From: a virus
Strand: one strand, 5' to 3'
Length of the DNA stretch: 64,000 nt
Virus record (IMG/VR): IMGVR_UViG_3300032245_000795
Coordinates: 51,084-115,083 of that record
Below the pieces are notes generated by a model. It searched no databases. It was not told the DNA's origin and was given only the letters and a program-made list of their open reading frames with translations. The position numbers were made by a program, and so were the translations under genes. Shown here one piece after another: positions 1-64,000 of the stretch. Numbering within the stretch: position 1 is the first letter of the stretch; each line of letters opens with the position of its first letter.

Positions 1-3000
1 GTTGTAAATCTTCTTGGAGTTAAGGGTGGAGCAAAGAAGTTTTTTGCACAAGAAACATCTGGTGTAGCAGCATCTATGTCTCCAAAAGACTATGATTTAG
101 CAATAAAGACAGAAATTTCTAAATCAATTCCAAGACTAGAAAAACTTCTTAAGACTTGGAATTTAAATCCAGAAGAAAAAATTGTTTATGGAAATATGCT
201 ACAAAGACTCAGAGATGGAGCAAAAACAGATTGGGCAGCATTACAGCCTATACATGCTCGTGCAGGAGAAGGAGTTGCTAAATTAGAATTAGGAAACTTT
301 GAAAAATTCCAAAATGTTCCAGAGTCAAAAGCACAAGTTGAAAAACTTGTAGAGGGTTTATCAAAAGATGCAGCAGAACAATTGGAAAAGTTACCTAAAG
401 AACAAAGAGATAGAGTGCTTGCTGCACTAGGAAAAGAAAAACCAGCACCAACACATATGAGCCAAGCAAGGCTAATGAAATTTGTAGAACAAAATATGGT
501 TTACAAAGATGGTCTATTCCATGATAAAAAATCTTTAGATGCTGGAAGTACAACATCTGGAAAAACTTATGAAGAAGTTATGAAGAAAGTTTTTTATCAG
601 ATGGGCCTTCAAGAAAAAGATGGTTCTTTTGTAAGCGATAAAAAATTAAATGTTCCATCTAAACTAAAGTCTGCAATGAGCACTGTAGACAAAGCAGGTG
701 GAGGCTGGAGAACAAACGTACCAAAAAGTTCATTGCTTTGGAAAGCCTTAGATGCAGAAGAGCAAAGTTTTAGAGCAGCAAATATGGCTGCAGGCAAAAA
801 CGATCCATTAAAAAATGTAAGAGAAAAACTTAAGTCTCTAGGTTATAATGAAAAACAAATTGCTACTGCGCTAAGATCTGAGTTATCGCATGTAGAAAAA
901 ACTGGAGAATCTGGAAGAGGTCCTGCAAAGTATTCAAAGGGATCAGCAATGTTCGACTTAAGACTACTAAATAACTACATGAATACAAAGACTAGACCTC
1001 AAAGTATTTTAGACTGGAACGCAAAAAATGGAAATGCTCTTGGATTAACAGCAACACAGATTAAAGAATTTCAAAAAGCAGCAAACTATATGAAACCTGG
1101 GGCACACCCAATAACATTAGATGATATAAAATTAGTTCAAAAATCCGCACAACTTGATGTTTTAGCAGATGAATATCTAAAACAACAAAAGGTAAAGCCA
1201 AAGGGTTTTCCAAAACTAGGACAAGTTAATGCTTCTAAGGGGCTTTTGGCACTTCTTGATGACAGAATTGGAACAGGATACTACAAATCTTCAAAACCAA
1301 TTTTTAATTTATCAAGCGGTGTAGATCAAAGTCAAAAGGTTTTAGTAGATCCAAATAACGAATTTAAAGTCGATACTAAGACTGGAAAAGTAACAAAGTT
1401 AACAAACGCTAATACAGGAGCAAAGCCTGCTGGAGCAGTTGCTAGTAGTGGAAGTTCAAGAGACAGAAGGACTACGACAGAAACACCAACACAAAGAGTT
1501 GCAACAAGAAGTCAACTTACAAGTTTCCGCAGAGGGTTTGGTAAAATTCCTGGATTCTCTATGCCTGGAAAAATCAAGGGAGACCCAAGACTAACAAACC
1601 CTACAGTAAAACAAGGACAGTTAGCATTGCAGTTACGTGGCAAAGGATATAGCCAGGTAGAAATTGATAGAGCACTTAGAAGGTTTGCAGAAAAAGAATT
1701 AAAAAATAAAGAATCACAGGTTCGTGCTGCTGAAAAATCAGCAAGAGCAGAAGCAGCAAGACAAAAAGAACAAGCAGCAATACAAAAAAAACAAACAGAT
1801 GTTGCAAGAAAAGCATTTATAGAAAATGAGCGCAGATCACAACTAAATGCAGCACAAGCAAGAACATATGATGCTGCAGTAAAAGAAGATCAAAAGAGAA
1901 CAATAAAAAATCAAAAACAAACTGAAAAAGTAAATGCTAAACAAACAAGAATAGCACGTCAAGAAAAGGTTGGTAGATTCTCTGGCGGTGCATCTATGGC
2001 TCTTGGAACTGTTGGTATGGGTCTTATGATGTCTGGGAATACAAATGCTGGCATGGCTGTATCAGGTTTGTCAGCCCTTGCAGGAATGGCCCCGATGCTT
2101 GCTGGTATGGGACCAGTAGGAGTAGCCCTGACTGCTGTAGCAGCAGTTGGTGGAGGGCTTTGGATGCTAGACAAGGCAGCAAAGAAAGCAGCAGAATCAC
2201 AGTCTAGACAAGTTGATGCAACAAGAGCAACAACAGAAAAAATGAAAACCATTGGAGAAATGAATGGCAAAGTTGGAGCATCTGAAATTTATGCAAGAAA
2301 AAGAAAAGAATCGGTAGCCAATAGATATTCTATTGGTTTTGAAAGAGGAAAAACCCAATATGGATCAGACTTTTTAAAAGAACAAGTTGGAAAAGATATG
2401 TTTTCTGGCATTATAGAAAGTTTAAAGTCTGGTTCTAAAAATGTTGCATCTCAGGTAGCAACAGAACTTGCTGGTTATATTTCTGATGGAATATTAACTG
2501 CACAGCAAGCAAACAGTATTGCTGATCAGATTGGAATTGAGTTAGGCAATACTACAATTGGTGCAGATATTACTGGAAAACTACTAGAATTGGTCGGTCC
2601 AAATGGAGAAGATTTATTAACAAATCCACTAGAAGTAAGAGTTAAAATAGTTAAAGAACAACAGAAAAATACTCAATTAGTTATGAGTGAGTTAGAAAAG
2701 TATTATAATTGGTCAGGTAAAAACAATAACGGTTTTGATGACAAGTCCGATGCTGCAAACGCTGCAGAAGTTTTTGCATCTCAGGCTGCAGCAGCAAATG
2801 TACAGGATTTAGAGTTTAATCAAGCGCAAATAGATTCTTTAAATCTTGAGTACGACAATAAAATAAAAATACTTGAAGCACAAAAAGCAACTACATCAGA
2901 CAAAGCAAAGCAGTTAGAAATTCAAGGAAAAATTGATGCTGCTGAGAAAGATCGTATAACAGGAACAAAAAAATTACGAGAAAATAATAGAAAAATTATA

Positions 3001-6000
3001 CAAGAACAAATGAAAGCCCTTAAGTTTGTAAAGACAAATCAAAAACAAGGTTCAGAGGCAAGTGTAGAAACTGCATACTTTGAAGCATTAAAAACTCAAG
3101 TTAGGGACAAGTACAAAGACGATCCAACACAAAATGCATTTGTAGATAAATTTTTTCAAGTTGCACAGAATGCAGGTAGCCAAGAAATAGAAGCAAAGAT
3201 TATGACTGTTGTTGGTTCTGGTCAAATGCCAGTTACATCAGCAGTTAAGTTAATGGAAATGTTTGCTGGAGATGAAAAAGGACTTAATAAGATTCTTAAT
3301 GTAACAACATCAATTGCAGATCCTGGAAAAGTAACAGAGTTCTTAAACTCTATTGAATTAATAACAGATCCCAATACAAAAAAAGAGATTATGGTAGAAC
3401 TAACACAAAAGTCTCCAAAAGAAGCAGAAGGAATAATGTCTGCTTTTAATATGATGAAATTATTAAATCCAGAAATAAATATAGACTTCTTTTTTAAAGA
3501 TGGTGGCGCAGCAGGAATTGGAAAACTTAAGGAAATTGCAGACAAACTTGAAGAAGTTCAAAAAATAAAAGAGCCAATAACAACAAAGTTTTTGCTAGAG
3601 ACAAAAGAAATTGGTGGGGTAAACCTAGAAGATCTTATTCCAATTATGGAAAAATACAAAAATCAACCAGATGTTATAAAAAAACAAGTTATTTCACAAT
3701 ATATTGTTATAAAAGAAACACTTAATCCAGGAGAGATTGCAGCAGAAAAGAAAAGGCTTTTAGCAGGATATAAGGGAAATCCAAAGGGAGCCGAGCAGTA
3801 TTCGGAGTACCTAAACTCTCCAGAAGGAACAAAATATGTTACAAATAAGGTTGTTGAAAATAAAATTGCACAAGCCATTAAGCCTGAGATAGAAGCACTA
3901 GAGGCAGCACGTCTTGAAGCAGAAAAACTAAAGGGAGATAAAGTTACTGACCCATTTGAATGGATGTTAGCAGCATTAAAGAATGTTCGCAACGCTGCAA
4001 TAGATGCAAAGGGTGGAATTGAAGAATTAAAAAGAGCACTTGCAAAAATTGGTCCAAAGGCTGTAGGAGATAAGTTCTTAGGAATAGATCAACAAATGAT
4101 TGCTCAAGGACGTAATAAGCAGTTTATTGATTACGCTATGGGATTAACACCTGATGAGCAGGCAAAACTTTTCACTACCGCTGGACCTAAAAATAAAAGT
4201 GGTAAAAACAAGGGAAGAATACAAGACCCATATAACAAGGGCAAATTATTACCAGAGACAGCAAAACAAGGCGATGTAGTACTATCTAGCCTTGGAAAAA
4301 CATATAATAGTTTCTTTGATGCAAAAGTCATTGGAGATTTCAATGCTGCAATGGGCAGATCTCTTTCATCAATAAAAGATCAAGAGAAGGCAAGAATTAA
4401 ATTAGTTGCTGCTGGATATGATTCTGCAACAATAGAAGGTCTAATATCAGATGAATATACTACACAGTTAATTGCTTCAGGTAAAATAACAGAAGGTCAA
4501 CTAAAGCAAAATGTTGAAATTTCTAAAGAACTTGCCAATAGACAAAAAATTAATAGCCTACTTTCTAGAGGTACATCAGAATTGCAAAGGCAAGCAGATA
4601 TGTCAAGAGCAGCACAGGCTGCAAAGTTCTTACGTAGTCAAGGTGTTTCAGAAGATGGTGTGAGGGCAGCCCTTGCAGATGCAGGTTCATTGTCAGAAGC
4701 AATTGCTGCTATGGATCAATATAACTCTTCTGCTGGGCTTGCTGCTGGTACACTTAAAACCATTGTTGATGGACTTAACGCTATAAAGGCAAACTCAAAT
4801 ATAGAATTAATTCTTAAATTTACAACAGCAAATGTTTCAGGGCAGATTCAGCAAGGAGCAGAAGCAGCCAAAAAGATAATGGACTCAAAGAGAACAGTCT
4901 ACAATAATCTAACTGCTGACAAATTAAAAAATGCAACTTCGGCATATACAGATTCAAGTAAAGCCCCTCAACAAGTTGGTAAGATTGCAACAGCAACTGT
5001 AGATGCAAGGTATAAAGCAACAAATACTCCAATACCAGTGATATCAGAAGGCGCAACAATAAAGAGTCTTCAAAAAGCAATGGAAACTAAGGCTAAAGAA
5101 ATAGATCTTTCATCTTCAAATCTTAGCAAGGCTAAATCTGCAGCGTCTGCAGTAAGAGATCAAATTTCAAATGCAGAAAACGCTTTGCAGACAGCACTAG
5201 ATAATGCTAATGCAGGCGTTGATAAAGCAATTAAGGGAGTTCAAGATGTCATTAGAGGTTATGAAAATCAGATCAAGTCAATAGAAAAAACTATAAAGTC
5301 CAGAGAAGATGAAATAAAGAAAAGATTTACAGATAAAATAGAGGCATTTAATAAAGAAAACCAAATGCTAAGTAATGACCTTGCAATAATGGACAAGGCT
5401 GCAGAAGATATTAATGAGAAGTATGATAAGCAAGTAGAAGCCTTGCAGGAAGTAAACAAATTAAATCAAGAAATTATTGATGCACAGGGACAGCAGTTAG
5501 ACCTGGCTGATGCTCTTTCTCAAGGTGATATCGCAGCAGCAGCAAGAGTTGCAAATGAGATGTCAGCATCTTATGCAAACAATCAAGCAGACACAATAAT
5601 GCAGGGTATTGAACTTGCCAGAACTAATGATTTGTCAGCCTTAACTGGTGCAGAAAGCGGACTAACTGCAGATGCTATTTCAGAAAGACAATTTGCTATA
5701 AGTCAAGAAATTTATAAACTAGAAACAGATCCTGCAAGATTGGCAATTGAAGCAGAAATACTAGCACTAAATGAAAGTGCTCTTGCAGTACAAGAATTAA
5801 TTGCTGCAAAACAAGAAGAGATTGATCAAATTGAGGCTGGAAGAGCAAATATTTTAGCAGGTGTAGAGGCAGCCCATGCAGCAAACCTAAAGGCTTTGAA
5901 TGATTCTTTAGTTCCACTTGATGAGGCAGTAAAGAAAAATGAAGGAATATTAAAAAAGTTAGAAGATGAAGAAGAAGCATTGTCAGCACAAAAAGGATAT

Positions 6001-9000
6001 CTTGAAGCAATTGCAGATGAAGCAGTTGATATTGATAACACTACTGGAATGACCCTTGATGATTGGGTAGACACAGAAGACAAAGTAAAATCAATTGAAG
6101 AATTAGCAGCAGCATATGCTCTTTCAACACTTGCAGCCCAAGCAGCAGTTGCAGCAGCAAGTACATCCTGGGGTGAAATTTTAAATTCCATTAATAAAAT
6201 TCCTGATAGTATTGAAACAAAATTAATAGTTGAGAAGATTGAGAATATAACACAAAATATTAAAAAAACATATACTGATGATGGTAGCGCAGCATCTGCA
6301 GCAGCAGCAGCAACTGCTGCAACTGCACAAGCAGAAGCAAAAGCAAAGGCCATTGCTGCAGCACTAAGAAAATTAACATCTGGACAAGCCTTAACAGCAG
6401 AAGAAAAGGCCCTGCTTTCAATAAACGGAGATGCAGATACATCAGCAGCAGACAAAGCAGTTAAAGATGCAGCAGATGTAAAGGCTAAGGCAATTGCAGA
6501 TGCTCTAAGAAGATTAAATAGCGGTCAATTGTTAACATCACAAGAAAGAGAACTTCTTGGTATGGCACCTGCTACAGACATGTATGATCCAAATGATCCA
6601 TCTCACAAGGGTTCTTTTGAAACAGGTTGGTCATTAAATTCATGGGTTCATGCAATGGGCAAAGAATCAGCAGCACCCATACTAAAGAGCATGGGCTACT
6701 GGGCAGATGGTGGAGTTGTATATAGAAAAGCAGGAAGTCCTAGCCCAGAGTTTAAGGCAAAGGGAACAGATACTGTTCCAGCAATGCTAACTCCTGGAGA
6801 GTTTGTAATTAATAAGGCTGCAGTAAAAAAGTACGGACCAAAATTCTTTAAAATACTTAATGACAAAAAGTATCCAAAAAAGACTTCAGCAACAACTCCA
6901 ACAGAAGTACTTGACATAATAAGAAACCTTGGTTATTCAGTACCAGTTAAACCAACTTCTGCTTACGATTCTAACAATCAACCTACTGGAAGTGCAACTG
7001 GAAGATACTGGGGAGAGTTAGAAAGACTTTACGAAAGTTCTCCAATTGGTTTTGATGGCAAAGGAAAGCCAATACTTAACACTACAGGTAAAGATCCTTG
7101 GGGTGGTACAGAGATCCCAGGCCTTCCATTTAATGGAACAGTTCCACAATTTTCAGACTACTGGCATCAATTAGCAGAACAACCACAAAAGTTTAGTGGG
7201 CCTGCAATGGGTATAGACAAACCTGTGGACCGCTATGCAGGATCTGGCGCATCTATGGGTGGTATTGGTAACGGAGCATACGGCTTGACTGGCCTACAGA
7301 TGCTTTCTAGAGGCGGTATGGTTAATCCATTAATGATGTCTGAAGGCGGTTCAGTGCCTTGGTATAAAAAGGCAGGAAATTTCCTAGTAGAAGCAGTTAA
7401 GGAAACTGGAAGATCTATTGACTGGTTAACTGGAATGTATACAGCAGGACAAACTGGACAAAGAGATCCTATGATGTTCAGCAAAGACAATAAAGTTCTA
7501 CTTAAGAATATCAATGCAGCAGTAGATGCTGGGTACGGCTCAGAAGCAACTAAAGTTTTGGCAACCAAAACTGCTATGAGCGGAGTAAATGTAGGATCAC
7601 TTTTTCTTGGTGGGGCATTAGGAAGCGCAACAGCAAGAGGTGCAGTTGGTGCATACGGAATATCAAAAGGAATTCCAGCACTTGAAACACTCTTGCCAAC
7701 AGGATCTTTGTCTTATGCTACAAAAACAGGATTAGGGGCTGCATCTAACTTAGGATCTAGTACATATTTAAAGACTACAAACCCATTTACTCCAAAAACC
7801 ACAGTATATGCCAAGGGGCCTGGAGGAATAGAAGATATCCCATTTCTTGATAAGACCAGAAAAGCAAGATTCTTGGAATATGCTAAGGGACTTAATAATA
7901 AAGATGCCAACTATTTATCTCCAGATACTATAGCAGGAATTAAAAAAGTTGAAGCAGACGTAAAGAAAAGATTTGATGAAATTGAAGAAATAAAAAATGG
8001 AACACTTAATGGTAATCCATTGCCCGATCCAGAGAGAACCCTAGGATACTGGACACGTTATAACACAGACGATTTAATGCAAATTGCATTGGCAAAAAAA
8101 TATAATATTCCACCTATTAGTCAAGATTATTTAGCAGAGTATGCAAATATGGGATTAACTGCTTTCTATGATAAAAATTGGGCAGAGATTCATACAGCAC
8201 TTGGTAGACAAACACTTGGTAGAGAGTTTGTTGGATACAGAGGTCTTAGCCACAAAGACCTTGCTGATATTGTTGGTTATAAAGAAGTAAACAAATTAGA
8301 AGATTTTACAGGAAAGGTTATAGGTAAAGAATCTGCATACCTCGGTAGCAGGGGATACGGACCAACACCTGGAGCCACACTTAAGCCTAACTGGGAAGAA
8401 CTTTTAGCAGGAAGAGACGCAAGAATTGCACCGTACGACTTTATAAATAATAAAGATCTTTTTGATTTAGAACCAGGAATAGGGGGAGTAGGAAATGCCT
8501 GGGTACCAGATGTTGCTAAATCATTTACAGAAAACCTTGATTGGGCAAAAAGAATAACAACAAATAATGATACTGGAGGAGGAGGTGTCTCTGCAATTGC
8601 AAAGGTTAACTTTGGTTCAGATGTTTTGGGGATTGACAGTATAACAAAATTAGGACTTGGTGGTTCACATGCAGACCCAACTCTTACAGAGCCATTTGTT
8701 TCTGCCTTTACTGAATTTATTCTTAAAAAGGTAACTCCTATGGCTCACAGAATTCCAGATGATACTGGGGAATTTATAACTAATGACTATGGTACCAAAT
8801 GGGTTAATGGACCAGGATATTCAAGATTAATAGATGAGTATGAATTTGATGCAGTAAGAACTTTACCTAAACCATATATAATTCCAGAAACTTTTCCTAA
8901 CACAACAACGGCAAGCATTGATAATTTAACCTTAGCAGCAAAATCACAAGCAATAGCGGATGCTATTAAAAAACAAGGTCTTCAAAATGCAGCAAAGGCA

Positions 9001-9324
9001 GAGGGTATGGCAAAAAGATATGGAATGTCATCTGGTGGAGTAGTTCCTAAATATTTTGCTGCTGGTGGATACGCCTCTGGAACAGACATAGTACCAGCAA
9101 TGCTAACTCCAGGAGAATTTGTAATGAGTAAGTATGCTGTTGAAGCACACGGTGCAGATACTATGAAGGCAATTAATAATGGATCTTCCGTTGGTGACTC
9201 AGTGTATAATTATAGTATCAGTGTAAATGTAAAGTCTGATTCAAACCCAGATGAAATTGCAAGAGCAGTAATGACTCAAATAAAGAGTATTGATTCACAA
9301 AAGATTAGAGGAGTTAGAATATAA
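1..9324 (+). CDS. Tape measure protein, 5'-truncated (>3100 aa), with accessory domains
   Basis: Frame is open from base 1. Long Ala/Lys/Glu coiled coils, a hydrophobic Gly/Ala segment (~1980-2170) and two GTD(T/I)VPAMLTPGEFV motifs typical of TMP C-termini; followed by tail genes. Confidence 0.88.
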   Translation, partial: VVNLLGVKGGAKKFFAQETSGVAASMSPKDYDLAIKTEISKSIPRLEKLLKTWNLNPEEKIVYGNMLQRLRDGAKTDWAALQPIHARAGEGVAKLELGNFEKFQNVPESKAQVEKLVEGLSKDAAEQLEKLPKEQRDRVLAALGKEKPAPTHMSQARLMKFVEQNMVYKDGLFHDKKSLDAGSTTSGKTYEEVMKKVFYQMGLQEKDGSFVSDKKLNVPSKLKSAMSTVDKAGGGWRTNVPKSSLLWKALDAEEQSFRAANMAAGKNDPLKNVREKLKSLGYNEKQIATALRSELSHVEKTGESGRGPAKYSKGSAMFDLRLLNNYMNTKTRPQSILDWNAKNGNALGLTATQIKEFQKAANYMKPGAHPITLDDIKLVQKSAQLDVLADEYLKQQKVKPKGFPKLGQVNASKGLLALLDDRIGTGYYKSSKPIFNLSSGVDQSQKVLVDPNNEFKVDTKTGKVTKLTNANTGAKPAGAVASSGSSRDRRTTTETPTQRVATRSQLTSFRRGFGKIPGFSMPGKIKGDPRLTNPTVKQGQLALQLRGKGYSQVEIDRALRRFAEKELKNKESQVRAAEKSARAEAARQKEQAAIQKKQTDVARKAFIENERRSQLNAAQARTYDAAVKEDQKRTIKNQKQTEKVNAKQTRIARQEKVGRFSGGASMALGTVGMGLMMSGNTNAGMAVSGLSALAGMAPMLAGMGPVGVALTAVAAVGGGLWMLDKAAKKAAESQSRQVDATRATTEKMKTIGEMNGKVGASEIYARKRKESVANRYSIGFERGKTQYGSDFLKEQVGKDMFSGIIESLKSGSKNVASQVATELAGYISDGILTAQQANSIADQIGIELGNTTIGADITGKLLELVGPNGEDLLTNPLEVRVKIVKEQQKNTQLVMSELEKYYNWSGKNNNGFDDKSDAANAAEVFASQAAAANVQDLEFNQAQIDSLNLEYDNKIKILEAQKATTSDKAKQLEIQGKIDAAEKDRITGTKKLRENNRKIIQEQMKALKFVKTNQKQGSEASVETAYFEALKTQVRDKYKDDPTQNAFVDKFFQVAQNAGSQEIEAKIMTVVGSGQMPVTSAVKLMEMFAGDEKGLNKILNVTTSIADPGKVTEFLNSIELITDPNTKKEIMVELTQKSPKEAEGIMSAFNMMKLLNPEINIDFFFKDGGAAGIGKLKEIADKLEEVQKIKEPITTKFLLETKEIGGVNLEDLIPIMEKYKNQPDVIKKQVISQYIVIKETLNPGEIAAEKKRLLAGYKGNPKGAEQYSEYLNSPEGTKYVTNKVVENKIAQAIKPEIEALEAARLEAEKLKGDKVTDPFEWMLAALKNVRNAAIDAKGGIEELKRALAKIGPKAVGDKFLGIDQQMIAQGRNKQFIDYAMGLTPDEQAKLFTTAGPKNKSGKNKGRIQDPYNKGKLLPETAKQGDVVLSSLGKTYNSFFDAKVIGDFNAAMGRSLSSIKDQEKARIKLVAAGYDSATIEGLISDEYTTQLIASGKITEGQLKQNVEISKELANRQKINSLLSRGTSELQRQADMSRAAQAAKFLRSQGVSEDGVRAALADAGSLSEAIAAMDQYNSSAGLAAGTLKTIVDGLNAIKANSNIELILKFTTANVSGQIQQGAEAAKKIMDSKRTVYNNLTADKLKNATSAYTDSSKAPQQVGKIATATVDARYKATNTPIPVISEGATIKSLQKAMETKAKEIDLSSSNLSKAKSAASAVRDQISNAENALQTALDNANAGVDKAIKGVQDVIRGYENQIKSIEKTIKSREDEIKKRFTDKIEAFNKENQMLSNDLAIMDKAAEDINEKYDKQVEALQEVNKLNQEIIDAQGQQLDLADALSQGDIAAAARVANEMSASYANNQADTIMQGIELARTNDLSALTGAESGLTADAISERQFAISQEIYKLETDPARLAIEAEILALNESALAVQELIAAKQEEIDQIEAGRANILAGVEAAHAANLKALNDSLVPLDEAVKKNEGILKKLEDEEEALSAQKGYLEAIADEAVDIDNTTGMTLDDWVDTEDKVKSIEELAAAYALSTLAAQAAVAAASTSWGEILNSINKIPDSIETKLIVEKIENITQNIKKTYTDDGSAASAAAAATAATAQAEAKAKAIAAALRKLTSGQALTAEEKALLSINGDADTSAADKAVKDAADVKAKAIADALRRLNSGQLLTSQERELLGMAPATDMYDPNDPSHKGSFETGWSLNSWVHAMGKESAAPILKSMGYWADGGVVYRKAGSPSPEFKAKGTDTVPAMLTPGEFVINKAAVKKYGPKFFKILNDKKYPKKTSATTPTEVLDIIRNLGYSVPVKPTSAYDSNNQPTGSATGRYWGELERLYESSPIGFDGKGKPILNTTGKDPWGGTEIPGLPFNGTVPQFSDYWHQLAEQPQKFSGPAMGIDKPVDRYAGSGASMGGIGNGAYGLTGLQMLSRGGMVNPLMMSEGGSVPWYKKAGNFLVEAVKETGRSIDWLTGMYTAGQTGQRDPMMFSKDNKVLLKNINAAVDAGYGSEATKVLATKTAMSGVNVGSLFLGGALGSATARGAVGAYGISKGIPALETLLPTGSLSYATKTGLGAASNLGSSTYLKTTNPFTPKTTVYAKGPGGIEDIPFLDKTRKARFLEYAKGLNNKDANYLSPDTIAGIKKVEADVKKRFDEIEEIKNGTLNGNPLPDPERTLGYWTRYNTDDLMQIALAKKYNIPPISQDYLAEYANMGLTAFYDKNWAEIHTALGRQTLGREFVGYRGLSHKDLADIVGYKEVNKLEDFTGKVIGKESAYLGSRGYGPTPGATLKPNWEELLAGRDARIAPYDFINNKDLFDLEPGIGGVGNAWVPDVAKSFTENLDWAKRITTNNDTGGGGVSAIAKVNFGSDVLGIDSITKLGLGGSHADPTLTEPFVSAFTEFILKKVTPMAHRIPDDTGEFITNDYGTKWVNGPGYSRLIDEYEFDAVRTLPKPYIIPETFPNTTTASIDNLTLAAKSQAIADAIKKQGLQNAAKAEGMAKRYGMSSGGVVPKYFAAGGYASGTDIVPAMLTPGEFVMSKYAVEAHGADTMKAINNGSSVGDSVYNYSISVNVKSDSNPDEIARAVMTQIKSIDSQKIRGVRI
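6763..9123 (+). repeat. Direct repeat pair (GTDxVPAMLTPGEFV; 6763-6807 and 9079-9123) inside TMP
   Basis: ccagcaatgctaactccWggagaRtttgtaat is shared at DNA level; the copies are 2316 nt apart and in frame. Confidence 0.9.
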
Positions 9325-9983
9325 TGGCAACCAATGTATATATGGCAGGTCGTAAAAAATATCAAAGACCTCAAGGACTTCTCTTTGCAGACAACCAGGG
9401 GATAAAGGTAGACGGATTTCATATCCCAGAAGGAAACGAAATAGGGTCATTAGCAGCCTCTGCAGAGGGATCTGGAGAGTTTTTAATACTCTCTGATGAT
9501 AATAGGTCGCCAATAGACTTTAGTACCACCAGAATTGAAAAAAGGGAGAGAATGATCAATGGTCGTATGAGGTCATATCATATTGCAGATAAACTACAAA
9601 TCAATGTTTCCTGGGATATGTTACCATCAAGAGCGTATGATACATATGCTAGGTTTGATTCTAATGGACAGCCAAACTTAGTAAAGAATATAAATACTAG
9701 ACCAACCCCTTTAGAGTTTACAACAGATGGTGGAGCAGGAGGAGTAGAACTGCTTGATTGGTATAAAAACCATAAAGGATCTTTTTGGGTTTATCTTGCT
9801 TATGATAAGTACACTAATTTTAATAATGATATACAAACCACACAAGATGATAGATTTAAAAATATAAACAAATATAATGAAGTCATTGAGGTTTTCTTTG
9901 CAGACTTCAACTATTCTGTACAAAAAAGAAGTGGCTTAAACTTTGATTTTTGGAATGTGTCTTTAACACTGGAAGAGGCATAA
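9324..9983 (+). CDS. Putative distal tail/minor tail protein
   Basis: Directly after TMP with TAATG coupling; RMINGRMR and a C-terminal WNVSLTLEE beta strand. Confidence 0.6.
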   Translation: MATNVYMAGRKKYQRPQGLLFADNQGIKVDGFHIPEGNEIGSLAASAEGSGEFLILSDDNRSPIDFSTTRIEKRERMINGRMRSYHIADKLQINVSWDMLPSRAYDTYARFDSNGQPNLVKNINTRPTPLEFTTDGGAGGVELLDWYKNHKGSFWVYLAYDKYTNFNNDIQTTQDDRFKNINKYNEVIEVFFADFNYSVQKRSGLNFDFWNVSLTLEEA

Positions 9984-12900
9984 TGTTTCAAGACAAAGAT
10001 TTATTAAATCATATAGAAACAAGTTCGTCTATTAGCACAAAATCTTTAGTTGTTCTTGAATGGAATATGAATATTGCTACAAATATATTAGAACTTGGAA
10101 ACTATAGATATCGTCCAAATAATTCCGAGTCTATATACAGAACCATTCCTAATACTTTTGTTAAAGAAACTAAAACATCTTCTCCCGCATTTTATTATGG
10201 AGCAACAGATGCAGATGTTCTTGTTGATGGAGGATTTGAAGACAATGATACTCCAGTATTTTTTTCTTCTAATAAAGATAAATTAAAAATGTTATACTCT
10301 CTTGAAGATTGTTTAAAATCTTTTAGACCAAGATCTGGGATTAATAAAGCAACTTTTCTTAATGGTAAGTTTTTACACAGCCCAAATATAAATATGGCAA
10401 GAAGACCAAGATATTATATGGCAGATAAAAAAGATCCATTTAAATATTGGACATCTTTTAGAACAGAGTCTGGAATAGAGTATGGAGTTTCTAATAAAAC
10501 TATAAATGGAAAGCATGCAATTGAAGACACTGCTCCATTTGTTGTTTATAAGGAAAAGGTTCCAGCAAATAGAATTGTTGTAAAGATGCAAACTAATGTT
10601 GGAGATTTTAACTCTGGTACATATGCAAACAATAGCGAATCTTTTTTAGACCCATATTTTGGAGAATCAAATCAAACTACTCCAGAAAAATGGAAAATAC
10701 AAGTTTTAAAAAATAACAGTTGGTCAGATGCAATATCTTTTTCTGGTCAAGAAAAAAGAAAAAACGGAAGTTCTATCATAGGCTCCGATGGTTATTTTGA
10801 ATTATCTTATGGCTTGGTTGTCCCAAAAATATACTCAGATATTTTTAATGATTGCGGAGAACTTTCTTCATCAAGCCTTATACCAGAGTTTGGAAATAAA
10901 GAAGGTGACGCTTTTTTAATTATTGAAAATTCTGAACAGGTTGGATCATATCATATATGGTATAACCAAGAATGGAAAACATTTACTCCAAATTATTCAT
11001 GGCAATTTAAAGAATCAGATGTTGAAAGTTCAGCGAGTTTTGTTACTGAATTAAGTAATCCAGCATCGTATATGTATAATGGAGCAAAGAAGTATAAAGA
11101 ATTTGAATATATTTCTGGAATAAGAATTGTTATTGATACCATGAAAAAGTTTGACTCTACTTTTGATTTGATAGAATTTTCTCCAAGGCTTGCAGCAGAT
11201 CTTTCTGATATGGTAGAGTCATTCTCTATAAACAAAAGCGCTTCAGATCTTGGAGTTAGTGGAATGCCAGTTGGACAACTTCTTGCATCTACAGGAGAAC
11301 TTTCACTTTTTGATTTTGAAGACTCATTTAATCCTTTAAATAAAAATAGTATTATATCTGGATATGTTTTAAAAAATATTCAGGTAAAGATATACGAAAT
11401 ATTAAAAAATAGTTTAAATGTAAACTACTATGTTCCAATTAAGACAATGTATTCAGATGGATTCCCCAAGGTAGATAGCCAGTCTAAAAAGGTTGGATTA
11501 ACACTAAGAGATCTCTACTTGTATTTTGAGTCACAAACAGCACCAGAAATTTTGATGACTAACGTATCTCTAAGTGTTGCAGTTTCAATACTGCTAGATT
11601 CAATTGGCTTTTCTAATTATATTTTTAAGAGGGTAGAGGGTGAATCTGAAATTGTTATTCCATACTTCTTTATTCCTCCAGACAAGAGCGTTGCCCAGAT
11701 ATTAGAAGATCTAGCCCTATCTACGCAAACTGCAATGTTCTTTGATGAATACAATAACTTTGTTATGATGAGCAAAGATTATATGATGCCTACAAAAACT
11801 CAAAGACCTACAGACCTAACTCTTTATGGATCTTTAGACTCTGAAAATTTTGAGGTAGTTAAAAATAAAAATACAAAAGATAAACTTTCAAATATTATAG
11901 AAGTTAATTCACAAGATAATCAAGTATATAATGATGGGAAAATATCTTATACAACAAGAAGCATGCAAAGAAGCGTAGGAACAATAAGAGAAGCATCACT
12001 TGTTGACAATGAAAAATCTTGGATATATAAGCCAGTTCTTCTTTGGGAGGTTCAAGGTACAGAAAACACAAAGTCAATTAACTCAGAAGTTAATGATATG
12101 TCAAGTTATGCACTTGCAGCAATTCCACTAAACTCTAATTTATCTTCTAACCCTCCAAGCGTATCTGCTGGTAGGGTAATTGACAACATAATAGATCTTG
12201 GAGAGGCAGTCTATTGGGTAACAAGATACAATGGATACTTTTACTCTAATGGAGAAATAATAAAATATGATGCTGTTGAGTATAACGTAGCAGGGTCTAA
12301 CGATGTTTGGATAAACAGCGTTCAAGAATATGACAAGTATTTTTCATCACTACCATTCAATGGAAAAATTTATCCGACTGGAAGAGTAAGAATTTATTCT
12401 GAGCCAAACTATGAAGATATTAATGGTCTTAGCAAATTAAAAAATGGAGCGGTAGCAAAACATGGAAGAGGTCAGTTTGGAACTCCTATTGTTAGTCACT
12501 CAGCAGGAATAGATCCTTATTGGTCAAACAATGATAATCTTCGTGGATGTAATATGCAGTCTAAATATTTATTTAAGAAAGATCAAACCCTGCCTACAAC
12601 ATCTATTGGGCCTGCTGGAACAAAGGTTACAGATATTTTATTATCAAATGTCTTTGCTCAAAATTCATCAAGAAATGGAATTATCAAAAATATGCTTTCA
12701 TCAAAGTATATCTCAGAGTCTGACATTAACAAGATGATGGTTACACAAACTGGAGCGGTTCAGGCTTCTGCCTTGGTTATAAATGGCCCAGGGTTTAAAA
12801 CAACAGAACCAGCAGCAGACTTTATTTCTTATGTATATAAGCCATTGCTAAATAGTTTTAAACATTTTGGAACAAGAGTTAGAATTGTAGGTAAAATTGA

Positions 12901-14284
12901 TAATGATCCTCAGCGTGGCCAAACTGCAGTCGGAGCAACAGATCTTTTTATTGTTCCAGGAACAACTGCAGACAAAGATATAAAGATATCTGGTGGCTCT
13001 GGAGGCCTTGGAGTTATGGTTAATCCAGAAACAAATAATGGCTACTACTTTGAAATTATTGCTTTGGGTGCAACAAGTTTAAATACAAAAGAAAGAGAAA
13101 ATGTTAACAACGTTATTTTTTACAAAATAGAACAAGGAGAGAATCAGAGTGCAGTTCCAATTACACTATATCAGGGACTTGCTAATATACTTGTAGATGA
13201 CGGAAAATTCACTGGCAAGTATAGAATGTCAGCAGAGCAAAACCCAACAGTCTATGACCTTTCTGTAGAGTATCAGGATGTCGGCTCTAAAAGAAAGTTC
13301 TTTTTATATATAAATGGAAATTTAATTGCTACTGTTTTTGATGATAAACCACTTCCAGCATATAATAATCTTGCACTTTTTGTCAGAGGGTCTTCTAGAG
13401 TTATGTTTGAAAATGTTTATGCTTTGGCAAACAACTACTCAGAGAATACATCATTTAAACTAAACACGCCAATATCAAATGCTTTTGGCCAAGGTGAAAT
13501 AAATGCAAACGAATCATTAAGAAAATATGCAATGAGTGGAGCAGTACAATCATCATATCTATCAGGAATAAGTTCTTCAGAACCAACCAAGTTTAGTATG
13601 TACTTTGATGAATTTGGAACAATAATGCGAGAGGCTGCATCATTTGATTTTAAATATGACATTGCTTATCCAGCATTGTATGCAACAATTGCACCAACTT
13701 TTAATAGTATAAAAGGGTATGTTATATCTGGATTTAAAGCAGGATCATACGGGGCAGAATTTTTAGTCTTTAATGCCACAGATAGAATTCTTAACTTAGA
13801 TGAAACTAGCGGAAACTATTTAAGAATACAAGGTGTAACATTTACACAGCAATCATCAAATACATATAGTGTAGATGATTATTTCTTAAAAAATAGCAAT
13901 CTTTCAGATCCACAGTTTGAAGAAACTGGACTGATAACCTCTGTAAATAAAGTTGCAAGAAATTATCAAGACATAAAGACAAGTAGAATGCTTTATGGCA
14001 AACAGGATTTTTCTTTAGATGTTCAATATATTCAGTCACAAGATGATGCAGAAAATTTAATGTCTTGGCTAGTCAATAAAATAACAAAGCCAAGAAAATC
14101 TTTAGGTCTTAAAATATTTGCAAACCCAATGATTCAACTTGGAGACATTGTTTCTATAGACTATGCTGAAAATGGTATTGAAAAGGTTGCATCAAAAGAT
14201 TCCAGATTTGTTGTGTATAATATAGAATACTCTAAAACAGTTAATGGTCCAGAAATGTCAATATTTGTAAGCGAGGTAGTATAG
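9983..14284 (+). CDS. Large tail tip/baseplate hub protein
   Basis: ATG 9983 overlaps the previous TAA. About 1430 aa, beta-rich, with C-terminal NPMIQLGDIV hub-like motif. Confidence 0.65.
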   Translation: MFQDKDLLNHIETSSSISTKSLVVLEWNMNIATNILELGNYRYRPNNSESIYRTIPNTFVKETKTSSPAFYYGATDADVLVDGGFEDNDTPVFFSSNKDKLKMLYSLEDCLKSFRPRSGINKATFLNGKFLHSPNINMARRPRYYMADKKDPFKYWTSFRTESGIEYGVSNKTINGKHAIEDTAPFVVYKEKVPANRIVVKMQTNVGDFNSGTYANNSESFLDPYFGESNQTTPEKWKIQVLKNNSWSDAISFSGQEKRKNGSSIIGSDGYFELSYGLVVPKIYSDIFNDCGELSSSSLIPEFGNKEGDAFLIIENSEQVGSYHIWYNQEWKTFTPNYSWQFKESDVESSASFVTELSNPASYMYNGAKKYKEFEYISGIRIVIDTMKKFDSTFDLIEFSPRLAADLSDMVESFSINKSASDLGVSGMPVGQLLASTGELSLFDFEDSFNPLNKNSIISGYVLKNIQVKIYEILKNSLNVNYYVPIKTMYSDGFPKVDSQSKKVGLTLRDLYLYFESQTAPEILMTNVSLSVAVSILLDSIGFSNYIFKRVEGESEIVIPYFFIPPDKSVAQILEDLALSTQTAMFFDEYNNFVMMSKDYMMPTKTQRPTDLTLYGSLDSENFEVVKNKNTKDKLSNIIEVNSQDNQVYNDGKISYTTRSMQRSVGTIREASLVDNEKSWIYKPVLLWEVQGTENTKSINSEVNDMSSYALAAIPLNSNLSSNPPSVSAGRVIDNIIDLGEAVYWVTRYNGYFYSNGEIIKYDAVEYNVAGSNDVWINSVQEYDKYFSSLPFNGKIYPTGRVRIYSEPNYEDINGLSKLKNGAVAKHGRGQFGTPIVSHSAGIDPYWSNNDNLRGCNMQSKYLFKKDQTLPTTSIGPAGTKVTDILLSNVFAQNSSRNGIIKNMLSSKYISESDINKMMVTQTGAVQASALVINGPGFKTTEPAADFISYVYKPLLNSFKHFGTRVRIVGKIDNDPQRGQTAVGATDLFIVPGTTADKDIKISGGSGGLGVMVNPETNNGYYFEIIALGATSLNTKERENVNNVIFYKIEQGENQSAVPITLYQGLANILVDDGKFTGKYRMSAEQNPTVYDLSVEYQDVGSKRKFFLYINGNLIATVFDDKPLPAYNNLALFVRGSSRVMFENVYALANNYSENTSFKLNTPISNAFGQGEINANESLRKYAMSGAVQSSYLSGISSSEPTKFSMYFDEFGTIMREAASFDFKYDIAYPALYATIAPTFNSIKGYVISGFKAGSYGAEFLVFNATDRILNLDETSGNYLRIQGVTFTQQSSNTYSVDDYFLKNSNLSDPQFEETGLITSVNKVARNYQDIKTSRMLYGKQDFSLDVQYIQSQDDAENLMSWLVNKITKPRKSLGLKIFANPMIQLGDIVSIDYAENGIEKVASKDSRFVVYNIEYSKTVNGPEMSIFVSEVV

Positions 14285-14781
14285 TGGCAGTTGACGCAAC
14301 AGCAAATCAGGCTACAGCAACACAAAAGATTGATCCAAAAGAAGCAATAAAGGTTGCATCACCATCTTTGCTTCAATTAAGCAATCCTCCTTTGTCTAAA
14401 GAGGCTATGGTTGAGATTGGTTTTCAGGACATTGGAGGCCATGAATTAATAAATATATCAAGATCTGATGCAATAAATGGTCAGGACATTATTTATAGCA
14501 TTGTCAAAAACTTAAAAAATGTATTACTTGAATACAACTCTAATAATATTATTAAACTTCAGGGAACATCAGACAATTATTTTAAAAATTTTCCAATAAG
14601 ACTTGAGCAAAAGTTGCCAAAAGATGGCACAGGACCTAATAAAGAGATAGTGTATATTGAAGAATCTACAGGAAACCTTATAATAAACTTAGTAAACCTT
14701 GAAAAAGGAGAGCAAGTAGATATAGAAATAATCAACCAGGGAGAAACTTTTGATGATACAATTAGGGTTAGTGAGGTGTAG
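14284..14781 (+). CDS. Putative tail structural protein
   Basis: Coupled ORF in tail module. Confidence 0.5.
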   Translation: MAVDATANQATATQKIDPKEAIKVASPSLLQLSNPPLSKEAMVEIGFQDIGGHELINISRSDAINGQDIIYSIVKNLKNVLLEYNSNNIIKLQGTSDNYFKNFPIRLEQKLPKDGTGPNKEIVYIEESTGNLIINLVNLEKGEQVDIEIINQGETFDDTIRVSEV

Positions 14782-14783
14782 AT

Positions 14784-15941
14784 ATGATAACAAGTGACGG
14801 ACAAAAAATTTTAGCAAAGTATCTTGTGGGGCAGGCCCCTGCTTATGCTTCATACATTGCTATTGGCTGCGGAGCAAAGCCTGTTGCTTCAGACCATATT
14901 TTTTCTACTGAGGAAAATAACTCTATAAAAAATAAAACAAATTTAGATTTTGAAATGTTTCGTGTACCAATAACATCAAGAGGGTATGTTAATGAGGACA
15001 ATGTTAATAAGATTGTTTTTACAGCAGAACTTCCAACATCAGAAAGATATGAAATAACAGAGGTAGGTCTTTGGTCGGCAGGTTCAAATCCAACAGCAGG
15101 ATCAAATGATAGTCGAACAATTTTTTCATTCAGCGATGCTGAAAATTGGCAATATCATGGAGCGGGTCAACCAGCCTCAATCCCATCCTACGAAGAGGAA
15201 CTACACTCAGGAAATAATGTTATAAATAAAACAGAAATTGCTTTTCAAACAAATGCAGATAATCCAATCTTTACTACTACAAAACGTGAGGCAAGAGGAG
15301 AAAGATGTAGATTTTTAAATAATATGATTGCTATACGTGGAGACATGTCAACGATTAGCGTTGAACAAAATGGAAAACTTCAAATTGACCCAGCGTCTAA
15401 GCATATACATCTAACAGGAGCATCGTTAGATTTTGATAAGGCATCGCCTAAAGATGAGTTAAGACTAGCATTTTCTTTAATAAATAAAGATGGCCAGTCT
15501 GATGTCCAGCCAGATGAAATAAGAATAATGTTAGAGTTTGCTCAAGGAGATCTTCATAACACTGGCCTTGATGCAACTAACACTAGCCAGTATGCAAGAT
15601 TTGAAACAGTTATAAAAGATTCTGATTTAGATGTAGACTTTGCTACAGGAAGATATTTTGTATCTGTTAAAAAGTTTGAAGAGTTAATTAAGAGTGATGG
15701 ATTTACTTGGAATGTTGTTGATGTAGTAAAATTTTATGTATCAGTAATAAAAGATGAAGTAGTCTCTGACGATTATTATGTTTGTCTTGATGCCTTGAGA
15801 TTAGAAAATACAACATCTTCAAACCCTCTTTATGGACTAACTGGGTACTCAGTTATTAAAAACACAAACTCAAAACCAATTCTAAAGGCTCCAAATAGCA
15901 CAAATCACATTGAGTTTAGATTTGGTCTGGATGTTTTGTAA
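14784..15941 (+). CDS. Putative tail/baseplate structural protein
   Basis: N-terminal MITSDG...YIAIGCG...ITEVGLWS pattern resembling tail-fibre attachment domains. Confidence 0.55.
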   Translation: MITSDGQKILAKYLVGQAPAYASYIAIGCGAKPVASDHIFSTEENNSIKNKTNLDFEMFRVPITSRGYVNEDNVNKIVFTAELPTSERYEITEVGLWSAGSNPTAGSNDSRTIFSFSDAENWQYHGAGQPASIPSYEEELHSGNNVINKTEIAFQTNADNPIFTTTKREARGERCRFLNNMIAIRGDMSTISVEQNGKLQIDPASKHIHLTGASLDFDKASPKDELRLAFSLINKDGQSDVQPDEIRIMLEFAQGDLHNTGLDATNTSQYARFETVIKDSDLDVDFATGRYFVSVKKFEELIKSDGFTWNVVDVVKFYVSVIKDEVVSDDYYVCLDALRLENTTSSNPLYGLTGYSVIKNTNSKPILKAPNSTNHIEFRFGLDVL

Positions 15942-16423
15942 TGGCTGACCAAGGAATCAAAAAGGCTATAATTAAAAAAGAAGATTTTCCACCATTGAAC
16001 GGAGAATCACAAAACTATTTAGTTAGATATCGTGTGGTATCAGAAGACAAAAATAGAACATCTCATTGGTCTCAATACTACGAGGTTAATGTTGTTCCTG
16101 AGATAGATAGAGAAAGAATTGTGGATGGAGAAGCATCGCCAGAGCCCTGGATTTCACACTCTTTGGTATTAAGTGAAAATAAACAAATAATTAATGTTGT
16201 TTGGACTCCTCCAATAAACCTAAAGTCTGATTTTGATTTATATGTTAAATGGGGTGCAGATGATTTTAAATATGTTGCGTCTATTCAAACATCGTCATAC
16301 ACTATTCAGACTTTATCAGGATATGCTACAGTTGAGTTTGCTCTTCAAGTTCCAACATTTCCAAAAAAGAGATTTACCAAGGCTACTCTTTTTGAGTCTG
16401 ATCCATTAAGCCTAGTGGTATAA
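15941..16423 (+). CDS. Putative tail protein (FN3-like beta domains)
   Basis: YLVRYRVVS...SHWS pattern; coupled to the previous gene. Confidence 0.45.
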   Translation: MADQGIKKAIIKKEDFPPLNGESQNYLVRYRVVSEDKNRTSHWSQYYEVNVVPEIDRERIVDGEASPEPWISHSLVLSENKQIINVVWTPPINLKSDFDLYVKWGADDFKYVASIQTSSYTIQTLSGYATVEFALQVPTFPKKRFTKATLFESDPLSLVV

Positions 16424-16424
16424 T
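16416..16424 (+). promoter_or_regulatory. Extended -10 promoter TGGTATAAT, leaderless for ATG 16431
   Basis: TATAAT 16419-16424 is 6 nt before the ATG and overlaps the upstream TAA stop. Confidence 0.6.
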
Positions 16425-16430
16425 AGTATT

Positions 16431-16874
16431 ATGGCACAAATTCCTCTACCTGAGCGTGGTCAACCACTAGATGTAGCATATATTTCTAGACTGGCTCAAG
16501 AAATAAATAATTTATCAAGAGATGTTTCAACAGCAAGGTATGATTATGTAACTATTGATACAAAAGATTCTGGTCAGCAAAATAAAAAAATGTCAGAAGT
16601 TAGAGTTTTAGGAGTTATTAAAAAGTTACCAGCAGGTAAAACAGTTACCGCTGCAGAAGAAATTGGTTTTACTCATTCTTTTAATGGTGAGTTTAAGTTT
16701 GCTCCAATTGTAACTGCTACAGCAATAAATGTAGGAGGCGGCACTGCTGGAGGAAATGTTACTCTAATATTAAAAGACCCAACAACTTCTGGAGTTGAAG
16801 GAACTGTAAGATTTAATGAATCTGGAACTGCTACCGTAAATGTTAACCTTATTATTATTGGCGTACCTAACTAA
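16431..16874 (+). CDS. Putative tail-associated protein (H-type lectin-like C-terminus)
   Basis: F..EFKFAPIVTAT...VNLIIIG beta-sandwich pattern. Confidence 0.45.
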   Translation: MAQIPLPERGQPLDVAYISRLAQEINNLSRDVSTARYDYVTIDTKDSGQQNKKMSEVRVLGVIKKLPAGKTVTAAEEIGFTHSFNGEFKFAPIVTATAINVGGGTAGGNVTLILKDPTTSGVEGTVRFNESGTATVNVNLIIIGVPN

Positions 16875-17065
16875 TGCTGAAATGTAAAAAATGTAATGGA
16901 AGAATGTTTCTTGATAGACAATACAGTACCGTTGGTCACCTTGAAACATATTGTATGGCTTGCGGATCAAGAGATTTTTTTAATCCACCAACAAGTTCTG
17001 CGGAGGGTTTATGGCTATTAAAAAAGGAAGTATCGAGAGCGAAGGCTACAATGTCCTACCTGTAA
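16874..17065 (+). CDS. Small zinc-ribbon protein
   Basis: CKKC...CMACG. Confidence 0.6.
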   Translation: MLKCKKCNGRMFLDRQYSTVGHLETYCMACGSRDFFNPPTSSAEGLWLLKKEVSRAKATMSYL

Positions 17066-17553
17066 TACCAGGAAATAAAAAAGTTTGGTTTTTAAATGGA
17101 GACCTTGTAAGAATTCACCATTTAAATAAATCTAATGGGATTATGTCTGTTTATAATATTACAAAAGATCAAATTGAAAGTTGTTTAATTAGTGACTTTA
17201 AAAAGAAACGTGAAAGAGCATACACCGTTAAAGAGACTGCTGATTTAGTTAATCGTCATAAAAAGTATATGCCATCACTAATGAGACGAGGAGTCATTCC
17301 TTTCCCCACGGGATCTCAAAAAGGTGGAGCAAGAGGATTTCAAGTAAGATCATATTACTCAGAATCCCAAGTAAGAGAGATACGTGATATACTTGCTACA
17401 TACCATATTGGTAGACCAAGAAAAGATAATTTAATAACAAACGATATCACCCCAAGCAAACAAGAGTTGACACGAAGAATGGGCGATGGTATACTTACAT
17501 ATACGAGAACTGAAGATGGACGATTCATTCCTATCTGGTCTGAATCTATTTAA
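17011..17553 (+). CDS. Putative DNA-binding protein (MerR/excisionase-like HTH)
   Basis: YTVKETADLVNRH...GVIP...RSYYSESQVREIR. Confidence 0.55.
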   Translation: MAIKKGSIESEGYNVLPVIPGNKKVWFLNGDLVRIHHLNKSNGIMSVYNITKDQIESCLISDFKKKRERAYTVKETADLVNRHKKYMPSLMRRGVIPFPTGSQKGGARGFQVRSYYSESQVREIRDILATYHIGRPRKDNLITNDITPSKQELTRRMGDGILTYTRTEDGRFIPIWSESI

Positions 17554-17566
17554 CGAAGGGTATGAA

Positions 17567-17773
17567 ATGGAAAACGAAGACACAAAGGTATCTGTCACAC
17601 TTGGATACACACTTAACCTTGGCAACTTTCAATCTCTAAGACTTGATCTTGGTGTTGTAGATTCACGCAAAAATGGAGAGAATGTTAATCAAGCATTTGA
17701 GCGTGTGTATAAGTTTGTTGAAGATAAGTTAACTGAAAAGATTAACGAAGCAAAGTCTGAAATTAACGAGTAA
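17567..17773 (+). CDS. Hypothetical phage protein
   Basis: GYTLNLGNFQSLRLD motif; ATG follows GAAGGG. Confidence 0.55.
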   Translation: MENEDTKVSVTLGYTLNLGNFQSLRLDLGVVDSRKNGENVNQAFERVYKFVEDKLTEKINEAKSEINE

Positions 17774-18081
17774 TGGCAGAACGCAAAGACCGTATGGCTT
17801 TGCTTTCAAGATACAGCAAGTATCATACCGCAAGGTACGAGTCAAAGCCATCACTTAATTTAAATGTAGAACAATGGGCTTCAGATGGGCTTGTCGAGTC
17901 ATACGGACTATCTGGCTGTTACGATATACTTGAGTATTACTTTTCGGTTTCAGAAAATCCTTCTTGGAATTACTTTGCATACAATGCAGAAAAGATTTTA
18001 CAGGCACAAAAAGATAAAAAGAAAGATGATGAAGAGAGAGCAGAGCGTAGAAGAATGGCAAAGGAGTGGCTAAGTGAATAA
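17773..18081 (+). CDS. Hypothetical protein upstream of helicase
   Basis: Coupled ORF. Confidence 0.55.
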   Translation: MAERKDRMALLSRYSKYHTARYESKPSLNLNVEQWASDGLVESYGLSGCYDILEYYFSVSENPSWNYFAYNAEKILQAQKDKKKDDEERAERRRMAKEWLSE

Positions 18082-19294
18082 TACAGAGTCTAAACTAATT
18101 ACTGCAGTTCTTCAAGACAAACAGATCCATGTACTTCTACAGGCAAATATTGATAATCTTCTAAGAACTCACGGAGATATCTGGAACTTCATTAGACTAT
18201 ACTTTGAGAACAATAAATCACTTCCTCCTGCAGAATTAGTTACAGAAAAGTTTAGAGACTTCTCACCAATAGCAAATGTTGGAGCAACTAAGCACCACCT
18301 TGAAGAGTTACAGGGTGAATACTTAAACGATAGTTTAAAGGACATATTAAGGTCTGCTGCAACTAATGTTCAAAACAATCAGGGCAATGTTGCATTAAAT
18401 GATCTAATTACACAGACATCAGAGTTAAAGAAAAACACTTCAGCAATCCGTGACATTGATGTAACAGATCTTGAGTCAGCAATTGCTTATTTTGAAAATC
18501 TTAAAGTTCAGCAGGCAGCAGGTCATGTTGGAATAAAAACTAATCTTCCAGGTTTTGATAACTATCTTCCTTCTGGAATTATGCCAGGGCAGTTAGGAGT
18601 CTTCTTGGCATACCCAGGTATAGGAAAGTCATGGATGGCTTTATACTTTGCTGTACAGGCTTGGAAACAGGGTAAGACACCTCTTGTAATCTCACTTGAG
18701 ATGTCAGAGACAGAAGTTCGTAATCGTGTATTTACAATTATGGGTGAAGGACTTTGGTCACACAGAAAGTTAAGTAACGGAGATGTAGAGTTAGATACTC
18801 TTAAGGCTTGGCATGAAAGACACTTAAAGGGCAAGCCAGAGTTTCACATTATTTCTAACGATCAAGGTGGAGAAATTAACCCATCGGTTCTTCGTGGAAA
18901 GATTGATCAATACAAGCCAGACTTTGTAATTGTAGACTACCTTCAGTTGATGGCTCCTAATCAAAAGTCCGATAATGAAACGGTACGAATGAAGAACCTT
19001 TCACGAGAACTTAAACTTATGGCTATTGGTGAAGAAGTACCTATCATTGCTATCTCATCTGCCACCCCAGACGATGTTAACGATCTTAGTGGGGTCCCTA
19101 CCCTTGGGCAGACTGCTTGGTCAAGACAGATTGCCTATGATGCAGACTGGGTTATTGCTCTTGGTAGAGCCTCTAATAGCGACATCATTGAGTGTGCTTT
19201 TAGAAAGAATCGTAACGGATTTATGGGAGACTTCCTGGTACAGGTTGACTTTGACAAGGGATACTACAGGTATAAAGATTATGAAGATAAGTAG
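18074..19294 (+). CDS. dnaB: Replicative DNA helicase, DnaB family
   Basis: Walker A AYPGIGKS, SLEMS, IVDYLQLM, IAYDAD, KNRNG. Confidence 0.93.
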   Translation: MNNTESKLITAVLQDKQIHVLLQANIDNLLRTHGDIWNFIRLYFENNKSLPPAELVTEKFRDFSPIANVGATKHHLEELQGEYLNDSLKDILRSAATNVQNNQGNVALNDLITQTSELKKNTSAIRDIDVTDLESAIAYFENLKVQQAAGHVGIKTNLPGFDNYLPSGIMPGQLGVFLAYPGIGKSWMALYFAVQAWKQGKTPLVISLEMSETEVRNRVFTIMGEGLWSHRKLSNGDVELDTLKAWHERHLKGKPEFHIISNDQGGEINPSVLRGKIDQYKPDFVIVDYLQLMAPNQKSDNETVRMKNLSRELKLMAIGEEVPIIAISSATPDDVNDLSGVPTLGQTAWSRQIAYDADWVIALGRASNSDIIECAFRKNRNGFMGDFLVQVDFDKGYYRYKDYEDK

Positions 19295-19306
19295 TTATAA
19301 TATGAT

Positions 19307-19660
19307 ATGTCGAAAAGTAAGGAAAATATTCCACCTACCTTCTATCATCATAAGCCTATCAAAAAGTTCTACCTTGATGGGGTTATACATGATGAGTCAG
19401 CACTTGGTAGGCTTAAAGCAGAATATGTCAGACTTCTTGAATCAGAGATGCGACTTTCTGGATATGTTCCAAGAATCGATATATTGCCAGACTTTACATT
19501 AGACTATAACCACAATAAAAAATATTTTGAATTTCAATTAACAGTACACGGAACATATACGGGGAGAAAACAAAGCGAATGGATAGCAGGAATAGACGGA
19601 AGCACAGCAATCTATACACAAAAGAGCAAATCAAAAGAGTTCTCACAGGAACAGGTGTAA
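19307..19660 (+). CDS. Hypothetical protein
   Basis: ORF with TATAAT just upstream. Confidence 0.55.
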   Translation: MSKSKENIPPTFYHHKPIKKFYLDGVIHDESALGRLKAEYVRLLESEMRLSGYVPRIDILPDFTLDYNHNKKYFEFQLTVHGTYTGRKQSEWIAGIDGSTAIYTQKSKSKEFSQEQV

Positions 19661-20523
19661 CGATTGAATCTGAGGTTGACTCAGACTATATTATTTTTTG
19701 TCCATATCATAACAACAATAGAACCCCAGCAGGAGAAATAGATAAGAACAATGGAACCTTCTTTTGCTTTGCATGTCATCACGTAACTGGATTTATTGAA
19801 TTTGTTATGCACATGTCAAATAGGACATACTTTGAGGCTGCAAGATTTATAAAAAGCAAAGAGACAGAAACAAGTATTGAAACAGATATTGACAAGGCTT
19901 TATATAAAAAACCAGAGTTCGTAATGTTTGATGAGTTAGTTCTCAAGCGCTTACATAACAATCTTCTATCATCTGACAGAGCAAAAGATTATTTTAGTTA
20001 TAGGAAAATAACAAAAGACTCTACTTCAAAATTTTCTTTAGGCTATTCAGATAAACAAGATATGGTAACAGTTCCAGTTCATAGCCCAGATGGTTTACCA
20101 ATTGGCTTTGTTGGTAGATCAATTGAAGGTAAAGAGTTTAAAAATACTCCAGGACTTCCAAAGTCTAAAACTTTATTCAATTTACACAGGGTAAAAAGTT
20201 CTGGAATAGTATATGTTGTAGAGTCATCATTTGATGCCATTAGACTTGATCAGGTGGGCCTTCCAGCAGTTGCAACATTAGGATCAAATGTTTCTAATAT
20301 ACAAATAGATTTGCTTCAGAAGTACTTCAATGATATAATTGTTATTGCGGATAATGATGAAGCAGGTGGAAACATGAAAACTAAGATAGTTGAAAAACTT
20401 AGTTCTCGTGTATCCGTAATACAACTAAACAAACAATATAAAGATATAGGCGACATGGACGATAAGTCAATTCAAGAACTGGACTTTCAGTTTGACAAAT
20501 CAATACAGTCTATGCTAAACTAA
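19579..20523 (+). CDS. dnaG: DNA primase (CHC2 zinc finger + TOPRIM)
   Basis: CPYH...CFAC zinc finger; VVESSFD and ADNDEAG TOPRIM; KDIGD. Confidence 0.92.
   Translation: MDSRNRRKHSNLYTKEQIKRVLTGTGVTIESEVDSDYIIFCPYHNNNRTPAGEIDKNNGTFFCFACHHVTGFIEFVMHMSNRTYFEAARFIKSKETETSIETDIDKALYKKPEFVMFDELVLKRLHNNLLSSDRAKDYFSYRKITKDSTSKFSLGYSDKQDMVTVPVHSPDGLPIGFVGRSIEGKEFKNTPGLPKSKTLFNLHRVKSSGIVYVVESSFDAIRLDQVGLPAVATLGSNVSNIQIDLLQKYFNDIIVIADNDEAGGNMKTKIVEKLSSRVSVIQLNKQYKDIGDMDDKSIQELDFQFDKSIQSMLN
20492..20521 (+). promoter_or_regulatory. Promoter TTGACA-18-TAAACT inside the primase 3' end
   Basis: Consensus -35 and extended TG -10, upstream of SSB (RBS AAGGAG). Confidence 0.5.
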
Positions 20524-20547
20524 CATAACAACACAAAGGAGAAACAC

Positions 20548-21201
20548 ATGGCAATACTAAGAGGAATAAAGGAAATGGGCCCAGTACTAGATGGCCCAAA
20601 GGGTGGAGATGGTCCAAAGGTTAAGTGGTTAAAACTTGCTGACGGACAATCAGTAAAGATTAGATTCTTAGAAGAACTCGATGAAGATTCAGCAAACTAT
20701 AACGCAGAGCGTGGACTAGCAATTGTTGTATCTGAGCACACAAACCCAAAGGACTACAAGCGCAAGGCTGTAGACACAATGGATACAGAGGGTCGTGACT
20801 GGGCTGAAGAAATGCACCGCAAAGATCCAAAGGCTGGCTGGAGAGCACGTCTTCGTTTCTATTGCAACGTTCTTGTAGACGATGGCATTGAAGCACCATA
20901 TGTTGCAATCTGGTCAATGGGTATCAGCAAGCAATCATCATTCAATACAATTCGTGAGTATGCACTTGAAACAGGAAGCATCTCAAATGTACAGTGGAAG
21001 TTAAAGCGTAATGGTCAGGGAACTGAAACTAATTACACTCTTATTCCATCTGCACCAGATAAGGAACCATTTAACTGGGGAGACATTAAGCCTTACCCAC
21101 TAGAATCTGCACTACGCAAGGTTCCATATGCAGAACAAGAAGCGTTCTATTTGGGCTTTGATGGCCCATCTGCCACTTCAGCAACTAACGCTGATTGGTA
21201 A
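20548..21201 (+). CDS. ssb: Single-stranded DNA-binding protein (gp32-like)
   Basis: WLKLADGQSVKIRF, KRNGQGTETNY and a short flexible tail; lies between primase and polymerase. Confidence 0.7.
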   Translation: MAILRGIKEMGPVLDGPKGGDGPKVKWLKLADGQSVKIRFLEELDEDSANYNAERGLAIVVSEHTNPKDYKRKAVDTMDTEGRDWAEEMHRKDPKAGWRARLRFYCNVLVDDGIEAPYVAIWSMGISKQSSFNTIREYALETGSISNVQWKLKRNGQGTETNYTLIPSAPDKEPFNWGDIKPYPLESALRKVPYAEQEAFYLGFDGPSATSATNADW

Positions 21202-21202
21202 T

Positions 21203-24200
21203 ATGAACTACGTCGGCTTACATGTCCATACCCATTTTAGTTTATTTGATGGGATTGCTACTCCAGAAGAATACGTTGACCGTGCAGTTGAGTTAGGGAT
21301 GCCAGCAATTGCCATCACTGACCACGGTACTTTATCTGGGCATAGGGAACTGCACCGTATTGCAAAAGCAAAGGGCATTAAGCCAATTCTAGGTCTAGAA
21401 GGATACATGTGTGCAGACATATCCGATACACGAGATAAGTCTGAAAGAGAAGGTCAACAAGATCTTGTCTACAATCACATTATCCTTCTAGCCAAGAATC
21501 AAATTGGTTTAGAAAACCTAAACAAGATCAGTGAACTATCTTGGACAGATGGTTTCTTTAAAAAGCCACGTTTTGATTTTAGTATATTAGAAAAGTATAA
21601 AGAAGGAATCATTGTTTCTTCTGCTTGTCCAAGTAGCGTCTTAGTTAAAGCACTTGAAGAAGAAGAGTTTGCTCTTGCTAAAAAGTATCTATCCTGGTTT
21701 AAGGAACGTTTTGGAGATGATTACTATGTTGAGGTTATGCCTCACAATGAAGCACACATCAATAAGTATTTGATAGAACTTGCAGACGAGTTTGGAATTA
21801 AGGTTATTGTCACACCAGACTGCCATCATGTTGATCCATCACAAAAAGAAGTTCAAGAGTTTAAGTTGCTTATGAACACACACGGCAAATTTATAAAAGA
21901 TGCAACATATGAAAAATCAAAGAAAAAGGGAAACATGATGGAACGCCTTGACTACCTTTATGGCGAAGATCGTCAGATAACATTTAATAAGTTTGACATT
22001 CACCTTCTATCATACGAAGAGATTAAAGCAGCGATGGAATCGCAGGGTATTGATAGACCTGACATCTATGAAAACACAATCTTATTAGCAGATACAGTAG
22101 GAGACTATGGAATTCAAGAAGGTTTAAACCTACTGCCAGTACAATATAAGAGTCCTGATAAGGAACTTGCAAAGGCTGCGCTTGAAGGTTTGGTAGAGCG
22201 AGGTTTGTCAGAGAACCAAGAGTACCTGGATAGACTTGAAGAAGAGTTGCAGATTATTAAGGATAAAAAGTTTGCTCCATACTTCCTTGTTGTAAGCAAC
22301 ATGATCAATTGGGCTAAGAAAGAAGAGATCATGGTTGGTCCTGGCCGTGGTTCATCTGCTGGCTCTCTTGTTTGTTATGCTTTAAATATCACAGACATTG
22401 ATCCCATTGAGCACAATCTTTTGTTCTTCCGCTTTATTAATCCAGAGCGTAATGATTTTCCAGATATTGATACAGACATTCAAGATACTCGTCGTGAAGA
22501 AGTAAAAGATTATCTTGTTAGACAGTATCGACATGTTGCATCTATTGCTACCTTCCTTGAGTTTACAGGCAAGGGAATTGTTAGAGATGTCTCAAGAGTT
22601 TTAAATATTCCTTTGTCAGATGTAAACAAGGTTTTGAAAACTGTAGACTCTTGGGATGATTTCTGTACATCAAAATCAACTAGAGATTTTCGTGAAAAGT
22701 ATCCAGAAGTAGAAATCTACGGAGAACAACTTCGTGGTCGCATCCGTGGTACAGGCATTCACGCTGCTGGTGTTGTAACTGCAAAAGAGCCAATCTTTAG
22801 ATACGCACCACTTGAAACAAGATCATCTACTGGATCGGATGAAAGAATCCCTGTTGTAGGTGTTGACATGGAAGAGGCTGAAAGAATTGGCTTAATTAAG
22901 ATTGATGCTTTAGGTCTTAAAACTTTGTCTGTTCTTAAGAATACGATTGATATTATTAAAGAGCGAGATGGCAAGAAGATAGATCTTCTTAAGATTAAAA
23001 TGGATGATGCAAATGTTTATCAGATGCTCTCAGATGGATACACAAAGGGAGTATTCCAGTGTGAAGCAGCGCCATATACAAACCTTCTTGTTAAGATGGG
23101 CGTTAAGAACCTCAATGAACTAGCAGCATCAAATGCTCTTGTTCGTCCAGGTGCAATGAATACTATTGGAAAGGACTACGTTGATCGCAAGCATGGCCGT
23201 CAAAATATTTCTTATACACACCAAGTACTAAAACAATTTACGGAGGACACCTATGGCTGTATTCTTTACCAGGAACAAGTTATGCAAGCATGCGTACACC
23301 TTGGCGGTATGTCCATGTCGGAAGCAGATAAAGTTAGAAAGATCATTGGAAAGAAAAAGGATGCTAAAGAATTTGATCAGTTTAAAGAGAAGTTCGTAGA
23401 GGGTGCATCAAAGTTCATCGCTCCAAACCTTGCTCGTGATCTGTGGCATGACTTTGAGGCTCACGCAGGATACTCATTTAATAAGTCTCACGCAGTAGCA
23501 TACTCAACGCTATCTTATTGGACAGCATGGCTAAAGTACTATTACCCACTTGAGTTTATGTACTCAGTACTAAAGAATGAAAAAGATAAAGATGCCAGAA
23601 CTGAATACCTTATTGAAGCAAAGAGAATGGGCATTAGTGTTAAGTTACCTCACATTAACGATTCGGATATTGATTTTAAAATTGAGGGTAAAGGCATTAG
23701 GTTTGGACTTACTGCTATAAAGTACATATCTGATAAAATTGCAGAGAGATATATTGCAGCACGACCTTTTAGTTCATATAAAGAACTAGAAGAGTTTACG
23801 TTTACAAAAGGAAACGGAGTAAACTCTCGTGCACTACAAGCATTAAGAGTTATTGGTGCTGCAACCTTTAATGATAATCCTAGAAATGATCAAGACATTA
23901 AGGAGAACCTATACGAGTACTTAAACCTTCCAGAGTTTAATATTACTATTCCTTCGCACTATTATGCATTCATTCAGGATATTGTAGACTTTGAGGAAAA
24001 AGGATCTTACATTTTTATGGGTATGGTAAAATCAATTAAGCGAGGAACAGGATGGTCACGAGTTGAAATTTTGGACAAAACTGGCAGTGTCGGTATATTT
24101 GATGATGAAAATACAACTATTGAGACAGGTCGCTCTTATCTGGTTCTGTGTAATGATAACAGGATTGTTTCTTTCATACCTTCAGATGAGATAAAAGAAT

Positions 24201-24478
24201 CATCTCATGCTCTTGTGAAGTTCTTAAGTTATAAACAACTTCCATACAAAGATGATGAAATGTTTGTAGTTTCTTTTAAAACAAGAATTACAAAGACTGG
24301 AAAAAAGATGGCATCTCTTACTCTTGCAGATACAAGTAGAGACTTGCATTCTATTACAGTATTTCCTACATCTTTTGCAAAAGCATATATGCATATCGAA
24401 GAAGGAAAATCTTATAAGTTTGATTTTGGCAAGACTAAGGACGGAACCGTAACATTGGAGGATGTACATGTCAGTTAG
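21203..24478 (+). CDS. dnaE: DNA polymerase III alpha subunit
   Basis: PHP HVHTHFS/TDHG, GPGRGSSAGS, PDIDTD, KIDALGL, FNKSHA. Confidence 0.96.
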   Translation: MNYVGLHVHTHFSLFDGIATPEEYVDRAVELGMPAIAITDHGTLSGHRELHRIAKAKGIKPILGLEGYMCADISDTRDKSEREGQQDLVYNHIILLAKNQIGLENLNKISELSWTDGFFKKPRFDFSILEKYKEGIIVSSACPSSVLVKALEEEEFALAKKYLSWFKERFGDDYYVEVMPHNEAHINKYLIELADEFGIKVIVTPDCHHVDPSQKEVQEFKLLMNTHGKFIKDATYEKSKKKGNMMERLDYLYGEDRQITFNKFDIHLLSYEEIKAAMESQGIDRPDIYENTILLADTVGDYGIQEGLNLLPVQYKSPDKELAKAALEGLVERGLSENQEYLDRLEEELQIIKDKKFAPYFLVVSNMINWAKKEEIMVGPGRGSSAGSLVCYALNITDIDPIEHNLLFFRFINPERNDFPDIDTDIQDTRREEVKDYLVRQYRHVASIATFLEFTGKGIVRDVSRVLNIPLSDVNKVLKTVDSWDDFCTSKSTRDFREKYPEVEIYGEQLRGRIRGTGIHAAGVVTAKEPIFRYAPLETRSSTGSDERIPVVGVDMEEAERIGLIKIDALGLKTLSVLKNTIDIIKERDGKKIDLLKIKMDDANVYQMLSDGYTKGVFQCEAAPYTNLLVKMGVKNLNELAASNALVRPGAMNTIGKDYVDRKHGRQNISYTHQVLKQFTEDTYGCILYQEQVMQACVHLGGMSMSEADKVRKIIGKKKDAKEFDQFKEKFVEGASKFIAPNLARDLWHDFEAHAGYSFNKSHAVAYSTLSYWTAWLKYYYPLEFMYSVLKNEKDKDARTEYLIEAKRMGISVKLPHINDSDIDFKIEGKGIRFGLTAIKYISDKIAERYIAARPFSSYKELEEFTFTKGNGVNSRALQALRVIGAATFNDNPRNDQDIKENLYEYLNLPEFNITIPSHYYAFIQDIVDFEEKGSYIFMGMVKSIKRGTGWSRVEILDKTGSVGIFDDENTTIETGRSYLVLCNDNRIVSFIPSDEIKESSHALVKFLSYKQLPYKDDEMFVVSFKTRITKTGKKMASLTLADTSRDLHSITVFPTSFAKAYMHIEEGKSYKFDFGKTKDGTVTLEDVHVS

Positions 24479-25478
24479 TATAGAAGAAGCGTTAGCACAA
24501 CTTGATCCCAAGTTAAGGAAAAGATTGGGTAGCGGAGTGGGTGTTAATTATGAATACCAGCCAACACCTAGTTTTGGTTTAAACCGTGCACTTGGTGGTG
24601 GACTGCCATACGGTAGGCAAGTTCTTATATGGGGATCAAAGTCATCAGCAAAATCTTCTATGTGTCTTCAAATGATTGCTCTTGCTCAAGCAGAAGGCAA
24701 GTTATGTGCATGGATTGACTCAGAGATGTCATACTCAGAAGATTGGGCCAGAACTCTTGGGGTAGATCCAGAAAAACTTATTTACTCACAGGCAAGAACT
24801 ATTAGCGATATGGTAGATGTAGGTGTTGGATTAATGAACGCTGGGGTTGACTTGATTGTGGTAGATTCTATTACATCAATGCTTCCAGCAATTTATTTTG
24901 AAAAAGATACAGATGAAATGAAAGCATTAGAAAATACAAAACAGATTGGAGCAGAATCTCGTGACTTTAGTAACGCATGGAAAATGCTTAACTATGCAAA
25001 CAATAAAGTTAAGCCAACTTTGCTTGTTCTTATTTCTCAGTCTCGTAACAATATCAATGCTATGTATACTAGCCAGCAGCCTTCTGGTGGTCAGGCTACT
25101 AAGTTTTATTCCTCATGTATTGTTAAACTCTTTTCTTCAGAGTCAGACAATCAAGCAATTAAGGGCAAGATCAAGATAGGAGACAAATTAATTGAAGAAA
25201 AAATTGGTAGAACTATTAAATGGGAACTACAGTTCTCAAAAACCTCCCCAGGGTTTCAATCTGGCGAGTATGATTTTTATTTTAGAGGTGACGATATTGG
25301 TCTTGACACCATCGGCGATCTTGTTACTACTGCTGAATTAAATGGTATTGTAGAACGAACAGGAGCATGGTACATACTTCCTGACGGATCAAAGGTCCAG
25401 GGAAAAGAAGCATTTGTTAATCGTGTAAGAGAGGATCTTGACTTGCAAGAATCAATCAAGGCTAAACTAAATGGCTAG
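24468..25478 (+). CDS. recA: RecA recombinase
   Basis: GGGLPYGR, WIDSE, VVDSI, SGGQATKFYSS, GAWY...QGKE. Confidence 0.92.
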   Translation: MSVSIEEALAQLDPKLRKRLGSGVGVNYEYQPTPSFGLNRALGGGLPYGRQVLIWGSKSSAKSSMCLQMIALAQAEGKLCAWIDSEMSYSEDWARTLGVDPEKLIYSQARTISDMVDVGVGLMNAGVDLIVVDSITSMLPAIYFEKDTDEMKALENTKQIGAESRDFSNAWKMLNYANNKVKPTLLVLISQSRNNINAMYTSQQPSGGQATKFYSSCIVKLFSSESDNQAIKGKIKIGDKLIEEKIGRTIKWELQFSKTSPGFQSGEYDFYFRGDDIGLDTIGDLVTTAELNGIVERTGAWYILPDGSKVQGKEAFVNRVREDLDLQESIKAKLNG

Positions 25479-25647
25479 TTATACAGTTTATAATGGAAAA
25501 TTTGTTTGTCATGAGTGTAAAGCAGAGGTTAAATCTTTAAGACTTTATGCAGATACTAAAACTGCAACATGGATGTGCCCAAGCAAACACTTAAGCACAG
25601 TTAAGTTTGGAAAGCAGAAATGGAAGGGCAATGACAGAGAAGAGTGA
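25471..25647 (+). CDS. Small zinc-binding protein (58 aa, not in ORF track)
   Basis: MASYTVYNGKFVCHEC...WMCPSKH; fills the gap between recA and the next gene. Confidence 0.6.
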   Translation: MASYTVYNGKFVCHECKAEVKSLRLYADTKTATWMCPSKHLSTVKFGKQKWKGNDREE

Positions 25648-25912
25648 GTCAAAGAGAATAGGTGCTAAACAGCACAAGAACTCTGGTCGCAATACTCAAA
25701 AAGGAGATGCTTCTTGGAAAAACTTTGTTGTAGACTTTAAAGAGGTTGGAAAATCTTTTACATTAAATAAAGAAGTTTGGGCAAAAGCCACTACGGATGC
25801 TATGAAAAACGGTAAGGATCCAGCCATTGTTGTGATAATGGGAGAGGGTAATGCAAAGGTTAGGCTTGCTATAATTGAGATGAGCATTTTAGAAGACATG
25901 GTGGAGGAATAA
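25631..25912 (+). CDS. Small PD-(D/E)xK nuclease, Holliday junction resolvase-like
   Basis: SE...NSG...GD...VDFKE. Confidence 0.6.
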   Translation: MTEKSESKRIGAKQHKNSGRNTQKGDASWKNFVVDFKEVGKSFTLNKEVWAKATTDAMKNGKDPAIVVIMGEGNAKVRLAIIEMSILEDMVEE

Positions 25913-26217
25913 TGGAACAACAAGGAACAACAATAGATATGGTAAATGGTCTTGCAGAGATTGCAGACTACATGCAAGATGAAGAACTAACGGTTGCATT
26001 GACAATGATTGCTAAACTAATTATAAAGCCAGACATTCCAATCAATGTTGCTCACGTTGAGATTGTAAGGCTTCAGGCAATTGCAGCAAAGATGGCTTTT
26101 AAGGCTACATGGATGGCTAATGTTGACAAGTCCGATAGGGGAAAGAAGAATCTTTACTATACTGCAGCAGAATCACTTAATAATTTAGTGTCTGCACTCA
26201 AGTATATAACCCGCTAA
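25912..26217 (+). CDS. Hypothetical helical protein
   Basis: Coupled ORF with GGAGG RBS. Confidence 0.55.
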   Translation: MEQQGTTIDMVNGLAEIADYMQDEELTVALTMIAKLIIKPDIPINVAHVEIVRLQAIAAKMAFKATWMANVDKSDRGKKNLYYTAAESLNNLVSALKYITR

Positions 26218-26252
26218 TCTGCTATACTTATACTAATAGAAACGAGTAAAAA

Positions 26253-27053
26253 ATGACAAAAAGTTTATTGCAACAGATTATGGTAAAGCAGGAAAAGCCA
26301 CCAGTACACTCAATAGATGTTGCTGGTTTAACTGAAAAGATTCAGTCTGGTTATACTGTTAATCGTATTGACAAGCAGACACAAAAGAAGACTTTCGCAC
26401 CATCTACAATTGCCTACGGGCATGGAGAATGCCCAAGATATTGGTACCTTGCTTTTGACGGACAGATGTTTGAAGATGATGCAACACCATATAGCGCAGC
26501 CAATATGACTGCAGGAACAAAATCACACGAAAGAATTCAGGAAGCGATGAGGAATGTTCCAGAATTTTTAGTAGATGAAGAATTTAAGATTACGTATACT
26601 GATCCACCAATTTTTGGTTACGGAGATGTTATGGTTAATTGGCAGGGAGAAGAACTTCTTGGTGAAATTAAAACAATGATGAATGAGGGTTTTGAATACC
26701 GTAAGGCTCACATGAAGCCTAAGACTGGACACCTTGTTCAGTTGCTTATTTACATGAAGATTCTTAATAAAGCAAAGGCTGTTCTTATTTATGAAAATAA
26801 GAATAATCACGAGTTGCTTATTCTTCCAGTAGAAGTAAATGATTATTATCGTCGGTGGGTAGACCAGACGTTTGAATGGATGAGATCAGTTCGTAAGGCT
26901 TGGGTCGACAGAACTCTGCCTGAAAAGAACTATCGCTCAAATTCAAAGATCTGCAAATCTTGTCCTATTAAAAAGGCTTGTGCAGATGCTGGCAAGGGAG
27001 ACTTTAAACTAAAGTCCTTGGAGCCTATAGATGAAGAATTGTCAATGGTGTGA
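26253..27053 (+). CDS. Cas4/RecB-like PD-(D/E)xK exonuclease
   Basis: CPR, G..H, GD...EIKT, QLLIY and CxxCxxxxxC Fe-S ligands. Confidence 0.82.
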   Translation: MTKSLLQQIMVKQEKPPVHSIDVAGLTEKIQSGYTVNRIDKQTQKKTFAPSTIAYGHGECPRYWYLAFDGQMFEDDATPYSAANMTAGTKSHERIQEAMRNVPEFLVDEEFKITYTDPPIFGYGDVMVNWQGEELLGEIKTMMNEGFEYRKAHMKPKTGHLVQLLIYMKILNKAKAVLIYENKNNHELLILPVEVNDYYRRWVDQTFEWMRSVRKAWVDRTLPEKNYRSNSKICKSCPIKKACADAGKGDFKLKSLEPIDEELSMV

Positions 27054-27306
27054 TAAACAATTTAAAACAGATATAACATATCAGATATATTGTTCACCAG
27101 AGTGTAGAGACATGTCAACAAAAGAAAAAATTGCTGCAAGGTATATAATTTCTAGAAGACAAAAAAGAAAAGGTAAGGATAGAAATTGCAAATCATGCAA
27201 GGAGCCTTTGTCAATATATAATGACGAAACTCTTTGTGTAAAGTGCAATGTGAACCCTTCTGATGTAGCAAAAGCATTAAAAGAAATTAAGGATAACTTA
27301 AAATGA
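27031..27306 (+). CDS. Zinc-finger protein
   Basis: CQWC, YCSPEC, CKSC, CVKC. Confidence 0.65.
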   Translation: MKNCQWCDKQFKTDITYQIYCSPECRDMSTKEKIAARYIISRRQKRKGKDRNCKSCKEPLSIYNDETLCVKCNVNPSDVAKALKEIKDNLK

Positions 27307-27899
27307 AACTAGCAGAGGCAATAGGAACTAAACCTCCAAAAACTATTTGTGCTATAGATGCAAGCACTAATAGTCTTGCCTTTGCTATTTTTGATACACA
27401 ACAAAAAACTTTAGAGTCGGTAGGAAAGATTACTTTTAAAGGTAAGAATACTTACGAAAAGGTTATGGATGCAGGACAAAAAGTAAAGTTGTTTCTTGAC
27501 ATGTATGGTGGCTTTGAAGCAATAGTAATTGAGCACACGGTTTTTATGAATAGTCCTAAGACGGCAGCAGACTTGGCTTTAGTTCAAGGAGCAATTCTTG
27601 GATCAGCAGGACAATCTGGAACTAAGTCTATAGGAAAGGTTGCTCCAATAACATGGCAAAATTTTATTGGTAATAAAAAAATATCTAAAGATGAAAAATT
27701 GTATATTAAATCACAGAATCCAGGCAAGTCAGATTCATGGCTTAAGTCGTATGAGAGAGACTTAAGAAAACAAAGAACAATAAACTTTATTAATATGCAA
27801 TACGATAGAACAATAACTGATAACGATGTAGCAGATGCCTGTGGAATTGGTCACTGGGCATTAAAGAACTGGAACAAAGCAATAGGAGAGGAAAAATAA
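27303..27899 (+). CDS. ruvC: RuvC-like resolvase
   Basis: AIDAST, VIEH and DVADACGIG acidic triad. Confidence 0.72.
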   Translation: MKLAEAIGTKPPKTICAIDASTNSLAFAIFDTQQKTLESVGKITFKGKNTYEKVMDAGQKVKLFLDMYGGFEAIVIEHTVFMNSPKTAADLALVQGAILGSAGQSGTKSIGKVAPITWQNFIGNKKISKDEKLYIKSQNPGKSDSWLKSYERDLRKQRTINFINMQYDRTITDNDVADACGIGHWALKNWNKAIGEEK

Positions 27900-28543
27900 T
27901 GCCAGAGTTAAATGCAAACATACCACCAATAGAATGTTATGTGCGTGGAAACTTTTTAAGAGATCAAGAAGATACCCATGATCAATACTTTCCATGTGTT
28001 ATTTTTGGTGTGTCAAGCATTAAAGGAAGAAGCCCACTATTTCATTTCTTAATGGAAGATGGTGGACTGTGGTGGAGAATGCCAATCAATGCTTTTTGCA
28101 CAAAGCCAGGAGTTCCAGAAGAACCTATTTACAATCTTGTACTATGGAATTCGTTTTCTCCACATGTAACTGTAACTAAATTTCAAAACTTGGTTAACAT
28201 GAGAATGTCTTATCTTAATAGAGAAAAAGAAAATGTTCCTGGTAAGTATTTATTTACCCTTGATTGGCATAACCCAGAATCAAATATTTTAGATGACGGA
28301 TACTCTGAAAATCCAGGACAACATAAATGTGGCCATGTAATTCAAAGAGATGACGGAAACTTTGCTATACAGCCTAACAATAGAGTTAAACTATATGAGC
28401 CTTCTTTTGTAACAAAGAATAGTTTATTACTGCATAGGCTTGTGAATACAAATAAATGGGATGTTGAAAGTTATGACAAGTGGGTCTTAGAAGATTCAAA
28501 TGCTTATAACTATGAAATTTTTGAGTCAGGAGTTGACAATTAA
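27899..28543 (+). CDS. Hypothetical phage protein
   Basis: Coupled ORF; function unrecognised. Confidence 0.55.
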   Translation: MPELNANIPPIECYVRGNFLRDQEDTHDQYFPCVIFGVSSIKGRSPLFHFLMEDGGLWWRMPINAFCTKPGVPEEPIYNLVLWNSFSPHVTVTKFQNLVNMRMSYLNREKENVPGKYLFTLDWHNPESNILDDGYSENPGQHKCGHVIQRDDGNFAIQPNNRVKLYEPSFVTKNSLLLHRLVNTNKWDVESYDKWVLEDSNAYNYEIFESGVDN

Positions 28544-28547
28544 TATC

Positions 28548-28703
28548 GTGGGTGCTAAACTATATACAAGCGAAACATTTATGCGTAAAAGATATCTTAT
28601 GGATAAGAAAACACCAGAAGACATTGCAAAGGAATGTGGCTGCTCATTAGAGACTATATATGTATATCTTGCTAAGTTTGGATTAAGGAAATCAAGGCGA
28701 TGA
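28548..28703 (+). CDS. Small HTH protein
   Basis: TPEDIAKECGCSLETIYVYL. Confidence 0.6.
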   Translation: MGAKLYTSETFMRKRYLMDKKTPEDIAKECGCSLETIYVYLAKFGLRKSRR

Positions 28704-28822
28704 AAAAAGTTAAATATATTTTGTTCGTAGCATCACTGGTAGCAGCAGTTGGTATTTCTTATGCAACTGCAACATTGCGTAATATACCAGAGTCTTTTGA
28801 CTGGGAGGAAGATGATGAGTGA
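28700..28822 (+). CDS. Small membrane protein (40 aa, not in ORF track)
   Basis: MKKVKYILFVASLVAAVGISY...; ATGA overlap. Confidence 0.5.
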   Translation: MKKVKYILFVASLVAAVGISYATATLRNIPESFDWEEDDE

Positions 28823-29057
28823 AAACCTTAACATAACAGTTGATCAAGTTAATCATCCAACACATTACACTACAGATCCTTCTGGAGTAGAGTGCATTCA
28901 GATTACAAGGCATCGCAATTTTAATATTGGTAATGCCTTTAAGTATTTATGGAGAGCAGGGATCAAGGATGAATCAAAAACAATTCAGGATCTTGAGAAG
29001 GCAATCTTTTATATTAAAGATGAGATAAACAGACTAGAGGGCAAGTATGTCAACTGA
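28812..29057 (+). CDS. DUF3310 (T7 gp1.7-like) protein
   Basis: VNHPTHY...ECI...GNAFKYLWRAG.K...DLEKA. Confidence 0.8.
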   Translation: MMSENLNITVDQVNHPTHYTTDPSGVECIQITRHRNFNIGNAFKYLWRAGIKDESKTIQDLEKAIFYIKDEINRLEGKYVN

Positions 29058-29583
29058 AGATGATTTAGTTAAGCACCTTGATCAGGTAAACCAGGTAGTT
29101 GAAGAATACTTGAAGGGTAATGATCCAACAGTAATCTCAAAACAATTGTCTATTCCAAGACAGAAGGTTGTAACACTTATTAATGAGTGGAAAGTTATGG
29201 CATCTGCTAATGATGCTATTCGTGCTCGTGCTAAAGAAGCCTTAGCAGCAGCAGATACACACTACAGCAAACTAGTTTCTCGTACATATGAAGTTATTGA
29301 TGAGGCATCTATGACTAATAATCTTAGTGCAAAAACTGCAGCAATTAAACTTGTAATGGATATAGAGTCTAAAAGAATTGATATGCTTCAGAAGGCTGGC
29401 CTGCTTGAGAATAAAGAACTTGCTGAAGAGATGATGGAAATTGAAAAGCGTCAGGAAATTCTTGTCCTTATTCTAAAAGACATCGCATCTGAATACCCAC
29501 AGGTTCGTGATGAGATTATGCGTAGACTTTCTGCATTTGCAAAAGACAATGAGGTGATCACAGTTGTCCACGATGTTCAATGA
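29047..29583 (+). CDS. Putative terminase small subunit
   Basis: N-terminal HTH and helical body, immediately upstream of TerL. Confidence 0.6.
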   Translation: MSTEDDLVKHLDQVNQVVEEYLKGNDPTVISKQLSIPRQKVVTLINEWKVMASANDAIRARAKEALAAADTHYSKLVSRTYEVIDEASMTNNLSAKTAAIKLVMDIESKRIDMLQKAGLLENKELAEEMMEIEKRQEILVLILKDIASEYPQVRDEIMRRLSAFAKDNEVITVVHDVQ

Positions 29584-31345
29584 TTTTCTTGAAGCACTAC
29601 AGGATGATCATTTTAATGAAATGCCAGTAGACGCAAGAACTTTTGTTGAAGGTGAAGCATATCTTGGACAGCCACCGTTATCTGATATTCAGTACGATAT
29701 TGTTGAAGCAATGAGTCAGATCTATCGCAAAGAAGACCTAATTAATATTATGGGTGAAGAAAAGGGTACACAATATTATAACAAGTACACAAAGAATGAA
29801 ATCATCCTGCAACTTGGCAAGGGATCTGGAAAAGACTTCACATCAACTGTAGCATGCTCATACATTGTATACAAACTTTTGTGTTTAAAAGATCCAGCAA
29901 AATATTTTGGTAAGCCCTCTGGAGATGCTATTGATCTAATCAACGTTGCTATTAACGCACAACAAGCAAAGAATGTTTTCTTTAAGGGTTTTAAGTCAAA
30001 GATTGAAAGGTCTCCTTGGTTTGTTGGTAAATATTATGCAAAAGCAGACTCAGTTGAGTTTGACAAATCAATCACTGTTTACTCTGGACACTCAGAACGT
30101 GAGTCGCATGAGGGTTTAAATTTATTGCTTGCAGTACTTGATGAGATTTCTGGTTTTGCATCTGAAGTTGGAACAGGGAATGAACAAGGAAAGACTGCTG
30201 ACAACATATACAAGGCTTTTCGTGGTTCAGTAGACTCTCGCTTCCCTGACTTAGGCAAGGTTGTTTTGCTTTCATTTCCAAGATATCCAGGAGACTTTAT
30301 TTCAGAAAGATATGAGGATGTTATTGCTGAAAAAGAGGTTATAGAAAGAACACACAAGTTTACAATTAATCCATTGCTTCCAGAAGATAACCCAGATAAC
30401 TCGTTTGAAATTTCGTGGGATGAGGATCAAATAACATCATACAAATACCCTGGAGTATTCGCACTAAAAAGACCTACATGGGAAGTAAACCCTACACGAA
30501 AGATTGATGATTTTATGATTGCATTCATGACTGATCTTGGAGATGCAATGATGCGTTTTGCTTGTGTTCCAACCTTTGCATCCGACGCATTTTTTAAGCA
30601 GGCAGACAAGGTAAGAGCATGCATGACACTACGAAATCCAGTAGATACATTTAAAAGGTTTGATGAAACATTCAAGCCAGACCCAACAAAAAAATATTAT
30701 GTACATGCTGACCTTGCACAAAAGCACGACAAGTGTGCTGTTGCTATTGCTCACGTAGAAAAATGGGTAAATATTCAAGTAATCAATAATTATGAACAGG
30801 TAGCGCCAATTGTAGTGGTAGATGCAGTAGCATGGTGGGAGCCCAAGATAGAAGGACCTGTCAATCTTTCAGAAGTTAAGCAGTGGATTCAAAACCTTAG
30901 AAGGCTTGGGTTTGATATTGGAATGGTTTCATTTGACCGTTGGCAATCATTTGATATTCAGAATGAGTTAAAGCAGGTTGGAATGAGAACTGATACTGTT
31001 TCTGTTGCTAAGAAGCATTATGAAGACATGGCTATGCTTGTTTATGAGGAAAGACTTGCTATGCCAGCAATTGATTTATTGTTTGATGAATTAACACAGT
31101 TAAAGATTATGAAAAATGATAGAGTTGACCACCCACGTAAAAAGTCAAAGGATTTGGCCGATGCTGTGTGTGGTGCTATTTTTGGGGCCATATCACATAC
31201 CCCTAAAAATATAGACACTGAGGTAGAGGTTCATACCTTTAGAGACAGATCTAAGCGAGTTGACGAACTGCCTGAGAACGTGATACAATATAAACCTATG
31301 CCAGATGATGTAAAAGACTATCTGGATAGATTTAATCTACTATAA
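29573..31345 (+). CDS. terL: Terminase large subunit
   Basis: Walker A GKGSGKD, Walker B AVLDE, nuclease HADLA...FDRWQS...DHP...KDLADA. Confidence 0.9.
   Translation: MFNDFLEALQDDHFNEMPVDARTFVEGEAYLGQPPLSDIQYDIVEAMSQIYRKEDLINIMGEEKGTQYYNKYTKNEIILQLGKGSGKDFTSTVACSYIVYKLLCLKDPAKYFGKPSGDAIDLINVAINAQQAKNVFFKGFKSKIERSPWFVGKYYAKADSVEFDKSITVYSGHSERESHEGLNLLLAVLDEISGFASEVGTGNEQGKTADNIYKAFRGSVDSRFPDLGKVVLLSFPRYPGDFISERYEDVIAEKEVIERTHKFTINPLLPEDNPDNSFEISWDEDQITSYKYPGVFALKRPTWEVNPTRKIDDFMIAFMTDLGDAMMRFACVPTFASDAFFKQADKVRACMTLRNPVDTFKRFDETFKPDPTKKYYVHADLAQKHDKCAVAIAHVEKWVNIQVINNYEQVAPIVVVDAVAWWEPKIEGPVNLSEVKQWIQNLRRLGFDIGMVSFDRWQSFDIQNELKQVGMRTDTVSVAKKHYEDMAMLVYEERLAMPAIDLLFDELTQLKIMKNDRVDHPRKKSKDLADAVCGAIFGAISHTPKNIDTEVEVHTFRDRSKRVDELPENVIQYKPMPDDVKDYLDRFNLL
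31260..31289 (+). promoter_or_regulatory. Promoter TTGACG-18-TACAAT inside the terL 3' end
   Basis: Near-consensus boxes with extended TG; upstream of the secreted protein gene. Confidence 0.5.
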
Positions 31346-31362
31346 ATAAGGAGAAATACCGA

Positions 31363-32502
31363 ATGAATTCATTCAAGAAAATCGCACTAGCCATGGTTGC
31401 AGCCATGACTTTGGGCACAATCGTAGCAACACCTGCAAGTGCTGCTGTAATGACAGTCGCTGTATCGCTTGACTCTGTAGCAAATACTACAGCATCAGCA
31501 ATTGCAACGCCTGCATCATTACCAGTCCCTGCAGACAATTCAGTTGACGCTGCTGACGCACTTAAGTTCGTCGCAACTGTTGACGTAGGAACAAGCGTTT
31601 CTGTTTCAACAACAAATGCAACAATCGTGTCTGCACTACACACATCTGCTGCACCAGTAGGAGCAACATCAGGATCATCATCTTTGACAATTGCAACTGG
31701 TACAGGAACAACAGCAACATTTTATGTCTACACAAAGACAACGGCAATTGGCACAGTTGTAATTAACAACGGTGGAACAACTCTTACATACTATGTACAG
31801 GGAACTGCTGGCAAGATTAACTCTCTTGTAGTCTCTGCACCTACATCAGGTGCTGCTGGAACAAAGCAGGACATCACAGTAACTGCAACAGATACATTTG
31901 GTAACAAGGTATCAGGTAAGTCAATTACTGCAACAGTATTTGCTGCGACAGCAACACTAGATACAGCAACAGCAACAACTGGTGCTACACTTTCAGACTT
32001 TGGAGTTGCTACATTTAAGGCAACACTTCCAACAACTGGTACACGATCACTAATCACATTTGCACCAACAACTTCAACAGATGCAACATCTGCAGATGTA
32101 GTTGGACTACCTGCTCGTGCACTAGCACCATTTGCAGAAATCGCAGTTCGTGATCTAGTATCAGAACTTGCTGCACAGACTGCTGCTAAGGATGCAGCAC
32201 TTGCTGCTAAGGCTGTAGCAGATGCTGCAGTTCTAAAGGCTGCTTCTGATGCTGCTGCTGCTAAGGTCGCTTCAGATGCTGCTCTTGCAGCAGAGAAGGC
32301 TGCTTCTGCTAAGGCTCTTGCTGATGCAAAGGTTGCTTCAGATAAGGCACTTGCAGATGCAAAGGTTGCACACGATGCAGTCGTTGCTAAGTTGACAGCA
32401 GATAATGCTGCAGCAATCAAGTCACTTAAGGATGCTTTCAACAAGTTGGCTCGCCAATGGAATGCAAAGAATCCAAAGGCTAAGGTTACTCTTGTTAAGT
32501 AA
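31363..32502 (+). CDS. Secreted Ala/Thr-rich Ig-like (invasin/S-layer-like) protein with C-terminal coiled coil
   Basis: Sec signal MNSFKKIALAMVAAMTLG...ASA; VTATDTFGNKV Ig motif; Ala-rich helical tail. Confidence 0.7.
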   Translation: MNSFKKIALAMVAAMTLGTIVATPASAAVMTVAVSLDSVANTTASAIATPASLPVPADNSVDAADALKFVATVDVGTSVSVSTTNATIVSALHTSAAPVGATSGSSSLTIATGTGTTATFYVYTKTTAIGTVVINNGGTTLTYYVQGTAGKINSLVVSAPTSGAAGTKQDITVTATDTFGNKVSGKSITATVFAATATLDTATATTGATLSDFGVATFKATLPTTGTRSLITFAPTTSTDATSADVVGLPARALAPFAEIAVRDLVSELAAQTAAKDAALAAKAVADAAVLKAASDAAAAKVASDAALAAEKAASAKALADAKVASDKALADAKVAHDAVVAKLTADNAAAIKSLKDAFNKLARQWNAKNPKAKVTLVK

Positions 32503-32515
32503 TTAGTCCAACATT

Positions 32516-32548
32516 AAAGGGGTTGCCAATTACGGTAGCCCTTTTTTT
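32516..32548 (+). terminator. Intrinsic terminator
   Basis: GGGTTGCC/GGTAGCCC stem followed by T7. Confidence 0.8.
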
Positions 32549-32606
32549 GTGCAATAAAATGGTATAATCATCCTATCAGACATCCAGTCTGCAAGGGGGA
32601 AGGCAA

Positions 32607-34784
32607 ATAAAACGATTAATACGCATAGTAACAGCGACAGTTTTAGCCTTTGGCTGGCTATTTATATCCCCAACAGAGGCTCATTCTGATGACCCCCTCA
32701 CAGTTGCAGCCAAGCAGATTCAAAACCTTAATAGCGCAGTAGATAAACTAGACTATAAAGATGGTCTAATTAATATGATTGACATAGCAGAAAATAAGTT
32801 CATGTATGCTAAAAATCTGCGGGATGTCAGAGATGAAACAATTGCAGATTATGAGGATGCAGTAGAGGCAGAAGAGTTAGCCTTAGATGCAGTAGACCTT
32901 GCTCAGTCAAATGTAGATGGCCAGACAGTAACAGTAGAACTTTCTTTTAATTATAAAGAGGATGCCCTACAAGACAAGAACGATGCACAGGATGCTCTCA
33001 ACATAGCCAACATCAACCTTCAAACGGCGCAATCAAATATGCAGAGTGCTGGAGGAGAAGGTTTGGCATATACTGTTTATACTCTTGTTAGACAGGGTAA
33101 TGTTGCTACCCCAGGATATGTGCTTTGTTCTGGTACTTGGAACTCAAACTATATGAGCCTTCCAGTTTGTGGTAATAGATATGAAAACTTTATAGTTAAA
33201 TTTACTGGACAGATAACAGTTCCAGAATGGTTCACATCAACAAAATTTGCAGGTTACACAGATGATGGTTTTAGGATGTATATTGATGGAAACCTTGCCA
33301 TTAATAACTGGAAGGAACAGGGAACAACATGGAGTCAATACTCTCCAATATATGATGTAACCACAGATAAAACATTTGATGTAGAGATTTGGTGGTACAA
33401 CGGTGGAGGACCAGGATCTTATCATCTTGGATGGGGAATACCCTATGATTCATCTGGCAGTTTAGGTTGGACGGGTGCAGGTTGCGACTATGCTGGAAAT
33501 CCAAGAGTGTGGGGACAAAACTTTAGTTGTAATCTTGATACATTTTCTTCTGGATCTGGACCAACACAAGCACAAACAGATGCTTACAATGAAGCACTTG
33601 CAACAAGAAATGCAGCACAGCAAGACTACAACAATGCTTTGTCAGAATATAATGACAAATTAAATGTTTATAACCAAGAGACTGCAACACTAAATTCATT
33701 AAATCAAACATTAACTAATAAAGAATCTGAATATGACAACGCAGTAAATGATACAGCAGATGCTTTGTCTGAAAAGAATAATGCCATAAATGATTTTAAT
33801 AATGCAGTCAATGATGTAAATGGTGCAATTGATGACGCATGGCGTTACTATGATGAGCAATCACAAAGAGAAATTCAAAGAGCAATTGCTCAAGCAGCAG
33901 CCAACGCTGCAGCAAACCAGCCTAAACCAGAACCTTCTCCAAAGCCAACTGTTGAACCAGAAAAGCCAAAGCCTTCCCCACCACCAACAGATAAGCCAGA
34001 ACCAAAGCCAACTAACAATACCGCTACAGAAGAACCAGGACCAAAGCCTACACAGCCAGGACCAAAGCCAGAGCCACCAAAAGAGGAGCCTAAGCCTGAG
34101 CCAACAAAGCCAGAAGAGCCTAAGCCTACACCTGCCCCAAGCCCTGAACCAAAGCCAGAGCCCTCTCCAGAGCCTCCTGTTGAGCCCTCTCCAGAGCCTA
34201 AGCCACTTCCAAGACCAGACTTTAAGCCAGCAGAAAATATTGATCCAGCAATTAAGGATGCAGAATTAGCAGCATTGATTCCACAAAAGGGTACAGGAAA
34301 TTCAGAAGATCTTTCTGGAGTTATAGCAAACCTTACAAGTAAGGATAATAAATTAGTTAAACTTTCTGTTGAGCAAACAGCAGCAGTTAGCCAAACACTT
34401 AAGTCTTTAACACAAGAGGCAAAGGCTGAAGTAGCAGCAGACCTGGGTATTGCACCAGCAGAAGTTGCAAAGGTGGCGGAGGCAATGAAGTCAAACCCTG
34501 CAGTAGCAGCAGCATTTGTTGAGTTCGCAGAAAGAGCAGGGGATGCAGGAGATACCCCAATGCCATTTACATTAGCAGATGCAACAACAGAAGTACAAAC
34601 AGAAGCATTCTTAGCAGACCCACTTGGAGCAGTGTTTAAAGTGGATGTTACAGAACTCCTATCCAATTTTTCTGAGTTGGGTATGGATATGACAGACGAT
34701 CAGAGAGAAAAAGCACAAGAAGTAATTGTCCCAGTGGTCATTGCATCACAAATTGCAGGGGCAGTAATAAGGAGGAACAAATGA
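32607..34784 (+). CDS. Secreted/surface protein: coiled coil, PA14 domain, Pro-rich linker; probable ATA start
   Basis: TDDGFRMYIDG...NW..QG...WYNGGG PA14 motif and PEPK repeats. The frame extends upstream of ATG 32775 into a signal peptide. Confidence 0.7.
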   Translation: MKRLIRIVTATVLAFGWLFISPTEAHSDDPLTVAAKQIQNLNSAVDKLDYKDGLINMIDIAENKFMYAKNLRDVRDETIADYEDAVEAEELALDAVDLAQSNVDGQTVTVELSFNYKEDALQDKNDAQDALNIANINLQTAQSNMQSAGGEGLAYTVYTLVRQGNVATPGYVLCSGTWNSNYMSLPVCGNRYENFIVKFTGQITVPEWFTSTKFAGYTDDGFRMYIDGNLAINNWKEQGTTWSQYSPIYDVTTDKTFDVEIWWYNGGGPGSYHLGWGIPYDSSGSLGWTGAGCDYAGNPRVWGQNFSCNLDTFSSGSGPTQAQTDAYNEALATRNAAQQDYNNALSEYNDKLNVYNQETATLNSLNQTLTNKESEYDNAVNDTADALSEKNNAINDFNNAVNDVNGAIDDAWRYYDEQSQREIQRAIAQAAANAAANQPKPEPSPKPTVEPEKPKPSPPPTDKPEPKPTNNTATEEPGPKPTQPGPKPEPPKEEPKPEPTKPEEPKPTPAPSPEPKPEPSPEPPVEPSPEPKPLPRPDFKPAENIDPAIKDAELAALIPQKGTGNSEDLSGVIANLTSKDNKLVKLSVEQTAAVSQTLKSLTQEAKAEVAADLGIAPAEVAKVAEAMKSNPAVAAAFVEFAERAGDAGDTPMPFTLADATTEVQTEAFLADPLGAVFKVDVTELLSNFSELGMDMTDDQREKAQEVIVPVVIASQIAGAVIRRNK
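33921..34230 (+). repeat. Pro-rich PEPK/PEPS low-complexity linker
   Basis: Repeated ccagag/aagcca units. Confidence 0.8.
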
Positions 34785-35008
34785 AGATAATCAAAAAAGC
34801 CTTTAATCTCTTAGGTAAAATTCTAAAGGGATTAATTAAATGGTTTAAAGACGCAGGAATGGAATTAATTGCACAGGCATTCACCCTCCTTGGCTTCTTT
34901 ATTGCATGGCTAACTTTGACGGGATCAGCAAGAGATATTGTTGGACTTGCAGTACTTGCAACCACAGTAATCTGGCTTATAACAATCCCGCTAAGAAAGG
35001 AGGACTAA
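34781..35008 (+). CDS. Small two-TM membrane protein
   Basis: Two hydrophobic helices. Confidence 0.6.
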   Translation: MKIIKKAFNLLGKILKGLIKWFKDAGMELIAQAFTLLGFFIAWLTLTGSARDIVGLAVLATTVIWLITIPLRKED

Positions 35009-35010
35009 AT

Positions 35011-35295
35011 ATGGCAACTAAAAAGGTAGTAGAGCCTCCTAAGAAGGAGCACCCACAAAAGGCAATCACAAATATCTTGATGAGAATAGTAGCAGTCTTT
35101 GCAGCATCTGGTCTATCAGTACTTGGTGCTGGAGCAGTTGTAGGAATTGACACAGTTCAAGCAGTATTCTTAGCAGGACTATTAGGCGTAGCAACAGTAA
35201 TTGAAAGACTAGCAAGGGCTTTTTTGGACGATGGAAAACTCACATTGGCAGAGATCAATGATGCGTTTAAAACGGTAGACAAAAAGGCTAATTAG
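35011..35295 (+). CDS. Membrane protein, holin-like
   Basis: Two TM segments; DDGKLT.AEIN tail; AGGAGG RBS. Confidence 0.5.
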   Translation: MATKKVVEPPKKEHPQKAITNILMRIVAVFAASGLSVLGAGAVVGIDTVQAVFLAGLLGVATVIERLARAFLDDGKLTLAEINDAFKTVDKKAN

Positions 35296-35311
35296 TAATT
35301 ATTGACGGTAG

Positions 35312-35372
35312 TTGACAGCCCTCTCTGGGCAATGGTATACTTAAGTATCACCTATCTGGAGAGGGCTCTGTT
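35312..35372 (+). promoter_or_regulatory. TTGACA-18-TATACT promoter flanked by an inverted repeat covering the RBS
   Basis: AGCCCTCTCTGGG (35317-35329) pairs with TCTGGAGAGGGCT (35355-35367). Confidence 0.7.
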
Positions 35373-35897
35373 ATGACCTGTATTGTTGCTTTACGCCATG
35401 AAGAAAAAGTTTATATGGCAGGAGATCGTGGAGCATCAGATGACGGTGTTATTCTTGCACTTGAATCTCCAAAGGTTTGGAAAGTTGGACCTTACTTAAT
35501 TGGATATGCTGGCTCAATGGATGGCGACAGAATTAGACACAACTTCAGACCATCGGCACCTAACATTAAAGACACAGACAAATATATGCACACCAAGTTC
35601 ATTAAGGAACTTCGTGAATTTTATAATGAGTTCTGGGTTGATACATCTAAAGATGGCGAACTTAGTTTGATCATTGGTATTCGTGGAGAAATATATGAAC
35701 ATAGTTCTGGAGATATGTCTTTATCTAAATATTCATTACCATATGTTTCTATAGGCTCTGGATCAGAATATGCATATGGAGTTATGTATGCAACAGATAA
35801 GCAAAAAAATGCAAGGAATAGAGTTCAGCAAGCAGTTTCTGCAGCAATTAAATTTAATCCATCGTGCATGGGTCCAGTTGACATCATAAGTGCTTAG
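35373..35897 (+). CDS. Ntn-hydrolase, HslV/proteasome beta-like peptidase
   Basis: M-T-CIVA start, MAGD, GYAGS, IGSGSEYA. Confidence 0.8.
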   Translation: MTCIVALRHEEKVYMAGDRGASDDGVILALESPKVWKVGPYLIGYAGSMDGDRIRHNFRPSAPNIKDTDKYMHTKFIKELREFYNEFWVDTSKDGELSLIIGIRGEIYEHSSGDMSLSKYSLPYVSIGSGSEYAYGVMYATDKQKNARNRVQQAVSAAIKFNPSCMGPVDIISA

Positions 35898-35912
35898 GGG
35901 TATAATTGTTAT

Positions 35913-36131
35913 ATGAACGAAGAATTTGAAGAGATTTTAAAAGACATTCAAAATATAGAATCAGATTTTGATGAATTTGAAATTTGGCTTGATAACGGTA
36001 TTCAGCGTGGTTGGATAACAGAGCCATTCTGCAACACTCATGAAGGAGATCCTTACATGACAGAAGAAGAAGAAGCAGAGTGGGAAGAGGGCGGAGACCC
36101 TTGCCAATTAGTTTTAAAAATAAAACAATAA
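35913..36131 (+). CDS. Small acidic hypothetical protein (leaderless)
   Basis: TATAAT-N6-ATG; CNTH...DPC. Confidence 0.6.
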   Translation: MNEEFEEILKDIQNIESDFDEFEIWLDNGIQRGWITEPFCNTHEGDPYMTEEEEAEWEEGGDPCQLVLKIKQ

Positions 36132-36147
36132 AAATGAGGAGAACAAA

Positions 36148-37038
36148 ATGAAAAAGTTACTACTATCACTACTATCAATCGCAGTTGCATTTACAGCAAT
36201 AACACCAGCACAAGCACAAGATGAAAGGGTCTTAGCAATTATTGACACAGCAATTAATGCAAAGAACTTTCCATCAATTATCCACGAGGTTTGCTTTACT
36301 ACTGTAAAGTCAAAAGATCCAAAGCAGGATATGTCTTGCCCTAATGGAGAATACTTTATGGAAGGTCCAGGAGCAGCCAGTGCTCCATGGCCAACACCTG
36401 CTACTGATAAGATGTGGCTTAACAACGCAACTTTTCACGGAGATCAAATGGTAAAGTCTGCACTAACAGTTGATCCAAATTTAAAGATTGTATTTATTAG
36501 ATTTAATGATGTTACAAGTCTTGGAAACTCAAGAGGAGACATCAAAGCACTGACTTCAGCAATGGACTGGGTATCAAAAAATGCAGGAAAGTACAGCATC
36601 GATGCTTTATCAATTAGTCAGTCATCAGTAAGTACAGCAAACCTTGCCTTATGCTCAACAAGCACAGTAGCAATTAATGCAGTAGCATCCTTAAATGCAA
36701 ACAACATTCCAGTATTTGCTGCAACAGGAAATGATAAAAGAAAAGATGTTGTAGGATTCCCTTCATGCGTTAACGGTGTGATTGGTGTAGGAGCATTAGG
36801 AAGTGCAACACAACTTGAAGGATTAACAAACACAGGTCCTGGTCTTGATATGGTTGCATTTGGTAAGGTAAGCATCACGAAGTATAATGGTTCGCCAATC
36901 GATACTGCTGGAAGTTCTGTAGCAACTGCAGTATCTGCAGCATCATACGTAAACAAAAATACAAATAAAACTTTTGGAGAATATCTACTATCTCTTTCAA
37001 AGATTTTAATTAACAACGTATCATATATTCGTAACTAA
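36148..37038 (+). CDS. Secreted subtilisin-like (S8) peptidase
   Basis: Signal peptide; AIIDT, FHG, AATGN and AGSSVAT catalytic motifs. Confidence 0.8.
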   Translation: MKKLLLSLLSIAVAFTAITPAQAQDERVLAIIDTAINAKNFPSIIHEVCFTTVKSKDPKQDMSCPNGEYFMEGPGAASAPWPTPATDKMWLNNATFHGDQMVKSALTVDPNLKIVFIRFNDVTSLGNSRGDIKALTSAMDWVSKNAGKYSIDALSISQSSVSTANLALCSTSTVAINAVASLNANNIPVFAATGNDKRKDVVGFPSCVNGVIGVGALGSATQLEGLTNTGPGLDMVAFGKVSITKYNGSPIDTAGSSVATAVSAASYVNKNTNKTFGEYLLSLSKILINNVSYIRN

Positions 37039-37043
37039 ATAAT

Positions 37044-37070
37044 AGTCCTAGGCATGACTTAAAACTGCCC
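37044..37070 (+). ncRNA. H-type pseudoknot motif, copy 1
   Basis: AGTC/GACT and GGCA/TGCC stems with a TAAAAC loop; between the S8 stop and tRNA-Asn. Confidence 0.55.
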
Positions 37071-37073
37071 TAT

Positions 37074-37146
37074 TGCCCTATAACTCAGTTGGTAGAGTGC
37101 CGAACTGTTAATTCGGATGTCCCTGGATCGAGGCCAGGTGGGGCAG
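37074..37146 (+). tRNA. tRNA-Asn(GUU)
   Basis: Cloverleaf; CCGAA-CTGTTAA-TTCGG anticodon arm; T-loop reads ATCGAGG. Confidence 0.9.
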
Positions 37147-37187
37147 CGTGATATAATTGTATTGTCATACCTACAAGGAGGAATCAA

Positions 37188-37832
37188 ATGGCAGCAAAAG
37201 GCAGTGTAGAAGCAATCATTGAGGTTGCAAAAAAGGAAGTGGGCACAATTGAAGGCCCAAAGGATAATGAAACAAAGTACGGTGCATGGATTAAAGTAAA
37301 CTTCCAACCATGGTGTCAGTCATTTGTTTCTTGGTCAGCATTTACTGCAGGGGTAAAATCATTCCCTAAGACTGCATCAACAGTAGCAGCAGCAGATTGG
37401 TTTAAGAAAGCAGAGCGTTGGTCAGATGCTCGTAACGATGACCCACAAGCAGGAGACTGGATTTATTTTGATTTTCCAGAAGATGGTGTGAATCGCATTT
37501 CACATGTTGGTCTTTGTATTAAGAATAATGGAGATGGAACCATTCAAGTTATTGAAGGAAACACTTCAGGAACCGCAAAAGGAGATCAGCGCAACGGAGG
37601 AATGTGCGTTGAGAAAACTCGTGGCTATGTAAAGAATAACAAGAAGAAGTTAGTTAATGCTGTAGTCGGTTGGGGTCGTCCAGTTTATGCTGGTGAAGAA
37701 AACGCTCCACTACTAAATAAGGTCGCAGTATCTGTTAAACCAGCACCTGCTAAACCATCAGCACCAAAAGAAATTAAATCAGTAGCAAAAAAGTCTTCTG
37801 GTGGCGGAGGAAAGGGCTCTGTGGCCCTATAA
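37188..37832 (+). CDS. CHAP-domain amidase/endopeptidase (endolysin)
   Basis: PWCQSFVSW, PQAGD, SHVG, IEGNT. Confidence 0.88.
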   Translation: MAAKGSVEAIIEVAKKEVGTIEGPKDNETKYGAWIKVNFQPWCQSFVSWSAFTAGVKSFPKTASTVAAADWFKKAERWSDARNDDPQAGDWIYFDFPEDGVNRISHVGLCIKNNGDGTIQVIEGNTSGTAKGDQRNGGMCVEKTRGYVKNNKKKLVNAVVGWGRPVYAGEENAPLLNKVAVSVKPAPAKPSAPKEIKSVAKKSSGGGGKGSVAL

Positions 37833-38050
37833 TGGAATCAACTAAAAGAACTTTGCTAAAGACAGCAAGTTGGGAAACTTTTCATCTTCTTGGTGTTGCT
37901 GGTATTATTTCTCTTGTAACATGGAGAATAACTGGAGAAGTAGATTATGAATATGCAAGTCTTGGGGCATTAGGATATATTGCTTGGGAGGCACTTGGAT
38001 ATTTCTTGCATGAAAGAGTTTGGGTTAGGTTTGGAAAGGGTATAAAGTAA
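37832..38050 (+). CDS. DUF2061-like small membrane protein
   Basis: RTLLKTASW...YFLHERVW. Confidence 0.7.
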   Translation: MESTKRTLLKTASWETFHLLGVAGIISLVTWRITGEVDYEYASLGALGYIAWEALGYFLHERVWVRFGKGIK

Positions 38051-38160
38051 TGCGTATTAAAATTATTAAGTTTGTTGTAAAATCTTTAGGCTACGAGTGG
38101 TCTGGAGATGAACTCAAACTGCCAGTATGGTATGTAAAAGAAAAGAAAAAATCTAAATAA

Positions 38161-38346
38161 ATGGCATTATACGAGTACGACTGCATGCCCTGTGGTAAAC
38201 GGTATATAAAAGAAAGATCAATTAAAGACAACGATCCAGGATATAATTGTGAAACTTGCAATCTACCGCTGGTTCGTGTATACTCTAATGTAGGAGCAGT
38301 ATTCAACGGTAGTGGATTCTATTCCACTGATAACAGAAAGAAGTAG
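38161..38346 (+). CDS. FmdB-family zinc ribbon protein
   Basis: YEYDCMPCG...CETC...FNGSGFYSTD. Confidence 0.85.
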   Translation: MALYEYDCMPCGKRYIKERSIKDNDPGYNCETCNLPLVRVYSNVGAVFNGSGFYSTDNRKK

Positions 38347-38350
38347 TATA

Positions 38351-38578
38351 ATGTTTACAATGATTAAAGATGAAGTAAAGCAAGAATGGCAACTATCTCC
38401 AGCAGATAGATGCGACAGATGCAATGCTGAGGCTTTAGTAAAGGTCTCTGGTATTAGCGGAGAACTACTATTTTGTGGTCATCACTACAACGGAATTATG
38501 AATGATAAAGAAGGATACAAAAAGATTATGTCCTTTGCTTTGACAGTACTTGATGAGCGAGAGAAACTAATCAGTTAA
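38351..38578 (+). CDS. Small zinc-binding protein
   Basis: DRCDRCNAEA...LLFCGHH. Confidence 0.65.
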   Translation: MFTMIKDEVKQEWQLSPADRCDRCNAEALVKVSGISGELLFCGHHYNGIMNDKEGYKKIMSFALTVLDEREKLIS

Positions 38579-38584
38579 AATAAT

Positions 38585-39169
38585 ATGCTAATAAATGAGA
38601 AGGAATACTCTCAAATTTTATTTGTTCACATACCAAAGACTGCTGGATCTTCAATCTCAAAGGTACTGAAAGATAATAATTTAGATAACTGGAATAGGGC
38701 ATGGCCAAGACATCATGATCCATATTCATATCTAAAAGATGTAAACAAAATTGATGGCAGTGTTTTTTCTTTTTCTGTTGTAAGAAATCCATACACAAGA
38801 ACATATAGTTGTTATAAGCAGTTCAATAAGGTTAATAAAACAGATATATCTTTTATAAAATATTTAGAAAATATTAAAGAAAACAATATATCTCCTATAA
38901 GTCCACTGCTTCATATACCACAGTCGTTCTATGTTATGGAAAATAATGTTGTTCAAGTTGACAGACTTTATAAGTTTGAAAATCTAAAGGAACTGGAAGA
39001 CGAACTTGGATGGACTCTTGGTTTTTATAACGTAGGAAACTATGTGGTAGAATCATATATGGAAGATTATACAGAGTATGCAGTAGTTATGACTCAGGAC
39101 CTCTATAGTTCTGATTTTATAAACTTTGGATACTCTAAAGATTTTAATGAAACCCTGGAGAAAAAATGA
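38585..39169 (+). CDS. Sulfotransferase family protein
   Basis: FVHIPKTAGSS (5'-PSB loop), VRNPYTRTYS, KFENL, DFINFGY. Confidence 0.88.
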   Translation: MLINEKEYSQILFVHIPKTAGSSISKVLKDNNLDNWNRAWPRHHDPYSYLKDVNKIDGSVFSFSVVRNPYTRTYSCYKQFNKVNKTDISFIKYLENIKENNISPISPLLHIPQSFYVMENNVVQVDRLYKFENLKELEDELGWTLGFYNVGNYVVESYMEDYTEYAVVMTQDLYSSDFINFGYSKDFNETLEKK

Positions 39170-39729
39170 AAAAGATATTAGAAGACTTTAACTTTAAGCA
39201 TCATGTCAATTATGAGGTTGAGTCAATTAAAAATTATATAGATAGTTTTTCTGAAGAATGGTTTCTTAACACATCAAGACAAGATAATCACTATGTTCAT
39301 AAAGATACAAACTCATACTTTGTTTATACTGCAGATCTTAGATGGAAAGAGGGAGATATTTTTTCTACTCAAAAAACATCTAATGACAGCGCCTTGCTTG
39401 AACTTCTTGAGCCAATAATCTCAGACCTTGAAAAGATACATGATGGTGTTAGAGGCATGGTGCTTTTAATTAAGTTGAAGGCAGGTCAAGATATAGCGCC
39501 ACATCACGACTCAGGAGATTACCTAATGCTGTCAAGAAGAAACCATATACCAATAGTTACATCTGATGATGTATTTTTTGGTGTAGGAGATGAAAAGATT
39601 AAAATGAAGACTGGAGAATGTTGGGAAATCAATAACTCAAGAACTCATTTTGTAAACAATGGTAGTAAAATAGACAGGGTACATCTATTGATTGATATTG
39701 TGCCAAACACAGAGATAGGTAAAAAATGA
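39166..39729 (+). CDS. Aspartyl/asparaginyl beta-hydroxylase-like 2OG-Fe(II) oxygenase
   Basis: PHHD...RNHIPI...HFVNN...RVHLLID. Confidence 0.82.
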   Translation: MKKILEDFNFKHHVNYEVESIKNYIDSFSEEWFLNTSRQDNHYVHKDTNSYFVYTADLRWKEGDIFSTQKTSNDSALLELLEPIISDLEKIHDGVRGMVLLIKLKAGQDIAPHHDSGDYLMLSRRNHIPIVTSDDVFFGVGDEKIKMKTGECWEINNSRTHFVNNGSKIDRVHLLIDIVPNTEIGKK

Positions 39730-40487
39730 TTATTCAAATTATAGGTCTTCCAGGTTCAGGAAAGACAGAGTTGGCCAAGGCACTTAAAGAAAGAATTAAT
39801 GCTATTCATCTCAATGCAGATGAGGTTCGCTCAACAGTAAATTCAGACTTAGGATTTGCACCAGAAGATAGGCTTGAACAGGCTCGCCGCATGGGGGAGA
39901 TGGCAAGACTAATTGCTAAGCAAGGTATTGCTCCAGTAATAGTAGACTTTGTATGTCCTACTGATCTAACTCGTGCAGCATTTGGCAAATCAGATATCTT
40001 GGTATTCATGGACACAATTGCTGAAGGTCGCTTTGAAGACACAAACAAAATGTTTGAGCGCCCAACAGAGTTTGATGTGTCTTTTATTAGTCACAACTTA
40101 GATGCAGAAGCAAAAGCATCTCACATAATTCAAAAGTTTAACTTACATGATTGGTCTGCACCTACAACTCTAATGCTGGGCAGATACCAGCCATGGCATG
40201 AAGGCCACCACGCCCTTTATAAGGAGGCAGGAAAGAGAACTGACCAAGTACTTCTTGGAGTCCGCAATACCTATAACACAAGCGAGAAAGATCCACTTAA
40301 GTTTGATCAGGTAAAAGAGTATATTGGCAAAGATGAATTTATGGATGGCGCATTAGTATTAAGACTACCTAACATTACTAACATTGTATATGGCAGAGAT
40401 GTAGGATATAAGATTGAGCAAGTAGACTTAGGTGCAGATATTCATGCTATTTCTGCTACGCAAAAGCGTAAAGATATGGGAATCTAA
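39726..40487 (+). CDS. cysC: Adenylylsulfate kinase fused to HxGH nucleotidyltransferase
   Basis: GLPGSGKT, LNADEVR, DFVCP; C-terminal GRYQPWHEGH and ISATQKR. Confidence 0.8.
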   Translation: MIIQIIGLPGSGKTELAKALKERINAIHLNADEVRSTVNSDLGFAPEDRLEQARRMGEMARLIAKQGIAPVIVDFVCPTDLTRAAFGKSDILVFMDTIAEGRFEDTNKMFERPTEFDVSFISHNLDAEAKASHIIQKFNLHDWSAPTTLMLGRYQPWHEGHHALYKEAGKRTDQVLLGVRNTYNTSEKDPLKFDQVKEYIGKDEFMDGALVLRLPNITNIVYGRDVGYKIEQVDLGADIHAISATQKRKDMGI

Positions 40488-40595
40488 ATGTTAGAAAATG
40501 TTATTGCAATTGTTGTTTCGCTTATGGTCGCTGCTATTACTGTCTACTTTGTTGACAAAAAGTGGGGTGGATCTGATGACAGTAACCAAGGCTAG
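40488..40595 (+). CDS. Small single-TM protein (35 aa, not in ORF track)
   Basis: MLENVIAIVVSLMVAAITVYFVDKKW... Confidence 0.45.
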   Translation: MLENVIAIVVSLMVAAITVYFVDKKWGGSDDSNQG

Positions 40596-40779
40596 ATCTT
40601 TTACTAAGGCATTAAGTTATCGCATATGGGGAACACTATCTTCGTTTGTTGTTGCTTATGTAATTACTGGAGATGCAACACTTTCAGGAGCAATTGCCTT
40701 TTGGGAAACGGTAGTTAAAGTATTTATCTACTACGCACATGAGCGTGGTTGGAACTATATTCAGTGGGGAAGAAAATAA
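40576..40779 (+). CDS. DUF2061 membrane protein
   Basis: RSFTKALSYR...YYAHERGWN.I.WG. Confidence 0.8.
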   Translation: MTVTKARSFTKALSYRIWGTLSSFVVAYVITGDATLSGAIAFWETVVKVFIYYAHERGWNYIQWGRK

Positions 40780-42302
40780 TGAATAAGGACATAGTAGTTG
40801 TTGGTGGTGGAAGTGCTGGATGGCTGACTGCTTTAGCAGCAAAGCACAAGTATCCCAACCTTAATGTCATTGTTATAGAGTCAAAAGATATTGGAATCCT
40901 TGGCGCTGGAGAAGGATCAACCCCATACTTACCTGCATTTTTAGACAGCATAAACATAAGTCTAGAAGATTTAGTTAAAAATTGCGACGCAACTATAAAG
41001 AATGGTATTAAGTTTACTAATTGGAACAATGACAATGATTTTTACTATCATGGTTTTGGTGCTACAGACCTACCACTTGGAACAGAGGCTTTATCATCAA
41101 GATTTTTATCTGTAAGCCCAATGTTAGTATCAAGTCTTGTACTTAATAATGGCATAAGAGAAGTAGACTTTACGGAAAATTTATCAGAAAATAGCAAGGT
41201 TCCTTTTGTTCTTGAAAAAAACAAGGTTGGCAATGTAGTTTCAGACTATAAAAAATTAGCGCAGATATCTATTCATTTTAATGCTACAAAACTTGCAGTA
41301 AGGTTTAAAGAGATAGGCTTAGAAAGAGGTATTCAGGTTTTTGAAAATACAATAACTGAAGTATCCTTGGATGAAGATAATAACGTTAAAAGTCTGCAGT
41401 TGGATAATAATAAAACTATCCTATCTGATTTTGTTTTTGATTGCAGCGGATTCCATAGGCTTATTATAGGCAAAACACTTAATGGCAAGTGGAAAAGTTA
41501 TAAAGATCATCTTCCAGTAGACTCAGCCATTCCATTTTTTCTTGATATGACAGACAAAATTCCATCATACACAGAAGCAATTGCAATGAAGTATGGATGG
41601 ATATGGAAAATTCCACTACAGACAAGATTTGGATGCGGTTATGTCTATGATTCTTCTCTTATATCAGAAGCAGAAGCGATCAAAGAGTTAGAAGATTTCT
41701 TAGGTTTTGTTCCTCATTATCCAAGAAAAGATAAGGGCGGATTTAGTTTCAGCCCAGGAGCATTTGAAAGTCCATGGCAAAACAATGTTGTTGCAGTGGG
41801 ACTAGCAGCAAACTTTGTAGAGCCATTAGAGGCAACATCTCTTTGGGTTACAATGGTAGAACTGACTGAGATATTTAATAGTCCAGACTTCTTGCTAAAT
41901 AATTCTCAAGAAATTCGAGATGAGTTTAATAAGATTGTTATTAGTATGAACGATGACATTCTTAGTTTTATTTATTTCCATTACATGTCCTTAAGAAAAG
42001 ATACTGAGTTTTGGAAGAAGTTTTCTTATGAAAATGCTCCAGATAATTTAAAAAAGAAAATAAATATTTGGCAAAAAAGACTTCCTGGAAAGCAAGATAA
42101 TAGCAATCATTGGAATTCAAAGAGTTGGTTTTTGGTTGGGTCTGCACAAGAAACAATAAATAAGTCTATTGCAAAGGGTTACACAGATCTTTCAGAAGAG
42201 TATAGAAAAGCAATTGATACGTACGATTACTATAAAACATACAGAGAGTACAAGGTATCAGAATGTGTAGATCATAGACAATTTTTGGAGGGACTAAAAT
42301 GA
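40779..42302 (+). CDS. Tryptophan halogenase (PrnA/RebH)-family flavoprotein
   Basis: GGGSAG, GAGEGS, ATIKNGI (catalytic Lys position), DCSGF, WIWKIP, EPLEATS. Confidence 0.88.
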   Translation: MNKDIVVVGGGSAGWLTALAAKHKYPNLNVIVIESKDIGILGAGEGSTPYLPAFLDSINISLEDLVKNCDATIKNGIKFTNWNNDNDFYYHGFGATDLPLGTEALSSRFLSVSPMLVSSLVLNNGIREVDFTENLSENSKVPFVLEKNKVGNVVSDYKKLAQISIHFNATKLAVRFKEIGLERGIQVFENTITEVSLDEDNNVKSLQLDNNKTILSDFVFDCSGFHRLIIGKTLNGKWKSYKDHLPVDSAIPFFLDMTDKIPSYTEAIAMKYGWIWKIPLQTRFGCGYVYDSSLISEAEAIKELEDFLGFVPHYPRKDKGGFSFSPGAFESPWQNNVVAVGLAANFVEPLEATSLWVTMVELTEIFNSPDFLLNNSQEIRDEFNKIVISMNDDILSFIYFHYMSLRKDTEFWKKFSYENAPDNLKKKINIWQKRLPGKQDNSNHWNSKSWFLVGSAQETINKSIAKGYTDLSEEYRKAIDTYDYYKTYREYKVSECVDHRQFLEGLK

Positions 42303-42583
42303 AATTTAGAACAGAGTGGATTAATGCTCTAAAGACAATGAGGCATAAGTCTTATTGGGACCTACCAAATACTGTAGAGTTCTTTGCTTTTATGACCAAG
42401 GCAGCAATTATTGTCCCAGGTCTTATTTTTGGTGTACAGTTTTGGTGGCTATACATCTTTGCACTAATAACCAGTTTATCTTTAATCTGGTCGTCAACAG
42501 TTAAAACATTACCAACAATTATTTGGTTTAATATAATCTGGTCAATTCTTGCAGCAACTGCTATAATTAAGTATTGGGTCTAA
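42299..42583 (+). CDS. Small multi-TM membrane protein
   Basis: Three hydrophobic segments. Confidence 0.6.
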   Translation: MKFRTEWINALKTMRHKSYWDLPNTVEFFAFMTKAAIIVPGLIFGVQFWWLYIFALITSLSLIWSSTVKTLPTIIWFNIIWSILAATAIIKYWV

Positions 42584-42593
42584 GGGGGCACAA

Positions 42594-43001
42594 ATGTTTG
42601 AATATTATGTAAAAAAAGTAACAAAGGTAGTTGATGGAGATACCATTGATGTTGATATTGATTTAGGGTTTGACATTTCTTTTAGTTCAAGAGTCAGACT
42701 TGCTGGTATTGATACACCTGAGTCTCGTACAGCAGACAAGGCTGAAAAGGCTTTAGGACTAGAAGCAAAGGCTTATTTGAAGGCTGCTATTGACAGTGCT
42801 AAGTCTGTAGTAATTAAGACAGAGAAGATGGACTCTTCAGAAAAATATGGTCGTATTCTTGGTTGGGTTTATCTTGATGGAGATACCGTTTCTATTAATG
42901 ATAAGATGATCAATGATGGACATGCCTGGGGATACATGGGAGAAACAAAGGTCAAAGATTTTGACGCTTTGAAGAAGGCCAGAGCAAAGTCAGGTAAATA
43001 G
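42594..43001 (+). CDS. Staphylococcal nuclease (thermonuclease)-like protein
   Basis: VVDGDT, VRLAGIDTPE, KYGRIL. Confidence 0.9.
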   Translation: MFEYYVKKVTKVVDGDTIDVDIDLGFDISFSSRVRLAGIDTPESRTADKAEKALGLEAKAYLKAAIDSAKSVVIKTEKMDSSEKYGRILGWVYLDGDTVSINDKMINDGHAWGYMGETKVKDFDALKKARAKSGK

Positions 43002-43002
43002 A

Positions 43003-43227
43003 ATGGGGCTTAAAGAAGAAGCCATGCTTGAGCACCTGATGCTTCAGGGTGCTGTTGAATTTCAAGGTATAGATGAAGCAACTGGCGAGATGATGTATAC
43101 CATCACTGATAAGATGAAAGAAGTTAGTCCAGATATATATGAAGAACTAAAAGATCAGTATGAGCACCATATGTTTCAACTAATTGAGCAAGGTCCTACA
43201 AGAATGACATGGAGAATTCGTGGATGA
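43003..43227 (+). CDS. Hypothetical protein (paralog of next gene)
   Basis: L.L.GA.E..GID..TGE..Y..T.K..EVSP is shared with 43224. Confidence 0.6.
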   Translation: MGLKEEAMLEHLMLQGAVEFQGIDEATGEMMYTITDKMKEVSPDIYEELKDQYEHHMFQLIEQGPTRMTWRIRG

Positions 43228-43562
43228 ACTTCAAAGATGAGGATGACGCAATAGATCAACTAATTCTTTCTGGTGCCCTTGAGGTTGCTGGAATAGACAT
43301 GAATACAGGAGAGCCTATTTATAATTTTACAGAAAAATTAATAGAGGTAAGTCCAGAGTTACATAAAGAAGTTTCTTTGTATTTTTCTCGTGAAACCATG
43401 TCTTTATGGAGTCATGGGTTTTTGGACATGGATGTGACTGAAAAAAATCCTATAGTAACACTAACACCAAAGGCCTTAGATGATGCTGAAGTATCTAAAC
43501 TAAGCAAAGAGTCTCAGGCTACGCTGAGCGAAATAATAAGAGTTATTCTTTCAGATAAGTAG
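43224..43562 (+). CDS. Hypothetical protein (paralog of previous gene)
   Basis: Same motif; ATGA overlap. Confidence 0.6.
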   Translation: MNFKDEDDAIDQLILSGALEVAGIDMNTGEPIYNFTEKLIEVSPELHKEVSLYFSRETMSLWSHGFLDMDVTEKNPIVTLTPKALDDAEVSKLSKESQATLSEIIRVILSDK

Positions 43563-43582
43563 TATAATTGGTTTGGAGAAAT

Positions 43583-44005
43583 ATGGAATACTTTTTGGGG
43601 TCTGCTATAACAATGATTGCCATGTTCATTACGACAAGGCTAATATTGCCACGCAAACTAAATGCTAAAGTAAATAATTTTAGATACAGCCAAAGCCATA
43701 TTCATACATTAATTATGCCACTCATTCCAGATATCAAAAGTTATAAGAAAAAAATGATTACTCAGTCCAGCAAACATGATGAAAGAGTAAATATAAAAGT
43801 TGTAATATTTGACAATAAAGCATACTTTGTTAAAGATGGTAGTTTTTATTCCGCTGATATGGACGGAAACTTTATTGATAGACAGACGGCAACTGTAGTT
43901 GACACGATAGGTATGGATAAGGTACAATTAGATAAGATGCTGTTTATAATGGATCAACTTAGGGATGGGAAGAAAAATGATAGTGGGGATTCAAGGAACC
44001 AGTAG
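43583..44005 (+). CDS. Hypothetical protein with N-terminal TM
   Basis: GGAG RBS; hydrophobic N-terminus. Confidence 0.55.
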   Translation: MEYFLGSAITMIAMFITTRLILPRKLNAKVNNFRYSQSHIHTLIMPLIPDIKSYKKKMITQSSKHDERVNIKVVIFDNKAYFVKDGSFYSADMDGNFIDRQTATVVDTIGMDKVQLDKMLFIMDQLRDGKKNDSGDSRNQ

Positions 44006-44327
44006 TTTTGATGACTACCATGTCTTCCTTAGAGCAATGGCAGTTACTATGTCTTCTTTAAAGGAAGATGATCCATACCTTTATATATATTCTGCAGGAC
44101 CTGCAAATATTAATCTTATGGCTATGGAGTTTACAAACTTGTCTGAGCGTGGCTTAAAGGCTCGTGGAAAAAGTATTAAGTATAAGCCTGTTCCTCCTTC
44201 ATGGATAGCAGAAAACATTTCAGATGTAAACTACTTTGCTTTTTTAAGTAAAGAAAAAGAGCAGGTCTCAAAACTTGTCGATGAAGCAAAAAACAACAAT
44301 GTCGAATACGGCATTTTCAGATACTAA
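43977..44327 (+). CDS. Hypothetical, SLOG/YspA-like fold possible
   Basis: IVGIQGTSSFDDY N-terminus. Confidence 0.45.
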   Translation: MIVGIQGTSSFDDYHVFLRAMAVTMSSLKEDDPYLYIYSAGPANINLMAMEFTNLSERGLKARGKSIKYKPVPPSWIAENISDVNYFAFLSKEKEQVSKLVDEAKNNNVEYGIFRY

Positions 44328-44340
44328 CAAAGGAATAAAA

Positions 44341-44550
44341 ATGCAAATTAAATCATTAGAACAGATGGAAAAGATTGTTAATTCAAACAAGTCTTTGGTA
44401 TGGGATGGATGGACAGTGGTAAATACTTATCCCTCTGAGAAGGGTAGAACAGCACCACAAGGTGCATTCGTAGATGGTAAGTGGCACCTACAGCGTCGTT
44501 TTGTACCTTCTAAGAATGGATGGGACATACCAGACAAGTTTGTAGGTTAG
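44341..44550 (+). CDS. Hypothetical protein
   Basis: AAGGA RBS; WDGW motif. Confidence 0.55.
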   Translation: MQIKSLEQMEKIVNSNKSLVWDGWTVVNTYPSEKGRTAPQGAFVDGKWHLQRRFVPSKNGWDIPDKFVG

Positions 44551-44551
44551 T

Positions 44552-44836
44552 ATGCCTAAACATGAATGGAAAGATGATGCTTTGTGTTTGGACTATGATA
44601 CAAATTTATTCTTTGAAAAGTATGAAGATGATGAATTATTAAGGCCAGCAATAGATAAACTATGTTCTATGTGTCCAGTATCAAAGATGTGTTTTGCTGT
44701 TGGTGTTTCTCAAAAAGAATGGGGAGTTTGGGGTGGTGTTTATCTTGAAGCGGGTCAACTATCTAAAGAATTTTCTAAGCATAAGTCTAAATCAGACTGG
44801 GCAAATACATGGCAAAGACTGACAACGGAGCAATAA
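44552..44836 (+). CDS. whiB: WhiB-family Fe-S transcription factor
   Basis: W...ALC...FF...CSMCPV...C...GVWGG. Confidence 0.9.
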   Translation: MPKHEWKDDALCLDYDTNLFFEKYEDDELLRPAIDKLCSMCPVSKMCFAVGVSQKEWGVWGGVYLEAGQLSKEFSKHKSKSDWANTWQRLTTEQ

Positions 44837-44837
44837 A

Positions 44838-45074
44838 GTGTATACAGATTCAATGAGAAAAGCGTTTCATTCACTTAGAGGGCCAAAAGGTTTTTATCTT
44901 CAAGTAATTGATCATGACAATTTTTTAACAATAAAAGCAAGTGAAAAACAGTTTATGAGTTTGTCTGGAGAAGACAGAAAACAGGCGGTAGAGTACATGA
45001 TCCGTGTAAAAAAAGCATTAGAAGATAATGGTGCCATTGTTTTGTTAGTAAGAGAAGGAGGAAAAGAACAATGA
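44838..45074 (+). CDS. Hypothetical protein
   Basis: GTG start with GGAG RBS. Confidence 0.55.
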   Translation: MYTDSMRKAFHSLRGPKGFYLQVIDHDNFLTIKASEKQFMSLSGEDRKQAVEYMIRVKKALEDNGAIVLLVREGGKEQ

Positions 45075-45496
45075 TCGAATTTACTGCATTTACAGTTTTT
45101 ATATTTTTATTTTTTATTTTAATAATTAATAATATTAGGGTTAGCCTTAAACTTTCTTCTGCATATCAAAAATTAATTCAAGCCCACATAGATAACACTA
45201 TCTTGGCAGAAAAACTTTTTGAAACATCTGCACAAATAATAGTAAAAAAAGAAACAGATTCAGACGCTTTCTTAAAATTTGTTTCAGATTCTCGTGACTG
45301 GGCATATCAGTACATTGATGAGGTTCAAGAAGGTATAAACAAGTTTATTACTGATATTGAAGCAGAAATTGCATACTTTGATGAATATGGAGAGGTTGGT
45401 TCTGCATACCCTCATTATCACTCTATGAAGAAAATTTCAAAGGCATACAAAGAACTAAAGAAATTGCTACCAGAAGACTATGATAAAATAGAGTAA
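45071..45496 (+). CDS. Hypothetical membrane-anchored protein
   Basis: N-terminal TM; FVSDSRDWAY. Confidence 0.55.
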   Translation: MIEFTAFTVFIFLFFILIINNIRVSLKLSSAYQKLIQAHIDNTILAEKLFETSAQIIVKKETDSDAFLKFVSDSRDWAYQYIDEVQEGINKFITDIEAEIAYFDEYGEVGSAYPHYHSMKKISKAYKELKKLLPEDYDKIE

Positions 45497-45642
45497 TGAT
45501 CGTACTTAAATCAACTAAAAATCTTAACATGTTTATATGTGAAGAAGAGTTATGTCAGGATGAAAGTACAAGAGTTTGGGCAAGTTCTGAAAGTAGAATC
45601 GTAGAACTTTGTGACCTACATTACGGTAAGGCAAAGGAATGA
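45496..45642 (+). CDS. Small Cys/His protein (48 aa, not in ORF track)
   Basis: CEEELC...LCDLHY; coupled on both sides. Confidence 0.5.
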   Translation: MIVLKSTKNLNMFICEEELCQDESTRVWASSESRIVELCDLHYGKAKE

Positions 45643-46496
45643 AATTTTATTATTTTGGTGGTGTGTTAGGTTCAAAAACTTCTGTCAAATCTCCATCTAA
45701 TCTTAATGATCATGGGTTTCATGGGGTAATGTTTACACATGATATACCGCAAGGTGACATATTTATACAAACAGCCTTGGACATAAAGCCAAATGAAAAA
45801 ATTAAATACTTAGTAGCCATCCGTCCGTATACAATATCACCGCAATATCTTTATATGCTTAATGATTCACTAAACAAAATACAAAAAGATAGAGTACAAC
45901 TAAATATTATTTCAGGTTATACTAAAAATCATGAGAACAGTGTTAAAGGTATTGTTGGAAATGTAAATGATCAATCAGACAAGGTTGAAAAAAGAAAGTA
46001 CCTTGTTGAGTTTCTTGAATCATTAAATGAAATGAATTCAAACAAAGATCTAAATTATCCATTGGACTTCTTTGTAACAACAACAAACCCAAGAGTACTT
46101 GATGCTGTTAACAAATATAACAATAAGATAATTTTGCCATATAGTTTGTATAAGAACGACATTTGGTTTAAAAAATTTAATCGTCCATTAGAAGTTAAAA
46201 GTAAAGACATTATGTTGGCAATAACGCCAGTCATTAGAGACACAGAGGAAGAACTTGACGAGTTAAAAAACTACGCACTAAGACCTATATGGCAAGAAGG
46301 AGAAGTCTCCAGAGTAGTAAACGATGCTGCATACTTTACACCAAATAGTTTCCATGAATTTGTAAAAGATCTAAAGAAAAATAATATTCACTACATGTTG
46401 ATCAATGCTGTTCCGCAAGGGGAAAATGATATAATTATTCCTTTTATTAAAAATTATGTAGAATCAACAAAATATAAGGATATGGTACGAGCATGA
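45639..46496 (+). CDS. Luciferase-like (LLM/SsuD-like) monooxygenase, copy 1
   Basis: KYLVAIRPYTISPQY...RVQLNIISG. Confidence 0.65.
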   Translation: MKFYYFGGVLGSKTSVKSPSNLNDHGFHGVMFTHDIPQGDIFIQTALDIKPNEKIKYLVAIRPYTISPQYLYMLNDSLNKIQKDRVQLNIISGYTKNHENSVKGIVGNVNDQSDKVEKRKYLVEFLESLNEMNSNKDLNYPLDFFVTTTNPRVLDAVNKYNNKIILPYSLYKNDIWFKKFNRPLEVKSKDIMLAITPVIRDTEEELDELKNYALRPIWQEGEVSRVVNDAAYFTPNSFHEFVKDLKKNNIHYMLINAVPQGENDIIIPFIKNYVESTKYKDMVRA

Positions 46497-47371
46497 AGTT
46501 TTATTATTTTGGTGGTACATTCAATGAAAACGATACACTTGAAGACACATCTACCCTAAATAATCATCACTTTGATGGCGTTATGTTTACATATGATGCA
46601 ACACAAGGAGACATGTTTGTTAGGATTGCCAAAGATATTAAGTTAAACGAAAAAATTAAATACCTTGTTGCGATTAGACCCTATACAATATCTCCACAAT
46701 ACTTATATGCTATAAATCAATCAATAAGTGAAATTCAAAAAGATAGACTACAAATAAATATAATTGCAGGATATATTAAAGATCATGAAAGCAATGTTGG
46801 TGGAATTGTAGGTGATGTAAATGATTCATCATCTTCAGTTGAAAGGTCAAACTACACAATTAAATTTATTGAAAGTTTATATGAGATATCAAAAAATAAA
46901 GATAAAAAAGATCAATTGGATGTATACATATCAACAACGAACAACTATGTTTTTGATACAGTAAAAAAATATAAAAATAAAATTATACTTCCATATAGCA
47001 TTTACAAGCGTGGATTTTGGTCTGACTGGATTAAAGATCCTTCACTAAAGATTGAGTTTGAAAGAGGGGACATTGAAATAATGTTAGCAATGACTCCAGT
47101 TATTAGAGAAACTAAAGAAGAACTCGAATCCTTAGCACATCATGCTATGAAGCCAGTATGGAAAAAGGGAGACGTTACAAAAGTTGTAGAAGATGTAGAA
47201 TACTTTACACATGAAAGTTTTCATGAGTTTATTCAAATGCTTGAAGATGATAACATTAATCACTTATTAATAAATGCTGTACCAAGATCAGAGTCTACAA
47301 ATATTATTTCTTTTATAAAGAAATATGTAGAGTCAATAACAGATTTTGCTGGCCAACAGGCTGGTAAATAA
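46493..47371 (+). CDS. Luciferase-like (LLM/SsuD-like) monooxygenase, copy 2
   Basis: Tandem paralog sharing MKFYYFGG and KYLVAIRPYTISPQY. Confidence 0.65.
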   Translation: MKFYYFGGTFNENDTLEDTSTLNNHHFDGVMFTYDATQGDMFVRIAKDIKLNEKIKYLVAIRPYTISPQYLYAINQSISEIQKDRLQINIIAGYIKDHESNVGGIVGDVNDSSSSVERSNYTIKFIESLYEISKNKDKKDQLDVYISTTNNYVFDTVKKYKNKIILPYSIYKRGFWSDWIKDPSLKIEFERGDIEIMLAMTPVIRETKEELESLAHHAMKPVWKKGDVTKVVEDVEYFTHESFHEFIQMLEDDNINHLLINAVPRSESTNIISFIKKYVESITDFAGQQAGK

Positions 47372-47396
47372 ATAAAATATCCTATAGGAGGAAAAA

Positions 47397-47726
47397 ATGA
47401 ATAAAGCAATGATCGAATCATACGTAAGAAACCTTATTGGTCAGGTATTTGGAGCAATGGTAATTGTTTCACAAACATCTGGACTTGATATTCCATTTGG
47501 TTTTGGAACAAGTGAATGGCTACTTGTGGCAAATACACTATGGTCATCTCTTGTGCCAGTAGCGCTAAGATATATCAATAAGAAGGATCCAGCATTTGGA
47601 CTTGTCGCTGCAGCAGTAGCGCAAGAAGTTTCAAATAAACTGACTTCAGCACCAAAGAAGACCGCAAAGAAGGCTCCTGCAAAGAAGTCATCTGGTGGCG
47701 GAAGAACAAACAATCAAGTAAAATAA
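47397..47726 (+). CDS. Membrane protein, holin-like, with Lys/Ala tail
   Basis: Two TM segments, PVALRYINKKDPAFG, basic tail. Confidence 0.55.
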   Translation: MNKAMIESYVRNLIGQVFGAMVIVSQTSGLDIPFGFGTSEWLLVANTLWSSLVPVALRYINKKDPAFGLVAAAVAQEVSNKLTSAPKKTAKKAPAKKSSGGGRTNNQVK

Positions 47727-47743
47727 AGTAGTATAATTTATAC

Positions 47744-47858
47744 TATTCCGCTATAAGACTTTAAAAGGTTTTGCAACGGATGCTCGATGAAATGAGAGTT
47801 AGCAGGCTGATTGCCGTGGCTGATAGACCTGAGCAGTAGTCTATAAACTGCTCATTTC
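47744..47858 (+). ncRNA. Putative structured small RNA ending in pseudoknot copy 2
   Basis: TATAAT 47732-47737; hairpin 47747-47780; GTTAGC/GCTGAT stem; pseudoknot ATAGAC/GTCTAT plus TGAGCAG/CTGCTCA. Confidence 0.65.
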
Positions 47859-47927
47859 CTATGCTATAATATTTATACCTGCCCAAATGGGGGGTAAATT
47901 AACTTATTCGCTTGAAAGGGGAATAAA

Positions 47928-48332
47928 ATGGTAAAAACAGCACTGGATCTTTTTAATGATCCATTTTTCAATACCTTCTCAAATTTTCAGAAGGTAACAA
48001 CAACAACAAACTATCCACCTTATAACCAGATCAAACTAAATGATAAAGAATATATTCTTTCATTTGCATTGGCTGGATTTTCTAAGGATGATGTCTCAGT
48101 ATCGCTAGACAATCGCAAACTTACAATTAAGGGCGAGAAGCAGGATCCTGAGTTGCCAGAGGGTGCGGAGTATCTACATAAGGGCATTGCTGCTCGTAAG
48201 TTTACTGATATCTTCACCCTTCCTGAGTTTGTTGAGGTGGTTGGGGCTGAATTTAAAGACGGTATCTTAGATATTAGACTTGAAAAGCAGATCCCAGAAG
48301 ACAAACTACCAAAAACAATCGCAATCAAGTAG
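47928..48332 (+). CDS. Small heat-shock protein Hsp20 (IbpA-like)
   Basis: NYPPYN, ALAGF, YLHKGIAARKF, AEFKDGILDI. Confidence 0.93.
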   Translation: MVKTALDLFNDPFFNTFSNFQKVTTTTNYPPYNQIKLNDKEYILSFALAGFSKDDVSVSLDNRKLTIKGEKQDPELPEGAEYLHKGIAARKFTDIFTLPEFVEVVGAEFKDGILDIRLEKQIPEDKLPKTIAIK

Positions 48333-48344
48333 TACAATATAAAT

Positions 48345-48429
48345 GTCCCCACACAGGACCTTAGTGATGGATTAGTTACCCATTGGATAGAGACCGTGGC
48401 GCAAGTCAGGTGAATTGCCTGTGTGGGGC
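48345..48429 (+). ncRNA. Putative structured small RNA (three-way junction)
   Basis: TACAAT 48333-48338; 11-bp closing stem CCCCACACAGG/CCTGTGTGGGG; internal hairpins, one with a GCAA tetraloop. Confidence 0.6.
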
Positions 48430-48456
48430 TTAATACTTTGCGGTATAATAATAACA

Positions 48457-48723
48457 ATGACTGACAAAGAGTTAGACCATTATAACAAGCAAGAGTTTAA
48501 AAAAATGCTTGCTAAGATAAAAGAAGATTCTGGCTGCGTAGACTGCGGTGTTAGTAACCATATAATTTTAGATTTTGATCATTTAAGGGATAAAAAATAT
48601 AACATATCAAGGATGATACATGATGGTTTTTCTTGGAAGGCTATTAAAAAAGAGATTGAAAAGTGCGAGGTAGTGTGTGCAAACTGTCATCGAATAAGGA
48701 CTCATAATAGGCTTGCTGGCTAA
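48457..48723 (+). CDS. Small HNH endonuclease
   Basis: CVDCG...DFDH...VCANCHRIRT. Confidence 0.85.
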   Translation: MTDKELDHYNKQEFKKMLAKIKEDSGCVDCGVSNHIILDFDHLRDKKYNISRMIHDGFSWKAIKKEIEKCEVVCANCHRIRTHNRLAG

Positions 48724-48743
48724 TACTATGCTATAATGATAAG

Positions 48744-49193
48744 ATGGAAGAATTGATTAATCTACTGAAGGTGCTCCTTGCAGACAATATTACTCTTAAG
48801 TTAAAGGCTCATGGTTACCACTGGAATGTAGAAGGAGATGACTTCCCACAATTTCACGATTTTTTTGGTGACATTTATGCAGACTATGAGTCAGCAACAG
48901 ATACTTATGCTGAATGGATTCGTAAGTTAGATTCTTATGCACCATTTAAATTATCAAGGTTTATTCAACTGAATGAAGTTGGTGAGCCAGATGTAACATC
49001 AGATCCTATGATGATGTCTAAAGATTTGCTAATTTCAAATGATATGGTTCTTGCTAAGTTAGTAGATGCCTGTGATATGGCAACAAAAAATAGACAACAT
49101 GCTCTTGCAAACTTTTTTGCAGAAAGAATGGATCAGCATCAAAGATGGCATTGGATGCTATCTGCATCAACCAAACCAATGGGAGAAGAATAA
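48744..49193 (+). CDS. dps: Dps/ferritin-like protein
   Basis: HGYHWNVEG..F...H...D..AE...H....WML. Confidence 0.9.
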   Translation: MEELINLLKVLLADNITLKLKAHGYHWNVEGDDFPQFHDFFGDIYADYESATDTYAEWIRKLDSYAPFKLSRFIQLNEVGEPDVTSDPMMMSKDLLISNDMVLAKLVDACDMATKNRQHALANFFAERMDQHQRWHWMLSASTKPMGEE

Positions 49194-50227
49194 TGACAAG
49201 TTTATACAAAAGTGAAGCATCAATAGCAACATCGCCAAACCCAGAAAACCCTTCTGACTCCATTAATCCAACAGTTGGAATGGCTAAGCCTGCAGTAATG
49301 TCAGCAGGAAAGAAAAAGAAAAAGAAGTATCGTGCTGCAAAGTCAATCGAATCAACAACTATTTTAAAAGATATGGTTGCTGAAGGTGACTTTGTTATTG
49401 TTTCGTGTGAAGATGAAACACATGTTGGTATTGTTCAGTATGTCATGACTGAAGGAATGTTTGGAATTGCCACGTCTGATTATTCTATTGAAGCATCAGC
49501 AGAAAACCCAGCGGTTCTTGTTCGTACCCTTGAATTTGAAGAAGATGAGGGTATTTGGGAAGAATCAGAATATTTAGTAGGAGCAGAAGCAAAGATGGTT
49601 ACTAAGATTGAGCCACTTGCTTTAGAAGTCGAGACTGTAGCAAATGTAGATGCTTCAGAAGTTTCTATGGCCATGTATGACTCATCAATAGGTAAGGCTG
49701 CTCCATGTTGGGATGGATATGTACAGCGTGGAATGAAGCCAGGAGATAATGGTAAGCCAGTTCCTAATTGTGTTCCTGCTGCAAAAGCAGATGATCTATT
49801 TGAAGATGATGATACAGTTGAATACGACACAGACTCAGTATCAAAGGCTGAAGGATACTCACCACCAGCAGGAGCAAGATCTGCTGCTCGTAGAGCAATT
49901 AAGTTTAAGGAAGATGGAAAGGCTAACGGCGCAGGAACATCAGTTGGCTGGACTCGTGCAGGGCAGTTAGCAAGAGGAGAGTCACTATCTCTTAGTACTG
50001 TTAAGAGAATGTACTCATACTTCTCACGTCATGAAGTTGATAAGAAGGGTAAGGACTGGGGAAATACAGAAAACCCTTCTAATGGATACATCATGTGGCT
50101 TGCATGGGGTGGAGATGCAGGTTTCTCATGGTCAAGAGGAATTGTTAATCGTGAAAAAGATAAAGCATTATTTAGTGATTTTGGTAAAGACTATACAAAT
50201 GTAAAAACAGAAAGACACTCCCTATAA
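49193..50227 (+). CDS. Modular protein, probably virion head-associated
   Basis: CWDGY...VPNCVP module and GTSVGWTRA...RMYSYFSRH...WGGDAG module, both seen in phage head-related proteins. Confidence 0.5.
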   Translation: MTSLYKSEASIATSPNPENPSDSINPTVGMAKPAVMSAGKKKKKKYRAAKSIESTTILKDMVAEGDFVIVSCEDETHVGIVQYVMTEGMFGIATSDYSIEASAENPAVLVRTLEFEEDEGIWEESEYLVGAEAKMVTKIEPLALEVETVANVDASEVSMAMYDSSIGKAAPCWDGYVQRGMKPGDNGKPVPNCVPAAKADDLFEDDDTVEYDTDSVSKAEGYSPPAGARSAARRAIKFKEDGKANGAGTSVGWTRAGQLARGESLSLSTVKRMYSYFSRHEVDKKGKDWGNTENPSNGYIMWLAWGGDAGFSWSRGIVNREKDKALFSDFGKDYTNVKTERHSL

Positions 50228-50355
50228 TGCCAAAGAAAAAATCATTGGCATTTAACCCTATTCAGATCAAAAACGGTTGGATTGTTAGGCTGTACAAAGA
50301 TGGTCGGATTAAATCTAAGATTGCACCATACGAACCAAAACATACTAAGAAATAG
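50227..50355 (+). CDS. Small basic protein (42 aa, not in ORF track)
   Basis: MPKKKSLAFNPIQIKNGWIVRLYKDGRIK...; TAATG coupling. Confidence 0.55.
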   Translation: MPKKKSLAFNPIQIKNGWIVRLYKDGRIKSKIAPYEPKHTKK

Positions 50356-50357
50356 AA

Positions 50358-51095
50358 ATGCTAAAGTACGATAAAGTATACTTTTTGCACATTCCAAAAA
50401 CAGGTGGAAGGTTTTTTACAAAGTATATCCTTGAGCCAATAGAAAATACATTAAAAGAAAATGGAATAGATGTAGTTAAGTTACCACCAAATGTTTCAAA
50501 GCATGGTGGATGGCATAAAGAGATAGACGACAAAACCTATATTATTTCTGTTTTTAGAGATCCCGTAGAGTTTTTTGTAAGTGTTATTGCTCATATGTTT
50601 GCAGATCAAGAAAGAATGTTAGATGAAAATAAAGACCACATCATAAAAGATAAAACAAAAATTTTAGATATACCAGTAGAGGCTGTTCGTAATAAGATAG
50701 TTCAGTTAGATTATTTAAAAAATTTTCAATCTCAAAACTTTATCTTAAGCCCTACACAAAATCATATTATTCAGGAATCTATAAAAGAGCATAACATTGG
50801 AAATGCTATTGATAAAGAATTAGTATATGAAAGAATAAAGAGAGTTAATCTAATGATAAGGCACAAAGATTTAAAAAATATGAATTACTCTGTATTGATC
50901 AACAAGATATCAAAAGATCTCGGAATAAATATAAACATAAAATTTCCAGAAGCAGATAGAGAACACTATAAAAATAATTCTTCAGAAGTTCTTTTTGATA
51001 AACTCAGTAAAGATGATATAAATTTTATATATGAAAACTTTTTATTTGATAAAGAAATATATCAGAATGATTCAATATTTTGGACAGAAAAATAG
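50358..51095 (+). CDS. Second sulfotransferase family protein
   Basis: FLHIPKTGG, FRDPVE, DKEIY. Confidence 0.8.
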   Translation: MLKYDKVYFLHIPKTGGRFFTKYILEPIENTLKENGIDVVKLPPNVSKHGGWHKEIDDKTYIISVFRDPVEFFVSVIAHMFADQERMLDENKDHIIKDKTKILDIPVEAVRNKIVQLDYLKNFQSQNFILSPTQNHIIQESIKEHNIGNAIDKELVYERIKRVNLMIRHKDLKNMNYSVLINKISKDLGININIKFPEADREHYKNNSSEVLFDKLSKDDINFIYENFLFDKEIYQNDSIFWTEK

Positions 51096-51199
51096 GATAG
51101 TTTTAGGTCATATCCAGGACTTTTACATTAAGGACAACATAGTGTTGCAACACGCTATGTTAATGTTTCCCGACATAAACATAACAACTATATTGTCAC
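51092..51199 (-). ncRNA. Putative structured small RNA ending in pseudoknot copy 3
   Basis: Minus-strand TGATATAAT at 51206-51214; nested 11-bp and 9-bp stems; GTCCTGGATATGACCTAAAACTATCC at the 3' end; no ORF. Confidence 0.65.
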
Positions 51200-51216
51200 A
51201 CTTTAATTATATCATG

Positions 51217-51288
51217 TACCCCTGGCAGGAATCGAACCTGCGACAAACGGATTAGAAGTCCGCTACTCTTCCGCTGAGTTACAGAGGT
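51217..51288 (-). tRNA. tRNA-Arg(UCU)
   Basis: GCGGA-CTTCTAA-TCCGT anticodon arm; GGTTCGATTCC. Confidence 0.92.
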
Positions 51289-51289
51289 A

Positions 51290-51366
51290 TGGTACATCTG
51301 GAAGGACTTGAACCTTCGGCTCTCTGCATATAAGGCAGGTACTCTAACCAACTGAGTTACAGATGT
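51290..51366 (-). tRNA. tRNA-Ile(UAU), CCA encoded
   Basis: CCTGC-CTTATAT-GCAGA anticodon arm; GGTTCAAGTCC. Confidence 0.88.
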
Positions 51367-51367
51367 G

Positions 51368-51442
51368 TACACCAGGTAGGACTTGAACCTACGAATAGCC
51401 GAATTATGAGTTCGGTGCCTTAACCAACTTGGCTACTGGTGC
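51368..51442 (-). tRNA. tRNA with CAU anticodon (elongator Met or Ile2)
   Basis: CCGAA-CTCATAA-TTCGG; lacks the initiator GGG/CCC stem. Confidence 0.88.
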
Positions 51443-51605
51443 TAGTCCTTATGATACTAAGATACCAAGAAGCATTCCAATTATAAAGCACAGTATGCCA
51501 ACAGTCCAATGATAGTAAGTCTTCATGTGCTCTTTAATAATGTAGCGCTTTAAATCTTTTGATATTTTGTTAAACTCTTTATTATCTAACATAAACTATC
51601 CAATC

Positions 51606-51767
51606 TTATTTAGTTGATGTATTTTCTAAACCAAGAAGTATTTGTTTTCTGATCTCAATCTGTTTGCGCTCAAACTTTGAGAAATATGGCTTGGCCTGTA
51701 TTCTTTTCTTATTTTTGTTTGCTCTTTTAATTTTATGTTGAGAAACCTTATTATTTGATTGTTTCAT
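51606..51767 (-). CDS. Small basic protein
   Basis: Lys/Arg-rich ORF. Confidence 0.45.
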   Translation of the reverse strand: MKQSNNKVSQHKIKRANKNKKRIQAKPYFSKFERKQIEIRKQILLGLENTSTK

Positions 51768-51932
51768 TTTGATCCCTGATTCTCTGCTACATTGTCGCAA
51801 GGACAGATAATTGATTCTGGAAGTTCGTGAACTTTTGTTACGATTGTAATAGTAGTTTCACACTCTTTGCATTTATAGATCTTCTTGATTTGTTTGCTCA
51901 TATACTAATCATACCATTCTCTGTAGTGTAAG

Positions 51933-52391
51933 TCAATTCTTGTTCCCATCCCAATCTCCTATCTTTGTTGTAGGAATACTGTGATCCTCCCACAATTTTA
52001 TCACATTGGGGTTGTCATCCACGGCATGAGTAACATCCCAAAGAAGACTTATTTTATCAAGCATATCTTTTTTTGCTTCATAATCTGGTCTATTGTCATC
52101 ATCCGCTCTCATAAATAGTGCATGAGATCTAATGTTATTTTTAGCAAGCCACATAGATGTTAGTCCACGATATTTTTCTTTACGAGATGTAACAACTAAG
52201 ATAGAATGCCCATCACTAACAGAATTGTTAAGCATCTCAAGTACTTCTATATTTGGCAGGGCATCTATAGAAGCCCCATGAAAGGCATCGTAATACCTAT
52301 TAGAGCCACGAACATAGTGCAGATATGGATCTACATTGGCTAAGGTGCCATCCACATCATAGATGTGTGCTGTAGGCTTAATCTTGATCAA
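51933..52391 (-). CDS. HAD phosphatase (PNKP 3'-phosphatase-like)
   Basis: DVDGTL, TSR, LFMR..DD.RPD...K, DDNP. Confidence 0.85.
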   Translation of the reverse strand: MIKIKPTAHIYDVDGTLANVDPYLHYVRGSNRYYDAFHGASIDALPNIEVLEMLNNSVSDGHSILVVTSRKEKYRGLTSMWLAKNNIRSHALFMRADDDNRPDYEAKKDMLDKISLLWDVTHAVDDNPNVIKLWEDHSIPTTKIGDWDGNKN

Positions 52392-52643
52392 CCTTGTATG
52401 TCATAATAAAGTAGCATACTGCGTACCCTGCAATAAATGCTGGTACTAAGGATAATAAACTAATCATTCAAAATCTACCTGCCTCTCAAACAAACTACTC
52501 ATATAGTTGTCATCTCCTCTTGCAACCTTTGCTGCAAGTATACGCATGCCAAGTGCATTGGTAACGGAGTCTTCAATTGGCAAAGACTCAATAGCCCTTG
52601 CGATTTCTTCTCTTAATGTCATTTCATCTATACTCATAACTAA

Positions 52644-52672
52644 AGTATACCTTAAGATGAGTTAGTTGTCAA
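52644..52672 (-). promoter_or_regulatory. TTGACA-17-TATACT leaderless promoter (ATG at 52637)
   Basis: Canonical spacing; the -35 box overlaps the TGA stop of the upstream peroxidase. Confidence 0.7.
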
Positions 52673-53097
52673 ACAATATCTGATACTTGATGAGAACTAA
52701 GATAATGAGTAATTGATCCATCAGAAGATATTAAAAATTTTTCAAAGTTCCAACCAATATTTGTAATGCCAGTGCTTTCCTTACAATGCTTATATATTGG
52801 ATGAGCATTAGGACCATTGACCTCTACTTTTTGAGATAGTGGAAATTTCACACCATAATTGGTTGTACAAAATTCTTTAATATCTTGGTTGTTTCCAGGC
52901 TCTTGGTTTCCAAACTGATTACATGGAAAACCCAAGACCACAACTGAGTCACTATATACTTTCTGTAGATCTGAATACTGTGTTGTATAACCACAATTGC
53001 TTGCAGTATTAACTATTAATATTTTTTTTCCTTTAAAACTTTCGAGTTTTATTTCATTACCAGAATTGTCAGTAAATGACAAATCATATATACTCAT
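52669..53097 (-). CDS. gpx: Glutathione peroxidase family (Cys type)
   Basis: NTASNCGYT, GFPCNQF, WNFEKFL. Confidence 0.92.
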   Translation of the reverse strand: MSIYDLSFTDNSGNEIKLESFKGKKILIVNTASNCGYTTQYSDLQKVYSDSVVVLGFPCNQFGNQEPGNNQDIKEFCTTNYGVKFPLSQKVEVNGPNAHPIYKHCKESTGITNIGWNFEKFLISSDGSITHYLSSHQVSDIV

Positions 53098-53115
53098 ACG
53101 AGTCTCTTCTTTCTG

Positions 53116-53904
53116 TTAGTTAGATAGAACAAGGTTAGGATTGATGCGTGATCTTTCACCAGCAATAAGCCGTTCAATATGATCACGAATAACAGTATTC
53201 TCTTCATTGAAGATGTATTCTGATCTATCTGGGCCCATCTTTGGGTCTGCACCTTGTGCAATAAGATCTTCCTTTAGTGTACGCTCTACGTCCCAGTTTA
53301 ATGTTGTGGCAGGATAGTGCTTAGCGACATATCCATCCTTGTCAATTAAATACTTTTCAAAGTTAGCGTTCATCATGATACCACCGTTGTGCTCATTTAG
53401 GTATCTTGATTCATGGTCTGTCTTTTCAACTAATCCTTTTACTCTCTTATCTTCCTGCAAGGCTTTAATTTGTTCAGATATTTCTAAATAAAGTTCATGC
53501 CTATCTCCAAAAGGCTCACCATTTCCGTTAAGTCCTGGACCTTTACCAAGCCATGGTGCTTCTAATGGAATTTCTGCGGGATTGGATGTAATCATCTCTG
53601 AGAATGGGAATGTAACACCATAAACATCTTCTCCATATAACTTAGAGTCCATTCCACATGTAATACCTTGTGACCACTTACCCTTTGTGATGCTTGGACC
53701 ACAAAAATCGTTAGTAGGAATTGCTACAACAGTAAAATCTTCTCCTGCCAGATCTTCTTGAATCCACTGAATAGACTCCATTTGACCAGCGTTACCACAG
53801 CCTACTGTAGTGTTGATGAGCAAAACTGCTTTGCCCTTAAATTGTTCAAGAAAATTTGGAGTGCCTTCTGCAGATTCCAGTTTGATGTCATAGATAGATT
53901 TCAT
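53116..53904 (-). CDS. Divergent glutathione peroxidase-like protein
   Basis: NTTVGCGN, IPTNDF, NFEKYLIDKDG with long insertions. Confidence 0.75.
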   Translation of the reverse strand: MKSIYDIKLESAEGTPNFLEQFKGKAVLLINTTVGCGNAGQMESIQWIQEDLAGEDFTVVAIPTNDFCGPSITKGKWSQGITCGMDSKLYGEDVYGVTFPFSEMITSNPAEIPLEAPWLGKGPGLNGNGEPFGDRHELYLEISEQIKALQEDKRVKGLVEKTDHESRYLNEHNGGIMMNANFEKYLIDKDGYVAKHYPATTLNWDVERTLKEDLIAQGADPKMGPDRSEYIFNEENTVIRDHIERLIAGERSRINPNLVLSN

Positions 53905-53924
53905 AGTTTTATTATAACATATAT

Positions 53925-54608
53925 TTAGCAGTCATCTGCTGTGCTTATAGGCGCTATTTCTGGGTTAACAAAAGAGTTTCCGTACAAAGTGTGTCTTGAG
54001 TTAGGACCAAGAACCTTGTTTACTCTATGGCTATACTCTTCTCCGCCAGGAATAACAGCAAGCATACCAGCCTTTGGCTTAACCTTAATTGGAAGGTTTT
54101 TAAATTCAAGTTCTCCGCCATCAAAGTCATCATTTAAATAAAGACTAAAAGATGCTAAGATGTTGTGCTCAACTCCTGGATCTTGATGCCAGTACATTGC
54201 AAAATCAATTTCACTTTTATCTATCCCATACTCATTCATTAGATCATTGTTTGCATTTTCAACAATCTCTTCATCTGTCATATATTTAAATGTTTGAAGA
54301 GTTGCATGTCTTTTGTATCCCGCTGGAAGAACAGAGTCAAGTCTATCCCATACTCCACCAGGCTTTGAAAATACTGAAAGTTCTATAACCTGAGAAGTTT
54401 TATTAGGAAATTCTATATTGCCATCAGCATTATACTTAGGAATAATATTTAAAAATTTATTCAGTATGTTTCTATATGGAGACCTCATTGTTGGGTACCA
54501 TCCATTTACATCGTCTGTCTGAGTTTTAAACCAAGCCAACTCTTCTTCTGTCAAGAAGTTCTCTATGATCCAAACCTTTTTTGCTTCATCTAAGTATATT
54601 TTTTCCAT
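53925..54608 (-). CDS. Prolyl 4-hydroxylase-like 2OG-Fe(II) oxygenase
   Basis: HQD, YLNDDFDGGEL, HRV, R. Confidence 0.85.
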   Translation of the reverse strand: MEKIYLDEAKKVWIIENFLTEEELAWFKTQTDDVNGWYPTMRSPYRNILNKFLNIIPKYNADGNIEFPNKTSQVIELSVFSKPGGVWDRLDSVLPAGYKRHATLQTFKYMTDEEIVENANNDLMNEYGIDKSEIDFAMYWHQDPGVEHNILASFSLYLNDDFDGGELEFKNLPIKVKPKAGMLAVIPGGEEYSHRVNKVLGPNSRHTLYGNSFVNPEIAPISTADDC

Positions 54609-54631
54609 ATTTAAATGATACCATAACTTTG

Positions 54632-54703
54632 TAGCCCCAACGGGAATCGAACCCGTCTTTACGCCGTGAAAGGGCGTTGTCCTAACCGATAGACGATGGA
54701 GCC
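54632..54703 (-). tRNA. tRNA-Glu(UUC)
   Basis: ACGCC-CTTTCAC-GGCGT; GGTTCGATTCC. Confidence 0.92.
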
Positions 54704-54709
54704 ATTAAA

Positions 54710-54931
54710 TCATCTTTCTAAAATATAGTAAGTGCCCCACCAAGTATATGGTTTGTTTAAAATTAACCACATTTTTGCGTGGTATTTATAACGAAACCCT
54801 AAGTTACTATCCAATTCCTCATCTATACACATAGCCTTAAACAAATGATTACCAGCAAATCCACCACAGAAGTTACCTATGACTCTTAGTGGCCATATTC
54901 TAGTCTTTTCTATCTTTGTTATTCGTGTCAT
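54710..54931 (-). CDS. Hypothetical protein
   Basis: ORF in minus-strand run; start uncertain. Confidence 0.45.
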   Translation of the reverse strand: MTRITKIEKTRIWPLRVIGNFCGGFAGNHLFKAMCIDEELDSNLGFRYKYHAKMWLILNKPYTWWGTYYILER

Positions 54932-55181
54932 CTTTTTCCCATACTTTCTTACCGTTTTTGTATACTGGCCAATAGCCAAGGCTACGCCAATCCATTTGAG
55001 TTATCTTAGGTTCTTTTGGCATTGGTACACCAGATATGTCCATCGCTCATGGTTTGATGAGTGTTCCAAAAGATAGGATCTTTATGTGATAAACCACATG
55101 AGGGGCATTCATTTTTTTTCTTCATATACTAAGTATACACCCACCACACCTCAATGTCAAAATAGATGATATAATGATCTT

Positions 55182-55580
55182 ATGACTAATTCAATTGTAA
55201 ATGCAGGAACAATAACAGGCTCAGGAAACATTATGGGAAATGCTGGAGCAACATTTTCTAGAACCTTAAGCATATCAAGCGTTAATCTTAATGATGTTGG
55301 CTATGACGCAGTATTTAGCAATAGCACAATGTTCTTTAATAATTCTTTCCCTCCATACTTAACAGATTACATGCCAGAAAGCACCCCTCTTGTTATAACA
55401 GTTAGCGGACTTCTCAATCCAGAAGATCAAGCAATGAATGGTCAGACTTTTAATGTTGCAAGAGCAAACAATGTAATTGTTGACGTAGACGGTACTTTTA
55501 CTGCCTTTATTAGTGCTTTTAATCTTGCTGGAACCCATGCTTGGGAAAAGTATGATCATGTATGGAACTGGAACTCCTAA
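55182..55580 (+). CDS. Hypothetical beta-rich protein (leaderless)
   Basis: TGATATAAT-N6-ATG. Confidence 0.6.
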   Translation: MTNSIVNAGTITGSGNIMGNAGATFSRTLSISSVNLNDVGYDAVFSNSTMFFNNSFPPYLTDYMPESTPLVITVSGLLNPEDQAMNGQTFNVARANNVIVDVDGTFTAFISAFNLAGTHAWEKYDHVWNWNS

Positions 55581-55589
55581 AGGACAAAG

Positions 55590-56168
55590 TTGTTTATCTA
55601 TGATGATAACTTTTTAAGTTTAGATCAGATTCTTGAAGTAAGCCAAGCAGTAACAAAAAATAATAAAAATATTATTTGGCATACCCTTGAAAATACAAGC
55701 GGTATACGCCAATATCTAAAGTTAAAAAATAATAATATAACAGTATCAGAGGATAAGCAACACTCTCATGCAGCATCTTTTAATAACAAAAAGATGTCAG
55801 ATATCCATGAAATTGGCAGCAATATCCTAAACACTTTTACTAAAAAACACGGGATAGAGGTAAAAAAAACTTTAAGAATTAAAGCAAACATCTTAAATAA
55901 AACAGATAAACAAGATCATATACACCCACCCCATGTAGATATGACCACACCACATATGGTTTTACTATACTATGTAAATGACTCAGATGGGGATACAATA
56001 ATCTTTCATCAAAAGCACTCATCTGATCAAGACCCAGTACTTACGGTTAACAGGTCAATCTCTCCAAAGGCTGGATCAGCAATAATGTTTGATGGTTTGA
56101 CTTATCACTCATCATCTTCCCCTCAATATACAGAAGAAAGAATAGTAATCAATATTAATTTTATCTAA
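55590..56168 (+). CDS. 2OG-Fe(II) oxygenase
   Basis: PHVD, YYVNDSDGDT, HSS, RIVININF. Confidence 0.85.
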   Translation: MFIYDDNFLSLDQILEVSQAVTKNNKNIIWHTLENTSGIRQYLKLKNNNITVSEDKQHSHAASFNNKKMSDIHEIGSNILNTFTKKHGIEVKKTLRIKANILNKTDKQDHIHPPHVDMTTPHMVLLYYVNDSDGDTIIFHQKHSSDQDPVLTVNRSISPKAGSAIMFDGLTYHSSSSPQYTEERIVININFI

Positions 56169-56187
56169 AATATGATACAATAGTTTT

Positions 56188-56424
56188 ATGGCATTTCCAC
56201 CAAATTATCAAGGCCTTTATAATAACGGAGTATCTTATCCACTTGGAGCCACAGTACTTACAGATGGCAACCCATACGGAATTAACGGAGCATACTACAT
56301 CAGAGTCACAAATGGTGGAAACCCAGGATATGCTCCAGGGTACTCAGACAATTGGGAAATATACAACATGCCTAAAGGTATAGACGGCGCAGGATCAGTA
56401 ACTGGTTCTGGCAGTATTGCTTAG
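56188..56424 (+). CDS. Small protein with CBM5/12-like carbohydrate-binding pattern (leaderless)
   Basis: Y....SY..GATV...G..Y...PG....W; TGATACAAT-N6-ATG. Confidence 0.5.
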   Translation: MAFPPNYQGLYNNGVSYPLGATVLTDGNPYGINGAYYIRVTNGGNPGYAPGYSDNWEIYNMPKGIDGAGSVTGSGSIA

Positions 56425-56512
56425 TCAATCCTATCTAAATCTTCAAAACTATTAATACCATAAAGATTAATCATTTCTTCAACAGTAAACTCTAAGTCAA
56501 ACTCTGCTTCAT

Positions 56513-56812
56513 TCATTCTGATCCCTCAATAGGATTTAGTTTAGTATTGTAATAATTAGTAGAGGAGCCGTGTTTCATTTTTCTTAACTTCTTCCATACT
56601 GCAAACCTAAGACCAAGTTTTGTATAGGCAAGCCCACCCCTACCCATCCTAGTGTAATAAACTTCATTATAACGATTAGATAGTTCTTGATTGAATTGTT
56701 GAACTTCCCAAAACATAGCATGCTTGCCATATCTCCAGTCTTTCTCAATCTTTACCCTGATTAACTCTTCAGGTGGTTCAATTTGTGAATATGTCTCTTT
56801 GCGTTGTTTCAT
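56513..56812 (-). CDS. Hypothetical protein
   Basis: Coupled ORF. Confidence 0.5.
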   Translation of the reverse strand: MKQRKETYSQIEPPEELIRVKIEKDWRYGKHAMFWEVQQFNQELSNRYNEVYYTRMGRGGLAYTKLGLRFAVWKKLRKMKHGSSTNYYNTKLNPIEGSE

Positions 56813-57027
56813 CCCAACTCCTTCTCAATAGCCTGAATAGTTGGGCAGGGATAAGAAATGTAACTCTCTAACCTGCTACCGCATTTTTTACAAGCAAATC
56901 TTTTGTTGCAATAAGCACAATTACTATTTCCATCAGGCTTATGTAATTCCACTATTGCACGAAGTGCATCACCAACTGGACAGCCTTTTTCTATATGTAA
57001 GCGCTCCAACAATTCATCGTGTGTCAT
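56809..57027 (-). CDS. Small Cys-rich protein
   Basis: ALRAIVELHKP...C..C...YPCPTIQAI. Confidence 0.55.
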   Translation of the reverse strand: MTHDELLERLHIEKGCPVGDALRAIVELHKPDGNSNCAYCNKRFACKKCGSRLESYISYPCPTIQAIEKELG

Positions 57028-57218
57028 GCTCGTGCCGTTTTCTCAAGGTAGTGAATCACATCACAATCTATATCACAAAGATCAAGGGAGATGATATCTG
57101 CCACAATATCTGATCTAATTGAATTCATTATTGCTCTGCTCATTTGCTCTTCAATATCTAATTCAAGGTTAACATACTTAACCCAGGGTTTGCGTAATGT
57201 ATATGGTCCTATTTTCAT
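57024..57218 (-). CDS. Hypothetical protein
   Basis: ATGA-coupled ORF. Confidence 0.5.
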   Translation of the reverse strand: MKIGPYTLRKPWVKYVNLELDIEEQMSRAIMNSIRSDIVADIISLDLCDIDCDVIHYLEKTARA

Positions 57219-57430
57219 GTATTCATTATAGCACTAAGACCCTTAGTTACGCAAGTCTCAATGCTATCTCCATACCTATGATTAAACATTTGACCAGTCT
57301 CCCAAGGGAAACCTTCTTCTGTAATTAAATAAGTATTGATAGAGTCAGGGTTTGTATCACCTGAGACTCTTCCAATGGTGTAGGTTTTGATTAAATTTTT
57401 ATTAACATAAATTGGAACATGAATGGGCAT
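57215..57430 (-). CDS. Hypothetical protein
   Basis: Coupled ORF; HRYGD. Confidence 0.5.
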   Translation of the reverse strand: MPIHVPIYVNKNLIKTYTIGRVSGDTNPDSINTYLITEEGFPWETGQMFNHRYGDSIETCVTKGLSAIMNT

Positions 57431-57639
57431 CAGTATCCTCCAAGGCATTCATTGCGGGTATGAAACAATCTAATCTTTGTCAATATTTTGCGGGAAGGAC
57501 CAGAAAGGTCTTCCTTACAGGTAGAACAGTTATAAGACCATTCACCAGTAAACCAGTCATGAACATATCCTTTAGCGTTGGCATATTTCTTGGTTACAAA
57601 GGTTTGAAAAGGATCTGGGATATCGTAATGCTTAAGCAT
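57430..57639 (-). CDS. Small zinc-binding protein
   Basis: CSTC...H...C. Confidence 0.5.
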   Translation of the reverse strand: MLKHYDIPDPFQTFVTKKYANAKGYVHDWFTGEWSYNCSTCKEDLSGPSRKILTKIRLFHTRNECLGGY

Positions 57640-57862
57640 CTTTTTTCCAATGCAAGTATGATCTAATGTAAACAGCACCATAGGCTACTGCTGCAAAAAT
57701 AAATCCGTATTGATTTGTGACTAATGCATAGGCTATCCATAGGCACTCATTAAATAATAGGACGAACCATCCCCATAGGGTTTTTCTTCCAACAAAGTAA
57801 ATACCAGATACCCCAATACAAGCAAGTACCCAGTGTGCATAATCAGCAATCCATTGAATCAT
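57632..57862 (-). CDS. Three-TM protein, PnuC-like half-transporter
   Basis: GRK..WGW.....NE.LW..Y; TTGACT-17-TATACT-N6-ATG promoter. Confidence 0.55.
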   Translation of the reverse strand: MIQWIADYAHWVLACIGVSGIYFVGRKTLWGWFVLLFNECLWIAYALVTNQYGFIFAAVAYGAVYIRSYLHWKKDA

Positions 57863-57889
57863 ATATTCAGTATACCTTAAAGTAAGGGT

Positions 57890-58129
57890 TTAGTCAACTA
57901 CTGGCTTTTGTTTCCACTTGGTCTTTACCCAAGTGCCTATCTTATTAATGTTAACTTTTTCTCTTAGCACTTCTGCAAAGTCTGTGCTTATCTCAGATCC
58001 AAGATACTCTTCACCAGTCTCTAAGTCAGTCAATTTCCATTTTCCAGGGGCTTTAGTATGAATAATTAAATCAACTGGCTTATTAAAAGAGTCAACCTCT
58101 GATCCATCTTTAAGTATTCTTTTATCCAT
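57890..58129 (-). CDS. Hypothetical protein
   Basis: TKAPGKWKLTDLETGEEY. Confidence 0.55.
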   Translation of the reverse strand: MDKRILKDGSEVDSFNKPVDLIIHTKAPGKWKLTDLETGEEYLGSEISTDFAEVLREKVNINKIGTWVKTKWKQKPVVD

Positions 58130-58332
58130 TTACGATACAAGACCCATAGATAGATGAACTAAGCACACATCTGCAACAATATAATCAGCGTGATCTACCA
58201 CGATATCGTAATGTGTTGCATCTTCTTTGCAGAAAAAGCACTTAGATTTATTCATATAGTTATTATATCATGCATTGAGGTCCTGTAAATCATGATACAA
58301 TTGATAGTATTGTTTAGAAAGGCAGTAAAACT

Positions 58333-58668
58333 ATGGAACTTACATATAGATGTATGAAGTGTGGCAACAATATCACCCCAGATATGTATGAGGGACAGCC
58401 TAAGTGCAATCTGTGCAACGTTAATACAATCCTTGTATTAATAACAGAAGAAAATAAAAATAGTATTCCACACCCAACAGATCCTGCTGGCAAAAAGAAA
58501 ATAGATTTTAATGATCCAAGTGCTACCTGTCAATGCGCTCCAGGACTATGCCCATGTGGTAAGTTTGTTGCACACTTAGCATCCGAAGCATGGGACCCAG
58601 AGAATCCACATTTATTCGGTGGAGAAGCAATGGAATGGCATAAAAAGAAAGCGCAAGAAAAAGAATGA
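58333..58668 (+). CDS. Cys-rich protein
   Basis: CMKC, CNLC, CQC...CPC; promoter TGATACAAT and RBS upstream. Confidence 0.6.
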   Translation: MELTYRCMKCGNNITPDMYEGQPKCNLCNVNTILVLITEENKNSIPHPTDPAGKKKIDFNDPSATCQCAPGLCPCGKFVAHLASEAWDPENPHLFGGEAMEWHKKKAQEKE

Positions 58669-59477
58669 TAAACATAGTTCCCGTAGAATTTCCTGGTATT
58701 GAAAGAGTATTAGAAAATGCACAACACTATAAAGATAAACTAATATCTGATTCTGTAATATGTTTTAGAAACGCCAACCTAACACAGGATGAACAGTTTG
58801 ATCTTGCTAAGGGGCTGGGCAAAGTAATAGGATGGTCGTTACTTGATGACAAGAGCGAATACATAGAAAACCATGTTCGTAAATCAGAACTTAAATCTGG
58901 TCCAGATGACATTATTGTAGAGTGGCATGTTGAGCATACATACTACACAAACCCAATTGTTGCTTCAACTTGGAACATGTATAACTTTAAGACAGATAAC
59001 AATAATGGAAAGACATATTTTGTAGATACGACTGTTGTTTTTGAAATGCTTACAAAGGAAGAACAGGATTTTCTTCTTAACAGTATAATAATTGAGCCAG
59101 ATGTTATAAGAGAGTCTCAGTTGCGTAGTGGCTTTGTTAGTGAGAATACCAAACTTGCAGATCAGTATCCTATTATTGCTAAGCATTGGCTAACAGATAA
59201 GCCAGTTATAAGGTTTACAATACTTCCAGAGCCACTTATGGTTAAGTTAGTATCATATAACGGTGATTCTCCAAACAGCGATGCTGTTGCGTATTTTGAG
59301 GTATTGATTCGAAAAATAGAAGACATAATCTGGAACAACGAGGATATTAGAATGGTTCATAAATGGGAGCAAGGTGACCTAATTGTTCCAGATATGTTCA
59401 AACTCGCCCACGCTGTAACTGGTGGATTTAGCCACGAGGATCGAGAGTTCCGTGGTATATGGGGATATAAGGAATAA
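58665..59477 (+). CDS. TauD/TfdA-family dioxygenase
   Basis: FRN..LT, WHVE, GKTYFVD, HKWEQGDL...D....HA...R. Confidence 0.85.
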   Translation: MINIVPVEFPGIERVLENAQHYKDKLISDSVICFRNANLTQDEQFDLAKGLGKVIGWSLLDDKSEYIENHVRKSELKSGPDDIIVEWHVEHTYYTNPIVASTWNMYNFKTDNNNGKTYFVDTTVVFEMLTKEEQDFLLNSIIIEPDVIRESQLRSGFVSENTKLADQYPIIAKHWLTDKPVIRFTILPEPLMVKLVSYNGDSPNSDAVAYFEVLIRKIEDIIWNNEDIRMVHKWEQGDLIVPDMFKLAHAVTGGFSHEDREFRGIWGYKE

Positions 59478-59544
59478 TCTTTAAAGTTAGGCGCAAAATA
59501 CAAGTAATAAACCATCCCATGCCCTAAAGGGGCAATAGCGGTTA

Positions 59545-59991
59545 CTATCCTTGTGTTGCGTATTTCCTTAAATTACATAGTCCGTGTGTTGGTCTAACAT
59601 TATCTAATGTATCTACACCATCTTTGGCCAATGGGATTAAATGATCTATATGCAAACCATTCTCCCAGCCTTCTATGCCACATTTTCGGGGAGCCATGAA
59701 ATCAATTCCTAAACCACATAAGTAACAATCTCCCCCATATAAGGCAATAACCTGGAGTTCATTATAAGGCATCGTAATCTTTGCTCTGCGTGATCTATTT
59801 TTAGATCTTTCCCTTGCTCTTACCTTATCAAGGTTTAAAGATCTATATTTGGCTGTCACATGAGCACGATTATTTTTCTGATATCGTAATCTATTATAGA
59901 TACGGGCTGCAGACAAACACTCAACACAGGGTTTAGTCTTTTGGTTATGGTGTTTGCGATAACCAGCATATGTTCCACAGTTAGAGTACAT
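59545..59991 (-). CDS. HNH endonuclease
   Basis: CYLCG...HIDHLIP...NVRPTH..CN; N-terminal CGT.AGY..H...C..C. Confidence 0.85.
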   Translation of the reverse strand: MYSNCGTYAGYRKHHNQKTKPCVECLSAARIYNRLRYQKNNRAHVTAKYRSLNLDKVRARERSKNRSRRAKITMPYNELQVIALYGGDCYLCGLGIDFMAPRKCGIEGWENGLHIDHLIPLAKDGVDTLDNVRPTHGLCNLRKYATQG

Positions 59992-60039
59992 AACTTTATT
60001 ATCTCAGATTTGACTGGGGATGTCAAGTATAATGGATGC

Positions 60040-60360
60040 ATGAACGAAGCAGTCTTATACATACTCTATAGCCCAAGGTATAAGGCTATCAAGATAGGTA
60101 TATCAGATGTCTCAGGTAGAAGGTTTGCAAGCCATAGGACCAAGGGTTGGGTATTGATCAAGTATTGGCATTTTTTCGAACGGGATAAGGCAAGAAAGAT
60201 CGAATCAATAGTACTAAAAACACTAAGGGAAAGATATGGTTACTTTCTGGATAAGGCGGATATGCCTCAAAATGGATACACAGAGACCTTTGATGCTTCA
60301 AAGATAACCCGTAGGGCCTTGGTTCGTATGGTCAATAAGGCTATAAAGGAACTATCGTAA
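60040..60360 (+). CDS. GIY-YIG (T5orf172-like) protein
   Basis: LYIL...IKIGIS....R...H...E...GYTETF. Confidence 0.7.
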   Translation: MNEAVLYILYSPRYKAIKIGISDVSGRRFASHRTKGWVLIKYWHFFERDKARKIESIVLKTLRERYGYFLDKADMPQNGYTETFDASKITRRALVRMVNKAIKELS

Positions 60361-60363
60361 TCT

Positions 60364-60888
60364 TTATATACCCTGGTTTTTTATAGAGTTTAGCGCCATA
60401 AGAAGAATACCCATACGAGGGCCTTGACCCCATACCTCATGAGTTATCTCCTTGGATACAAATAAAAGATCTCCTGGCTTTAAAGTTATAGTTTCCTTAC
60501 CATCTAATTTCCAATATGAGTTTCCTAAGATTTGAAGATATGCTGAGTCTCTGATATCTTTATGTGCACTCATAGTTTCGCTGTCTAATGATATTACTGG
60601 GCCATCTATATGCCAGATACCCCTACAATTGCATCTACCATTTTCCCAGTCATCGTAAAACTTACATTTTTCAAGATAGGCTGAATCAAAGTCTTTGTTT
60701 ATCTTTTCAAAGAACTCTTTTAGATCTGGAAGATCGTCAAATAGTCTACGGTTTTTAATCTTAAACCATAGTACATTAGGTCTTGACTGAGATCCCTTGG
60801 CATTTTTGTATAGAAGGTTTGTTACATCGTCCCAGTTGGTATTTACCTTGAAATAGTTTTCTATGAGTTTATAGTTATCTATGGCCAC
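60364..60888 (-). CDS. Cupin/JmjC-like protein
   Basis: HKD...LKPGDLLFV....HEV. Confidence 0.7.
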   Translation of the reverse strand: MAIDNYKLIENYFKVNTNWDDVTNLLYKNAKGSQSRPNVLWFKIKNRRLFDDLPDLKEFFEKINKDFDSAYLEKCKFYDDWENGRCNCRGIWHIDGPVISLDSETMSAHKDIRDSAYLQILGNSYWKLDGKETITLKPGDLLFVSKEITHEVWGQGPRMGILLMALNSIKNQGI

Positions 60889-60907
60889 AGTTTATTATAC
60901 CTCAGAG

Positions 60908-61096
60908 TTATTCACATGCTATACAGTAGTATGGAGCACGAAGGTTACTCTTATTGGTGTAGATGATCTGAGCACACGATGCACATCTGATATGTACCAT
61001 GTTTGGATCTACAGTAGGCATTGAGAGTTTAAAGGTTTTTGTGTAATAGTATTTAGTTGCATACCAGGTTAGTGTGATTAGGATTAGTGTTAGCAT
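60908..61096 (-). CDS. Small TM plus zinc-finger protein
   Basis: CASC...CIAC; leaderless TAGAAT-N6-ATG. Confidence 0.55.
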   Translation of the reverse strand: MLTLILITLTWYATKYYYTKTFKLSMPTVDPNMVHIRCASCAQIIYTNKSNLRAPYYCIACE

Positions 61097-61126
61097 TAGA
61101 CTATTCTATCACACCAAGATGAACAG

Positions 61127-61299
61127 TTATCCACAGGTTTAGCAGTTATGACTACAGCCACATATTGTACAAACACTGTCTTGGATAGTACAATCATCAC
61201 ACCAATCAGGAGGAGTTTGTTTATATCCTGGGATCTTTTCTTCCTTTTGATCTGTCATATTATAAGTATATCAGAGAGTTATCCACAGGTTTATCCACA
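61127..61299 (+). promoter_or_regulatory. DnaA boxes TTATCCACA x3 (61127, 61279, 61291)
   Basis: Exact consensus matches; variant TTATTCACA at 60908. Confidence 0.7.
61139..61258 (-). CDS. 39-aa Cys-rich peptide (not in ORF track)
   Basis: MTDQKEEKIPGYKQTPPDWCDDCTIQDSVCTICGCSHNC; TATACT-N6-ATG. Confidence 0.55.
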   Translation of the reverse strand: MTDQKEEKIPGYKQTPPDWCDDCTIQDSVCTICGCSHNC

Positions 61300-61543
61300 G
61301 ATAAATGTTACTGATTGTTTAATTAGATAGGGTACAAGTGGAGTGAAGTGGAGGATAGTGGAGTAGGGAGCGCTTTTAAGAAAGGCGTTCGTAAAGCGGC
61401 CTTTCCAAACCCCCTATTCACAAACCTTCAAACCTTATATCACATATGCCCCATATTGTCAAACCATTATATAAGGTTTGGGCATTATACATGCAAAACC
61501 ATGGTTTGTCAAGTATCTTTTATGCATGATTTGCCCTAAAAAG

Positions 61544-62016
61544 TTCAGCGATTTTTTTCAAAAGGATCTTAATGTCTACAAAAAATTTAAAAAAAGTTTA
61601 TAAAGGTTTGATAATTCAGGGAAAAATAATCAAAAGATCGTAATACCTTATATAAGGTTTGTTATTAGAATAGAGTTAGTTGTGTGTACTTTGAATCCCC
61701 GCCTGCAGCGTCCTTAACAGGATTATGATTCATTTCTGGGGCGGGAGCGCTAGGAAAGAAAGCCTTAAGAGTTATAACACTATACAACATACCACATAGA
61801 GCACCTACTGCTTTATCAAACCCTATAGAATCATGAGGGGTATCATGTCTATGTGAATTAGTTCTATACATTGCTGCAAAATGATCTCTAGGCATGCTTT
61901 AATTATACACCTGATATAAAGGTTTGACAAATAAGGTTTGATATGGTATAAGTTCTGGGAAAAATTTTCAAACCATCGTAATCTATTTCTGGGAAATTTT
62001 TAAATAGGTTCGTAAT
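61544..62016 (+). repeat. Four 30-bp bipartite direct repeats TTCWGSGA-(AT-rich)-WTCKTAAT
   Basis: Copies at 61544, 61615, 61953 and 61987, all exactly 30 nt. Confidence 0.8.
61665..61895 (-). CDS. Hypothetical protein within repeat region
   Basis: TATAAT-N6-ATG leaderless start. Confidence 0.45.
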   Translation of the reverse strand: MPRDHFAAMYRTNSHRHDTPHDSIGFDKAVGALCGMLYSVITLKAFFPSAPAPEMNHNPVKDAAGGDSKYTQLTLF

Positions 62017-62074
62017 ACCCTTATACAATGGTTTGACAAGGTTTGATATGTATGGTATTTTCTAGATTACCTAG

Positions 62075-62101
62075 GGCGCACCCCGAAGGGTGCAGCCTTT
62101 T
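62075..62101. terminator. GC hairpin (UUCG loop on minus strand, T-run on plus strand)
   Basis: GCACCC-CGAA-GGGTGC followed by AGCCTTTT. Confidence 0.6.
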
Positions 62102-62396
62102 ACTGTGAGTCTCTTTCGTTTTTCTTTTGCTCTACGATTGCGAGCAGATCGTCAAGATTATCAACATCAAGAACATCGTCCTCTGTTACTTCCATAGCAT
62201 CAAGGAACATGGCAAAAGTTTCATTGACATACTCCTCTGCCATTGGTAGCGGTGTTACAACTCCAGTTGCAATAAACCAAGCAAGCGGCAAGCCAACATC
62301 GTTGTATGAGATGAAAGGCTTTAACTCCTCATCATCTCTGAACTCATACCAAAACTGTCCTAAAATACCACATCTATCTGCAAATTCTATTTCCAT
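62100..62396 (-). CDS. Acidic hypothetical protein
   Basis: YNDVGLPLAW. Confidence 0.6.
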   Translation of the reverse strand: MEIEFADRCGILGQFWYEFRDDEELKPFISYNDVGLPLAWFIATGVVTPLPMAEEYVNETFAMFLDAMEVTEDDVLDVDNLDDLLAIVEQKKNERDSQ

Positions 62397-62629
62397 AGTT
62401 CTGTGTAATCCTCTCCTAAGTATCCTGACATAAGTTTATCATACTCTTCCCCCGCAGTCAAAGCAACTACTTCAAGTCTGCGAGATACAATGACAGGGTG
62501 GTTATGTACTAAATGAAAGCCAAGTGCTTCCAAGTTAAGTCCCATGTCCTCAGTTAGCAACTTTGCTAAACGATTTGAGAACTGTATTTCTTTTGTGCTT
62601 TCGGGTTTCTTGCGAACGCTGTAAGCCAT
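62387..62629 (-). CDS. Hypothetical protein
   Basis: GAGGAG RBS and TATAAT upstream. Confidence 0.6.
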   Translation of the reverse strand: MAYSVRKKPESTKEIQFSNRLAKLLTEDMGLNLEALGFHLVHNHPVIVSRRLEVVALTAGEEYDKLMSGYLGEDYTELWK

Positions 62630-62750
62630 GTTTCTCCTCTTTATCTATTATACAGGAAGGGGAAGGGGGGCGCAACCCCCACAGGCTACGCCGTCCCTAT
62701 CCTTATTTAGTTAATCACCAGGTGACCCATACCTGTTGATCGATGCTGCG

Positions 62751-63113
62751 CTAAGCGCTAACGGTTTTTGGTATATAGGCATTAATAAATAACTGCCAGT
62801 CAACCTGTAGGTCCTTGCCTGCCTCATAGACAGTCTCTTTAGCGATATCGATGACGATAGTGGTCTCGCCTAATTCAAAATTGGTACCCTTGATAGCATA
62901 AATACCAAACCCTGTTTCATCAAGAATAGAGTCTTGCATAAAATAACTAATCATCATGCGGGTAAAGTATGCATAGTCTTTCCAGCGTGGCTTAGAGTGC
63001 TGCAGGGCCATTGCTAAGTCCCGCTGCCATTCAGTCTCACCCCAATGGCTATATAGGACTACGTGTGCTTCATCCTCAACGTCTTTAAAAATAAAATTAA
63101 TACGTGCTCCCAT
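62751..63113 (-). CDS. Hypothetical phage protein
   Basis: MGARINF...LYSHWG; GAGG RBS. Confidence 0.6.
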   Translation of the reverse strand: MGARINFIFKDVEDEAHVVLYSHWGETEWQRDLAMALQHSKPRWKDYAYFTRMMISYFMQDSILDETGFGIYAIKGTNFELGETTIVIDIAKETVYEAGKDLQVDWQLFINAYIPKTVSA

Positions 63114-63114
63114 T

Positions 63115-63444
63115 TTATTCCTCATCCTCTCCAAGAAAATCAATGACAACTCGTGCAATACGGCCATCCTCTGTTATTTCTGCATACACAGGGTAGAGTC
63201 CATCTCCGTATCCCGTTGAAAATGCTACTGCCATGTTTCCCAATTGTCCAAAGCCCTTGCCAAGGGTAGCATTACAAGCGCCAAGGTACCCGTACTCTCC
63301 AACCTTGTTAACATGGTCCTCAAAGTTATCTACCTCTGAGTTCCAAGGCTTCCATTCATCTAAATAGCAAGGGTCGCCAACAATTGCTTGTCCGCTATCT
63401 ACTGCAAACTGTCCAATTAGTGTTAGGTTATTTGTTTTTGTCAT
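63115..63444 (-). CDS. DUF4241-like protein
   Basis: VDSGQ...DPCY...STGYGDG.YPV. Confidence 0.65.
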   Translation of the reverse strand: MTKTNNLTLIGQFAVDSGQAIVGDPCYLDEWKPWNSEVDNFEDHVNKVGEYGYLGACNATLGKGFGQLGNMAVAFSTGYGDGLYPVYAEITEDGRIARVVIDFLGEDEE

Positions 63445-63809
63445 TCTTGTATTCCTTCGCATTTGTGGGTTTCTTCTTCTTCAATTGTATCACCGCAGAA
63501 ATCGCAAGTCAAGTCAGGCTCTGCAACCATGATTTGAATAATAGTATTATCAGGCACGGGATTCTCACTAATAAAATAACCAATCCTATTAACAAAGCCC
63601 CAGCCAGACCAAATGTAAAGACCACCATCGTCTCCATCTCCATACATCCAGATACGGTTATGTGGCTTAGTCTTAACATACTCTACTTCATCGCCATATG
63701 TCTCAAACATTAAACCATCAAATGAGGCATTTTCGTCATAGTTATTAACCATGAACTTAAACTGCTCATCGGCTTCCTCAAAGGTCATCTCAATAAAGTT
63801 ATCAGGCAT
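63441..63809 (-). CDS. Hypothetical protein with C-terminal Zn finger
   Basis: FETYG.E...IW...G..FVNRIGY; CDFC...HKC. Confidence 0.55.
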   Translation of the reverse strand: MPDNFIEMTFEEADEQFKFMVNNYDENASFDGLMFETYGDEVEYVKTKPHNRIWMYGDGDDGGLYIWSGWGFVNRIGYFISENPVPDNTIIQIMVAEPDLTCDFCGDTIEEEETHKCEGIQE

Positions 63810-64000
63810 TGTATTTCTCCTCAATATTTTTACGGTCTATAGATAAGTTATAGGTCAAAACATAAATCATTGTTATGGCTGTCATATATCCCTCTAAGAA
63901 TCTATCGGGATTATCTTTCATTGCTTCTTCAACTTCAAGCATTTCTACTTTAAGATGACTATGTATTAAATCTATTAGCGGTATAGAGATATCTTCTAAG

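Follow-up and report, generated by a model that had tools for sequence, protein, structure and literature searches.

What is the small RNA element that recurs in the intergenic gaps of this phage, and what might it do there? Within the window (the whole 64,000-nt stretch of DNA analysed here, part of a 115-kb phage genome), a preliminary description had reported a family of three H-type pseudoknots in which the linkers were invariant and the pairing was kept even though the stem letters differed. In window coordinates, with scores from covariance model R1, these elements are:

37044-37069, plus strand: pseudoknot E1, 49.4 bits; stem 1 (S1) 37044-47 / 37056-59, stem 2 (S2) 37051-54 / 37066-69; loops L1 37048-50, L2 37055 and L3 37060-65, the last A-rich
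47823-47853, plus strand: pseudoknot E2, of a long-stem subtype, 41.1 bits; S1 47823-28 / 47839-44, S2 47831-36 / 47848-53, 6 bp each
51120-51095, minus strand: pseudoknot E3, 38.7 bits; S1 51120-18 / 51109-07 (3 bp), S2 51115-11 / 51099-95 (5 bp)

The coordinates and stems are all as had been claimed, except that the outer A/C of the 5-nt S2 given for E1 is unpaired. All three elements share one compact H-type layout, which reads S1, CU, GRGYA, W, S1', N0-3 AAAC, URCYC. The count of three, correct for the window, falls short of the family: the covariance model finds six full copies in the genome, three inside the window and three outside it, together with one truncated and one degenerate copy, and family members number in the hundreds. 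A regular expression of the shared letters gives four matches in the genome compared with 0.13 in shuffles, and the fourth of these (window position 18354, minus strand), which is without S2 pairing, is probably a chance match.

The genome copies are single and scattered, with no tandem arrays, and this bears on an alternative raised in the preliminary description, namely that the elements are decoys for type III toxin-antitoxin toxins. The antitoxin RNAs of such systems are pseudoknots and a phage mimic is known, and this general fact is all that speaks for a decoy. ToxI-like antitoxins consist of tandem repeats of about 35 nt beside a toxN-type gene, whereas the phage copies are single and dispersed, lying within mRNAs, small RNAs and tRNA leaders across many phyla, and match nothing in Rfam at E<=10. 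The decoy is the least probable of the readings considered here and has no support.

The family extends far beyond this genome. A pattern fixing the loop and stem-2 letters only matched at least 120 IMG/VR contigs, and phages and mobile elements of many bacterial phyla carry the element, in every kind of transcript. In set A4, which comprises 96 distinct viral sequences picked without regard to stem 1, the two unconstrained stem-1 pairs are Watson-Crick in all 96, with four pair types each, and the third holds in 75 of the 96; the closing pair is C-G in 96/96 of A4 as well as in 61/61 family members. When matches were selected on the invariant letters alone, leaving the stems free, both stems were fully paired in 36 of 87, and in none from reversed or shuffled controls. 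Both stems covary in the 61-member set, with double changes in 7 of 9 pairs and a covariation score of 0.486 versus 0.223 for shuffled alignments (0 of 500 shuffles reach the observed score); that set was chosen for pairing, and it is the unbiased A4 that settles S1. Stem 2 covaries in relatives as well. The claim of kept pairing is borne out by these data, as is that of invariant linkers, since CCU and AAAC-U do not vary among the 61 members. The preliminary description had also proposed an Infernal cmscan comparison with Rfam; run against Rfam 15, it gave no family match even at E<=10. The three window elements are members of a family of compact H-type pseudoknots, about 26-31 nt in length, that is very widespread and in no RNA catalogue, and that this family is real is almost certain.

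Across the family, the core of stem 1 is 3-4 bp long and its loop has 8 nt, beginning with CU and carrying the 5' strand of stem 2. The linker that follows stem 1 is A-rich and ends in AAAC. It leads into the 3' strand of stem 2, which lies 10 nt from the stem-1 G in 112 of 135 cases, and the base after the invariant AAAC-U is R. Stem 2 opens with a G-C pair preceded by U, and in 71% an A follows its 3' strand; this A can pair with the loop U, and the pairing holds in 74%. L2 is a single, variable base (U 64, A 52, C 11).

Two kinds of known pseudoknot resemble this arrangement. The aptamer of the preQ1-I riboswitch has an A-rich tail followed by C-U, and tRNA-Asn, which one of our copies precedes, carries queuosine. 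A ligand-sensing riboswitch of this type would account for the topology and size, which are the same in the aptamer (RF00522) and the knot, and for the A-rich 3' tail leading into C-U. However, the RF00522 model misses all six genome copies even at E<=10; L2 is in preQ1-I a loop of 4-6 nt with a ligand-pairing C but in the phage knot one variable base; stem 2 is longer in the knot; and the knot, unlike preQ1-I with its cis position ahead of queuosine or transport genes, has no link to queuosine genes, the downstream genes being of all kinds and often absent. A riboswitch is very improbable. The second likeness is to the -1 frameshifting pseudoknots of luteovirus type (BWYV class), which are also compact H-type folds of 26-30 nt with a C-first loop 1, a single junction nucleotide and an A-rich loop that crosses stem 1, and which also lie 4-8 nt from the A-site codon. 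By this analogy, the A-rich linker would sit in the stem-1 minor groove and the loop C in the stem-2 groove, giving a small and mechanically tough fold. Unlike the luteovirus-type signals, the phage knot is preceded by a stop codon, with no slippery heptamer and no overlapping -1 frame, and many copies lie in untranslated RNAs; where an overlapping -1 ORF would be needed, what comes next is a tRNA, a promoter or a convergent gene.

The surroundings of the three window copies differ. Those of E1 are:

36148..37038, plus strand: upstream ORF of 296 aa, matched weakly in PHROG by a family labelled 'protease'
37036-37038, plus strand: TAA stop of this ORF, 5 nt before E1
37074..37147, plus strand: tRNA-Asn(GUU), starting 4 nt past E1

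E1 therefore sits between a stop codon and tRNA-Asn, as had been described. The gap between knot and tRNA is too short for a promoter, so tRNA-Asn must be transcribed through the knot, and no U-tract lies downstream. At E2, the features are:

47732..47737, plus strand: -10 box of the E2-capped small RNA, within the conserved TAGTATAAT
47744..47822, plus strand: body of this 'type A' small RNA, ending in E2
47862..47870, plus strand: extended -10 promoter (TGnTATAAT) that serves the Hsp20 gene and begins 9 nt past E2
47928-48332, plus strand: Hsp20 gene, driven by that promoter

The type A RNA has a conserved 5' stem around a hairpin, followed by two covarying hairpins, and it has no conserved ORF. 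The features around E3 are:

50358..51095, plus strand: convergent ORF, opposing E3
51121..51199, minus strand: body of the small RNA ending in E3, which includes a long hairpin; the body is conserved in relatives L169/L170
51206..51214, minus strand: extended -10 promoter (TGaTATAAT), directly after tRNA-Arg, its sequence read directly
51216..51442, minus strand: tRNA cluster Arg(UCU)-Ile(UAU)-Met(CAU), preceding the E3 small RNA and co-directional with it

Judged from this promoter, the E3 small RNA would start near 51199. Base 51095 is the final base both of the TAG stop of the convergent ORF and of E3 on the opposite strand, and a U-rich tract follows E3 on the minus strand. The earlier statement that E2 and E3 each cap a non-coding RNA behind its own -10 box agrees with these features, the non-coding stretches being roughly 100-110 nt long, and both RNAs are conserved and structured in relatives.

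Placement was then surveyed in 320 unique contexts, many of them from related contigs and so not independent, with neighbouring genes called crudely (ORFs of at least 60 aa only); in this set, 177 knots run in the direction of both neighbours and 6 are antisense to both. The knot ends no more than 10 nt from the opposing stop codon in 14 of 33 convergent contexts, as it does at E3, and many of the 20 'divergent' contexts are really preceded by small-RNA genes. Conserved small RNAs with their own promoter end in the knot, after which the next promoter comes. The invariant C never lies closer to the stop codon than 8 nt, a hard limit that is also the mode (42/133), and stem 1 begins 4-8 nt past the stop codon; distances to the next start codon are broad. 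Downstream features vary (tRNAs, lysin, Hsp20 or nothing), and the tRNA starts 4-5 nt behind the knot in 26 of 40 cases. In phages, the knot comes just behind genes, closes small RNAs or shortly precedes tRNAs.

This distribution resembles that of intrinsic terminators and REP-like 3' stabiliser stem-loops, which likewise follow genes, occupy convergent gaps and end small RNAs. With intrinsic terminators, the knot also shares an A-rich stretch before and, in a sizeable fraction, a U-rich tract after: at least 6 T in the 8 positions directly behind the knot occur in 16.6% versus 0.7% of control windows, and for at least 5 T the figures are 36.5% and 3-7%; U-tracts are about 20-fold over controls, in 17-36% of copies. 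There is no simple GC-rich hairpin; the knot has a pseudoknot where such terminators have one. The genome copy at 4173-4213 (genome coordinates) has a U-tract behind the knot. A literature search found no described pseudoknot-type terminator. Ordinary intrinsic terminators show no enrichment in the 35-55 kb part of the window (13 versus 10.9 expected).

From placement alone, then, we infer a function: the knot probably forms or shields RNA ends. The preliminary description had thought of a termination signal or an exonuclease block, and the context statistics favour its reusable 3'-end module, which placement does not prove. More specifically, the best reading, to which we give somewhat less than an even chance, is that the knot is a hairpin-equivalent 3'-end module, which would terminate transcription when U-tailed and otherwise block exonucleases. 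It would act as the phage equivalent of a 3' stem-loop for the upstream RNA, packed with no more distance from the stop codon than a terminating ribosome demands. Where a U-tract follows, as at E3 and at copy 4173-4213, transcription would end as at an intrinsic terminator; where there is none, RNA polymerase would continue and, after a downstream cut, the knot would halt 3'-to-5' exonucleases. At E2 and E3, it would set and protect the 3' ends of two self-promoted small RNAs. At E1, RNase P would cut at the 5' end of tRNA-Asn, leaving the knot with a 4-nt tail, a route resembling 3'-end formation in MALAT1. The 3'-end triple helix of MALAT1 and MEN-beta arises when RNase P cleaves a downstream tRNA-like structure; there, as would be the case at E1, a compact, A-rich, triplex-type structure lies just upstream of the RNase P site and the cut leaves the 3' end protected, although the fold and the domain of life are different and the tRNA downstream of E1 is a true one.

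Several observations do not fit the 3'-end reading easily. Only 17-36% of copies carry the U-tract, and by the standards of terminators the second stem is short and has no high GC content. In addition, many copies lie about 10 nt ahead of a Shine-Dalgarno site, and in some relatives a -10 box just upstream would put the knot at the 5' end of the endolysin mRNA. Finally, the closest characterised element in sequence, coremin, blocks enzymes arriving from the 5' side (PMC6546385, PMC10520033).

Coremin (xrRNA-C) and its Watson-Crick variant (xrRNA-WCC) are found in beny-, cucumo- and other RNA viruses (PMC6546385, PMC10520033, PMC10321173), where coremin halts Xrn1 as well as scanning ribosomes and promotes -1 frameshifting (PMC10520033, PMC10321173). 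In coremin, the 5'-to-3' exoribonuclease stops one nt ahead of hairpin 1. In common with the phage knot, it has a short stem 1 (often GUC/GAC) with an obligatory C-G closing pair, a loop that starts with the pyrimidine C and ends in A-D (A-W in the knot), and a spacer whose 5' part is variable, followed by an essential AAA and then C-U-A/R at the same distance, with loop and spacer pairing into a small pseudoknot. The coremin fold is a mechanical block, and the phage knot may be one as well. The loops differ, that of the knot having 8 nt (CU + GRGYA + W) with an invariant U second, that of coremin being YGAD or YGNNAD with G second. Stem 2 has 5-6 canonical pairs in the knot versus 2-3 mostly non-canonical ones in coremin, and the hp2 hairpin that coremin requires for Xrn1 resistance is not conserved. 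The setting is also unlike that of coremin, the knot occurring in DNA phages and mostly right after stop codons.

These likenesses give rise to the main rival, in which a coremin-like barrier stops 5'-to-3' exonucleases (RNase J), ribosomes or both, and so shields or insulates the downstream RNA, such as tRNA precursors or the next cistron. The common letters and the identical distance from stem 1 to the AAA block argue for it, as do the many copies 4-5 nt before tRNAs or some 10 nt before Shine-Dalgarno sites and a stop-to-knot spacing equal to the spacer of frameshift signals. However, copies in convergent gaps and at small-RNA ends, where a fresh promoter comes next, have no downstream RNA to protect, and the knot keeps its position relative to the upstream stop codon rather than to the downstream start. 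Furthermore, the YGAD loop is absent, a hairpin starting within 4 nt behind the knot is no more frequent than in control windows (32% versus 35%), and RNase J was not found in two of five genomes with true copies, both of which are MAGs and perhaps incomplete. Such a barrier is therefore rather doubtful.

The sharp 8-nt minimum between stop codon and stem-1 top, with a stem-1 start at 4-8 nt, which is the geometry of a frameshift pseudoknot, together with the ability of coremin to block ribosomes (PMC10520033), has suggested a link to translation. In this model, the knot stands at the mRNA entrance of a ribosome that has the stop codon in its A site and makes termination clean, or uncouples cistrons by barring read-through, sliding and re-initiation. 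A knot that needed only to remain folded, clear of the ribosome footprint, would show this spacing too, though, and no conserved ORF precedes E2, E3 or the other small-RNA copies, nor is there a slippery heptamer or an extended frame upstream of E1 or of copy 4173-4213. This model is unlikely.

Equally unlikely is a signal for recognition or processing, whether a mimic of the tRNA acceptor arm or a site for RNase P, another RNase or an RNA-binding protein that marks cuts in polycistronic RNA. RNase P does cleave the pseudoknotted tRNA-like structure of TYMV, stems 2 and 1 of the knot could stack coaxially into about 10 bp, copies often adjoin tRNAs, and the G-C start of stem 2, the U before it and the frequent A behind it would suit such a mimic. 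The pairing with the loop U explains that A as simply, however, and a cut within the knot would destroy it. In the TYMV-type acceptor arm, the 3' strand is followed by a discriminator and CCA; in the phage knot, ACCA stands right behind in 14 of 135 copies, above the roughly 0.4% expected from a base-composition estimate but only about 10% of copies, and in 0 of the 6 in this genome.

Returning to the 3'-end module, one may ask how far the likeness to coremin reaches. It is possible, if still tentative, that a single small RNA fold serves as a universal, host-independent barrier at RNA ends, in DNA phages of many phyla and, in reduced form as coremin, in eukaryotic RNA viruses. If so, the phage knot would represent the first pseudoknot in nature to serve as an intrinsic terminator or 3' cap, and by the MALAT1-like route an RNase P cut at the tRNA would make an mRNA 3' end shielded by the knot. 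One observation in favour of the 3'-end reading is that the U-tract is rare precisely where read-through is needed, being found behind 5% of the knots that precede tRNAs.

The window (bases 51084-115083) derives from a single virus record of 115,083 bp with 36.6% G+C; positions are given either in the window or in this whole record ("genome"). The preliminary description had recognized three copies, E1, E2 and E3, of a compact H-type RNA pseudoknot (the knot), and inspection of the sequence bears out their coordinates, the pairing of their stems and the position of E1 between a stop codon and tRNA-Asn. The count of three, however, was too low. A search with R1, a covariance model built from members of the knot family, finds six strong copies in the genome (38.7-49.4 bits), three of them inside the window. 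R1 also finds a degenerate copy and one interrupted by the contig start; contig closure at the latter was checked, and the contig is not closed. These copies, and two genes of the region with PHROG matches, are as follows.

Window 37044-37069, + strand: E1, 5 nt past the TAA of ORF 36148-37038, with tRNA-Asn 4 nt further on
Window 47823-47853, + strand: E2, both stems 6 bp
Window 51120-51095, - strand: E3, sharing its terminal base with the end of the stop codon of convergent ORF 50358-51095
Genome 621-661, - strand: full copy, early region; R1 match, sequence read directly
Genome 1155-1195, - strand: full copy, early region (locus L177); R1 match, sequence read directly
Genome 4173-4213, - strand: full copy, early region; R1 match, sequence read directly
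Genome 538-551, - strand: degenerate copy, found with R1
Contig start: interrupted copy, found with R1
Window 40749-42302: tryptophan-halogenase-like gene, PHROG match E 1.6e-103
Window 47928-48332: Hsp20 gene, PHROG match E 3.6e-37

True knots can be discriminated only by sequence-anchored patterns. A loose structural descriptor matches the genome 13 times versus 9.3 in shuffles and is useless alone, whereas a regular expression of the letters common to E1-E3 gives 4 sites in the 115-kb genome versus 0.13 in shuffles. One of the four, at window 18313-18354 (- strand), scores 14.5 bits with R1 and has a stem 2 that is unable to pair; this site lies within a gene and probably matches the shared letters by chance. 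No tandem arrays of the knot were found. At genome 500-700 (- strand, L177), the full copy at 621-661 and the degenerate one at 538-551 form tandem knots about 75 nt apart, separated by a GC hairpin, with a TTGACA box directly after.

Dozens of copies occur among related IMG/VR loci, 160 of which were retrieved via neighbouring proteins and supplemented by 12 more. Their consensus is a stem 1 of 3-6 bp whose last base is C, followed by CU, GRGYA, a single W, the returning strand of stem 1 beginning with G, N0-3 AAAC, and URCYC. In an alignment of 61 sequences, CCU, the A and G on either side of L2 (the W), and AAAC-U are invariant, which upholds the earlier claim of fixed CCT and AAACT linkers, and double changes occur in 7 of 9 pairs among these members, which had been selected for pairing. 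Because of that selection, two unbiased pairing tests were made. When sequences were chosen by the invariant letters alone, both stems were fully paired in 36 of 87, compared with none in reversed or shuffled controls. In IMG/VR, a pattern that fixed loop, stem-2 and linker letters only matches at least 120 stretches, and among the matches listed, 117 of 120 unique cores have at least 3 contiguous stem-1 pairs. Furthermore, in A4, a gapless alignment of 96 distinct viral sequences chosen regardless of stem 1, the two stem-1 pairs adjoining the C-G pair are Watson-Crick in 96/96, with four pair types each; the next pair out is kept in 75/96, and the one beyond that is at chance level. Consequently, stem 1 is proven and is 3-4 bp long. 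Stem 2 covaries as well: in relatives it reads GAGCA, GGGUA, AGGCA, UGGCA, AAGCA or GGAUA, and the partner strand is complementary in each case. Thus, the initial proposal that the stems vary while pairing is kept holds.

The knot has no match to any Rfam family. The suggested cmscan search against Rfam 15, applied to the entire window at gathering cut-offs and to four small loci at E<=10, returned tRNAs and noise only; a preQ1-I model missed every knot copy in this genome, and with the three intergenic regions as blastn queries, 50,697 phage records yielded tRNA-Asn only. Nor was a description found in Rfam or the searchable literature, using the motif letters, coremin in bacteriophages, and pseudoknot terminators. 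The nearest known relative in form is coremin, the xrRNA motif of plant RNA viruses (GUC-CGAA-GAC-GUUAAAC-UAC), which requires a C-G loop-closing pair, a YGAD loop, AAA then C-U-A, and a second hairpin, has a Watson-Crick variant with a stem 2 of 3 bp, and was noted by its authors to resemble the BWYV pseudoknot (PMC6546385, PMC10520033, PMC10321173). Coremin blocks Xrn1 and ribosomes and stimulates frameshifting (PMC10520033, PMC10321173). Both have the closing pair, agree in the letters at either end of the loop, and carry the AAA-C-U-R block in the same register. However, the phage knot departs from the YGAD loop, its stem 2 is a full 5-6 bp, and a second hairpin is not enriched downstream; coremin is consequently not treated as its family. 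Tertiary contacts in the knot are assumed by analogy with luteovirus-type pseudoknots. The knot could connect a plant-virus nuclease-blocking element with bacteriophages.

The placement of the knot was surveyed in 320 unique contexts, with genes taken from crude ORF calls and tRNAs predicted by ARAGORN; many of the contigs are related and hence not independent. The knot is co-directional with both neighbours in 177 contexts, convergent in 33, divergent in 20 and antisense to both in 6. It falls inside a called ORF in 45, a number that seems to include spurious calls. For the copy at genome 1155-1195 (- strand, L177), the gene that follows is called, as the longest ORF, from an ATG within the knot; its start is more likely an ATG further along that has a ribosome-binding site. 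Knots of this sort are liable to be hidden within extended ORFs by automatic annotation. The distance from the stop codon to the invariant C is never below 8 bases, a value that is also its mode (42/133), and stem 1 starts 4-8 nt past the stop codon. Spacing to the next start codon varies widely, with a shoulder at 20-30 nt, and in 14 convergent contexts an opposing stop codon lies within 10 nt of the knot end. A tRNA follows in 40 contexts, at a spacing of 4-5 nt in 26 of them.

These placement data best fit the knot as a module at the 3' end of the RNA upstream of it, a model whose functional steps we infer as follows. The knot would be packed against the stop codon as near as a terminating ribosome allows. 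With a U-tail, it would act like a terminator; where it is read through and the RNA is cut downstream, it would serve as an exonuclease-resistant cap. At E1, RNase P would make the downstream cut, leaving a 4-nt tail.

The bases that follow the knot vary with context. T is enriched there, with at least 6 T in 8 in 16.6% of cases versus 0.7% of control windows, and such U-tracts are commonest (27%) where 41-300 nt separate the knot from the next gene and rare before tRNAs (5%). E3 and the copy at genome 4173-4213 have a U-tract. E1 and the 1155-1195 copy lack one, a tRNA or the next gene's ribosome-binding site coming immediately. The 621-661 copy has none either, and after it come the degenerate knot and a promoter. 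Ordinary hairpin-plus-U terminators show no excess in window 35000-54999 (13 found vs 10.9 expected), a region where several strong promoters of the sigma-70 and extended -10 types occur. The first base after the knot is A in 71%, pairing of the loop U with that A holds in 74%, and G is nearly missing from +1 to +5. Of 135 distinct copies (IMG/VR loci L183-L301), 14 are directly followed by ACCA and 22 by ACC, and none of this genome's copies has ACCA; base composition would give an estimated frequency well under 1%, and the sequence resembles a tRNA 3' end. At E1, the 3' strand of stem 2 plus the spacer (8 nt, window 37066-73) is an exact tandem repeat of the first 8 nt of tRNA-Asn (37074-81), and therefore the 5' strand of stem 2 could pair with either copy. 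Relatives show a similar likeness, and the duplication could reflect how the element arose or represent an alternative fold.

The main rival to the 3'-end module is that the knot would form a barrier on its 5' side, like coremin. This would suit copies ahead of tRNAs and ribosome-binding sites, but is ill-suited to the convergent copies and to those ending small RNAs; moreover, it could not depend on RNase J everywhere, because that enzyme was not found in 2 of 5 carrier genomes, those two being MAGs. The two roles are compatible, and a general "bulkhead" role is possible. If the 3'-end model is true, a 27-nt RNA device invisible to annotation pipelines and Rfam punctuates phage genomes, and it would explain how compact ones without ordinary terminators fix the ends of their mRNAs, small RNAs and tRNA precursors and keep these ends stable. 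The knot could also serve as a very small, host-independent part to stabilise or insulate transcripts.

Two of the copies had been described as capping ORF-poor, independently promoted RNAs, and this reading stands. E2 lies at the end of an RNA of about 110 nt that begins after a conserved TAGTATAAT box, and the E3 RNA, conserved in loci L169/L170, starts after an extended -10 box immediately past tRNA-Arg. A coding role for the 19-codon ORFs in both was rejected because these ORFs are not conserved, relatives having a stop after three codons. The E2-type RNA (body, window 47744-47822) is kept in 33 distinct relatives, with a conserved 5' stem around a hairpin and two more hairpins with compensatory changes. 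A second type has the same 5' stem (AUUCCG...CGGA) and a different interior, and one relative, L030, is a hybrid of two types; neither of the two types scanned matches Rfam. Altogether, there are at least three types of phage small RNA of about 100 nt (window 47744-47822, L005-L084), which share the TAGTATAAT promoter box and all end in the knot. The hsp20 gene lies downstream of the small-RNA module in this phage and upstream of it in other relatives.

Genome contigs matched by the pattern are also assigned to many bacterial phyla and Methanobrevibacter; roughly a third of these matches are due to chance (stem 1 has fewer than 3 pairs in 42 of 122), and taxon lists therefore need filtering. 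The knot occurs in cultured phages, namely Latilactobacillus phage TMW 1.2272 P1, where its neighbours are a small gene and the scaffold gene, and cyanophage S-RIM4; its function is directly testable. Positional orthology of the knot upstream of endolysin was attempted and failed because this neighbourhood is mosaic. In many relatives (L100, L101, L103, L121, L132, L133, L136, L137, L145, L146, L149, L151, L162), a gene ending in a Cys-x-x-Cys-His...Arg motif, which we read as a putative HNH-type endonuclease, is inserted directly upstream of endolysin.
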